A stretch of DNA of 28,139 bases, from the IMG/VR virus record IMGVR_UViG_2744054909_000001; one strand, written 5' to 3'. The stretch is from a virus. Lineage: Duplodnaviria; Heunggongvirae; Uroviricota; Caudoviricetes. The translations under genes and the position numbers were made by a program. Below the pieces are notes generated by a model, which saw nothing but the letters and a program-made list of their open reading frames with translations, ran no database searches and was not told the origin of the DNA. Shown here one piece after another: positions 1 through 28,139 of the stretch (positions within the stretch are counted from its first letter, which is position 1; the number at the start of each line of letters is the position of its first letter).

Positions 1-127
<127 letters not shown>

Positions 128-262
128 GTCATCAAAAACACCACGTATTACTGCGCCGGACTGCTCACCGGATGTCATGGTGGCTGACGTTCCCATGTAC
201 CCGCGTATCGTTTCATCGGCGCGGGCAATGGCAGCATCGAACAGGTTATCGAAATCAGCCAC
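128..262 (-). pseudogene. FII: Lambda FII head-tail joining gene, truncated after codon 45 by the IS insertion
   Basis: The minus strand reads (GTG)ADFDNLFDAAIARADETIRGYMGTSATMTSGEQSGAVIRGVFDD, matching the lambda FII N-terminus; it then diverges into IS sequence and stops. GGGAGG ribosome-binding site upstream. Confidence 0.8.
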
Positions 263-273
263 AGCGCCTCCCG

Positions 274-669
274 TTATTGCATTCTGGCCAGGCCGCGCGC
301 TGTCATTTCAGCTGCCACACCGGCAGAGACACGGAACGCCGTTCCCGGCAGCACAAATGCCACAGCCTCATCCCGCGTGGCGTGAAGTGCATCAGTATGC
401 AGCGTCACCAGTGCCACAACCGTGACCAGAGCAGCCGTATCAGTCACGGTATCCGTCTGCGCTGATACCACCTCATTTTCATGTCCGGTCAGCGCATTTT
501 CCGGGCTGACAGACGTGTCCAGACCGGCTGCGTCATCCGTGTCATCAAGCTCCTCTTCCAGCTCTGCCACACGGAGCGCCAGTTCTTCTTTCGTCCCCGT
601 CAGGCTGACATCACGGTTCAGTTGCTCACCCAGCGACCGGAGACGGGCAATCAGTTCATCTTTCGTCAT
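274..669 (-). CDS. FI: Head-DNA stabilisation / head assembly protein FI
   Basis: ORF 274-708 contains MTKDELIARLRSLGEQLNRDVSLTGTKEELALRVAEL..ARMQ, the lambda FI protein with a few substitutions; start assigned to the internal Met. Confidence 0.88.
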   Translation of the reverse strand: MTKDELIARLRSLGEQLNRDVSLTGTKEELALRVAELEEELDDTDDAAGLDTSVSPENALTGHENEVVSAQTDTVTDTAALVTVVALVTLHTDALHATRDEAVAFVLPGTAFRVSAGVAAEMTARGLARMQ

Positions 670-710
670 GGATTCCTCCACAGAGAGAAAATGGCCCCGA
701 AGGGCCATGA

Positions 711-1736
711 TTACGCCAGTTGAACGGACACGAACTCATCAGGATCAGCCAGCAGCATCAGCGGTGCTGACTGAATCATGGTGAACTCTCGCGCCGGATC
801 GCCGGATGTCTTCCAGTTTTTCGGATAACGGGGAGACGCATTAATACCCTCACTCAATGCATCCGCATCCTGAATACAGCCATAGGTGCGCAGACCGCGT
901 GCATGAGTGTTACCCAGCACCATCGTGTTGTCCGGCAGGAAGTTCTTTTTGACGCCGTTTTCCACGTACTGTCCGGAATACACGACGATGGCCACATCGC
1001 CATACATTCCCTTATAAGACACCGCTTTGCCCAGGTCTTTTACCGCTGTCTCCAGTTCGGAATGAGAGCCGCGACGGGTATCCAGCTTCTCCCTGACGGC
1101 TTTGAAGGAACGGAACAGCGCCCAGCCTTTCGGGTCAAACACGATGATATTCACCACGCCGCTGGCGTTCAGCGCGTAGGCTTCGATATCGTCGGTCGGG
1201 TCATACGTGGACTTGTCACGCTTGCTCCACTCCGTGACGCCAGACTGTGTGATGTTATTCGCTTCACTGCGGCCCATATCCACCTCAACCGGATCGAAGG
1301 CTTCACCGGTCATGGTGTATTTGCCCTTGAGCACGGCAGAAACTGCCTGCATCTCTTCGACCTGAGCAATGGCCAGCTCTTCGTCTCGCATGTTCTGCAT
1401 GATGATGCGACGGCGGCGGTAAGCCGGGTCCGCCAGATTCTGTGGATCTTCATCCGGCAGGCGACGCAGGGTCATCTGCGGATTCACCTCATGCTTGGGT
1501 TTGACATATCCCGGCGTAAATTCAGAGGTGGAGCCGCCACGGGAACGGATAACCTCACCGGAAACAATCGGCGAAACGTACAGCGCCATGTTTACCAGTC
1601 CCGGAATTTGTGAGAGATAGACTTTCTCCGTAGTGAAGGGATAGCTCTCACGGAAAAAGAGACGCAGAAACAGCGGATCAAACTTAAATTTCTGCTCATT
1701 TGCCGCCAGCAGCTGGGCGGTTGTGTACATCGACAT
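711..1736 (-). CDS. E: Major capsid protein E (341 aa)
   Basis: MSMYTTAQLLAANEQKFKFDPLFLRLFFRESYPFTTEKVYLSQIPGLVNMALYVSPIVSGEVIRSRGG.. is near-identical to lambda gpE; the ORF track gives a 9-codon upstream extension. Confidence 0.95.
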   Translation of the reverse strand: MSMYTTAQLLAANEQKFKFDPLFLRLFFRESYPFTTEKVYLSQIPGLVNMALYVSPIVSGEVIRSRGGSTSEFTPGYVKPKHEVNPQMTLRRLPDEDPQNLADPAYRRRRIIMQNMRDEELAIAQVEEMQAVSAVLKGKYTMTGEAFDPVEVDMGRSEANNITQSGVTEWSKRDKSTYDPTDDIEAYALNASGVVNIIVFDPKGWALFRSFKAVREKLDTRRGSHSELETAVKDLGKAVSYKGMYGDVAIVVYSGQYVENGVKKNFLPDNTMVLGNTHARGLRTYGCIQDADALSEGINASPRYPKNWKTSGDPAREFTMIQSAPLMLLADPDEFVSVQLA

Positions 1737-1791
1737 AAAAAAATCCCGTAAAAAAAGCCGCACAGGCGGCCTTTAGTGATGAAGGGTCAGG

Positions 1792-2124
1792 TTAAACGAT
1801 GCTGATTGCCGTTCCGGCAAACGCGGTCCGTTTTTTCGCCTCGTCGCTGGCAGCCTCCGGCCAGAGCACATCCTCATAACGGAACGTGCCGGACTTGTAG
1901 AACGTCAGCGTGGTGCTGGTCTGGTCAGCAGCAACAGCAAGAATGCCAACGGCAGCACCGTCGGTGGTGCCATCCCACGCAACCAGCTTACGGGTGGAGG
2001 TATCCGGCATCAACGGAGTCATTGCTGGCGTTTTCTTACTCAATCCGCCGGGCGCGGTTGCGGTATGAGCCGGGTCACTGTTGCCCAGCGGCTGGTAATG
2101 GGTAAAGGTTTCTTTGCTCGTCAT
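1792..2124 (-). CDS. D: Capsid decoration protein D (110 aa)
   Basis: [27 protein letters not shown]...[11 protein letters not shown] matches lambda gpD; a few substitutions relative to my recollection of lambda. Confidence 0.95.
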
Positions 2125-2133
2125 AAACATCCC

Positions 2134-2739
2134 TTACACTGGTGTGTTCAGCAAATCGTTAACGGCATCAGATGCCGGGTTACCTGAAGCCAGCGGTGCC
2201 GGTGCCCCCTGCATCAGACGATCCAGCGCAGTGTCACTGCGCGCCTGTGCACTCTGTGGTGCTGCGGCCAGAATGCGGCGGGCCGTTTCCACGGTCATAC
2301 CGGGGGTTTCGGCCAGCACGCGTGCCTGTTCTTCGCGTCCGTGAGCCTCCTCACAGTTGAGGATCCCCATAATGCGGCTGTTTTCTGCCGCAACCGCTGC
2401 GGTGATCTGCGCGTTCACGTCCGGCTGCGCCGCGCTGGCGTTTTCGCCCTCCGTCGCTGGCACCACGTCAGTAACGTCAGCCTGCGAAGCAGTGGCTGAA
2501 ACAGTTGTTGATTGAGTCTCTTTGGTCATTCGCCCTCCTGAGAGACGGGATTTACGTGCATCCAGTGCATCACGCATGACGGTGATCGCATCGGTGCTGT
2601 TAACAAGTTCATCAGCCAGTCCGGCATCAATGACCTCCTGACCGCTGTACACTGCAGCCTCGGTATCCAGCACAGCCTGCACGGACAGGCCGGTATATGC
2701 CGACACCTTCTGCGCAAACATCTGGCGGGTTGCGTCCAT
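2134..2739 (-). CDS. nu3: Scaffolding protein Nu3, in-frame internal start within C (201 aa)
   Basis: In lambda, Nu3 is translated from an internal start in the C frame and shares its stop. The corresponding Met (..SRMDATRQMFAQKV..) is conserved here at codon 239 of C. Confidence 0.65.
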   Translation of the reverse strand: MDATRQMFAQKVSAYTGLSVQAVLDTEAAVYSGQEVIDAGLADELVNSTDAITVMRDALDARKSRLSGGRMTKETQSTTVSATASQADVTDVVPATEGENASAAQPDVNAQITAAVAAENSRIMGILNCEEAHGREEQARVLAETPGMTVETARRILAAAPQSAQARSDTALDRLMQGAPAPLASGNPASDAVNDLLNTPV

Positions 2740-3433
2740 CCGGGACTGCAGTGTCTCCCGGACGTCATCCGGAAGATGGCTGTAGGGGTTGCCATCCACC
2801 TTATGGCTGCCGCTGTAAATCAGCGTGATTTCCACACCCTGTTTCTCCAGCGCAGCACCGTAATTACTGTGAGCCATCATGACGCCGATGGAGCCTGTCC
2901 GGGCGGTCTGCGTGACCAGACGCCGGGAGGCGGCACTGGCAAGCAACTGACCTGCACTGCAGTTCATGTCGTTGGCAAGCGCCCATACCGGTTTTATGTC
3001 ACGCACACGGGCGATGATGTCAGCGCAGTCAAATGCCCCCGCCACCATCCCGCCGGGCGTGTCCATATCGAGCAGAATGCCGTCCACCATCGGATCGCTG
3101 GCAGCCTGTTGCAGACGGGCGATAATGCCGTTGTAACCGGTCATCCCCGAGTACGGCTGCAGCGCCCGCGTCCGGCTGACCAGCGTGCCGGACACCGACA
3201 GCACGGCGATGCCGTTCATGACCTGATAACTGCGGGCCTGTCGTGGTCCGTCATCATCACCGGATAATGCCAGCGTCGCGAGTGCCTCCTGGGCAGTCAG
3301 GCTGTCGCCGGACACCGCATCCGTCAGGCGGCTGATCCCAAGCTGGCCTGCAAGCGCACAAAAGAAAACCCGCGCATAGGCGGGTTCAAGCATCAGCGGC
3401 TCATTAAAGGCCATGCTGGCAATATGCGGGAGA

Positions 3434-3453
<20 letters not shown>
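2134..3453 (-). CDS. C: Minor capsid protein C / prohead protease (439 aa, GTG start)
   Basis: (V)TAELRNLPHIASMAFNEPLMLEPAYARVFFCALAGQLGIS.. through ..DAVNDLLNTPV matches lambda gpC. The GTG at 3451-3453 overlaps the end of B as in lambda. The ORF track extends upstream in frame (2134-3588) but that part is not lambda-like. Confidence 0.9.
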
Positions 3454-7134
<3,681 letters not shown>

Positions 7135-7160
<26 letters not shown>

Positions 7161-7680
7161 TCAGCAACCCCGGTATCAGTTCATCCAGCGCGGCTGCTTT
7201 GTTCATGGCTTTGATGATATCCCGTTTCAGGAAATCAACATGTCGGTTTTCCAGTTCCGGAAAACGCCGCTGCACCGACAGGGGGATCCCGTCGAGAATA
7301 CTGGCAATTTCACCTGCGATCCGCGACAGCACGAAAGTACAGAATGCGGTTTCCACCACTTCAGCGGAGTCTCTGGCATTTTTCAGCTCCTGTGCGTCGG
7401 CCTGCGCACGCGTAAGTCGATGGCGTTCGTACTCAATAGTCCCTGGCTGGAGATCTGTCTCGCTGGCCTGCCGCAGTTCTTCAACTTCCCGGCGCAGCTT
7501 TTCGTTCTCAATTTCAGCATCCCTTTCGGCATACCATCTTATAACGGCGGCAGAGTCATAAAGCACCTCATTACCCTTGCCACCGCCTCGCAGAACGGGC
7601 ATTCCCTGTTCCTGCCAGTTCTGAATGGTACGGATACTCGCACCGAAAATGTCAGCCAGCTGCTTTTTGTTGACTTCCAT
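7135..7680 (-). CDS. nu1: Terminase small subunit Nu1 (181 aa)
   Basis: MEVNKKQLADIFGASIRTIQNWQEQGMPVLRGGGKGNEVLYDSAAVIRWYAERDAEIENEKLRREVEEL.. matches lambda Nu1; the 3' end overlaps the start of A as in lambda. Confidence 0.95.
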
Positions 7681-7689
7681 TGCTCATTC

Positions 7690-7900
7690 CACGGACAAAA
7701 ACAGAGAAAGGAAACGACAGAGGCCAAAAAGCTCGCTTTCAGCACCTGTCGTTTCCTTTCTTTTCAGGGGGTATTTTAAATAAAAACATTAAGTTACGAC
7801 GAAGAAGAACGGAAACACCTTAAACCGGAAAATTTTCATAAATAGCGAAAACCCGCGAGGTCGCCGCCCCGTAACCTGTCGGATCACCGGAAAGGACCCG
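7690..7900 (-). other. cos packaging site (cosB, cosN, cosQ); cosN 12-nt cohesive end at 7858-7869
   Basis: The minus strand reads GGGCGGCGACCTCGCGGGTTTTCGCTATTTATGAAAATTTTCCGGTTTAAGG.., the lambda left-end sequence; the + strand at 7870-8060 matches the lambda right end (..GGGTCCTTTCCGGTGATCCGACAGGTTACG). cosB lies between cosN and nu1. Confidence 0.88.
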
Positions 7901-8068
7901 TAAAGTGATAATGATTATCATCTACATATCACAACGTGCGTGGAGGCCATCAAACCACGTCAAATAATCAATTATGACGCAGGTATCGTATTAATTGATC
8001 TGCATCAACTTAACGTAAAAACAACTTCAGACAATACAAATCAGCGACACTGAATACGGGGCAACCTC

Positions 8069-8302
8069 ATGTCAACGAAGAACAGAACCCGCAGAACAAC
8101 AACCCGCAACATCCGCTTTCCTAACCAAATGATTGAACAAATTAACATCGCTCTTGAGCAAAAAGGGTCCGGGAATTTCTCAGCCTGGGTCATTGAAGCC
8201 TGCCGCCGGAGACTGTGCTCAGAAAAAAGAGTTTCTTCTGAAGCAAACAAAGAAAAGAGTGACATTACTGAATTGCTCAGAAAACAGGTCAGACCAGATT
8301 GA
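8069..8302 (+). CDS. ynfO: YnfO-like small prophage protein (77 aa)
   Basis: MSTKNRTRRTTTRNIRFPNQMIEQINIALEQKGSGNFSAWVIEACRRRLCSEKR.. matches my recollection of K-12 Qin YnfO; its 5' end lies in sequence shared with the lambda right end. Confidence 0.75.
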   Translation: MSTKNRTRRTTTRNIRFPNQMIEQINIALEQKGSGNFSAWVIEACRRRLCSEKRVSSEANKEKSDITELLRKQVRPD

Positions 8303-8359
8303 AGCAATTTAGATAATCGTGCAGACTACGCCCCCTCATATCACATGGAAGGTTTATCT

Positions 8360-8770
8360 ATGGATCAGGTAGTCATTTTTAAACAAATATTTGATAAAGT
8401 TCGAAACGATTTAAACTATCAATGGTTTTATTCTGAGCTAAAACGTCACAATGTCTCACATTACATTTACTATTTAGCCACAGAGAATGTTCATATTGTA
8501 TTAAAAAATGATAATACAGTGTTATTAAAGGGCCTAAAAAACATTGTGTCTGTCAAATTTTCAAAGGATAGGCATCTTATAGAAACGACCTCTAATAAGC
8601 TGAAATCCAGAGAGATCACATTTCAGGAATACAGAAGAAACCTTGCTAAAGCAGGAGTTTTTCGGTGGGTTACAAATATCCACGAACAAAAAAGATATTA
8701 CTATACCTTTGATAATTCATTACTATTTACTGAAAGCATCCAGAAAACTACACAGATCTTACCACGCTAA
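8360..8770 (+). CDS. ydfO: YdfO-like DUF1398 protein (136 aa)
   Basis: [59 protein letters not shown]..; GGAAGG ribosome-binding site before the internal ATG of ORF 8345-8770. Confidence 0.8.
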
Positions 8771-8921
8771 ACCATAACGTCCGGCTTCTCTCACTCCTGA
8801 GCCGGACTGCATTGGTTTAATAAAAACCATCAACAATTGTGATTTAGATATTCGGAACCATTCAAATATAACAAAACCCCGTAAAAACGAGGTTTATGGA
8901 TAAATTTTATTATTGAATACA

Positions 8922-9095
8922 TCAGATTAAATTAATCTTGACATCATAGCTTTCAAGACCCGTCATTTTTTCCCGTGCGGTAAACTGAATACTGGTAACT
9001 TCTTTCCCGGTCTTTTTCTTAAGTTCAATAATTTTTTTTGTTATATATTCAGAAATATCTGCTTCTGCTTTTGTTTTTAAGTTTTCAATATTCAT
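8922..9095 (-). CDS. gnsB: GnsB-like protein (57 aa)
   Basis: Translated by hand on the minus strand: MNIENLKTKAEADISEYITKKIIELKKKTGKEVTSIQFTAREKMTGLESYDVKINLI; below the size cut-off of the ORF track. Confidence 0.8.
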   Translation of the reverse strand: MNIENLKTKAEADISEYITKKIIELKKKTGKEVTSIQFTAREKMTGLESYDVKINLI

Positions 9096-9266
9096 CATTT
9101 CCTCTTTTAGTCTGTTATGACTTTCCAGTTACACAGTAAGTCGATTATATGGTGCAAACGTGTAAAAGATAAGATGAAACATCGCAATAATCAACATACG
9201 ATAGTCTAAATTTTACACAAACAGACAAAGAGAATTTTCCTGAATTATCAATGCAATAGCATCAAA

Positions 9267-9497
9267 TCAACTCAAGAGCCTTATTGCTGCTTCCAGAATT
9301 TCTTCTGAAGTAACATGTCGATCCGCGGCTACATAAATGACTTTATGATCTCCGGTCAGAGATGGAAACCCTGCGGCCATTACAGTAAGGTGTGTTTTTT
9401 CGCCATTTGGATATTCACGCATGATGGTGTTAACTCCAGTCATCGCTGGCACTACCACTGCTGGTTCAGAGTTAAAAAAAACTATGATTTTTTTCAT
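9267..9497 (-). CDS. ynfN: YnfN-like protein
   Basis: ORF 9267-9539; the C-terminal 51 aa (MREYPNGEKTHLTVMAAGFPSLTGDHKVIYVAADRHVTSEEILEAAIRLLS) match K-12 YnfN as I recall it. Start uncertain (9497 or 9419). Confidence 0.6.
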   Translation of the reverse strand: MKKIIVFFNSEPAVVVPAMTGVNTIMREYPNGEKTHLTVMAAGFPSLTGDHKVIYVAADRHVTSEEILEAAIRLLS

Positions 9498-9541
9498 GAT
9501 GTTACCGTAGTATGTGAGTATCCATCGAATAGACACCAAGC

Positions 9542-9575
9542 AAAAAAGCTCCCGAAGGAGCCTTCATTTTCACTT
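9542..9575. terminator. Hairpin terminator downstream of cspI, potentially bidirectional
   Basis: caaaaaaGCTCCcgaaGGAGCcttcattttcacttttt: a GC stem flanked by an A-run and a T-run. Confidence 0.5.
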
Positions 9576-9768
9576 TTTCAAATCCAACGACAGACGGCTG
9601 GCATTTAAGTATTGTGAAATATTATCAAATGTAATCATCATTGATTTACAAAAGATACATTTTGCCCCGAAAGGATTCATGTCAGAAACATCAAAAGATG
9701 ATGTTCTATACTGGGAACCATGACAACACGGGCATCTAAAGTGAATATGGTTTGTAATATTGTCTACC

Positions 9769-9981
9769 TCAAAGCGCCACTACATGAACAGCGGCAGGAC
9801 CTTTAGGTCCGTTCTCAATACCAAATTCAACTTCCTGATTCTCAGTTAATGTTTTGAAATCGTTGCTCTGAATTGCTGAGAAATGGACAAACACATCTTT
9901 GCTGCCATCTTTCGGCGTGATGAAACCAAAACCTTTTTCAGGGTTAAACCATTTCACTAAACCAGTCATTTTGTTAGACAT
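9769..9981 (-). CDS. cspI: Cold-shock protein CspI-like (70 aa)
   Basis: [70 protein letters not shown] is a CspA-family cold-shock domain. Confidence 0.9.
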
Positions 9982-10343
9982 AATTATTACCTTTTGAAGA
10001 AATTAGCCCTTGGGCAGAATGGTCCGAAAAAAAATATCAGAGAGAAAAACCAACAAGGAAATCTCAAGAGGTACAAATAATAAAATTATAACAATGACTG
10101 CTTCAGATAAATTTGTAACAAACCAGAACACCATTAACGCATGATTAACCACCCATAGCAAGGATTACTTTTGTAAAGAAAAACACAGCAATGAAAGAAT
10201 AGCTTTATTTATTAATAAAACGTGTCATTCTGATTAAGACCTTTTATCTTACCCTTAAGATTTCAGGAATTTTGGCTCATGGAAGAGTCCTTTTTATTTA
10301 AATTTTACATTCCGCGATGTAAATGTTCCGATTTAATATTACC

Positions 10344-11367
<1,024 letters not shown>

Positions 11368-11371
<4 letters not shown>

Positions 11372-11679
11372 AGATATTTATGATGAGGACGCTCGTGCTT
11401 ATTGGCAGGATTTTCAATCTTAAAGGAGTACTGATGCTGCAGATAAGACTCAACTTTTTCTGACAATTTTTCTGCTACTTCCAGGAAGACTTGCCGGACG
11501 CTCCTTCTGGCTGCTGCCTCATAAAACTCCAGCGCAGCTCCTTCAACACGGTCCATGGCGACATCCAGGTCAAAAATTTCACCGTCAAAGCGTTCTTTGT
11601 CCTGTAAGGCTACAGTTACCGTAACTTTATTCTCAAAATTACGGACTCCTTTCACAACCAGTTCATAGTCTTGAGTCAT
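11368..11679 (-). CDS. ydfR: YdfR-like DUF1327 protein (103 aa)
   Basis: MTQDYELVVKGVRNFENKVTVTVALQDKERFDGEIFDLDVAMDRVEG..; lies between holin and endolysin as in K-12 Qin. Confidence 0.8.
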
Positions 11680-11683
11680 TGGA

Positions 11684-11899
11684 TTACTCTCCTCTCGCAG
11701 CCTTACGCCTGTCTTCTTTAATCTTGAAATAAAGATTTGTCAGATACGTCAGCAGGCCAAAAACCAGGCTACCCAGCACACCGATTGCAGCCCACTGTGA
11801 CGGAGTTACTTTATCGAGTAACTGCAATGCCCAGAAACCAGCATTACCCGCCGATGTGCCATAGGCAACACCTGTTGTTAACTTATCCATTGATTTCAT
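11684..11899 (-). CDS. essQ: Holin (class II-like, 71 aa)
   Basis: [71 protein letters not shown]: two transmembrane segments, charged C-terminus, and a possible dual start (MKSMDK). Confidence 0.82.
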
Positions 11900-12118
11900 A
11901 TCCTCACCCCGATGTACACGGATGGTGCAATATGTTTGAAAAGATCGGAGTCTACGGGGTAGTTTTGACAGCACACGTTGTTCTCAACGGCGCTAAAAAA
12001 ACATACACATTAAAAATGTGGGTAATTATTTTGAAAGAAAATCATATATAAAATAATAATACGAGAAATGTTTTCATATTTAGTGTACTGTATACGGCCA
12101 TTTATACAGGAAAAGCCT

Positions 12119-12289
12119 ATGTCAGAACGTAAAAACTCAAAATCACGCCGTAATTATCTCGTTAAATGTTCCTGCCCAAACTGCACCCAAGAGTCAGAAC
12201 ACAGTTTTTCAAGAGTACAAAAAGGTGCCCTTTTGATGTGCCCTCATTGCAACAAAGTATTCCAGACAAATCTTAAAGCTGTAGCCTGA
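12119..12289 (+). CDS. Small zinc-ribbon protein (56 aa, CxxC..CxxC)
   Basis: MSERKNSKSRRNYLVKCSCPNCTQESEHSFSRVQKGALLMCPHCNKVFQTNLKAVA; AGGAAAAG ribosome-binding site upstream; followed by a terminator hairpin. Confidence 0.5.
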   Translation: MSERKNSKSRRNYLVKCSCPNCTQESEHSFSRVQKGALLMCPHCNKVFQTNLKAVA

Positions 12290-12349
12290 TTGATTTTATT
12301 AGTAACAAGTATTTTTTATATTTTAATAATATATTTAAAGCAGATAATA

Positions 12350-12372
12350 AAAAACCCGCCTGAGCGGGTTTG
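12350..12372. terminator. Hairpin terminator (aaaAACCCGCctgaGCGGGTTt), likely bidirectional
   Basis: Perfect 7-bp GC-rich stem with an A-run on one side and a T-containing tract on the other; sits between the zinc-ribbon ORF and the cspB 3' region. Confidence 0.5.
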
Positions 12373-12652
12373 AGATTGTGGTGCTTTTTGTGGGAGTCAT
12401 CCACTTACGCACTTTGTTTTGCCATGCCAGCAGTTAGCTTCTGCTGTAAAACTATTCATGCAGCAAACCTGCACTTCACCACAATGGTTAGCATACTTTT
12501 CCTGATTAAGATTTTGCCAAATATGCTAGCCATTGTTTCATGTATTGGACCTCCTTACTTTTTATTAAAGAGATCCAATATTCACTACTCTGTCCGTATC
12601 TCTACTCAGGCATCAGCCTTCTTCGTTATCGTATACAGACGAGCGATGAATT

Positions 12653-12868
12653 TTAATCAGTAATGATGACATTTGCTGCTGCAGGACCTTTAGCACCACT
12701 CTCTATAGAGAAGGTAACCTTTTGACCTTCAAATAAGGTTCGATAATTATCATTCTGAATCGCAGAAAAATGCACAAACACATCTTTACTACCATCAACA
12801 GGAGAAATAAAGCCGAAACCTTTATCAGCGTTAAACCATTTTACTAAACCAGTCATTTTATTTGACAT
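12653..12868 (-). CDS. cspB: Cold-shock protein CspB-like (71 aa)
   Basis: [71 protein letters not shown]. Confidence 0.9.
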
Positions 12869-13168
12869 TCTACATTCCTTAACTTGAGCCTTTCGGCATA
12901 AATGGTTTGCATAACAGAAACGACTTCGTACTTAATTGGAGAGACTCAAAGAAGGAATAAGTGAATAACACCTGAAATGAGAACTGCTTTAGTAAACTAC
13001 TTCGTATATCGTCTGTTCTTCAAACCGACGCAATCATTAACGCATAGTTGAACATATGAAGCAATGTTTATTTTAGACATCCAGCCATCTTCAACCCCAT
13101 CAAAAAACTATAGCTTTCTTCAGGAACGTGTGTATAGTGCGCCAAGTTATCAGTATTAAGGAATTTTT

Positions 13169-13381
13169 TTGTCCCGTAAAATGACAGGAATTGTCAAAAC
13201 CTTTGACGGCAAAAGCGGCAAGGGTCTTATCACCCCATCCGATGGTCGTATCGATGTCCAGCTTCATGTTTCAGCGCTCAATCTCCGCGATGCAGAAGAA
13301 ATTACCACCGGATTACGCGTGGAATTTTGCCGGATAAATGGTCTGCGTGGCCCTTCAGCTGCCAATGTTTACCTTTCATGA
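13169..13381 (+). CDS. cspF: Cold-shock protein CspF-like (70 aa)
   Basis: [70 protein letters not shown]. Confidence 0.9.
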
Positions 13382-13435
13382 GCTATATTAAAGCTTTAAT
13401 TTCAGGCCCCATCGGATCACACATGGAGAGTTTTT

Positions 13436-13525
13436 ATGAATAACCCCGTCTGTCTTGATGACTGGTTGATTGGCTTTAAAAGCTTATGCTGTACTTTGGC
13501 CGTAATAGCTCTGCTAATAATATAA
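13436..13525 (+). CDS. Possible 29-aa hydrophobic small peptide
   Basis: GGAGAG ribosome-binding site 8 nt before ATG; [29 protein letters not shown]. Too short for the ORF track; speculative. Confidence 0.25.
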
Positions 13526-13674
13526 TAAGCAGACTCATTGTGTTTAGGGACATTGTACTGGAAGAAAACATTTTAAACATCAGGCAAATAACCAAGTCAC
13601 CAGCTAAATAATAAGTTAACAGACATGAGTCCCGGGATGAGATTCAACATTACCATTGCCCCATTTAAAGCACA

Positions 13675-13705
13675 AAACCCGCTCATCAGCGGGTTTTCTA
13701 CTTTT
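13675..13705. terminator. Hairpin terminator (AAACCCGCTcatcAGCGGGTTT + T-run)
   Basis: 9-bp stem followed by tctacttttt on the + strand and preceded by an A-run, so it can act in both directions; candidate cspF terminator and tR'-like terminator for the late transcript. Confidence 0.5.
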
Positions 13706-13742
13706 TCTTAACGTCGGGTATACAAAGCCCATCGTTGAAAAA

Positions 13743-13771
13743 ATTTTATCCATATTTTTTGAAAAATGCAA
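13743..13771 (-). promoter_or_regulatory. Candidate late promoter (pR'-like) just downstream of the Q gene
   Basis: On the minus strand TTGCAT, a 17-nt spacer, then TAAAAT, about 30 bp after the quuQ stop; this is the position expected for a Q-modified late promoter. Confidence 0.3.
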
Positions 13772-13802
13772 ACATCATGTCGCCATCTTCAGCAAAAATC
13801 AT

Positions 13803-14555
13803 TTATCTCGTCACCTTCCTCAATTGCGCTTCCGCGTATGCTTCTTCCTGCCAGCACTTTGTTACCAGTTTACCAATGACGTCCGCATACCCCTTATACC
13901 ACTGATAATCGGTCAGGTCTGGTACCAGCTTCTGGACATGACGTCGTGCCAGCGTGGTCGGTAAACGACTAAACCGGTTTCCATTACAACGCCCACAAAT
14001 CTTATATACCGGTACGCCATGAAACCGGGTTCTTTTTTCATCCAGAACAATCCCTTTACCCTTACACCCTCTGCACGCTGTGCTGGCTTCGCCCTTACCA
14101 TGGCAATGCTGACATAGTTCCTTCACCCATTCTTCCTTGATTACAGATTCCCCGCGTCTGTAGTGTTTCACCACTTCGCGCAATACATTATAAAATCCCG
14201 TACCTGAACAATGCTCACAGCGAGCCTTACTTGCCGCAGACCTGGAGTAATCAGCAAAGGCAAAACTCACGAGGTAAGGAATAATCTGTAACCGGATTTC
14301 TTCACTCAATTTGTTCAATGTCGGGTTATCCAGTGCCATCGCGTAATTTAGCAGGCCTTCAATCGCAAACTGAGGGTCCTGAACACCAACTTTTGCCAGA
14401 AATAAGGCCAACCCAAGTGGTGCTTTCGACTGCACCATCCCCTGCGCTGCCATTACATCCGTAATTGTTAAACAACCGGTGCCTGTCGCTGGAGCGTCAT
14501 CGCTCAATTTTGGAGATTTTGGGGAGTAATATTTTGGTAAGGCTTCAAGGTTCAT
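13803..14555 (-). CDS. quuQ: Late-gene antiterminator Q (phage 82/21 type, 250 aa)
   Basis: MNLEALPKYYSPKSPKLSDDAPATGTGCLTITDVMAAQGMVQSKAPLGLALFLAKVG.. with the cysteine cluster CEHCSGTG..CQHCHGKG..CRGCKGKG. Confidence 0.9.
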   Translation of the reverse strand: MNLEALPKYYSPKSPKLSDDAPATGTGCLTITDVMAAQGMVQSKAPLGLALFLAKVGVQDPQFAIEGLLNYAMALDNPTLNKLSEEIRLQIIPYLVSFAFADYSRSAASKARCEHCSGTGFYNVLREVVKHYRRGESVIKEEWVKELCQHCHGKGEASTACRGCKGKGIVLDEKRTRFHGVPVYKICGRCNGNRFSRLPTTLARRHVQKLVPDLTDYQWYKGYADVIGKLVTKCWQEEAYAEAQLRKVTR

Positions 14556-14568
14556 GCTCGTTCTCCAC

Positions 14569-15618
14569 TTACGCCAGTACGCCAATTGCCAGCGCGCGAT
14601 CGATAAAACGAAATATCAGCTCCAGTTGGGAGCCATACTTATCTTCAAATGCCACTGTATCCGTATGCAGCTCGTTGTGATGCTTTCTGCACAAAGGCAA
14701 CACAAAGAGATCATGTGCTTTTGTTCCCATTCCGCCCTGCCCGTGACCAATCAGATGATGCGGATCGTCGGCTGGCATACCGCAGCAAGCACACGGCTGT
14801 GTCTTAACCCAACGTGTGTATTTCTCCTTAACCCAGCGGCGACGTTTAGGCAGCTTCATGAAAGATTCCGGAGACTCTGGATCAACGGTGATGCTTACCA
14901 CCGTCTTTTCCTGTGGTGATTTTTGTTGCTGGTGGGCGTAAGGCAACGGTGCAAGATTTTTTGTGCGTTGTTTCAATATGCTGGTGGCGGTCTGCTCTCC
15001 CGGTACGATGTCGCTTTCGCGGTACACCGAGCAGATTTTTTCCGCTGGTAATCCCAGCGAACGACGCGATACAGCCTCAGGTAGTGCATCCACCACCTGA
15101 TTGCAGACCGCCCACCAGGATAATTCAGCCAAAGATAATTCCCGCTCCTGCGTACCGCTTATTGCGTGACGGATGACGTCAATCACCCATGCTGTCAGAT
15201 TTTGTTGAGCAAGCAGCTCCAGTGATTCCGATGTCTGGTCACGCAGTTGGTTGTCGCAGTGCCAGCACAACACCATTGCGCCGGTACCATAACGGTGAAT
15301 GACTGTTTCAGTGTGATGGTAATCGCCATTAGGCCACTGGCAGGATGTAACATGACGTAATAGCCAGTCGGACAATGCGCCAACGCCGCCAGCAGCACGA
15401 ATCACCCGTTCGTTACTAAAAAACGGCAGCAATGTTTTGTCTTCCGCCAGCGGCTGGCGAACGGCAGGAACGACTCCGGATGGCAGATTACGCATGCTTT
15501 TTGGTTCCGGTTCCACCAGCACTCGAGGATTATGAAATATCTGTATGGATTCACGGCCCGGCTTAAGGACCACCAGCCCAAGCTCAGGCACCAGAACAGG
15601 TCTAAGTAATACCCGCAC
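14569..15618 (-). CDS. ydfU: YdfU-like DUF968 protein with C-terminal Cys/His (HNH-like) cluster (349 aa, GTG start)
   Basis: C-terminus CACCGMPADDPHHLIGHGQGGMGTKAHDLFVLPLCRKHHNELH; a GGAGG ribosome-binding site lies 5 nt upstream of the GTG at 15618. ORF track 14569-15657. Confidence 0.8.
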   Translation of the reverse strand: MRVLLRPVLVPELGLVVLKPGRESIQIFHNPRVLVEPEPKSMRNLPSGVVPAVRQPLAEDKTLLPFFSNERVIRAAGGVGALSDWLLRHVTSCQWPNGDYHHTETVIHRYGTGAMVLCWHCDNQLRDQTSESLELLAQQNLTAWVIDVIRHAISGTQERELSLAELSWWAVCNQVVDALPEAVSRRSLGLPAEKICSVYRESDIVPGEQTATSILKQRTKNLAPLPYAHQQQKSPQEKTVVSITVDPESPESFMKLPKRRRWVKEKYTRWVKTQPCACCGMPADDPHHLIGHGQGGMGTKAHDLFVLPLCRKHHNELHTDTVAFEDKYGSQLELIFRFIDRALAIGVLA

Positions 15619-15619
15619 G

Positions 15620-15898
15620 TTACCTCCAGATCCGTTGCTGGAAAGTGCGGGACGCACGTGGTGGGCGTTCGGAATAAGGCAGCCTGACAGAGATTATCCA
15701 GTGCCGATAGTCGAGACTGAGAGCTTTCTTAACCTCGAACCCGCGCCTGCGGTAAGAATGAATCAGCCATTCGGCCTGTTCTGCAGTGCATGGAGGGTGC
15801 TGGAACCATTCAGACTTGAATGCGTGAGAATACCGCCCGTGCGTGCAGGCAAGAACGGGCGAATTATCAGAATTGTAATATTTTGCGTTGCGTGCCAT
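15620..15898 (-). CDS. Hypothetical prophage protein (92 aa), translationally coupled to ydfU
   Basis: MARNAKYYNSDNSPVLACTHGRYSHAFKSEWFQHPPCTAEQAEWLIHSYRRRGFEVKK..; GGAG ribosome-binding site; its stop is 1 nt from the ydfU start. Confidence 0.55.
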   Translation of the reverse strand: MARNAKYYNSDNSPVLACTHGRYSHAFKSEWFQHPPCTAEQAEWLIHSYRRRGFEVKKALSLDYRHWIISVRLPYSERPPRASRTFQQRIWR

Positions 15899-15964
15899 CG
15901 GTTTTCTCCGGTGGCACGGTGTTACTCAGCGGGAGTTCAGCCCCGCGCAAGATTGTAGATGAGT

Positions 15965-16216
15965 TTATTCTCCTGAAAAAGCAGAAAAGCCAGCTTTTAT
16001 TCCGATCTCTTTCAATGCCTGTAATGAAGTGACAAACTCACCTTCGCGCAAGATAAATCCGTCCGTGACCCGAGCATCCACAAAATTAATTAACGCAGCC
16101 CCATTCTTTCGCAAACACATAATGCGGTAATGACTAACAAGATTTCCATTTTCAACGCACACAGCATAGAGGCCATCTTCACAAAAAATTTTACGCAGTT
16201 CTTCGATGTTCATCAT
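15965..16216 (-). CDS. rem: Rem-like protein (83 aa)
   Basis: MMNIEELRKIFCEDGLYAVCVENGNLVSHYRIMCLRKNGAALINFVDARVTDGFILREGEFVTSLQALKEIGIKAGFSAFSGE; position (between ydfU and hokD) and length match K-12 rem. Confidence 0.7.
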   Translation of the reverse strand: MMNIEELRKIFCEDGLYAVCVENGNLVSHYRIMCLRKNGAALINFVDARVTDGFILREGEFVTSLQALKEIGIKAGFSAFSGE

Positions 16217-16335
16217 CAGAATCCTTCCGGATAATTAGCTCTCCCCTTTAAGGGACCATCCCTCTTATCCCTGCGCGCTACTTAAGTATTTTTGATTCTA
16301 TTCCGGCACCGTCCAGAACTTCAAACGCGTTGAAA

Positions 16336-16365
16336 ATAAAAACAAAAACCCGCCGAAGCGGGTTA
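16336..16365 (-). terminator. Rho-independent terminator downstream of hokD
   Basis: + strand aaaataaaaacaaaaACCCGCcgaaGCGGGTt; on the minus strand the hairpin is followed by a long U-run. Confidence 0.6.
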
Positions 16366-16432
16366 AGTGCGGGTGCGTTGAGGATGCCTGCCACATCAGA
16401 GGTGGCGAGGGATTTCTCCCCCGCCGGGTCTC

Positions 16433-16588
16433 TTACTCCTCAGGTTCGTAAGCTGTGAAGACAGCGACCTCCGTCTGGCCGGTTCGGATTCGTACCTCGC
16501 AGAGGTCTTTCCTCGTTACCAGTGCCGTCACTATGACGGTTAAACAGATGACGATCAGGGCGATTAACATCGCCTTTTGCTGCTTCAT
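16433..16588 (-). CDS. hokD: Hok-family type I toxin HokD (51 aa)
   Basis: Hand translation: MKQQKAMLIALIVICLTVIVTALVTRKDLCEVRIRTGQTEVAVFTAYEPEE. The antisense sok RNA and the mok leader are expected in the upstream 16590-16760 region but were not delimited. Confidence 0.9.
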   Translation of the reverse strand: MKQQKAMLIALIVICLTVIVTALVTRKDLCEVRIRTGQTEVAVFTAYEPEE

Positions 16589-16659
16589 AGCCTGCTTCTC
16601 CTGTCAACGCAAAGCAGAAGTGTCACCTTCGGTGCGAAACAGAGATGTCATGCTTTGGT

Positions 16660-16947
16660 TCAGAGAATGCGTTTGACCGCCTCGCTATATACTTCCGAGC
16701 GTTCTCTTTTCCCAACAGAAATCACGAAAACGACAACTTTCTCGTCTATAACCTGGTATACAAGGCGATAGCCTGAAGACCGGAGCTTAATCTTGTAACA
16801 ATCAGGCATACCACGGAGCTTGTTTGCTTCAATCCGGGGTGACTCAAGTACTTCAACCAGCTTCTTTTTCAACTGTTCACGTACCGTCGAGCCCAGCTTT
16901 CGCCATTCCTTTAGTGCCCGCTCGTCAAAATCCAGAAAATACGCCAT
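16660..16947 (-). CDS. relE: RelE mRNA interferase toxin (95 aa)
   Basis: MAYFLDFDERALKEWRKLGSTVREQLKKKLVEVLESPRIEANKLRGMPDCYKIKLRSSGYRLVYQVIDEKVVVFVISVGKRERSEVYSEAVKRIL. Confidence 0.95.
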   Translation of the reverse strand: MAYFLDFDERALKEWRKLGSTVREQLKKKLVEVLESPRIEANKLRGMPDCYKIKLRSSGYRLVYQVIDEKVVVFVISVGKRERSEVYSEAVKRIL

Positions 16948-17186
16948 CAGAGTTCATCCAGCGTCACACGTACTGGCTTAGGATTACGAAGCCGTTCTTT
17001 CACTATCTCCACAAGTTCAGCATCTTCATCACTCAGGAGTGTCTGTTTGAACGGCAAGCGTTCATTGTCAGCGATATACTCGAGCATGAGACGAAGCGCT
17101 TCAGAAGGAGTTACACCCATTTTTTCAAGCGCGGCGTAAGAACGCGCTTTAAGTTCATCGTCAATACGCAGGTTAATGCTACCCAT
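16947..17186 (-). CDS. relB: RelB antitoxin (79 aa)
   Basis: MGSINLRIDDELKARSYA.LEKMGVTPSEALRLMLEYIADNERLPFKQTLLSDEDAELVEIVKERLRNPKPVRVTLDEL; ATGA overlap with relE. Confidence 0.95.
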   Translation of the reverse strand: MGSINLRIDDELKARSYAALEKMGVTPSEALRLMLEYIADNERLPFKQTLLSDEDAELVEIVKERLRNPKPVRVTLDEL

Positions 17187-17196
17187 GTCTTACACC

Positions 17197-17224
17197 TCTT
17201 GTAATTACAAATGTCATTACAAGT
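17197..17224. promoter_or_regulatory. relBE operator/promoter region (relO-like palindromes)
   Basis: Perfect 12-bp palindrome TTGTAATTACAA followed by TGTCATTACAAG, immediately upstream of the relB start. Confidence 0.5.
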
Positions 17225-17516
17225 ATCGCACTACAACATGCTTAGGGCAAGTCACGAAGGAAGTCAGAAAGTAGTCGTAAGAACGGTGATCACTGTCCGC
17301 TTTGTGCCAGGAGCAGCCATTGCTAAGTCCATCCTGTATTGTGCAGGTCAGCTCGTTTTTAAAGAGTCCGGCCATCATCTTACTGGTACAGACACCATAT
17401 ACTTTGTGACGGTCAGGCTACATATGCACAACTCAACTTATTCATCTATTTTTTGCTTTAGCATGTCAGTGTTGCTTTCTCGTCGGCGGGTGAGCGGTGA
17501 CCTGACCTGTCGATAA
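17211..17516 (+). CDS. ydfV: YdfV-like protein (101 aa), doubtful coding
   Basis: The 101-aa length and position match K-12 ydfV, but the start codon lies inside the relO operator and the sequence is low-complexity. Confidence 0.4.
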   Translation: MSLQVSHYNMLRASHEGSQKVVVRTVITVRFVPGAAIAKSILYCAGQLVFKESGHHLTGTDTIYFVTVRLHMHNSTYSSIFCFSMSVLLSRRRVSGDLTCR

Positions 17517-17718
17517 AGGAACGTAACACGTTTTATGCAACACCCGCATGCGGCAGAAAATTATTGCCGAACGTTTACCCCTGTCAACAAGCTTTACTTT
17601 CTGAGGCGCGCCAGCCCGCGAGGAAAACAATCTGAACATCAAACAATTAATGACACAAGAAATACGATTAAAGATTTTTTTGTGCATGCCGATAGTGCTT
17701 TTTTAAAAGGAGAAATCT

Positions 17719-18051
17719 ATGTCTGTCACAATTCAGGGAAATACCTCAACCGTTATTTCAAACAACTCCGCCCCGGAAGGAACATCAGAAATAGCCAAAA
17801 TCACAAGACAAATTCAGGTGCTGACTGAAAAGCTTGGGAAAATCTCATCGGAAGAGGGGATGACGACACAGCAGAAAAAAGAAATGGCTGCATTGGTACA
17901 GAAGCAAATTGAAAGCCTCTGGGCTCAACTGGAGCAGTTGTTAAGGCAGCAGGCAGAGAAAAAGAATGAAGACGCGACAGTTCAGCCTGATAAAAAAGAA
18001 GAGAAAAAAGACGATACAAATACCGCTGGCACCATTGATATTTACGTCTAA
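17719..18051 (+). CDS. flxA: FlxA-like protein (110 aa)
   Basis: MSVTIQGNTSTVISNNSAPEGTSEIAKITRQIQVLTEKLGKISSEEGMTTQQKKEMAALVQKQIESLWAQLEQLL..; good ribosome-binding site (AAAGGAG). Confidence 0.9.
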   Translation: MSVTIQGNTSTVISNNSAPEGTSEIAKITRQIQVLTEKLGKISSEEGMTTQQKKEMAALVQKQIESLWAQLEQLLRQQAEKKNEDATVQPDKKEEKKDDTNTAGTIDIYV

Positions 18052-18065
18052 GTGACAGCCGTATT

Positions 18066-18089
18066 GTGGCCCTCATCGGGCCACTTTTC
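18066..18089 (+). terminator. Rho-independent terminator of flxA
   Basis: GTGGCCCtcatcGGGCCACttttcg, 15 bp after the flxA stop. Confidence 0.65.
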
Positions 18090-18129
18090 GCCATCAGCCT
18101 TTTCTTTAAAGACATATTATCTTTGTATC

Positions 18130-18179
18130 ATTTCTGATAGTTAACATTACAAGAATTTCTGATAGTTAACATTACAAGA
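18130..18179. repeat. Perfect tandem direct repeat, 2 x 25 bp (ATTTCTGATAGTTAACATTACAAGA)
   Basis: Read directly at 18130-18154 and 18155-18179; each unit contains the motif AGTTAACATTAC, whose reverse complement recurs near 19974-20012 on the other side of the transposase gene. Confidence 0.9.
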
Positions 18180-18512
18180 TATAAGTAATGGACGCACTCC
18201 CAATTAGTCTATTTAAATCGCCACGAGTTTAACTGACAACCCATGATCAATTATGAATTGCAACTATTTCTGTAGTCACTTTTGTGGGGACAGTCCACAA
18301 AACTGCCAACTTCCGCTTCTTGCTCTTAGCGGACATTAGCATAGGCTATTTACCATAACGCCTCATTACGCGCACCGCCCAGACTGACTCAGCGCGTTTC
18401 TGGCATATCCCCGGTAAAACAAGTAACAAACCACCCGAAAATGAACACCAGAAACGCGACTTAAGAATCTACCCTATGAATGGATATGCACTCAACCGAA
18501 TCGATCTTGGTT

Positions 18513-19826
18513 TCAATCTTTTTTATCGGGATCAGGCTTCTTTTTAGATAACTTCGGGGGCTTAACTTGCTGATGACTTTGCGTTCGGCGCGTAAGCCAG
18601 GGATGGTCAGCTTTAGGTTTAACATAGTATTTTGAGCGTAAATCAATACGGGCATTATCCACTCGTTCATGGACACTCTTTTCATCATCCAGTGGTATAG
18701 GCTCCGGGCCATCAACATACTTTTCCCAGCCCAGCGCTTTCCCGTCATACAGAACGTTAATTTCACCGTCAAAGTTCTCGCATACAGTAACAACCGAATG
18801 CCTAAGTCGATATCCCCGGCCCTCACTGCGTACCTGAAACGCACTGCTTTTGTACTGGAAAGTGAGATTTTTAGACAGAACGCGCTTCGCCTGTAGGCTG
18901 AAGATATAACCCAGTTCCTCTTCAGAATGGTGCACATCAAGATGAGCATTATCAGTAGTACGAGGCGACGTAGCGAACCGGTTGTTATAGGCTTCAATAA
19001 AGGTCGGCAACCATGCATTTGCTGTTTCAATATCACTGATATTCTGAAGCCGCATTTCTTTGACCAGCCTGTCCTGTAGTGTCTGATTGGCGCGCTCTAC
19101 CCGCCCTTTTGCCTGCGGGCTGTTGGCATGGATTGGCTCGATGCCCAGTGTCTTTATCGCACGAGTGAACTGGGTCAGCTCACCTTCCCGCTCTGGGTTA
19201 TTTACCCTGAATATACTGTGTCTATCAGAGTAGAGAGCGAGCGGTACGCCATGATCATTAAGGTAACCCCGGAGGGTTTCCATGTAAGCCCGGGTTGTTT
19301 CAGCAGGCACAAAACGCAACGCCATCAACGCACTGGTGGCATCATCAATGAAAACGATCAGTGTACATCTGGGGCCTCGATTTTCAAACCAGTCATGAGG
19401 TGAGCCATCAATCTGGATCAGTTCACCGTAAGATGGTCGTCGCATGCGGCGTTGATATATACGGGCAATTTTACGACGGCGTTCACGCCATAACCCCTCT
19501 TCTATCATCCACTTTCTGAGAGTTTCAACGGATAAAGATAAACCGTGTATCTCGCGCAATTTTTCGCACGCAAACGTAGGTCCAAAATCAGCGTAACGGC
19601 CTTTGAGGAGTGAAATTACTGTTGCTCTGAATTCAGCAGAAAAGGAATTATTAGGACGCTTTCCACGTCGGTGGGAAACCAGACCAGAAGGCCCTTCATT
19701 TCTATACCGTTGCACCAGACGTTTAACCTGCCGAATAGAAATGCCAATGCGTGCCGCAGCTTGTTCCTGAATAATCTGAAGTCGGTGGAGTTCCTTATGA
19801 CTCATCGTAACAGTCTCTTTGATCAT
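18513..19826 (-). CDS. DDE transposase with N-terminal HTH and rve (integrase-core) domain, 437 aa
   Basis: Catalytic region ..IQIDGSPHDWF.. / ..LYSDRHSIF.. / ..SPQAKGRVERANQTLQDRL.. is the D-D-E (retroviral-integrase-like) signature; size and architecture suggest IS481 or ISNCY family. GGGGGA ribosome-binding site before the first ATG. Confidence 0.8.
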   Translation of the reverse strand: MIKETVTMSHKELHRLQIIQEQAAARIGISIRQVKRLVQRYRNEGPSGLVSHRRGKRPNNSFSAEFRATVISLLKGRYADFGPTFACEKLREIHGLSLSVETLRKWMIEEGLWRERRRKIARIYQRRMRRPSYGELIQIDGSPHDWFENRGPRCTLIVFIDDATSALMALRFVPAETTRAYMETLRGYLNDHGVPLALYSDRHSIFRVNNPEREGELTQFTRAIKTLGIEPIHANSPQAKGRVERANQTLQDRLVKEMRLQNISDIETANAWLPTFIEAYNNRFATSPRTTDNAHLDVHHSEEELGYIFSLQAKRVLSKNLTFQYKSSAFQVRSEGRGYRLRHSVVTVCENFDGEINVLYDGKALGWEKYVDGPEPIPLDDEKSVHERVDNARIDLRSKYYVKPKADHPWLTRRTQSHQQVKPPKLSKKKPDPDKKD

Positions 19827-20160
19827 GAAAAATCCCCCAGAGAATTGTCTGGGGACATTTTAGAATGGTTCAAAGGGGACATTACAGCTTGGTGTTAACA
19901 ATAGCCTGCTTCTCCGTGCCTTTCGGCACGTAAGAGGCTAACCTACATGTGTCTAGCATGAAATTGGCCTCAGATTAATGTTAAGCGTCTTGCAGGACGC
20001 GTAATGTTAACTGGGGCTTTTCTCTATCTGCCGTTGGTGTCCATGCCCGAGGCAGATAGCCTCAAGCACCCGCAGTCATTCTACTTAACTAAGATTTCCC
20101 CGCAAACCGTTTTTGTCCAGCACAGTAAATATCCAACTAAACCAATGGAGTTCGCTGTAT

Positions 20161-20340
20161 TTACCGCCAGTATTCAATGCACATGACCGCCATGAACACC
20201 CCTAAAAAAAGGGCATTTATATATCCAAATATTAATATCAAAACATCAACTTTTTCCATATACCTTGCTGTGAAGATGATGGGCATACATGATGCGAACA
20301 ACCAGAACGCAACAAACAAAAACTGCAATGCGTTTTTCAT
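20161..20340 (-). CDS. Small two-helix membrane protein (59 aa)
   Basis: MKNALQFLFVAFWLFASCMPIIFTARYMEKVDVLILIFGYINALFLGVFMAVMCIEYWR; strong AGGAGG ribosome-binding site 6 nt before ATG; AT-rich upstream region with promoter-like elements. Confidence 0.5.
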   Translation of the reverse strand: MKNALQFLFVAFWLFASCMPIIFTARYMEKVDVLILIFGYINALFLGVFMAVMCIEYWR

Positions 20341-20589
20341 TATTCCTCCTACAATCAATGTGCAATTACATTTAAACACACCTCAATTTGGCCGGACATA
20401 TAAATATCTAAACCAGAAAAAATCACTTACATAGCGTTACAAACTCTTTAGTCTAAAGGTTCATCGTAAAACATTCCCCATACTTATCAGTCCGTTCCGC
20501 GCCAGGTAGCTCATTGCCTTATCTGGCAACCTGTAATCAGGTTTCCGCTTTTTCAGTTGGCTGGTCGTTTAACCGACATAGTTAATCCA

Positions 20590-21230
20590 TTAATCTAGTT
20601 GCCGGATGTTGGTGGATTTTCGCGTTTTAGTTGTTCATAAAAGTGCACAGCTTTAACCAGTTCTTCTGATGTAACTGGGACTGGTGAGGCAGTGAATAAG
20701 GCCTGAATTTGATAGTTCGGCCTGTCGTTACAATCCTCTTTTTTCGGTACATATTTCCAGTCACCAGACCACTACTTCCCCTGAAAGTCCGTAACGCCTT
20801 TTTTCACGTAGCGATATCGCCATGCCACTGGTTTTGCTTGCCCCGCCGTTTCATGCCCTTCCTGATAATTAATCTCGCTCATTCATCGCCCCACTCATCA
20901 CAATATGCTTCGACCGGAGTTTTTCCCGCTTCATAGTCATCACGCTAGGATTCGACATCAGCAGCACTTCCACCGCGTAACTCACCATAGTCCATTAATA
21001 GTTCATCCCGCTCTTCAAAACTGATGTTATATTTAGCTGAACAAAAATCAGCCACTTTGTTCTTCCTCATCGTCTTTTATTTCGTGGTATGAGTAATTGC
21101 AGTAGTTAAAGAAAATTTCTTATGCTCCGTCATGAATTTCCTCAGGTGTTGCGTCATCGTCCACTTCGAATACATCCTCAAAATCTCCACCAGCTATTCC
21201 CGTTTCAATAATAATTTTGAACTTTCGCAT
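20590..21230 (-). pseudogene. Decayed early-region ORFs (frame-disrupted remnants)
   Basis: Only short ORFs (36-40 codons) on the minus strand; one begins MSEINYQEGHETAGQAKPVAW.. and continues in another frame (..RYRYVKKGVTDFQGK..), suggesting indels. Hand translation, not fully verified. Confidence 0.3.
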
Positions 21231-21492
21231 TTCACTACCGCCCTTTCGGGCGGCCTCCTGATGTTCTGAGGGTGCAGAAATCCATCCGGTTAAGGATTAA
21301 ATTTTATTTACAGAACTGAATTTAATTATTCAGATATACGTATCTGTAGCCTTACGAATCTACTCACTGGATGCCTCTTTCATAAAAATAATCCAGTGGG
21401 TTTTATCGTTTTTTCCCTGTTCGTTGACAGATAACAGGTTTTCTGTCTGTCAGTGCCAGAATCTGGCTTACCGGTATTTGCGTTTCATTCCA

Positions 21493-21849
21493 TTAAAAAA
21501 TCAGAACGCCGTGCGGCCTCAACACCCGAAAGGCTTCTTTAAATCTCTGTCGCGAATCATCACGCCAGGCATCTTTATTCAGCCGTCCATATTTCTTTCC
21601 CATCCAGGCGTTATCACCAACACTCTCAAGATGCGGAGGGTCTAATACAACCATCGAAAAAGATGCGTCTGCAAATGATAATGCACGAAAATCTGCGATA
21701 ATGTCAGGGCTGATAATCAAGCGTCTCCCATTGCGTAATGTGTATCCTTCTTTTCTGATATCGCTGAATATCGCCCGTTCGTCAGACTTATCGAACCAGA
21801 ACATGCGGCTGCCACAGCACATATCAAGAATGGTTGCCGGTGCACTCAC
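21493..21849 (-). CDS. Methyltransferase-like protein, short (118 aa) with atypical DPPH motif
   Basis: SAM-binding-like motif ILDMCCGSRMF then VVLDPPH and ..EAFRVLRPHGVLIF, resembling motifs I and IV of amino-methyltransferases with the usual aromatic after DPP replaced by His. Ends abruptly without a target-recognition domain. Confidence 0.55.
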   Translation of the reverse strand: MSAPATILDMCCGSRMFWFDKSDERAIFSDIRKEGYTLRNGRRLIISPDIIADFRALSFADASFSMVVLDPPHLESVGDNAWMGKKYGRLNKDAWRDDSRQRFKEAFRVLRPHGVLIF

Positions 21850-22268
21850 TGCGCCACGTCCTGAAAATTACCCTGATAGAAAGCCAGTATGCGCTGCATA
21901 ACTTCGCTCTTCCGGCACTCGCGACAGATTATGTTTAGGCGACTGTCGTAGCGACGTATTTCTCCGTCAGGTGATGACCAGATAAGGTCCGGATCAACCA
22001 CAGCAGGTTTCTTCACCTTTGCCCTCGAGAGTTTTTTGCGGGCGTTTTGCCAGTCCTTACGCGCCTGTTCAGAGGGGAATAACCCGTAGCCGGAGTTGTA
22101 TACATCGCCACTGGCTACCAGCTCTCTGGCAAGAACGCTCATCAGATATCTAGTCGCACCTGTTTTAGCTTCCAGTTGCCGTAACGTCTCACGGCCGCTC
22201 TGGCGCACGAGTTCCACCACCTGCCATTTAATTTTTTCCCGCTCTTCTTGTGTAAAAACTTTTGCCAC
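21846..22268 (-). CDS. Hypothetical protein (140 aa, GTG start), translationally coupled to the methyltransferase-like gene
   Basis: AAGGGGGA ribosome-binding site before the GTG; MAKVFTQEEREKIKWQVVELVRQSGRETLRQLEAKTGATRYLMSVLARELVASG.. (HTH-like N-terminus), C-terminal CRECRKS; ATGA overlap with the downstream gene. Confidence 0.55.
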   Translation of the reverse strand: MAKVFTQEEREKIKWQVVELVRQSGRETLRQLEAKTGATRYLMSVLARELVASGDVYNSGYGLFPSEQARKDWQNARKKLSRAKVKKPAVVDPDLIWSSPDGEIRRYDSRLNIICRECRKSEVMQRILAFYQGNFQDVAQ

Positions 22269-22308
22269 AAGTCCCCCTTAAAATTACCTCATGACCTGAA
22301 ATCAACAC

Positions 22309-23274
22309 TTATCCTCTGAAACCAGGCGGAATTTCTGTATCCGGTTCAGAAATATGATTAACACAACGCTGTACAGGTGAACGTCCCAGGCGGATGACCA
22401 GTTCGTCCCATTTTTCGCGGAGCTTTGACGGGCTCATGATGTTTTTTACCCAGAATGGATCTCGCTGAACCCGACCAAACATTTCGCAAATTTGTCTGTG
22501 GCTTCTGCCATCCAGCATCCGCATTGTGCGCACGTCATTGGCCCAGGCAGTCCAGTTAGGCTCTTTTGGTCGCATGATCTCGCCATCATCACTGGCTGCC
22601 TGTTCGTAGAGACCCACGATCCGCCCCCAGATCCACTGCGCACACGCCAAATCCTCCCTGCTACCCCACTGGCGTTTTTTCGCACTAAACACAACCGCGT
22701 CGGAGTTCCGGGTTAAAAAATCCTGTTCAGTCGTCTGCGGGTCCGGTTGCGAAGCTTCCGGACGAAAAGTGTTTTTATTCTCTGTAGTAATCTCTGTTGT
22801 ATTCTCTGTAAGATCATCAGGCCATTTTGACCCGATGACATTGGGTCGTTTTGAACCAATGGAGCGTTTCATTTTGACCTCTTCCATCGTGTCATTTTGA
22901 CCTGATGGAGCGGCGCATTTTGAACCGATGGATTCGCTCAATTTGCCACCATCTAAAAGCTCGCTCCCATAGTTGATCGTGTAGAAATTGGTCATATCGC
23001 GCTTTGATTTATTGAGCTTTTCACAACGCAAAAGCCCCAGCGTTTTCAGACTTGCAAACGCGCGCTTTAACGTTGACTCTGACCAGAATGGGAACTGTTC
23101 CAGCCATTGTTCCGTTGTGTTATAAATCCAGCGAACACCATCACATTCCATGCCGGAGTTGGTATCTCTCAACCAGTAGTGCAGTTGTTGCAAAACAATG
23201 GCTTCGTTTAAGCCAATTTTCATTGCCAGCTGCGTGTTTATAACCAGTGGGCGTTCAGCAAAAAGAAGGCTCAT
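22309..23274 (-). CDS. Phage replication-initiation protein (O-like / YdaU-like), about 321 aa
   Basis: N-terminal MSLLFAERPLVINTQLAMKIGLNEAIVLQQLHYWLRDTNSGMECDGVRWIYNTTEQWLEQFPFWSESTLKRAFASLKTLGLL is a winged-helix replication-initiator N-domain of the lambda O type; sits in the cro-O-P position. ORF track start (23328) is a TTG; ATG at 23274 used. Confidence 0.65.
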   Translation of the reverse strand: MSLLFAERPLVINTQLAMKIGLNEAIVLQQLHYWLRDTNSGMECDGVRWIYNTTEQWLEQFPFWSESTLKRAFASLKTLGLLRCEKLNKSKRDMTNFYTINYGSELLDGGKLSESIGSKCAAPSGQNDTMEEVKMKRSIGSKRPNVIGSKWPDDLTENTTEITTENKNTFRPEASQPDPQTTEQDFLTRNSDAVVFSAKKRQWGSREDLACAQWIWGRIVGLYEQAASDDGEIMRPKEPNWTAWANDVRTMRMLDGRSHRQICEMFGRVQRDPFWVKNIMSPSKLREKWDELVIRLGRSPVQRCVNHISEPDTEIPPGFRG

Positions 23275-23776
23275 AATTCCATCCAGCTTTTTGTTGGTAT
23301 TGCTGTCGATACGCAAGTTTGAAAGCAATTGCTTTTTCTATAAGTTCGTCAGTTTCACGATCCACTACGGCAGGATCAGCAAAAAGCAGTCCGGACTCCA
23401 CCACATCGCCATATTCTTTGTTTAACCCGGCGATCATGCACGTGATGCTTTTTCCGTCAGTAATTTCACGATACAACCTGAAATCATTAATCCGGATAGC
23501 CTCCATAATTGCAGGCACTAGCGCCGTGAACTTTTCACGCTTATCCCTGGTGTCGATAGCCTTCCAGCGTTCAAATATCTTCACTCGATTAACGCCAAGC
23601 GCTCGCTGATCAATCGCGCCACCTTCATATGTGACACGCTGAACATCGATGTTCGGGCGCTCTTTCAAAGCCCAGAATGCTTCAGTGATTAATATCGTCG
23701 CCTGCTCCTGTGTCATTCCTGGTCGACATATCCAGGCATCCAGAGCCTCACGAGCCTGTTCAGGAGTGATTTTCAT
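23255..23776 (-). CDS. YdaT-like protein (173 aa)
   Basis: Lies immediately downstream of the cro-like dicC, as ydaT follows ydaS in Rac; shares the ..ALVPAIMEAI.. pattern with YdaT as I recall it. Confidence 0.5.
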   Translation of the reverse strand: MKITPEQAREALDAWICRPGMTQEQATILITEAFWALKERPNIDVQRVTYEGGAIDQRALGVNRVKIFERWKAIDTRDKREKFTALVPAIMEAIRINDFRLYREITDGKSITCMIAGLNKEYGDVVESGLLFADPAVVDRETDELIEKAIAFKLAYRQQYQQKAGWNYEPSFC

Positions 23777-23990
23777 TGTTCAACCGCCCCGCCCGCTTCG
23801 TCTTACGATATTCATCATAAACTTTGGGATCATACTGAAGCTCCCCGCCAGATGCCTCCTGTAGACGCATCGCGCGACCTTCGGGAACTAAATCCCCTTT
23901 CCAGCTATAAAGCGAAGCCAAACGAATACCTGCTGCTTGTGCAAGTTTTGTTTTTGAACCGAAATACAAAAGAGCGTCAGTTTTAAGCAT
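23760..23990 (-). CDS. dicC: DicC, Cro-like repressor of division inhibition (76 aa)
   Basis: MLKTDALLYFGSKTKLAQAAGIRLASLYSWKGDLVPEGRAMRLQEASGGELQYDPKVYDEYRKTKRAGRLNNENHS. Confidence 0.9.
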   Translation of the reverse strand: MLKTDALLYFGSKTKLAQAAGIRLASLYSWKGDLVPEGRAMRLQEASGGELQYDPKVYDEYRKTKRAGRLNNENHS

Positions 23991-24004
23991 TTAAAACACC
24001 TTTA

Positions 24005-24024
24005 TTGTTAGTCATAACTAACAA
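24005..24024. promoter_or_regulatory. Operator palindrome in the dicC-dicA divergent control region
   Basis: TTGTTAGTcataACTAACAA is a perfect 8-bp inverted repeat; a second partial palindrome TAGCattaGCTA lies at about 24058-24069. Confidence 0.55.
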
Positions 24025-24073
24025 GATAGATGTTAACAAAAACATAGTCAATACGATTTAGCATTAGCTAACT

Positions 24074-24481
24074 ATGGAAACAAAAAATTTAACTATCGGC
24101 GAACGCATCAGGTATCGTCGGAAAAACCTCAAACACACCCAAAGGTCTCTTGCTAAAGCCCTGAAAATCTCCCATGTGTCTGTATCACAATGGGAACGGG
24201 GTGATAGTGAACCTACAGGGAAGAACCTTTTTGCCCTCAGCAAAGTATTGCAATGCTCACCAACATGGATTCTATTTGGCGATGAAGACAAGCAACCAAC
24301 ACCACCTGTTGAGAAGCCAGTTGCCTTATCCCCCAAAGAACTAGAGCTCCTTGAGCTGTTTAATGCACTGCCAGAATCAGAACAGGATACCCAGCTCGCC
24401 GAAATGCGAGCTCGAGTAAAAAACTTCAATAAACTCTTTGAAGAATTACTAAAAGCCCGTCAGCGGACAAATAAAAGATAA
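24074..24481 (+). CDS. dicA: DicA, cI-like HTH repressor (135 aa)
   Basis: METKNLTIGERIRYRRKNLKHTQRSLAKALKISHVSVSQWERGDSEPTGKNLFALSKVLQCSPTWILFGDED.. is a Xre/cI-type HTH. Confidence 0.95.
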   Translation: METKNLTIGERIRYRRKNLKHTQRSLAKALKISHVSVSQWERGDSEPTGKNLFALSKVLQCSPTWILFGDEDKQPTPPVEKPVALSPKELELLELFNALPESEQDTQLAEMRARVKNFNKLFEELLKARQRTNKR

Positions 24482-24647
24482 CATCATCAATGAGTTATCT
24501 TTTACCACATCAATTATGTTAGCTATAGCATACAAAATCACTTGACCGATATGTTAGTCATGGCTAATCTTGTTTGCATCAACACACCGCACGGTGTTCT
24601 CAGCAAACAGTTCCGCTACCCCAGCGTTAAGGGGAAATGAGGTCAGC

Positions 24648-24803
24648 ATGGATACTATCGATCTTGGCAACAACGAATCTCTGGTGTACGGCGTGTTTCC
24701 AAACCAGGACGGCACGTTCACCGCAATGACGTATACCAAAAGCAAAACGTTTAAAACCGAAAATGGTGCCCGTCGCTGGCTGGAAAGAAACTCAGGTGAG
24801 TGA
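24648..24803 (+). CDS. ydfA: YdfA-like small protein (51 aa)
   Basis: MDTIDLGNNESLVYGVFPNQDGTFTAMTYTKSKTFKTENGARRWLERNSGE; ribosome-binding site AAGGGGAAATGAGG upstream. Confidence 0.85.
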   Translation: MDTIDLGNNESLVYGVFPNQDGTFTAMTYTKSKTFKTENGARRWLERNSGE

Positions 24804-24804
24804 T

Positions 24805-24933
24805 ATGGATTTCGACACAATCATGGAAAAGGCTTACGAAGAATACTTCGAAGGCCTTGCCGAAGGCGAAGAAGCTCTCAGCTTCAGTGAGTTTAAACAG
24901 GCGCTTTCCAGTTCGGCAAAATCTAACGGCTGA
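24805..24933 (+). CDS. ydfB: YdfB-like small protein (42 aa)
   Basis: Hand translation: MDFDTIMEKAYEEYFEGLAEGEEALSFSEFKQALSSSAKSNG; starts 2 nt after the ydfA stop. Confidence 0.8.
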   Translation: MDFDTIMEKAYEEYFEGLAEGEEALSFSEFKQALSSSAKSNG

Positions 24934-24962
24934 TAAGCGAAACAGCACCGCGAGGAATCAGT

Positions 24963-25181
24963 ATGCAGAAACGAGAACCCGTCATCATCGCGCCAGACTA
25001 TACCGATGATGAACTTTATGAGTGGATGCGCCAGAAAATTAATGCAGCGCAGGATCTGAAATGGGCTAATGAAGCCAGGGCTAAGCAGGCTGAAAATCTG
25101 TCCGCTCTGGAGCAGGATATCACCAATCTGGAAAAAGCAGCGGCATTAAGCATTGCCAGAATGATTACATACCCGCGTTAG
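24963..25181 (+). CDS. ydfC: YdfC-like protein (72 aa)
   Basis: MQKREPVIIAPDYTDDELYEWMRQKINAAQDLKWANEARAKQAENLSALEQDITNLEKAAALSIARMITYPR. Confidence 0.85.
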   Translation: MQKREPVIIAPDYTDDELYEWMRQKINAAQDLKWANEARAKQAENLSALEQDITNLEKAAALSIARMITYPR

Positions 25182-25521
25182 TAGCTAATCAACAAAGCTA
25201 AGGTTAGTAATTAAGGAGTTCTCCACGGGTGAGGTGGAGTGCGTGCGCCGGACACGGGTGCGCATCCGGAACTGACAGTTTACTGAAAGGATATTTCCCT
25301 GAAAAGTCAGACCATAACGCGAAAGCGCACGGCGAGGTAGCTGGTTCATAGATAGCCTGTCGTTAAATTTTCGTCGACCGTGCGCTTCCGGTTGTGGCAA
25401 CCCGCGAAATGGCGCGGCGGTAAGTATGGCGGGGTTATTCCTTCCCCGTTGAGGACACCGGGTTGTCAGGTTGACCATACGCTTAAGTGACAACCCCGCT
25501 GCAACGCCCTCTGTTATCAAT

Positions 25522-25574
25522 TTTCTGGTGACGTTTGGCGGTATCAGTTTTACTCCGTGACTGCTCTGCCGCCC
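25522..25574 (+). ncRNA. dicF: DicF small regulatory RNA (53 nt; Hfq-dependent sRNA that represses ftsZ translation)
   Basis: TTTCTGGTGACGTTTGGCGGTATCAGTTTTACTCCGTGACTGCTCTGCCGCCC followed by TTTTT matches the DicF sequence as I recall it, with its terminator hairpin; it is processed from the ydfABC-dicF-dicB transcript. Confidence 0.85.
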
Positions 25575-25748
25575 TTTTTAAAGTGAATTTTGTGATGTGG
25601 TGAATGCGGCTGAGCGCACGCGGAACAGTTAAAACCAAAAACAGTGTTATGGGTGGATTCTCTGTATCCGGCGTTAATTGTTAACTGGTTAACGTCACCT
25701 GGAGGCACCAGGCACTGCATCACAAAATTCATTGTTGAGGACGCGATA

Positions 25749-25937
25749 ATGAAAACGTTATTACCAAACGTTAATACGTCTGAAGGTTGTTTTGAAATTG
25801 GTGTCACTATCAGTAACCCAGTATTTACTGAAGATGCCATTAACAAGAGAAAACAAGAACGGGAGCTATTAAATAAAATATGCATTGTTTCAATGCTGGC
25901 TCGTTTACGTCTGATGCCAAAAGGATGTGCACAATGA
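25749..25937 (+). CDS. dicB: DicB cell-division inhibitor (62 aa; acts with MinC)
   Basis: MKTLLPNVNTSEGCFEIGVTISNPVFTEDAINKRKQERELLNKICIVSMLARLRLMPKGCAQ. Confidence 0.9.
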   Translation: MKTLLPNVNTSEGCFEIGVTISNPVFTEDAINKRKQERELLNKICIVSMLARLRLMPKGCAQ

Positions 25938-26125
25938 ATTCAGCATTTGTGCTTGTTCTGACAGTTTTTCTTGTTTCCGGAGAGCCAGTTGATATTGCAG
26001 TCAGTGTTCACAGGACAATGCAGGAGTGTATGACTGCAGCAACCGAACAGAAAATTCCCGGTAACTGTTACCCGGTCGATAAAGTTATTCACCAGGATAA
26101 TATCGAAATCCCGGCAGGTCTTTAA
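25934..26125 (+). CDS. ydfD: YdfD-like lysis protein (63 aa, N-terminal transmembrane helix)
   Basis: MNSAFVLVLTVFLVSGEPVDIAVSVHRTMQECMTAATEQKIPGNCYPVDKVIHQDNIEIPAGL; ATGA overlap with dicB. Confidence 0.85.
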   Translation: MNSAFVLVLTVFLVSGEPVDIAVSVHRTMQECMTAATEQKIPGNCYPVDKVIHQDNIEIPAGL

Positions 26126-26217
26126 AACAGTTCCGTAATAAATATCCGGTTTCATTCTTATATGCCAGCAATGGCAGGGATTTGTTCATCCTTAAATCTG
26201 TCATGAGGTTAAAACAA

Positions 26218-28029
26218 ATGAGTAAAGTCTTTATTTGCGCCGCTATTCCTGACGAACTGGCAACAAGGGAAGAAGGCGCTGTGGCTGTAGCCACAGCCAT
26301 TGAAGCTGGCGACGAACGCCGTGCTCGAGCAAAATTTCACTGGCAATTCCTGGAACATTATCCGGCTGCTCAGGACTGCGCTTATAAATTTATTGTCTGC
26401 GAGGATAAACCTGGCATACCCCGCCCTGCCCTCGATTCATGGGATGCTGAATATATGCAGGAAAACCGCTGGGATGAGGAGTCTGCTTCTTTTGTCCCGG
26501 TTGAGACTGAATCCGATCCGATGAACGTCACTTTTGACAAGCTGGCCCCTGAAGTACAGAACGCTGTCATGGTTAAGTTCGACACATGTGAAAACATCAC
26601 CGTTGATATGGTTATTAGCGCACAGGAATTGTTGCAGGAAGACATGGCAACATTCGACGGACATATCGTTGAAGCGTTGATGAAAATGCCAGAAGTTAAC
26701 GCCATGTATCCGGAGCTTAAGTTGCACGCCATTGGGTGGGTTAAGCATAAATGTATTCCTGGTGCTAAATGGCCCGAAATTCAGGCAGAGATGCGCATCT
26801 GGAAAAAACGTCGCGAAGGTGAACGCAAGGAAACCGGAAAATACACGTCTGTTGTTGATCTCGCCCGCGCCAGAGCCAATCAACAGTACACTGAAAATTC
26901 AACAGGAAAAATCAGCCCGGTCATTGCTGCCATTCATCGCGAATACAAGCAGACATGGAAAACACTGGATGACGAACTGGCCTACGCTCTCTGGCCTAGT
27001 GATGTGGATGCCGGAAACATTGACGGCAGCATCCATCGCTGGGCAAAAAAAGAAGTTATCGACAACGACCGCGAAGACTGGAAGCGTATCTCGGCATCAA
27101 TGCGCAAACAGCCTGATGCCCTTCGCTACGACCGCCAAACTATTTTTGGCCTTGTCCGTGAGCGTCCGATCGACATTCACAAAGATCCCGTAGCACTGAA
27201 CAAATATATCTGCGAATACCTGACGACAAAGGGCGTGTTTGAGAATGAAGAAACAGACCTGGGCACTGTTGATGTTCTCCAGTCATCAGAAACACAAACT
27301 GATGCAGTGGAAACTGAGGTATCTGATATCCCAAAAAATGAAACCGCGCCGGAAGCTGAACCATCTGTAGAGCGTGAGGGGCCGTTCTATTTCCTCTTCG
27401 CAGATAAGGACGGAGAAAAATACGGTCGCGCAAACAAACTCTCTGGTCTGGATAAGGCACTGGCTGCTGGCGCCACTGAAATCACAAAAGAAGAATATTT
27501 TGCCCGAAAAAATGGCACATACACGGGCTTACCGCAAAATGTAGATACCGCTGAAGATTCAGAACAACCAGAGCCGATAAAAGTTACCGCTGACGAAGTA
27601 AACAAAATTATGCAGGCAGCCAATATCAGCCAGCCTGACGCCGATAAGTTGCTTGCTGCATCACGTGGTGAATTTGTTGAAGGGATTAGTGACCCGAATG
27701 ATCCGAAATGGGTTAAGGGGCTCCAGACCCGCGATTCTGTGAACCAGAACCAGCATGAATCGGAACGGAACTACCAAAAAGCGGAACAAAACAGTCCAAA
27801 TGCGTTACAAAACGAGCCAGAAACGAAACAGCCTGAACCAGTAGCGCAACAGGAAGTGGAAAAAGTCTGCACCGCCTGCGGTCAGACCGGCGGCGGCAAC
27901 TGCCCTGATTGTGGCGCGGTGATGGGCGACGCAACATACCAAGAAACATTCGATGAAGAGTATCAGGTTGAAGTTCAGGAAGATGATCCGGAGGAAATGG
28001 AAGGCGCTGAACTGATCCTACCCACGTAA
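26218..28029 (+). CDS. ydfE: YdfE-like large acidic protein with C-terminal zinc ribbon, 3' end disrupted by IS3 (603 aa as read)
   Basis: ORF 26182-28029; start assigned to the Met preceded by GAGG. Highly acidic, with CTACGQTGGGNCPDCGAVMGD near the C-terminus. The last 17 nt and the stop codon lie inside the IS3 terminal repeat, so the native C-terminus is missing. Confidence 0.7.
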   Translation: MSKVFICAAIPDELATREEGAVAVATAIEAGDERRARAKFHWQFLEHYPAAQDCAYKFIVCEDKPGIPRPALDSWDAEYMQENRWDEESASFVPVETESDPMNVTFDKLAPEVQNAVMVKFDTCENITVDMVISAQELLQEDMATFDGHIVEALMKMPEVNAMYPELKLHAIGWVKHKCIPGAKWPEIQAEMRIWKKRREGERKETGKYTSVVDLARARANQQYTENSTGKISPVIAAIHREYKQTWKTLDDELAYALWPSDVDAGNIDGSIHRWAKKEVIDNDREDWKRISASMRKQPDALRYDRQTIFGLVRERPIDIHKDPVALNKYICEYLTTKGVFENEETDLGTVDVLQSSETQTDAVETEVSDIPKNETAPEAEPSVEREGPFYFLFADKDGEKYGRANKLSGLDKALAAGATEITKEEYFARKNGTYTGLPQNVDTAEDSEQPEPIKVTADEVNKIMQAANISQPDADKLLAASRGEFVEGISDPNDPKWVKGLQTRDSVNQNQHESERNYQKAEQNSPNALQNEPETKQPEPVAQQEVEKVCTACGQTGGGNCPDCGAVMGDATYQETFDEEYQVEVQEDDPEEMEGAELILPT

Positions 28030-28139
28030 TATGGACACAGGCCTAAGCGAGGTTCTTGTTTTCAAATTGTTCCGGACTGAGGCCGCCACACCAACTGTGC
28101 CGCCGCCACCGATTGTAATCACATTCGATATAATTAAAT
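28013..28139 (-). mobile_element. IS3 insertion sequence, right-end inverted repeat and 3' part (continues beyond window)
   Basis: TGATCCTACCCACGTAATATGGACACAGGCCTAAGCGAGG.. matches the IS3 terminal inverted repeat as I recall it. Confidence 0.8.
28043..28139 (-). CDS. insF: IS3 transposase OrfB (InsF) C-terminal fragment, partial
   Basis: Minus-strand hand translation ..[31 protein letters not shown] then stop (28043-28045) equals the IS3 InsF C-terminus. Confidence 0.8.

Follow-up and report, generated by a model that had tools for sequence, protein, structure and literature searches.

The window analysed here is the whole 28,139-nucleotide stretch of DNA, which is the Qin prophage of Escherichia coli ATCC 8739 (100% identity over 12 kb), and the question it raises concerns a short open reading frame (ORF) on its minus strand at 20161-20340 (stop codon included): is this ORF a gene, and if it is, what kind of protein does it encode? 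An earlier note on this DNA had described it as an orphan two-helix hydrophobic protein next to decayed genes, and its main idea was a toxin, with superinfection exclusion listed as another role. The reading that we favor, at a probability of roughly 0.6, is that the ORF is a real gene for a 59-residue hairpin protein of the inner membrane that would be expressed early by read-through transcription, act independently of the hok gene downstream, and serve an accessory role at the membrane. The frame runs from an ATG at 20340-20338 to a TAA at 20163-20161 and encodes the protein MKNALQFLFVAFWLFASC..., which is strongly hydrophobic (GRAVY 1.27) and for which the AlphaFold model places helices at residues 2-26 and 28-58, thereby spanning the whole protein (mean pLDDT 74), in agreement with the two-helix description. 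The Shine-Dalgarno sequence AGGAGG lies at 20345-20350 on the same strand and is followed by the 4-nt spacer AATA and then the ATG. It had been called perfectly spaced, and it is indeed a usable and strong ribosome-binding site, although a spacer of 4 nt is among the shorter ones usually seen. AGGAGG is replaced by AGGGGG in 20 of 47 haplotypes. The AT-rich upstream region that had been pointed out is also real, as the GC content is 32-37% in the ORF and the 150 nt upstream compared with 45-50% in the flanks.

An open frame of 59 codons is by itself not unusual in 28 kb. What exceeds chance is the conservation of exactly this frame in a second lineage, which emerged when 1.84 billion representative proteins were searched exhaustively with HMMER (P0038/P0043) and whose protein is exactly 59 aa long and 41% identical over its full length. 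This is the conservation in related prophages on which the earlier note had made its proposal depend, and its view of the ORF as a plausible gene for a small membrane protein in the early region of a prophage was right. The coding sequences of the two lineages (8001-8180 of locus L207 in the second) align without a gap over 180 nt with 73 differences (59% DNA identity), whereas the upstream non-coding DNA can be aligned only with several gaps. The differences are distributed 25/17/31 over codon positions 1, 2, and 3, and dN/dS between the lineages is ~0.19, with synonymous sites near saturation (pS 0.72). When the same 73 substitutions were placed at random in 5000 trials, the frame stayed open in only 1.9% of the placements, and the BLOSUM62 score between the two proteins (153 observed versus 61.7 ± 17.7 at random) was 5 SD above the null model and was reached in 0 of 5000 trials. 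The five other frames over the ORF contain 2-10 stops in one or both lineages. The residues that are invariant between the lineages include W13, S17, C18, P20, I21, I22, T24, F38, G39, N42, A43, L44, E56, W58, and R59, and among the conserved positions S17, C18, P20, T24, G39, and N42 are polar or helix-shaping residues located within both helices. Given the gapless 59-codon frame, the dN/dS ratio, the score relative to random placement, and the stops in the other frames, sequence comparison shows that the ORF is a gene for a protein on which purifying selection acted during most of the period after the lineages diverged, a long-term signal drawn from a single pairwise comparison of two lineages.

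It is against this comparison that a non-coding explanation must be weighed, in which the frame is open by chance, within AT-rich DNA, and has been conserved solely through the recent spread of a prophage block. Such an explanation would account for the fact that PGAP never calls the ORF (60/60 sampled genomes) and for the nonsynonymous nature of every polymorphism within each lineage (discussed below), and copies of the Qin lineage are all at least 95% identical, a range in which intactness says little. However, it would also require that a frame of 59 codons survived without an indel down to 59% DNA identity next to flanks that need several gaps, that the rare outcome of an open frame was accompanied by a protein similarity never reached at random, and that every other frame was broken in the same interval. 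We consider a chance frame to be very improbable.

The start shared by the two lineages is the ATG rather than a GTG further upstream, as an in-frame stop lies five codons ahead of the ATG in the second lineage, and the 72-aa GTG-extended version of the protein was rejected for this reason. Also rejected was an 85-aa ORF on the opposite strand (20177-20434), which two phage records name 'hornerin' and which is interrupted by stops in the second lineage. An apparent relative with 53% identity in E. coli ECMA0423 (CP178302.1, 3941-4240) proved to be the same gene with homopolymer-type frameshifts and was left out of the comparison. Several frameshifts occur within the ORF of this genome, while the adjacent hok and integrase genes are intact; the genome is one used to represent its species, and the frameshifts in it are probably assembly errors.

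The gene is widespread within a narrow host range. DNA of the ORF is present at ≥95% identity in 1567 of 5426 complete E. coli genomes (29%), and the second lineage is found in about 1044 genomes (~19% of complete E. coli). Within viral contigs, 188 of 189 loci retain the intact 59-aa frame, and it is also carried by the phage genome records PhiR42_1, vB_EcoS-640R1, and vB_EcoS-813R8. The two lineages have different homes: one resides in Qin-type prophages and phages, and the other in what is left of a prophage at the ttcA/Rac attachment site, where it lies between ttcA and uspF beside an integrase fragment and fragments of sit genes. No third lineage was found when 5.8 billion proteins were searched with a two-lineage profile, when metagenome contigs were scanned for a degenerate pattern, or when species-representative genomes were scanned, and the family comprises two lineages confined to lambdoid prophages of E. 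coli and Shigella. No RefSeq annotation underlies the ORF in the 60 sampled genomes, searches of Pfam, NCBIfam, PHROGs, and PADLOC with the protein at E values of up to 10 returned no match, and a sequence profile search of the PDB returned nothing. A search of viral folds returned generic helical hairpins only, with holins among the weak matches (best E value 0.94). A full-text literature search found no paper for the peptide, and two papers on hok do not mention an upstream ORF. The region that contains the ORF is deleted in MG1655, the strain in which most ribosome profiling has been done.

The description of the ORF as an orphan without operon partners is contradicted by its surroundings. 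The dicC, ydaT-like, replication, DUF977, and methyltransferase genes (23776 down to 21493, minus strand) have the same orientation and form a rightward early operon that leads toward the antiterminator gene ydfT. No terminator-like site was detected in a scan between these genes and the ORF, a hokD-type hok/sok locus lies downstream, and the hok terminator is the first one met in this direction in the intact phage vB_EcoS-640R1. The transposon and pseudogenes that had been reported around the ORF are present, with a transposase downstream and PGAP pseudogenes upstream at 20461-20882 and 21048-21230; the immediate downstream neighbor is more than a decayed gene, being the promoter and leader half of hok/sok. 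Promoter scans of either strand revealed nothing convincing as a promoter of the ORF itself. With its own ribosome-binding site and no terminator in front of it, the gene is most likely expressed from read-through early transcripts. Based on the annotation of ATCC 8739, PhiR42_1, and vB_EcoS-640R1, it occupies the far end of the nin-like portion of this operon (dicC to Q), and the protein would be translated from its strong ribosome-binding site on rightward transcripts produced after derepression. Some additional regulation is conceivable, as a 13-nt palindrome, CTTTAGaCTAAAG, is located at 20446-20458 (minus strand), ~105 nt upstream of the start of the ORF, and at the corresponding position (L207, ~7895-7907) the second lineage carries CTTCAGtCTGAAG. 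The palindrome has therefore been kept by a two-sided change, and it may be the binding site of a regulatory protein. Elsewhere in the window, the RNAs expected of Qin were found, namely cspA-type thermoregulator leaders at 9742-10127 and 12637-13029 (minus strand) and the DicF small RNA at 25523-25574 (plus strand).

Downstream of the ORF, a genuine type I system went unrecognized in the earlier note. The leader of a hok mRNA, comprising the mok start and the sok target region, is found at 19900-20071 (minus strand) as a match to Rfam RF01794 (104.1 bits, E value 6.6e-23, model positions 1-157). The name of RF01794 refers to the sok antitoxin, but its match is on the hok mRNA strand and extends from the 5' end of this mRNA to the hok AUG; the family is in effect a model of the hok leader and not of the antisense RNA. 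A promoter-like site (TTGCGG, a 16-nt spacer, and TAGAAT; 20078-20105, minus strand; weight-matrix score 7.8) begins ~56 nt after the stop codon of the ORF and ends 6-7 nt before the 5' end of the hok mRNA, a position that fits the start of the Rfam match. In the window, alignment with the intact hok of vB_EcoS-640R1 indicates that the leader is cut after the 'AT' of the hok ATG and continues into foreign DNA. This IS-cut form accounts for 20 of the 93 distinct loci that extend far enough downstream, while in 71 of the 93 an intact Hok ORF of 51 aa follows the stop codon of the 59-aa ORF at a distance of ~258 nt. Behind the ORF of the second lineage are 66 nt that are 80% identical to the 3' half of the hok coding sequence, a deletion of ~273 nt having removed the hok promoter, leader, and 5' half. 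As hok sequence follows the ORF in both lineages, their pairing is older than the split between them.

The other half of the hok locus in the window can be located as well. A perfect 15-nt direct repeat, ATAGCCTGCTTCTCC, occurs at 19901-19915, where it covers the ribosome-binding site and start region of hok, and again at 16587-16601. Between the two copies lies a segment of 3,299 bp (16602-19900) that contains an ISNCY-type transposase ORF, ydfW, flxA, ydfV, relB, and relE, ends in inverted repeats that match at 15 of 21 positions, and is absent from vB_EcoS-640R1. It separates the hok leader, on the left flank in the layout used here, from the coding sequence of hokD (relF; 16433-16588, minus strand), which, by annotation and by alignment with vB_EcoS-640R1, is the detached half of the same locus: from ~15 nt before the ATG up to the T-run of the terminator, hokD and the hok of this phage differ by 3 mismatches. 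The arrangement looks like a single hok/sok locus that was split by one transposon-like insertion, with hokD becoming the tail of the relBE operon and the promoter/mok/sok half left stranded beside the 59-aa gene, and it suggests that the classic relBE operon arrived as the cargo of this insertion. The anatomy around the 59-aa gene thus locates the missing regulatory half of hokD (relF), which in MG1655 was lost together with the gene itself. Within the inserted segment, a single uninterrupted ORF of 437 aa derived from a transposase (18513-19826, minus strand) spans what PGAP annotates as an ISNCY-family pseudogene (18783-19805, 'incomplete; missing C-terminus') and the 49-aa YdfW (18513-18662), and YdfW is thus the tail of the transposase-derived ORF. 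A 25-nt unit, ATTTCTGATAGTTAACATTACAAGA, is also present in the segment as two perfect tandem copies at 18130-18179.

With a type I locus directly adjacent, it is reasonable to ask whether the 59-aa protein is itself the toxin of a second pair, a membrane-depolarising peptide controlled by its own antisense RNA. It has the general character of such toxins, being small and very hydrophobic, with two predicted helices, a strong ribosome-binding site, and a location in a prophage. The specific features of these systems, however, were not found. The protein matches neither Hok/Gef nor any other toxin family, and although both are small hydrophobic membrane proteins of prophages encoded by adjacent genes, Hok/Gef proteins have one helix and a periplasmic tail with a cysteine, whereas the 59-aa protein is modelled with two helices and has no sequence similarity to them. 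No antitoxin RNA family of Rfam lies over or beside the ORF except for the hok leader further downstream, and the ORF shows no sign of the mok-type coupled frame, the Sok-like antisense RNA, or the kind of folded leader that accompany hok. The search for an antisense promoter proposed in the earlier note was carried out by consensus scans, a weak form of evidence, and no candidate was present at homologous positions in the two lineages. Nor is the ribosome-binding site hidden by structure in the mRNA, as the 5' region is no more structured than shuffled sequences (z scores of -0.15 and +0.63 for the fold energies) and the Shine-Dalgarno sequence is unpaired in the predicted minimum-energy fold. 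Furthermore, the remnant at the ttcA site keeps the ORF with no sign of an antitoxin gene, the adjacent hok having been deleted. By these testable features, the idea of a type I toxin is not supported for the 59-aa protein; that it is controlled by an antisense RNA of its own is improbable, and a toxin in its own right is possible at low probability.

A different connection between the two loci would be that the 59-aa protein is a partner of Hok, which modulates, blocks, or assists it as part of a three-part module of ORF, hok, and sok. In both lineages, hok or a remnant of it lies directly downstream wherever the locus is long enough to check, no terminator separates the two genes, and the linkage predates the divergence of the lineages, all of which is what a module would lead one to expect; it could, however, reflect no more than inheritance of gene order. 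The hok loci of the phages Tritos, mEp460_ev081, and Stx2 II are 93-99% identical and have no such ORF upstream, and no equivalent small ORF was found upstream of the other hokD/hokW-type loci in Tritos and Stx2 II. The hok/sok system of plasmid R1 works on its own, and the 59-aa ORF has outlived the inactivation of hok in both lineages. The protein is neither a homolog of Hok nor a required part of hok/sok, and a partnership with Hok is unlikely; the association of the gene with hok/sok is interesting, though unproven.

Whether the gene still performs a function is a separate matter from whether it once did. There are 15 polymorphic sites in the ORF, 11 in the Qin lineage and 4 in the second lineage, and all 15 are nonsynonymous, with 9 at codon position 2. 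This differs significantly from the ratio of nonsynonymous to synonymous changes between the lineages (15:0 versus ~48:25; Fisher p = 0.0047), and it would be consistent with the view that a phage gene that once worked has become a relic without function, left to drift in cryptic prophages. The pseudogenes and insertion that surround the ORF in the window fit such a view, as does the occurrence of disrupted and frameshifted alleles. Two of the disrupted alleles (L238, ~544-548, and L239, ~3121-3125) arose independently and are broken at the same point after codon 41 (GGATATATA|), beyond which the sequence is unrelated, and the site may be a hotspot for insertion or recombination; truncated protein clusters of the family exist as well (P0026 and P0027). 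A relic would not, however, be expected to show a polymorphism density about half that of the flanks, as the ORF does in both lineages, nor to be intact at nearly all viral-contig loci and carried in the records of three phages, and many of the variants are singletons from draft assemblies. We therefore regard a relic as possible though doubtful. Within the lineages there is no sign of present-day purifying selection; current selection on the protein looks relaxed and is possibly diversifying, and the all-nonsynonymous pattern could be the result of errors in singletons, of relaxed selection, or of diversifying selection. A bolder proposal, which we consider a long shot, is that the protein is either a third, protein component of some prophage hok/sok loci that gates, neutralises, or potentiates Hok, or the founder of a new family of small two-helix membrane effectors of phages under diversifying selection. 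If the former were true, it would explain why the adjacency to hok was kept through ~60% protein divergence, and the latter, if true, would explain the polymorphism pattern.

Under the reading that we favor, an accessory hairpin protein of the inner membrane, the most likely role is that of a phage protein that acts at the membrane, and its predicted form permits comparison with known proteins of this kind. The charged residues are K2 at the N-terminus, R26, E29, K30, and D32 in the central loop, and E56 and R59 at the C-terminus. In the predicted topology, the protein would insert as a hairpin in which both termini are probably cytoplasmic and a short acidic or neutral loop faces the periplasm. 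Class II holins and pinholins, such as S21 of phage 21, are likewise small, with two membrane helices and both ends predicted inside, but they are encoded in lysis cassettes and have a charged C-terminal tail. The 59-aa gene lies ~9 kb from the lysis genes of the prophage (ORFs ~10344-11679; essQ, ydfR, rrrQ, and rzpQ), the protein ends in EYWR only, and no holin family was matched in Pfam or PHROGs, and a holin was rejected based on position and tail. Superinfection-exclusion proteins such as HK97 gp15 and T4 Imm offer a second point of comparison, as they are also tiny accessory phage proteins of the inner membrane with a narrow distribution and AT-rich genes. Proteins of this type are made in the lysogen; for the 59-aa ORF, by contrast, scans yielded no promoter of its own, and no homology to these proteins was detected; described defence and exclusion families gave no match in PADLOC or PHROGs. 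The accessory role that we consider most likely could, for example, be to keep out other phages or to adjust the host membrane in the course of lytic growth. A third comparison is with the newly recognized small proteins YnfQ, YnfR, YnfS, and YnfU of the Qin prophage in E. coli K-12, encoded by short ORFs of the same prophage that were also missed by standard annotation; these are now annotated in the MG1655 record, whereas the 59-aa gene belongs to the segment missing from MG1655.

Temperate phages commonly encode small accessory membrane proteins, and the 59-aa gene is in this sense real and ordinary in kind: it represents a new family of small prophage membrane proteins that has been overlooked by annotation. 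It was missed by reference annotation and by all four family libraries despite being carried by ~29% of complete E. coli genomes, with its sister copy in ~19%. The gene is a concrete and testable addition to the small membrane proteins of E. coli prophages, and its position beside hok/sok provides a specific hypothesis for such tests, that of interaction with Hok or independence from it.

What the first reader, a model, noticed from the sequence alone, without database searches (positions are those of the whole stretch)
21493..22268. Translationally coupled pair: 140-aa HTH-like protein plus a short methyltransferase-like protein with DPPH instead of DPPY
The two genes overlap by ATGA and follow the O-like replication gene. 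The downstream protein has SAM-binding-like and DPP motifs in gamma-class order, but the aromatic residue after DPP is His and there is no target-recognition domain within its 118 aa. It could be a degenerate phage orphan methyltransferase, or a small SAM-binding protein repurposed for anti-restriction or regulation. I do not recall this pair in K-12 Qin.
Basis: partly seen in the sequence, partly recalled or inferred. Interest (0 to 1): 0.5.

Follow-up and report, generated by a model that had tools for sequence, protein, structure and literature searches.

The report
Ren-like gene plus dead phage methyltransferase
The 118-aa "methyltransferase" is the front part of a roughly 160-aa phage methyltransferase gene that a stop codon and a frameshift have killed, and its upstream partner is an intact relative of phage lambda's Ren protein, so this is ordinary decay in an old E. 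coli prophage.

Summary
Both ORFs exist at the stated coordinates, on the minus strand. They overlap by GTGA, not ATGA. The window is a Qin-type (DicA/DicC/DicF) cryptic prophage of a non-K-12 E. coli.

The 140-aa protein is a complete DUF977 protein (PF06163). It falls in PHROG 142, the same family as lambda Ren, and sits where ren sits, after the O-like replication gene.

The 118-aa protein belongs to a large family of small phage methyltransferases (PHROG 954; PADLOC "MTase_II" and "oMTase" models). Intact members are 155-170 aa.
- DPPH is invariant across the family, so the His is a family signature, not degeneration.
- Lack of a target-recognition domain is also a family trait.

The window copy is a pseudogene.
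- Codon 119, an invariant Lys, is TAA.
- The missing tail (WNETQIPVSQILALTD...THWIIFMKEASSE) is still encoded just downstream, but a 1-nt insertion in an A-run interrupts it.
- The ORF lacks invariant K119 and W120 and the last two strands of the fold.
- It carries 8 substitutions at conserved sites, against a mean of 0.8 in intact homologues.

The same allele, at 99% identity or more, is in 382 complete E. coli records. The DUF977-methyltransferase pairing is local: 1 of 80 species loci. Ordinary and already annotated.

The parts
21846..22268 (-). Intact DUF977 / Ren-like gene (140 aa, GTG start, Shine-Dalgarno-like AAGGGGGA upstream)
   Evidence: PF06163 E 5.1e-29 over 1-134/134 of the model. 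PHROG 142 'Ren-like exclusion protein' E 1.6e-47. Lambda Ren itself hits PHROG 142 at E 1.6e-41. Direct BLASTP to lambda Ren aligns only the C-terminal 20 aa (E 2e-6).
21846..21849 (-). GTGA overlap: the TGA stop of the DUF977 gene and the GTG start of the methyltransferase ORF
   Evidence: Read directly from the sequence. The same 4-nt overlap is present in the intact loci L002 and L003.
21360..21849 (-). Whole methyltransferase pseudogene (would encode 162 aa if repaired)
   Evidence: DNA alignment with intact alleles. Conceptual repair gives a full-length family member ending ...THWIIFMKEASSE*.
21493..21849 (-). Surviving 5' ORF of 118 codons, annotated in RefSeq as 'class I SAM-dependent methyltransferase' WP_001310834.1
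   Evidence: It covers only positions 52-165 of 229 in PHROG 954 and 3-122 of 169 in PADLOC PDLC03288.
21808..21828 (-). Motif I (LDMCCGS), SAM-binding loop
   Evidence: D9, C12 and G13 are invariant or nearly invariant across the family.
21631..21642 (-). Motif IV, DPPH (residues 70-73)
   Evidence: D70, P71, P72 and H73 are invariant in alignments A3 (49 sequences) and A4 (27 sequences at 40-52% identity).
21493..21495 (-). Premature TAA in place of the invariant Lys119 codon (AAA in intact alleles)
   Evidence: K119 and W120 are invariant family-wide. A sister allele, P0012, has GAA at this codon.
21360..21492 (-). Untranslated 3' remnant. It encodes WNETQIPVSQILALTDRKPVICQRTGK, then continues in the +1 frame with NDKTHWIIFMKEASSE and the original TAG stop at 21360-21362.
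   Evidence: Translations in two frames.
21409..21414 (-). A6 run that carries the 1-nt insertion (frameshift)
   Evidence: GGGAAAAAACGAT in the window against a sequence one base shorter in L002 and L003.
22309..23328 (-). O-like replication initiator upstream of the pair. PGAP starts it at 23274, giving 321 aa.
   Evidence: PHROG 391 'replication initiation O-like' E 1.3e-91. PGAP coordinates.

Best explanation
The locus is the tail end of the early-right (replication) operon of a Qin-type lambdoid cryptic prophage. The gene order is dicC (cro-like), ydaT-like, O-like initiator, ren-like DUF977 gene, small orphan methyltransferase. The DUF977 gene is intact. The methyltransferase gene is dead. 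Translation that starts at the GTG overlapping the DUF977 stop ends at a TAA that replaced the invariant Lys119 codon. Even if that stop were read through, a 1-nt insertion in an A6 run 26 codons later shifts the frame. The most that can be made is a 118-aa fragment. That fragment keeps motif I, the acidic motif II residue and DPPH. It lacks invariant K119 and W120, one helix and strands beta6-beta7 of the seven-stranded class I fold, so it should not fold or methylate (inference from the model of an intact homologue). In intact relatives the roughly 160-aa enzyme is presumably made with the replication genes after derepression. It presumably methylates an exocyclic amino group on nucleic acid, most likely phage DNA, which would give protection from restriction. 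That inference rests on the (D/N)PP-aromatic type of motif IV and on the PHROG and PADLOC family names, not on experiment. The GTGA overlap is ordinary phage operon packing, not a dedicated two-protein system.
For: Shown directly:
- Intact family members are 155-170 aa, and the window ORF stops 44 residues early.
- The missing residues are encoded just downstream, behind the TAA and a +1 frameshift.
- K119, W120 and P138 are invariant across distant members.
- An AlphaFold2 (AF2) model of intact P0013 (pLDDT 93.1) places a helix (127-131) and strands 138-144 and 150-156 after residue 118.
- Truncated alleles depart from 3-9 of 70 conserved columns, against a mean of 0.8 and a maximum of 3 in 49 intact homologues. 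These changes include F69L next to DPPH and G102R.
- Neighbouring genes downstream are also annotated pseudogenes, and there is a partial IS.
- The identical pseudogene, with both lesions, is in Shigella flexneri, and 382 complete E. coli records match at 99% identity or more.
- Family identity: PHROG 954 E 8e-87, PADLOC MTase_II E 1e-72 and oMTase E 1e-48 for the intact homologue.
- Pairing is not conserved: DUF977 lies upstream in 1 of 80 species loci, and other E. coli alleles sit in the P22-like early-left region next to Ead/Ea22 genes.
- DUF977 and lambda Ren share PHROG 142.
Against: PGAP does not flag the 118-aa ORF as a pseudogene. Pairwise dN/dS of the 5' part is not clearly raised: 0.18-0.22 for the window allele against 0.16 between intact alleles. 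Relaxed selection therefore rests on the positions of the changes, not on their rate. The allele is 100% conserved in many strains, which vertical inheritance of an old prophage explains but which does not exclude retention. No expression or activity data exist. The substrate of the intact family (DNA, RNA or other) has not been shown by any experiment I could find.
Confidence: 0.9

Rival explanations
1. The 118-aa fragment is a functional truncated protein. It would be a SAM-binding module kept for regulation, SAM sequestration or anti-restriction, made by coupling to the Ren-like gene.
For: The ORF keeps motif I, D30 and DPPH. It has a start coupled to an intact upstream gene. It is identical in hundreds of genomes, and PGAP does not flag it as a pseudogene.
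Against: It lacks beta6-beta7 and invariant K119 and W120. It has 8 changes at conserved positions, including F69L and G102R. The 3' remnant shows this is recent breakage of a 162-aa gene, not a designed short form. Other short forms in the database are fusions, partial sequences or differently broken copies. K-12 and other strains have deleted the whole segment.
Confidence: 0.04
2. Recoding rescues the gene. Stop-codon readthrough plus ribosomal or transcriptional slippage on the A6 run would yield some full-length active enzyme.
For: The frameshift lies in a homopolymeric A6 run, which is prone to slippage. Allele P0012 has a sense codon (GAA) at 119 and would need only the slippage.
Against: In the window two independent rare events are needed on one message. 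TAA is the most efficient stop codon (general knowledge). Intact alleles have no such run or stop, so this is not a conserved recoding site. Substitutions at invariant sites argue that the product is not under selection.
Confidence: 0.02
3. The lesions are sequencing or assembly errors and the gene is really intact.
For: One lesion lies in a homopolymer run, a common site of such errors.
Against: The same sequence, 100% identical over 488 nt, appears in many independently finished genomes, including ATCC 8739, W, IAI39 and UMNK88, and in S. flexneri. The TAA is a substitution, not a homopolymer error.
Confidence: 0.01
4. This concerns the ancestral function only. The intact family may not be a DNA methyltransferase. 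It could be an RNA, protein or small-molecule methyltransferase, and the database labels would then be guesses.
For: Pfam gives only marginal generic hits to Methyltransf_11 and Methyltransf_25. The best structural matches are a mix of tRNA/rRNA m2G enzymes (Trm11, TrmN, RsmC) and small-molecule methyltransferases, and the only DNA methyltransferase listed is CamA, far down the Foldseek list. There is no target-recognition domain. I found no characterised member.
Against: A DPP-aromatic-type motif IV is typical of enzymes that methylate exocyclic amino groups (general knowledge). Nine of 27 members weakly match PF01555 N6_N4_Mtase. PHROG and PADLOC group the family with DNA methyltransferases. 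The family is carried almost entirely by temperate phages of many phyla, placed among replication and early genes. A different small phage enzyme without a target-recognition domain, PamA (141 aa), is an active GATC adenine methyltransferase (PMC12435837).
Confidence: 0.15

Closest known systems
PHROG 954, PADLOC PDLC03288 (MTase_II) and PDLC03730 (oMTase): small phage and prophage 'class I SAM-dependent' or 'DNA' methyltransferases of 155-170 aa
   Same: Strong profile matches. The window copy keeps motif I (LDxCCG), D30, R32, P48 and the invariant DPPH. The family sits among early and replication genes of temperate phages.
   Different: The window copy is truncated at residue 118 by a nonsense codon and then frameshifted. 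It lacks K119, W120, P138 and beta6-beta7, and it has changes at 8 conserved positions. It is a pseudogene of the family, not a working member.
Intact E. coli prophage alleles (P0010 and P0013, 162 aa; P0017, 161 aa)
   Same: 82-87% identical over the first 118 residues. In the P0010 locus the gene order is the same (DUF977, then the methyltransferase with a 4-nt overlap).
   Different: They are full length. P0017 alleles lie in the P22-like early-left region beside Ead/Ea22 genes, with no DUF977 nearby.
Gamma-class and Dam-like N6-adenine DNA methyltransferases (M.TaqI NPPY; T4/E. coli Dam DPPY)
   Same: Motif I comes before a (D/N)PP-aromatic-type motif IV on a class I fold.
   Different: There is no target-recognition domain, His replaces Tyr/Phe/Trp, and there is no profile match to the Dam families. 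Only weak hits to PF01555 appear, in 9 of 27 relatives. Even the intact protein is about half the size.
PamA of S. aureus mosaic phi11 (141 aa, NPPY, methylates GATC; PMC12435837)
   Same: A very small phage orphan methyltransferase with no separate target-recognition domain, encoded just after the replication module. It shows that such minimal enzymes can be active and sequence-specific.
   Different: It is a different family (PHROG 111). Profile-profile comparison (hhalign) against this family gives probability 0.6%, with similarity only around motif IV. It is an analogue, not a relative.
Lambda Ren, and the DUF977 pseudogene YdaW of K-12 Rac
   Same: The 140-aa protein is a full DUF977 match. 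It shares PHROG 142 with lambda Ren and the position just after the replication genes. Its C-terminal motif (ICRECRKSEVMQRILAFY) matches Ren's (VFKECRQSAAMKRVLAVY).
   Different: It is 44 aa longer than Ren. Pairwise similarity to Ren is limited to 20 C-terminal residues. Escape from Rex exclusion has not been tested for any DUF977 protein that I know of.

Membership tests
Small phage orphan methyltransferase family (PHROG 954; PADLOC PDLC03288 and PDLC03730) | Significant match to the family profiles | tested here: met
   PHROG 954 E 6.7e-58, PDLC03288 E 4.5e-45 and PDLC03730 E 2.8e-33 for the 118-aa ORF.
Small phage orphan methyltransferase family (PHROG 954; PADLOC PDLC03288 and PDLC03730) | Full-length coverage (155-170 aa, through the KW...THW..F.K tail) | tested here: not met
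   The ORF covers 52-165 of 229 (PHROG) and 3-122 of 169 (PADLOC). Intact homologues reach 205 and 163. Most of the 80 species loci measure 155-170 aa.
Small phage orphan methyltransferase family (PHROG 954; PADLOC PDLC03288 and PDLC03730) | Family-wide invariant residues D9, C12, D30, R32, P48, D70-P71-P72-H73, L90, E105, R108, L110, K119, W120, P138 | tested here: not met
   All are present up to L110. K119 is replaced by the stop codon, and W120 and P138 lie in the untranslated remnant.
Class I (Rossmann-like) SAM-dependent methyltransferase fold | Seven-stranded sheet with SAM-binding motif I, an acidic residue after beta2, and motif IV after beta4 | tested here: inconclusive
Dam-like / gamma-class N6-adenine DNA methyltransferases | DPPY/NPPY/NPPF motif IV with an aromatic residue (Tyr, Phe or Trp) | tested here: not met
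   The residue is His, invariant across the family.
Dam-like / gamma-class N6-adenine DNA methyltransferases | Target-recognition domain, and a match to Dam or N6_Mtase profiles | tested here: not met
   No such Pfam hit for the window ORF or its close homologues. Only weak PF01555 hits appear, in 9 of 27 distant members (best E 0.0013). Even the intact protein has no extra domain.
Dam-like / gamma-class N6-adenine DNA methyltransferases | DNA methylation activity | not testable with these tools
   This needs a methylome or a biochemical assay.
DUF977 (PF06163) / Ren-like (PHROG 142) | Full-length profile match | tested here: met
   PF06163 E 5.1e-29 over 1-134/134, and PHROG 142 E 1.6e-47 over 1-115/116.
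DUF977 (PF06163) / Ren-like (PHROG 142) | Same family and same map position as lambda ren | tested here: met
   Lambda Ren hits PHROG 142 at E 1.6e-41. Both genes follow the replication genes.
DUF977 (PF06163) / Ren-like (PHROG 142) | Confers escape from Rex exclusion | not testable with these tools
   This is a phenotype known for lambda ren from the classical literature (my recollection). No data exist for DUF977 proteins.
Dedicated two-gene system (DUF977 + methyltransferase) | Conserved co-occurrence across genomes | tested here: not met
   DUF977 lies upstream in 1 of 80 species-representative loci. P0017 alleles lie in a different phage region.

The most novel reading that the evidence does not exclude
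The 118-aa N-terminal fragment, translated by coupling to the intact Ren-like gene, is stable and still binds SAM. It would then act as a small SAM-binding or dominant-negative factor, for example by interfering with intact methyltransferases of this family brought in by superinfecting phages. That role, rather than mere inheritance, would explain why hundreds of E. coli strains keep the identical allele.
Probability: 0.03. Interest if true: 0.5.

Novelty: already known. Interest (0 to 1): 0.08.

Why it matters
It matters little as a discovery. The practical value is a correction to annotation. WP_001310834.1, named "class I SAM-dependent methyltransferase" in hundreds of RefSeq E. coli genomes, is the 5' fragment of a disrupted gene. 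It should not be counted as a methyltransferase in methylome or restriction-modification inventories.

One side point may deserve follow-up elsewhere. The intact family is a very small (about 160 aa) enzyme with an invariant DPPH and no target-recognition domain. It is conserved at 45-65% identity in temperate phages from Proteobacteria to Firmicutes, Actinobacteria and Bacteroidota. I could find no characterised member. Its target and specificity would be worth testing on an intact copy, not this one.

Tried and rejected
- **First structure prediction.** The alignment held only close homologues (49 sequences, at least 72% identical) and gave pLDDT 55.6, so I discarded it. A rerun with 27 distant members gave pLDDT 93.1.
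- **Sequence-profile search of the PDB.** Nothing scored better than E 1e-4 (generic PH0226), and there were weak hits to Trm-G10 and RsmD. No solved close relative exists.
- **Fold searches.** They returned only the generic class I fold and did not settle the substrate.
No Dam profile hit appeared. The full-length relatives turned out to be about 160 aa, not Dam-sized.
- **PamA as a possible characterised relative.** Rejected. It is in a different PHROG, and hhalign gives probability 0.6%.
- **dN/dS as a test of relaxed selection.** Inconclusive: 0.18-0.22 against 0.16. I used the positions of the changes at conserved columns instead.
- **Literature searches.** Searches for the DPPH motif, the RefSeq protein accessions, PHROG 954, DUF977 and Qin with methyltransferase found nothing relevant.
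- **Defence-system reading of DUF977, the O-like gene and the YdaT-like gene.** No PADLOC hits.
- **Promoter and terminator scan of 20800-24200.** Promoter-like sites were at chance level. Terminator-like sites were more numerous than in shuffles (10 against 3.5), but I did not follow them up.

Full report
**1. Observation**

Listing ORFs across 19500-24500 shows the two reported ORFs on the minus strand. One spans 21846..22268 (140 aa) and the other 21493..21849 (118 aa). Both start with GTG. The raw sequence shows that the 4-nt overlap at 21849..21846 reads GTGA, not ATGA. Upstream on the same strand lie three more genes:
- an O-like replication gene at 22309..23328 (PHROG 391, E 1.3e-91);
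- a YdaT-family gene at 23255..23776;
- a Cro/DicC-like gene at 23760..23990.

A DicA-like repressor gene runs divergently at 24074..24481.

Window 14300-28012 is 99.9% identical, without gaps, to the Qin-type prophage of E. coli ATCC 8739. There PGAP annotates exactly these two CDS as "DUF977 family protein" and "class I SAM-dependent methyltransferase" (WP_001310834.1). Rfam finds DicF at 25523-25574. K-12 MG1655 Qin matches the window up to 18697 and again from 23497, so it lacks the whole segment.

**2. The 118-aa ORF is the 5' part of a broken gene**

A search of 5.8 billion proteins returned 1630 relatives. Apart from near-identical 118-aa copies and obvious fusions or partial sequences, they are 155-170 aa long. 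Aligned with 12 of them, the window protein stops exactly before a conserved tail, KWNETQIPVSQILALTDxKPxIxQRTGKxDKTHWIIFxK.

Translating the DNA just past the stop gives two pieces:
- in frame, TAA followed by WNETQIPVSQILALTDRKPVICQRTGKK;
- in the +1 frame, GKNDKTHWIIFMKEASSE followed by a stop.

A DNA alignment with two intact 162-aa alleles (L002, L003) locates both lesions. The first is TAA instead of AAA at codon 119 (window 21493-21495). The second is one extra base in an A-run (21409-21414). Repairing both in silico restores a complete 162-aa family member. The pseudogene therefore spans 21360..21849. Allele P0012 in the database has GAA at codon 119 but carries the same frameshift, which suggests that the frameshift came first.

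**3. What the truncation removes**

In an alignment of 27 distant members (40-52% identity to the E. coli protein), the invariant positions are D9, C12, D30, R32, P48, D70-P71-P72-H73, L90, E105, R108, L110, K119, W120 and P138. Two conclusions follow. DPPH is a family signature, not a decayed DPPY. The stop codon replaces an invariant lysine.

**4. Signs of decay**

Of 70 columns that are at least 90% conserved among 49 intact close homologues, the window ORF departs at 8: H36Y, C39R, D40N, P58S, F69L, R76S, T94A and G102R. Intact homologues tested by leave-one-out depart at a mean of 0.8 columns, with a maximum of 3. Other alleles that share the stop depart at 3-9 columns. The least decayed of them (P0008, P0005) lack F69L and R76S. 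This fits continued decay after inactivation, or mosaic recombination.

Pairwise dN/dS does not separate the dead allele from live ones: 0.18-0.22 against 0.16. The rate test is therefore inconclusive.

The genes just downstream in ATCC 8739 are also annotated as pseudogenes. They are a DUF7167 gene with an internal stop, a frameshifted hypothetical gene and a partial ISNCY transposase.

**5. Distribution**

Of 5426 complete E. coli genomes, 901 carry a homologue:
- 382 records match the 488-nt pseudogene at 99% identity or more;
- 393 match at 80-90%, and these are intact alleles in other prophages.

A Shigella flexneri genome carries the identical pseudogene with both lesions. Its DUF977 gene has several indels.

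**6. The family**

The intact homologue hits PHROG 954 "DNA methyltransferase" (E 8e-87). It also hits two PADLOC models, "MTase_II" (E 1e-72) and "oMTase" (E 1e-48). Pfam gives only marginal generic hits to Methyltransf_11 and Methyltransf_25. Nine of 27 distant members weakly touch PF01555 N6_N4_Mtase.

The family occurs in 254-256 phage records, at 45-65% identity. The hosts include Streptococcus, Vibrio, Acinetobacter, Porphyromonas, Listeria, Gordonia, Lactobacillus, Enterococcus, Staphylococcus, Salmonella and others. An exhaustive HMMER search found 2038 clusters at the 50% identity level.

I found no paper that characterises a member. That the intact enzyme methylates DNA amino groups is therefore an inference. 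It rests on the type of motif IV, on the database groupings and on the phage context.

A useful analogue is PamA of S. aureus mosaic phi11. It is 141 aa, has an NPPY motif, is encoded after the replication module, and is shown to methylate GATC (PMC12435837). It belongs to another family (PHROG 111; hhalign probability 0.6%). It does show that very small phage methyltransferases without a separate target-recognition domain can be active.

**7. The 140-aa protein**

It matches PF06163 (DUF977) over the full model, at E 5e-29. It also matches PHROG 142 "Ren-like exclusion protein" at E 1.6e-47. Lambda Ren, taken from J02459, hits the same PHROG at E 1.6e-41. The N-terminus of lambda Ren also matches a MarR-type winged-helix PHROG. 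Direct BLASTP between the two proteins aligns only the C-terminal 20 residues (E 2e-6). So "HTH-like" is reasonable, and the gene is the positional and family counterpart of lambda ren. Its function was not tested here. Lambda ren's role in escaping Rex exclusion is my recollection of the classical literature.

**8. Is the pair a system?**

No. Among 80 species-representative genomic loci that encode the methyltransferase, only the Shigella copy has DUF977 upstream. In 34 of the 80 the methyltransferase start overlaps whatever ORF precedes it by NTGA. In E. coli, P0017-type alleles lie in the P22-like early-left region beside Ead/Ea22 genes. One intact lambdoid locus (L002) does have the fuller order: O (DnaT domain), lambda-P-like, DUF1627, DUF977, methyltransferase. 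The overlap reflects compact phage operons.

**9. Verdict**

Full-length orthologues show a 5' fragment of a gene destroyed by a nonsense codon and a frameshift. The locus is an ordinary decaying prophage segment that is already present and annotated in public genomes. Interest is low.

Noticed in passing
window 18698..23496: K-12 MG1655 Qin has no counterpart of this 4.8-kb segment. One deletion edge lies inside the ISNCY-type transposase ORF (18513..19826). K-12's 'ydfW' corresponds to the 3' end of that ORF. The other edge lies inside the YdaT-like gene, and K-12's 'ydfX' looks like its 5' remnant. This pattern suggests an IS-associated deletion.
   Followed up: partly
window 19900..20071 (-): There is an Rfam sok antitoxin match (RF01794, 104 bits, E 7e-23) directly next to the IS transposase start, with no intact Hok-like ORF nearby. 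It is probably a hok/sok locus cut by the IS insertion. It is not annotated in ATCC 8739.
   Followed up: partly
window 22309..23328 (-), compared with L002:3267-5566: This Qin-type prophage has an O-like initiator but no lambda-P-like or DnaC-like loader gene between it and the Ren-like gene. A related intact lambdoid locus has O (DnaT domain), a lambda-P-like gene and DUF1627 before DUF977. The last 20 residues of the window's O-like protein weakly match DnaT (E 0.006).
   Followed up: no
family level: P0013, alignment A4, model mdbde88bc14ac: The intact methyltransferase family is unusually small (about 160 aa) and has few helices N-terminal to beta4 in the AF2 model. It has an invariant LDxCCG...DPPH...KW signature. 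It is 45-65% identical between phages of Proteobacteria, Firmicutes, Actinobacteria and Bacteroidota. It has no dedicated Pfam model, and I found no characterised member. Many distant members carry unrelated N-terminal extensions of 50-150 aa.
   Followed up: partly
P0012, P0008, P0005 and P0004 (alleles of window 21360..21849): There is an allelic series of the pseudogene. P0012 has GAA instead of TAA at codon 119 but the same frameshift. P0008 is a mosaic, with an intact-type 5' part and a 3' part that carries G102R and the stop. P0004 and P0005 are intermediate. This suggests frameshift first, then the nonsense codon, then further decay or recombination.
   Followed up: partly
L039:3530-4001 (Shigella flexneri SFBU0723): The methyltransferase pseudogene is 100% identical to the window, but the adjacent DUF977 gene has several indels, including an 18-nt insertion and single-base gaps. 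In Shigella the Ren-like gene also appears to be decaying.
   Followed up: no
window 20461..20882 and 21048..21230 (-): The AT-rich stretch downstream of the pseudogene holds two more gene wrecks that PGAP annotates in ATCC 8739: a frameshifted hypothetical gene and a DUF7167 gene with an internal stop.
   Followed up: no
window 9742..10127 and 12637..13029 (-): There are two full-length cspA-type thermoregulator leaders (RF01766). They belong to the prophage-borne cold-shock genes (cspI and cspB region).
   Followed up: no

What the first reader, a model, noticed from the sequence alone, without database searches (positions are those of the whole stretch)
26218..28029. Large acidic zinc-ribbon protein (YdfE-like) at the end of the dicB operon, function unknown, cut by IS3
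This roughly 600-aa protein sits in the leftward early operon right after dicB and ydfD, the position where lambdoid phages carry recombination, host-takeover and anti-defence genes. It is strongly acidic with a C-terminal C-x2-C-x8-C-x2-C zinc ribbon and no catalytic motif I recognise. As I recall, the K-12 homologue ydfE is interrupted by IS2; here a different element (IS3) enters the 3' end. Independent IS hits on the same gene could reflect selection against the intact product (toxicity) or simply a hot spot. An acidic zinc-ribbon protein in this position is a plausible DNA-mimic or anti-restriction candidate.
Basis: partly seen in the sequence, partly recalled or inferred. Interest (0 to 1): 0.6.

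Follow-up and report, generated by a model that had tools for sequence, protein, structure and literature searches.

The report
IS3-truncated Qin prophage exonuclease gene
The "acidic zinc-ribbon protein" is the first 598 codons of a common 823-codon E. coli prophage exonuclease gene (the intact form of K-12 ydfE), cut off from its catalytic domain by an IS3 insertion; it is an ordinary prophage pseudogene.

Summary
The ORF is real: ATG 26218 to TAA 28029, 603 aa, pI 4.6, net charge -49. The IS3 terminal repeat begins at 28013. Codons 1-598 are native and the last five (LILPT) are read from IS3.

The zinc ribbon is C-x2-C-x7-C-x2-C, not x8. It is not the protein's natural C-terminus.

The DNA up to 28012 is 100% identical to an intact 823-codon gene in E. 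coli C and many other strains. RefSeq calls that gene "exonuclease" or "3'-5' exonuclease". The missing 225 codons encode a His-rich linker and a DEDDh (Pfam Rv2179c-like) exonuclease domain.

K-12 ydfE is the first 256 codons of the same gene, cut by IS2. The retained part carries Pfam YdfE_N and YdfE_C. Residues 262-598 are homologous to the non-catalytic region of RecE, whose function is unknown.

Uninterrupted full-length copies are the norm: 41 of 60 sampled records, and 3537 of 5426 genomes hold at least 80% of the gene. Selection against the intact product is therefore not supported.

Nothing supports a DNA mimic. No informative fold match was found, and about three quarters of the negative charge sits in predicted disordered linkers.

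Verdict: an already annotated, IS-disrupted prophage exonuclease gene of low interest. Related proteins fuse the same N-terminal module to different recombination enzymes.

The parts
26218..28012 (+). Native 5' portion of the Qin-prophage exonuclease gene (ydfE orthologue): codons 1-598 plus one base, out of 823 codons
   Evidence: 0 mismatches in 1795 nt against the intact gene of E. coli C. PHROG 2082 'exonuclease', E=0, positions 1-598 of 823. Precomputed Pfam YdfE_N + YdfE_C.
28013..28139 (.). End of IS3, starting with the terminal inverted repeat TGATCCTACCCACG... and running off the window. The transposase lies on the minus strand relative to the gene.
   Evidence: Matches the IS3 copies in K-12 gatR and in melB at every aligned base. 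rve_2 fragment called on the minus strand in the public contig.
28012..28029 (+). Five IS3-encoded codons (LILPT) and a TAA stop that terminate the truncated frame
   Evidence: Translation ends ...EMEGAE-LILPT*, while the intact allele continues ...EMEGAE-HPHKEN.
26218..27246 (+). Predicted folded N-terminal region, residues 1-343 (about YdfE_N): alpha/beta domain 1-96, helical 101-206, helical 245-343
27001..28011 (+). Residues 262-598, homologous to the non-catalytic region of RecE (RecE 278-564)
   Evidence: BLASTP 38% identity, E=2e-52, near-identical from residue 474 on. With the intact allele the homology continues to residue 627 = RecE 592. NCBIfam PRK09709 partial hit, 251.9 bits.
27379..27513 (+). 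Small predicted beta-beta-alpha-beta-alpha domain, residues 388-432
   Evidence: AF2 pLDDT about 85. Conserved among distant homologues.
27691..27711 (+). DPxDPxW motif (DPNDPKW, residues 492-498), in a segment predicted with low confidence
   Evidence: Present in 22 of 54 family representatives, including RecE-type ones. pLDDT about 53-65 in the 10-residue blocks around it.
27868..27912 (+). Zinc-ribbon-like motif C551-x2-C554-x7-C562-x2-C565
   Evidence: Regex on the translation. Conserved in K-12 RecE (CNACGQTGGDNCPDC). Present in only 9 of 54 representatives. AF2 confidence low, about 55.
27922..28011 (+). Acidic tail, residues 569-598 (13 D/E, 0 K/R), which in intact proteins is the linker to the nuclease domain
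   Evidence: Charge count. pLDDT below 50. Conserved with RecE 535-564.
25523..26125 (+). Upstream genes of the same operon: DicF RNA (25523-25574), dicB (25749-25937), ydfD (25934-26125)
   Evidence: Rfam DicF. RefSeq annotation of identical DNA in E. coli C and NR2550. Window 24074-28012 is identical to E. coli C.

Best explanation
The ORF is the 5' 73% of the exonuclease gene of a Qin-type lambdoid prophage. This is the last gene of the DicA-repressed dicB operon and lies just upstream of xis-int. An IS3 insertion truncates it after codon 598.

The intact 823-aa protein has these parts:
- a non-catalytic N-terminal region (Pfam YdfE_N + YdfE_C), with predicted folded domains at 1-96, 101-206, 245-343 and 388-432, separated by acidic disordered linkers
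- a CxxC-x7-CxxC zinc-ribbon-like motif
- an acidic, His-rich linker
- a C-terminal DEDDh 3'-5' exonuclease domain (Rv2179c-like, related to T4 DexA)

The window copy lacks the linker and the whole catalytic domain. If it is made when DicA repression is lifted, its 603-aa product cannot be a nuclease.

Shown: the identity with intact alleles, the junction, the domain content, the homology to RecE and the module shuffling.

Inferred by analogy with RecE: the retained region is an accessory part. In RecE the equivalent region is dispensable for nuclease activity and recombination, but it enhances linear-linear recombination. The 3'-5' exonuclease activity of the intact protein is also inferred, from family membership and motif residues. 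It has not been measured.
For: - 100% DNA identity to intact alleles up to nt 28012. The closest genomes carry an intact 823-aa 'exonuclease' or '3'-5' exonuclease' followed by xis, int and rspB.
- Pfam Rv2179c-like, E=2.4e-67, on residues 642-813 of the intact allele. PDB sequence hit to chains 8kel and 8ken, 'Exodeoxyribonuclease'; that these are T4 DexA is from memory. The DEDDh residues lie beyond the cut.
- IS3 end confirmed.
- K-12 ydfE is codons 1-256 of the same gene, followed by IS2.
- RecE homology over residues 262-627.
- PHROG 2082, 'exonuclease'.
- The same N-part is found fused to a RecE-type PD-(D/E)XK domain (P0001, 900 aa). RecE's own N-terminus is found fused to the DEDDh domain (P0206).
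- The exact 603-aa product is on record as 'exonuclease, partial' on 20 contigs, and every contig examined stops in IS3.
Against: - The window ends inside IS3, so the displaced 3' part of the gene and the target-site duplication were not seen.
- A deletion beyond the IS cannot be excluded.
- No biochemistry exists for this protein or for the Qin-type DEDDh enzyme in the papers searched.
- The accessory role of the N-terminal region rests on analogy with RecE, which shares only residues 262 onward.
- Residues 1-260 are not RecE-like: no hit to Pfam Exonuc_VIII.
Confidence: 0.88

Rival explanations
1. The N-terminal YdfE_N/YdfE_C region is an autonomous functional unit, for example a host-protein or DNA-end binding platform or an anti-defence factor. 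On this view the IS-truncated product keeps a biological activity and is not a dead pseudogene.
For: - The module is conserved across Enterobacterales prophages and is combined with at least three unrelated C-terminal domains.
- It has well-predicted folded domains.
- It carries a conserved DPxDPxW motif in a low-confidence segment, in 22 of 54 representatives.
- The truncated frame keeps its start and ribosome-binding site within an intact operon.
- Full-length RecE does something the nuclease domain alone does not.
Against: - No stand-alone full-length gene with only this module was identified. The short forms seen are contig-end partials or IS truncations.
- No fold or family match suggests an activity.
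- Truncation sites differ widely, at codons 256, about 421, about 443 and 598. This looks like random disruption rather than a selected domain boundary.
Confidence: 0.15
2. One reading: an acidic DNA-mimic, anti-restriction or anti-defence protein.
For: - Overall pI 4.58 and net charge -49.
- It sits in the early-left operon, where lambdoid phages carry accessory genes.
Against: - About 37 of the net negative charges lie in predicted disordered linkers (344-387, 433-548, 569-598). The folded domains are near neutral apart from domain 1, at -9.
- In intact alleles the region is the N-terminal part of a nuclease and is homologous to RecE's non-catalytic region.
Confidence: 0.04
3. Repeated IS insertions reflect selection against a toxic intact product.
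For: Four independent IS insertions were found in this gene:
- IS2 at nt 767 (K-12)
- an IS3-family element at about nt 1263 (strain VG888-46E9)
- IS1203 at about nt 1329 (strain 109)
- IS3 at nt 1795 (this window)

Against: - 3537 of 5426 complete genomes hold at least 80% of the gene.
- In an even sample of 60 matching records, 41 have an uninterrupted full-length alignment and only 1 has an IS inside a full-length copy. Four more are K-12 lab derivatives.
- The intact 823-aa cluster has 23183 member sequences.
- O157 and O26 genomes carry several matching places each.
- The operon is repressed by DicA (established knowledge), so there is little expression to select against.
Confidence: 0.05
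4. The lost C-terminal domain was the RecE-type PD-(D/E)XK 5'-3' nuclease (the 900-aa variant) and not the DEDDh domain.
For: Proteins of 900 aa that are 99% identical over residues 1-598 carry PF12684 and a C-terminus resembling that of K-12 RecE.
Against: - The window is 100% identical at DNA level, from dicA to the junction (3939 nt), to E. coli C, which carries the DEDDh form.
- The genomes closest over the rest of the window also carry the DEDDh form at the rspB attachment site.
- The 900-aa variants differ at several residues, for example S261G, R483H and L502I.
Confidence: 0.07

Closest known systems
Intact Qin-type prophage exonuclease of E. coli (e.g. WP_081508834.1 in E. coli C; RefSeq names 'exonuclease' and '3'-5' exonuclease'; PHROG 2082)
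   Same: Identical DNA and protein over codons 1-598, the same operon position after dicB-ydfD, and the same prophage.
   Different: The window copy lacks codons 599-823 (His-rich linker plus DEDDh domain) and ends in 5 IS3-encoded residues.
K-12 ydfE (b1577), pseudogene of cryptic prophage Qin
   Same: The same gene at the same locus, 256 of 257 aa identical, also IS-disrupted.
   Different: K-12 is cut by IS2E at codon 257 and has lost the rest of the gene. Here IS3 cuts at codon 598, so the RecE-like middle region and the zinc ribbon are retained.
RecE (exodeoxyribonuclease VIII) of Rac prophage
   Same: Residues 262-627 of the intact allele align with RecE 278-592. This covers the helical domain, the DPNDPKW motif, the zinc ribbon and the acidic/His-rich linker, and runs up to just before the nuclease domain. 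The position in the early-left operon before xis-int is analogous.
   Different: - The first 260 residues are unrelated to RecE's Pfam Exonuc_VIII domain.
- The native catalytic domain is a DEDDh 3'-5' exonuclease and not a PD-(D/E)XK 5'-3' nuclease.
- No recT follows the gene.
- The NCBIfam RecE equivalog scores 252 bits against a cut-off of 1269.
T4 DexA / Rv2179c-like DEDDh exonucleases
   Same: The catalytic domain of the intact allele belongs to this family: Pfam E=2.4e-67 and PDB chain 8kel_A, 'Exodeoxyribonuclease', E=1.6e-6. That 8kel is T4 DexA is from memory.
   Different: That domain is absent from the window ORF. Those enzymes are small single-domain proteins without the 640-aa N-terminal extension.
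DNA-mimic anti-restriction proteins (T7 Ocr, ArdA)
   Same: Strongly acidic overall.
   Different: No sequence or fold similarity. The acidity is concentrated in predicted disordered linkers, and the region is part of a nuclease in intact alleles.

Membership tests
Qin-type prophage exonuclease (PHROG 2082; YdfE_N + YdfE_C + Rv2179c-like) | N-terminal YdfE_N and YdfE_C regions | tested here: met
   PHROG 2082, E=0, over positions 1-598 of 823. Precomputed Pfam PF27430 and PF27432 on the exact product; their names come.
Qin-type prophage exonuclease (PHROG 2082; YdfE_N + YdfE_C + Rv2179c-like) | C-terminal DEDDh exonuclease domain with its catalytic residues | tested here: not met
   The window frame stops at codon 603 inside IS3. 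The domain (residues 642-813; D646, E648, D746, H796, D801) exists only in intact alleles. The window gene is therefore a truncated allele and not a functional member.
Qin-type prophage exonuclease (PHROG 2082; YdfE_N + YdfE_C + Rv2179c-like) | Synteny dicA - ydfABC - DicF - dicB - ydfD - exonuclease - xis - int | tested here: inconclusive
   The upstream half is present and identical to E. coli C. The downstream half lies beyond the window end.
RecE / exodeoxyribonuclease VIII | NCBIfam equivalog PRK09709 above its cut-off | tested here: not met
   251.9 bits against a cut-off of 1269. Only model positions 271-575 match.
RecE / exodeoxyribonuclease VIII | Pfam Exonuc_VIII N-terminal domain (PF06630) | tested here: not met
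   No Pfam hit on the window protein. K-12 RecE and SPN3UB RecE hit it at E below 1e-97.
RecE / exodeoxyribonuclease VIII | PD-(D/E)XK nuclease domain (PF12684) | tested here: not met
   Absent from the window ORF and from the identical intact alleles. Present only in recombinant 900-aa variants.
RecE / exodeoxyribonuclease VIII | Shared middle region, zinc ribbon and linker | tested here: met
   BLASTP E=2e-52 over 262-598. Residues 474-598 are nearly identical to RecE 446-564.
Zinc ribbon | Two CxxC knuckles with a short spacer | tested here: met
   CTACGQTGGGNCPDC at residues 551-565, conserved in RecE.
Zinc ribbon | Metal binding and the ribbon fold | not testable with these tools
   AF2 pLDDT is only about 55 there. 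The motif is present in 9 of 54 representatives, so it is optional in the family.
DNA-mimic anti-restriction proteins (Ocr/ArdA type) | Folded domain whose surface carboxylates imitate the DNA backbone | tested here: not met
   No fold match. The folded domains carry net charges of -9, -3, -2 and +1. The disordered segments carry -12, -12 and -13.
DNA-mimic anti-restriction proteins (Ocr/ArdA type) | Inhibition of restriction or defence enzymes | not testable with these tools
   Needs experiments.
IS3 | Terminal inverted repeat and adjacent sequence | tested here: met
   Every aligned base from 28013 on matches the IS3 copies in K-12 gatR and in melB.
IS3 | Transposase genes and 3-bp target duplication | not testable with these tools
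   The window and all public contigs with this allele end inside the IS.

The most novel reading that the evidence does not exclude
The YdfE_N/YdfE_C region may be a portable, autonomous accessory module of phage recombination enzymes. Natural proteins fuse it to a 3'-5' DEDDh exonuclease, to a RecE-type 5'-3' nuclease or, in a large Enterobacterales clade, to what looks like a Rad52-like annealase.

If the module has its own activity (end tethering, host-factor recruitment or counter-defence), then IS-truncated alleles such as this one and K-12 ydfE would be natural 'module-only' constructs with residual function. Working out that activity would also explain why full-length RecE outperforms its nuclease domain in linear-linear recombination.
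Probability: 0.15. Interest if true: 0.5.

Novelty: already known. Interest (0 to 1): 0.17.

Why it matters
For this window it matters little. The ORF is a recognisable IS-disrupted allele of a gene that RefSeq already annotates, and the exact truncated product already has an accession (HBA4572445.1).

The corrected reading prevents a misannotation. The protein should not be listed as a stand-alone acidic zinc-ribbon protein or as an anti-restriction candidate.

The wider point is modest. The roughly 600-aa non-catalytic region shared by RecE-like prophage proteins still has no assigned function, and it is shuffled among different DNA-end-processing domains. That makes it a defined target for anyone studying why full-length RecE is better at linear-linear recombination.

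Tried and rejected
- **Local Pfam-A on the 603-aa product:** no hit. The YdfE_N and YdfE_C families are newer than the local copy and were seen only as precomputed labels.
- **PADLOC:** no hit for the truncated or the intact protein.
- **PDB sequence searches:** only the missing C-terminal domain matches. Nothing matched the sister-clade C-terminus, by single sequence or by profile.
- **Foldseek against PDB with the AF2 model of residues 1-598:** nothing below E=1.
- **hhalign of the sister-clade alignment against lactococcal phage ul36 ORF252 (annotated 'Erf-like ssDNA annealing protein'; known to me as Sak):** it aligned the expected signature helix, but at probability 0.2%, which is not significant.
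- **Search for the exact gene-IS3 junction in 5426 complete E. coli genomes:** none. The allele is known only from draft contigs.
- **Literature:** 'ydfE' gives only incidental mentions. 'RecE + DEDDh + prophage' gives nothing. 'Rv2179c + phage' gives nothing relevant. One search was wasted because 'full-length RecE' matched 'receptor'.
- **Promoter and terminator scan:** no more matches than in shuffled sequence.
Full report
**1. What is in the sequence**

The reading frame runs from ATG 26218 to TAA 28029 on the + strand. The ATG has GAGG 8 nt upstream. The product is 603 aa, pI 4.58, with 116 D+E against 67 K+R.

The only CxxC...CxxC motif is CTACGQTGGGNCPDC at residues 551-565.

The gene follows DicF RNA (25523-25574), dicB (25749-25937) and ydfD (25934-26125).

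From 28013 to the window end, every aligned base matches the end of the IS3 copies in K-12 gatR and in melB of another strain. The last five codons (LILPT) and the stop are therefore IS3 sequence.

**2. What the ORF is**

Megablast against 5426 complete E. coli genomes shows that window 26100-28012 is 100% identical to a gene that continues for another 225 codons in many strains. In E. coli C and in NR2550, the genome closest to the rest of the window, this is a 2472-nt CDS. RefSeq annotates it as 'exonuclease' or '3'-5' exonuclease'. It is followed by an excisionase, an integrase and the rspB attachment flank.

Window 24074-28012, from dicA to the junction, has 0 mismatches to E. coli C.

The missing part has two elements. 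The first is a 43-residue His/Asn-rich linker. The second is a domain at residues 642-813 that matches Pfam Rv2179c-like 3'-5' exoribonuclease (E=2.4e-67). By sequence it also matches PDB chains 8kel and 8ken, named 'Exodeoxyribonuclease'; from memory these are T4 DexA. The DEDDh residues D646, E648, D746, H796 and D801 all lie in this missing part.

PHROGs places the window product in phrog_2082, 'exonuclease', aligned to positions 1-598 of 823.

K-12 ydfE is the same gene. It is 256 of 257 aa identical and runs into IS2E after codon 256.

The exact 603-aa product is already public: HBA4572445.1, 'exonuclease, partial'. It occurs on 20 draft contigs. The three examined stop inside the IS3, and the longest is 28106 nt. 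No complete genome carries this junction. The window end is thus an assembly break in the IS, and the insertion is a real lineage allele.

**3. The retained 598 residues**

The precomputed Pfam labels are PF27430 (YdfE_N) and PF27432 (YdfE_C). The local Pfam copy predates these families and gives no hit.

Residues 262-598 align with K-12 RecE 278-564 (E=2e-52). With the intact allele the alignment extends to residue 627 = RecE 592, just before RecE's nuclease domain. Identity is very high from residue 474 on: the DPNDPKW motif, the zinc ribbon and the acidic linker.

Residues 1-260 are not RecE-like. RecE carries Pfam Exonuc_VIII at its N-terminus and this protein does not.

[quoted passage not shown] The IS3 here cuts at the residue equivalent to RecE 564. 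The ORF therefore corresponds to that unexplained non-catalytic region.

**4. Structure**

AlphaFold2 was run with a 60-sequence alignment and gave a mean pLDDT of 67.9.

| Segment | Prediction |
|---|---|
| 1-96 | confident alpha/beta domain |
| 101-206 | confident helical domain |
| 245-343 | confident helical domain |
| 388-432 | confident small beta-beta-alpha-beta-alpha domain |
| 344-384, 438-456, 499-548, 569-598 | pLDDT below 50 |
| zinc ribbon | pLDDT about 55 |

Net charge by segment:

| Segment | Net charge |
|---|---|
| folded 1-96 | -9 |
| folded 101-206 | -3 |
| folded 245-343 | -2 |
| folded 388-432 | +1 |
| linker 344-387 | -12 |
| linker 433-548 | -12 |
| tail 569-598 | -13 |

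The acidity is mostly linker acidity and not a DNA-shaped acidic surface. PADLOC gives no hit. The DNA-mimic and anti-restriction idea has no support beyond overall charge and genomic position.

**5. Family and mosaicism**

An exhaustive HMMER search of 1.84 billion representative proteins found only 243 clusters at E no higher than 1e-3. The named homologues are from Enterobacterales and their prophages.

A module-by-module BLAST against 54 representatives shows every combination:

- Qin-type N-terminus with DEDDh (this gene)
- Qin-type N-terminus with the RecE PD-(D/E)XK domain (P0001, 900 aa, 99% identical over residues 1-598)
- RecE N-terminus with DEDDh (P0206)
- RecE N-terminus with PD-(D/E)XK (K-12 RecE)

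The conserved zinc-ribbon and linker stretch is the obvious recombination joint. This is an inference.

The zinc ribbon is present in only 9 of the 54 representatives. DPxDPxW is present in 22.

**6. Are IS hits a sign of selection?**

Four independent insertions were found:

- IS2 at nt 767 (K-12)
- an IS3-family element at about nt 1263 (VG888-46E9)
- IS1203 at about nt 1329, in a different prophage at ompW (strain 109)
- IS3 at nt 1795 (this window)

Against that, 3537 of 5426 genomes hold at least 80% of the gene. In an even sample of 60 matching records, 41 show an uninterrupted full-length alignment and one shows an IS inside the gene. Four more are K-12 laboratory derivatives. The intact 823-aa cluster has 23183 member sequences.

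The scattered insertion sites and the dominance of intact copies fit ordinary decay of a repressed prophage gene. They do not fit counter-selection or a hot spot.

**7. Mechanism, with its basis**

- *Shown:* the gene is a truncated allele lacking the catalytic domain.
- *Inferred from family membership:* the intact protein is a 3'-5' exonuclease.
- *Inferred by analogy with RecE:* the retained part is a non-catalytic accessory region.
- *Not known:* what that region does, and whether the truncated product is made or stable.

**8. Side observation**

A large sister clade comprises 740-800-aa proteins of Enterobacter, Klebsiella, Kosakonia, Pantoea, Salmonella and others. NCBI names many of them 'exodeoxyribonuclease VIII'. 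They carry YdfE_N (most are also labelled YdfE_C) joined to a C-terminal domain of about 300 aa that has no nuclease family hit.

That C-terminal domain may be a Rad52-like annealase. Four things point that way:

- Its commonest sub-threshold Pfam hit is Rad52_Rad22, in 22 of 52 aligned members, best E=0.0044.
- AF2 predicts long beta-hairpins followed by a helix, then a coiled coil.
- The next gene encodes a Sipho_Gp157 protein. My recollection that this family accompanies phage recombination modules is from memory.
- hhalign lines the signature helix up with that of ul36 ORF252 (Sak), though not significantly.

The decisive fold comparison failed. If the domain is an annealase, the YdfE module accompanies three different recombination activities. 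That would favour a recombination-accessory role over an anti-restriction one.

**9. Verdict**

The feature is an already annotated, IS3-disrupted prophage exonuclease gene of low interest. The one open question is the function of the RecE-like non-catalytic region.

Noticed in passing
L008 2920-5052 (phage vB_SmeS_BUCT708); L011 5001-7412 (Kosakonia sacchari prophage); proteins P0208, P0342 and relatives: A large Enterobacterales clade fuses YdfE_N to a C-terminal domain of about 300 aa with no nuclease family hit. The domain looks Rad52-like: Pfam Rad52_Rad22 is the commonest sub-threshold hit (22 of 52 members, best E=0.0044), AF2 predicts beta-hairpins followed by a helix, and the next gene is Sipho_Gp157. 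NCBI names many of these proteins 'exodeoxyribonuclease VIII', which is probably a misnomer.
   Followed up: partly
proteins P0001 (900 aa) and P0206 (805 aa); K-12 RecE at L007 4787-7387 (-): Natural chimeras exist in both directions. One joins the Qin-type N-terminal 598 aa to RecE's PD-(D/E)XK nuclease. The other joins RecE's own N-terminal 277 aa (100% identical) to the DEDDh exonuclease (99%). The joint lies in the conserved zinc-ribbon and linker stretch.
   Followed up: partly
window 27691-27711 (residues 492-498, DPNDPKW): A DPxDPxW motif in a low-confidence segment is conserved in 22 of 54 family representatives, including RecE-type proteins. It is more widespread than the zinc ribbon (9 of 54). 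It is a candidate short linear binding motif.
   Followed up: no
cluster of P0012 / P0459: The 90%-identity cluster holding the window product (8590 members) also lists prophage integrases of 324-426 aa. This looks like a chaining artefact of the clustering, so cluster sizes for these partial proteins should not be read as allele counts.
   Followed up: no
L008 (OM816834.1, Stenotrophomonas phage vB_SmeS_BUCT708): This phage's YdfE_N protein is 88-93% identical to proteins from Klebsiella pneumoniae contigs and 74-77% identical to Salmonella ones. That is unexpected for a phage recorded as infecting Stenotrophomonas maltophilia.
   Followed up: no
window 9742-10127 (-), 12637-13029 (-), 19900-20071 (-), 25523-25574 (+): Rfam matches elsewhere in the prophage: two cspA thermoregulators (by comparison with NR2550, the leaders of cspI and cspB), a sok antitoxin RNA next to hokD, and DicF. 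By comparison with NR2550 the window also carries relBE, the lysis and Q genes and the head genes.
   Followed up: no
window about 18513-19826 (-): A 437-aa ORF. From the offset between the window and NR2550 it seems to correspond to the truncated ISNCY-family transposase annotated in NR2550 and E. coli C between ydfW and the replication genes. If so, it is a second mobile-element scar in the same prophage. The coordinate match was not checked directly.
   Followed up: no
L002 4932-6381 (strain Res13-Lact-ER02-39): In another lineage the same IS3 sits in dicB, two genes upstream, and leaves the exonuclease gene intact. IS3 insertions in this operon are therefore not confined to the exonuclease gene.
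   Followed up: no

Follow-up and report, generated by a model that had tools for sequence, protein, structure and literature searches.

A single IS3 insertion very probably splits the exonuclease gene of a Qin-type lambdoid cryptic prophage, and the flanking part of the prophage most probably still lies beyond the element. Over positions 128-28012 the window (the whole stretch of DNA that was analyzed, 28,139 nt) aligns collinearly with the Qin-type lambdoid prophage of E. coli ATCC 8739, at 99.65% overall and 99.9% over 3200-28012, and its host would be an E. coli closely related to that strain. The genes are arranged in the order dicA-ydfA-ydfB-ydfC-dicB-ydfD-exonuclease; in strains 042 and ATCC 8739, where the orthologues are intact (823 and 825 aa, respectively), xis, int and rspB are next downstream. 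A reading of the window from its letters alone (hereafter the sequence-only reading) had called the interrupted gene ydfE-like, and this identity is borne out: the first 766 nt are identical to ydfE of K-12 and the dicB-ydfD-ydfE synteny is the same. A literature search on ydfE, Qin and exonuclease found no paper. The features at the right end of the window are collected in Table 1.

Table 1. Features at the right end of the window (positions are those of the window).
Feature	Position	Strand	Basis
Truncated prophage exonuclease gene (long form of ydfE)	26218..28029	+	ORF list; start as in the annotated CDS of strain 042 and ATCC 8739
AAC, left copy of the 3-bp target-site duplication	28010..28012		Comparison of window GCTGAAC/TGATCC, far junction and intact gene
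Final 127 nt of IS3, right-end side; element inverted, transposase on the minus strand	28013..28139	-	126/127 to the IS3 of strain 1409 (L009)
IS3 right terminal inverted repeat, ~39 bp, imperfect; begins 5'-TG and holds the TAA of the exonuclease ORF	28013..28051	-	Alignment of left and right repeats of the full IS3 copy
IS3-derived TAA stop of the truncated ORF	28027..28029	+	Sequence and ORF list
3' end of IS3 transposase orfB: last 31 codons and stop (28045-28043)	28043..28139	-	Translation; CDS end annotated in L009; PF13333 rve_2 match

The near junction, at which the gene gives way to IS3, is placed to the nucleotide. When window 26182-28139 was compared by megablast with 5,426 complete E. 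coli genomes, positions 26182-28012 (query bases 1-1831) were 100% identical to many intact genes annotated as 'exonuclease', and collinearity was lost exactly at 28012. After GCTGAAC the intact gene of E. coli 042 and ATCC 8739 reads ATCCACAC, also given as ATCCACACAAGG; after the same GCTGAAC the window reads TGATCCTACCC, that is TGATCC..., and continues from 28013 on as TGATCCTACCCACGTAATATGGACACAGGCCTAAGCGAGG. This portion is the right end of IS3 in inverted orientation: 126 of its 127 positions agree with an IS3 copy of 1258 bp, the sole mismatch being the last base of the window. The reference copy (strain 1409, L009 7073-8330, annotated as 'IS3-like element IS3 family transposase') lies in another context, a prophage integrase gene, and starts with the same TGATCC; its left and right repeats were aligned, and its annotation includes a programmed frameshift. 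A nearly perfect IS3 match over 127 nt is far beyond chance, and the point at which the window departs from the intact gene, 28012/28013, sets the IS3 boundary independently. The sequence-only reading had placed the start of the terminal repeat at 28013 and had proposed alignment to an IS3 reference as a check; that alignment puts the repeat at this position and not elsewhere.

The frame listed among the open reading frames runs from a TTG at 26182 to 28029, and the ATG used in the annotated orthologues, at 26218, gives a gene of 603 codons. Across the junction it reads ...GGC GCT GAA CTG ATC CTA CCC ACG TAA, with GAA starting at 28009 and the C of CTG at 28012. The product therefore consists of 598 native codons, a chimeric Leu codon (599) and I-L-P-T from IS3. 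It had been claimed that the last five codons and the stop are IS-derived, which holds for the stop and for the four codons I-L-P-T but not for codon 599, in which C belongs to the gene and TG to IS3. The stop does sit within the terminal repeat, as had been read from the sequence, because insertion of IS3 in inverted orientation makes the frame of the gene read into the right terminal repeat. On the other strand, the stub of orfB in the window matches PF13333 (rve_2) among the precomputed hits.

The loss of the native C-terminus, also part of the sequence-only reading, is confirmed for the translated product: 225 aa are gone, including one complete domain. In the intact ATCC 8739 orthologue a Pfam scan places the Rv2179c-like 3'-5' exoribonuclease (DEDD) domain, PF16473, at residues 644-815 (E = 2.4e-67), wholly downstream of the break at residue 598, and the ORF in the window is without it; ATGATCGACCTTGAAACCATGGG is a stretch within this domain. 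Uninterrupted orthologues run 225 codons past the break. At E <= 0.01 the intact 825-aa protein has only PF16473 and a sub-threshold match to PF00929 (RNase_T). A RecE / exodeoxyribonuclease VIII identity, the label of some sources for the C-terminal fragment, was considered and is not borne out, as Pfam finds no RecE-type nuclease domain in the intact protein. For the 603-aa product the precomputed hits list YdfE_N (PF27430) and YdfE_C (PF27432); our own hmmscan with a local Pfam copy, which probably does not include those newer models, returned no family. A CxxC...CxxC motif, CTACGQTGGGNCPDCG, is located at window 27865-27920, just upstream of the break. This region has no Pfam match, and it may be a zinc-ribbon linker that connects the exonuclease domain to the YdfE-type N-terminal region.

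If a single IS3 had inserted here, its other end should be found next to the missing part of the gene. An IS3 copy and an AAC duplication were placed in the ATCC 8739 gene to model a simple insertion, and the ORF crossing the far junction was then predicted: its start is a TTG located 16 nt into the left end of IS3, and it encodes MLGKIK followed by native residues 599-823, 231 aa in total. Exactly this fusion protein is on record (P0122; NCBI HCN5461797.1 and HDH7546314.1). Two contigs carry the far junction (L011 and L012) and read ...GGGTAAGATCA/AAC/ATCCACAC..., with a clean 3-bp AAC duplication. On the IS3 side they end GATCA before AAC, the longer readings being GCTGGGTAAGATCA/AAC/ATCCACAC and CACTATTGCTGGGTAAGATCA/AAC/ATCCACACAAGGAG; in the intact gene, which reads GCTGAACATCCACAC across the site, AAC occurs once. 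A 3-bp target duplication at the other IS3 end, which the sequence-only reading had proposed to look for outside the window, is thus present: one AAC occupies 28010-28012, and a second follows the left end of IS3 in both L011 and L012, the two junctions coming from different assemblies. Upstream of the far junction the IS3 sequence of L012 is unbroken over 972 nt and departs from the reference copy at one position; the window has 127 nt of the element. Downstream, both contigs run on into the remaining 675 nt of the exonuclease gene and then into xis (excisionase) and int (integrase), and the 104-kb contig continues through rspB, rspA, ynfA, ynfB and speG. Compared with ATCC 8739, the downstream DNA has 4 differences in 6003 positions in one contig and 2 in 2243 in the other, and the prophage end of both is that of ATCC 8739 and strain 042.

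The positions of the near and far junctions are complementary and are joined by the target duplication, for which reason the two would be expected to lie next to each other in the genome of the window itself. No contig or complete genome in the collections examined contains both, and the samples listed for the near junction do not include the far-junction assemblies. The near junction has no match in the 5,426 complete E. coli genomes or, in exact-pattern scans, in the GTDB representatives, the IMG/VR viral contigs or the JGI metagenomes; the predicted far junction was likewise absent from the last three collections in scans of the same kind, and a synthetic far-junction query gave only two-piece matches in the complete E. 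coli genomes, with IS3 at another site. When the lost 225 aa were used as a homology query, 1,436 proteins were retrieved, and the best 120 of the 1,436 were mostly contig-end partials; clustering at 90% identity masked the far-side fusion protein in this search. Ten predicted edge-of-contig versions of that protein, with prefixes from EFTHLAACPLLLGKIK... to LLLGKIK..., were absent from the protein collection. The internal-start fragment MIDLETMGKN... (P0121) occurs on long contigs with other kinds of disruption, none of which has the 28012/28013 junction.

The window holds only 127 nt of IS3 and nothing beyond. Its left end likewise carries exactly 127 nt that are not prophage, namely the 3' end of another IS3-family transposase, located in the head-tail joining gene. 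In this left stub (window 1-127) the transposase is in frame 3 and is ISEc31-like according to the annotation of the best matches; collinearity with ATCC 8739 starts at 128. Two repeat stubs of 127 nt are what a k-mer assembler leaves, so that the window is a whole draft contig bounded by repeats, which stops 127 nt into IS3 because the contig broke there. The stub on the left also implies that the prophage has at least two IS insertions that ATCC 8739 does not have. The same pattern recurs in other assemblies. The 603-aa product recurs without any change in 20 public draft contigs from independent samples, among them NCBI GCA_004170465.1, GCA_014857705.1 and GCA_017735795.1 and a dozen Logan runs, produced by different assemblers. 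In 15 of the 20, which are all that were inspected, the contig ends inside IS3, as the record coordinates put the gene no more than ~125 nt from the contig end; in six contigs examined at the sequence level, the DNA beyond the junction amounts to only 15-123 nt. Short-read assemblers are unable to cross a multicopy repeat, and the window most probably ends abruptly owing to an assembly break of this kind and not to the end of the prophage.

These observations bear on two other accounts of the junction. According to the sequence-only reading, it is transposition, and not an attachment site, that caps the prophage. If IS3 were the end-point of a deletion or rearrangement, the prophage would truly end there, and the 3' part of the exonuclease gene, xis, int and the attachment site would be gone or moved. 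K-12 offers a precedent at this locus: there ydfE runs into an IS2E remnant of 706 bp, and the remainder of the gene has been lost along with xis and part of intQ; the window itself has no sequence past its 127 nt of IS3, and no assembly was found with both junctions together. However, an exactly complementary junction with a perfect AAC duplication leads into an intact 3' part of the exonuclease gene, xis, int, rspB and rspA, and a target duplication flanking the same nucleotide is the mark of a simple insertion, not of an IS-mediated deletion. The stubs of equal length at the two ends already explain the abrupt end of the window. A capped prophage is unsupported and a deletion end-point improbable; that IS3 copies of the source strain recombined at a later time is about as improbable. 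That the near junction is itself an assembly artefact, in which a prophage contig was mis-joined to an IS3 k-mer path while the gene is intact in the real genome, would fit its place at a contig end, where mis-joins are commonest. This is scarcely credible when 20 contigs, obtained from independent samples with different assemblers, share an identical junction and the same 603-aa product, and when the complementary far junction with its target duplication was recovered independently.

A simple insertion would then proceed as follows. IS3 family elements move by copy-out-paste-in transposition through a circular intermediate and generate a 3-bp target duplication. One 1258-bp IS3 would have transposed into codon 598/599 of the 823-825-aa exonuclease gene, in inverted orientation relative to the gene, and duplicated the target triplet AAC. 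Translation runs from the gene into the right terminal repeat of IS3, adds L-I-L-P-T and stops at the TAA 15-17 nt inside the repeat. The N-terminal 598 residues, with the YdfE_N and YdfE_C regions and the CxxC...CxxC motif, are parted from the C-terminal DEDD-type Rv2179c-like 3'-5' exonuclease domain, leaving a two-piece pseudogene. Directly beyond IS3 most probably follow the 3' part of the exonuclease gene, xis, int and the junction on the rspB side. In the source strain the IS3 left end would adjoin AAC-ATCCACACAAGG / AACATCCACACAAGG, and GGGTAAGATCAAACATCCACAC is the sequence expected in the near-junction assemblies if both junctions share one genome.

The split gene is presumably non-functional. 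A functional split, in which signals of IS3 express the orphan exonuclease domain as a separate 231-aa protein from the TTG in the left terminal repeat, is suggested by a frame that is open from 46 nt inside IS3 into the domain and that has a TTG start; the ORF keeps a complete PF16473 domain (E = 2.1e-68) and is annotated as a protein by NCBI in two assemblies. Against this, no sigma-70-like promoter emerged from a scan of the far junction and its vicinity, the sequence upstream of the TTG, GCGTGTCCACTA, contains no Shine-Dalgarno-like sequence, and in other strains the gene is broken in many unrelated ways, which fits decay. Promoter and terminator scans gave nothing at either junction. The idea that the far-side ORF is expressed is weak, and that the split is functional seems highly improbable. 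Disruption of the gene is recurrent and independent, by IS2 in K-12, by IS3 at two or more sites, by other IS3-family elements and by internal deletions. It is also very unlikely, if slightly less so, that this recurrence reflects selection against an active exonuclease in domesticated Qin-type prophages, or that the split by IS3 leaves the 3'-5' exonuclease domain active and expressed on its own, each of which would be a departure from neutral decay. Under the preferred reading, a simple insertion, the case is an ordinary IS-made pseudogene, an instance of the usual decay of cryptic prophages and of biology that is already known. The appropriate annotation of the locus is a pseudogene of the Qin-type prophage exonuclease interrupted by IS3, and neither a shorter native gene nor a prophage boundary. 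Beyond correct annotation the significance is small, apart from a rule for draft contigs: where a contig ends in an IS stub, as the window does on both sides with exactly 127 nt, the assembly broke, and the stub is silent on where the prophage ends.

The same gene and a neighboring one have been hit by IS elements elsewhere. Among the 5,426 complete E. coli genomes none has the 28012/28013 junction. In strains AH04, AH02, CT01, CX12 and CX08 an IS3 lies ~490 bp further downstream in the gene, and in VG888-46E9 (L002 6300-7600) another IS3-family element follows nt 1263 of it; both are independent sites. Other copies of the gene have an IS just upstream of the MIDLETMGKN start, internal deletions or fusions to unrelated N-termini (L024, L029; P0086, P0081, P0082). 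In strain 1409 it is the neighboring integrase gene that carries the IS3. That copy (L009 7033-8370) is without a clean 3-bp duplication: it stands between ...CGCAATC on the left and AACTAAAAAAATT on the right, against ATCTGGAAAAATT in the intact gene, with three substitutions adjoining the IS3 left end. Elsewhere in the window, at ~18490-19800 (equivalent to L003 2296-3609, minus strand), is a 437-aa ORF for a transposase of the ISNCY family. Sister contigs of the window have it called as intact; its equivalent in ATCC 8739 is annotated as a partial pseudogene.

A full IS3 is ~1258 bp long and contains orfA and orfB, which are joined by a -1 programmed frameshift to give a DDE (rve) transposase. 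IS3 of E. coli, in the IS3 group, has 5'-TG...CA-3' termini, imperfect repeats of ~39 bp and a 3-bp duplication, as does the insertion analyzed here, and there is no mechanistic difference between the two. The closest parallel to the interrupted gene is the ydfE pseudogene of K-12 (b1577) in the cryptic prophage Qin, which is the same gene at the same locus (dicB-ydfD-ydfE ... intQ-rspB). It is a chimera of 255 native codons and 51 codons from the IS2E remnant (L013 5079-6549; MG1655 1650078-1651548), so that here, as in the window, the ORF tail and the stop codon are supplied by an IS element. By sequence comparison, ydfE of K-12 is itself an IS-truncated stump of the long exonuclease gene. 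The two cases differ in the site and in the element, the break being at codon 255 with a remnant of IS2 in K-12 and at codon 599 with IS3 in the window. They also differ in outcome: in K-12 ydfE is linked through the IS2E remnant to a truncated intQ, so that the remainder of the gene is truly deleted along with xis and part of int, whereas in the window the evidence points to a simple insertion with target duplication, in which the flanking DNA was kept.
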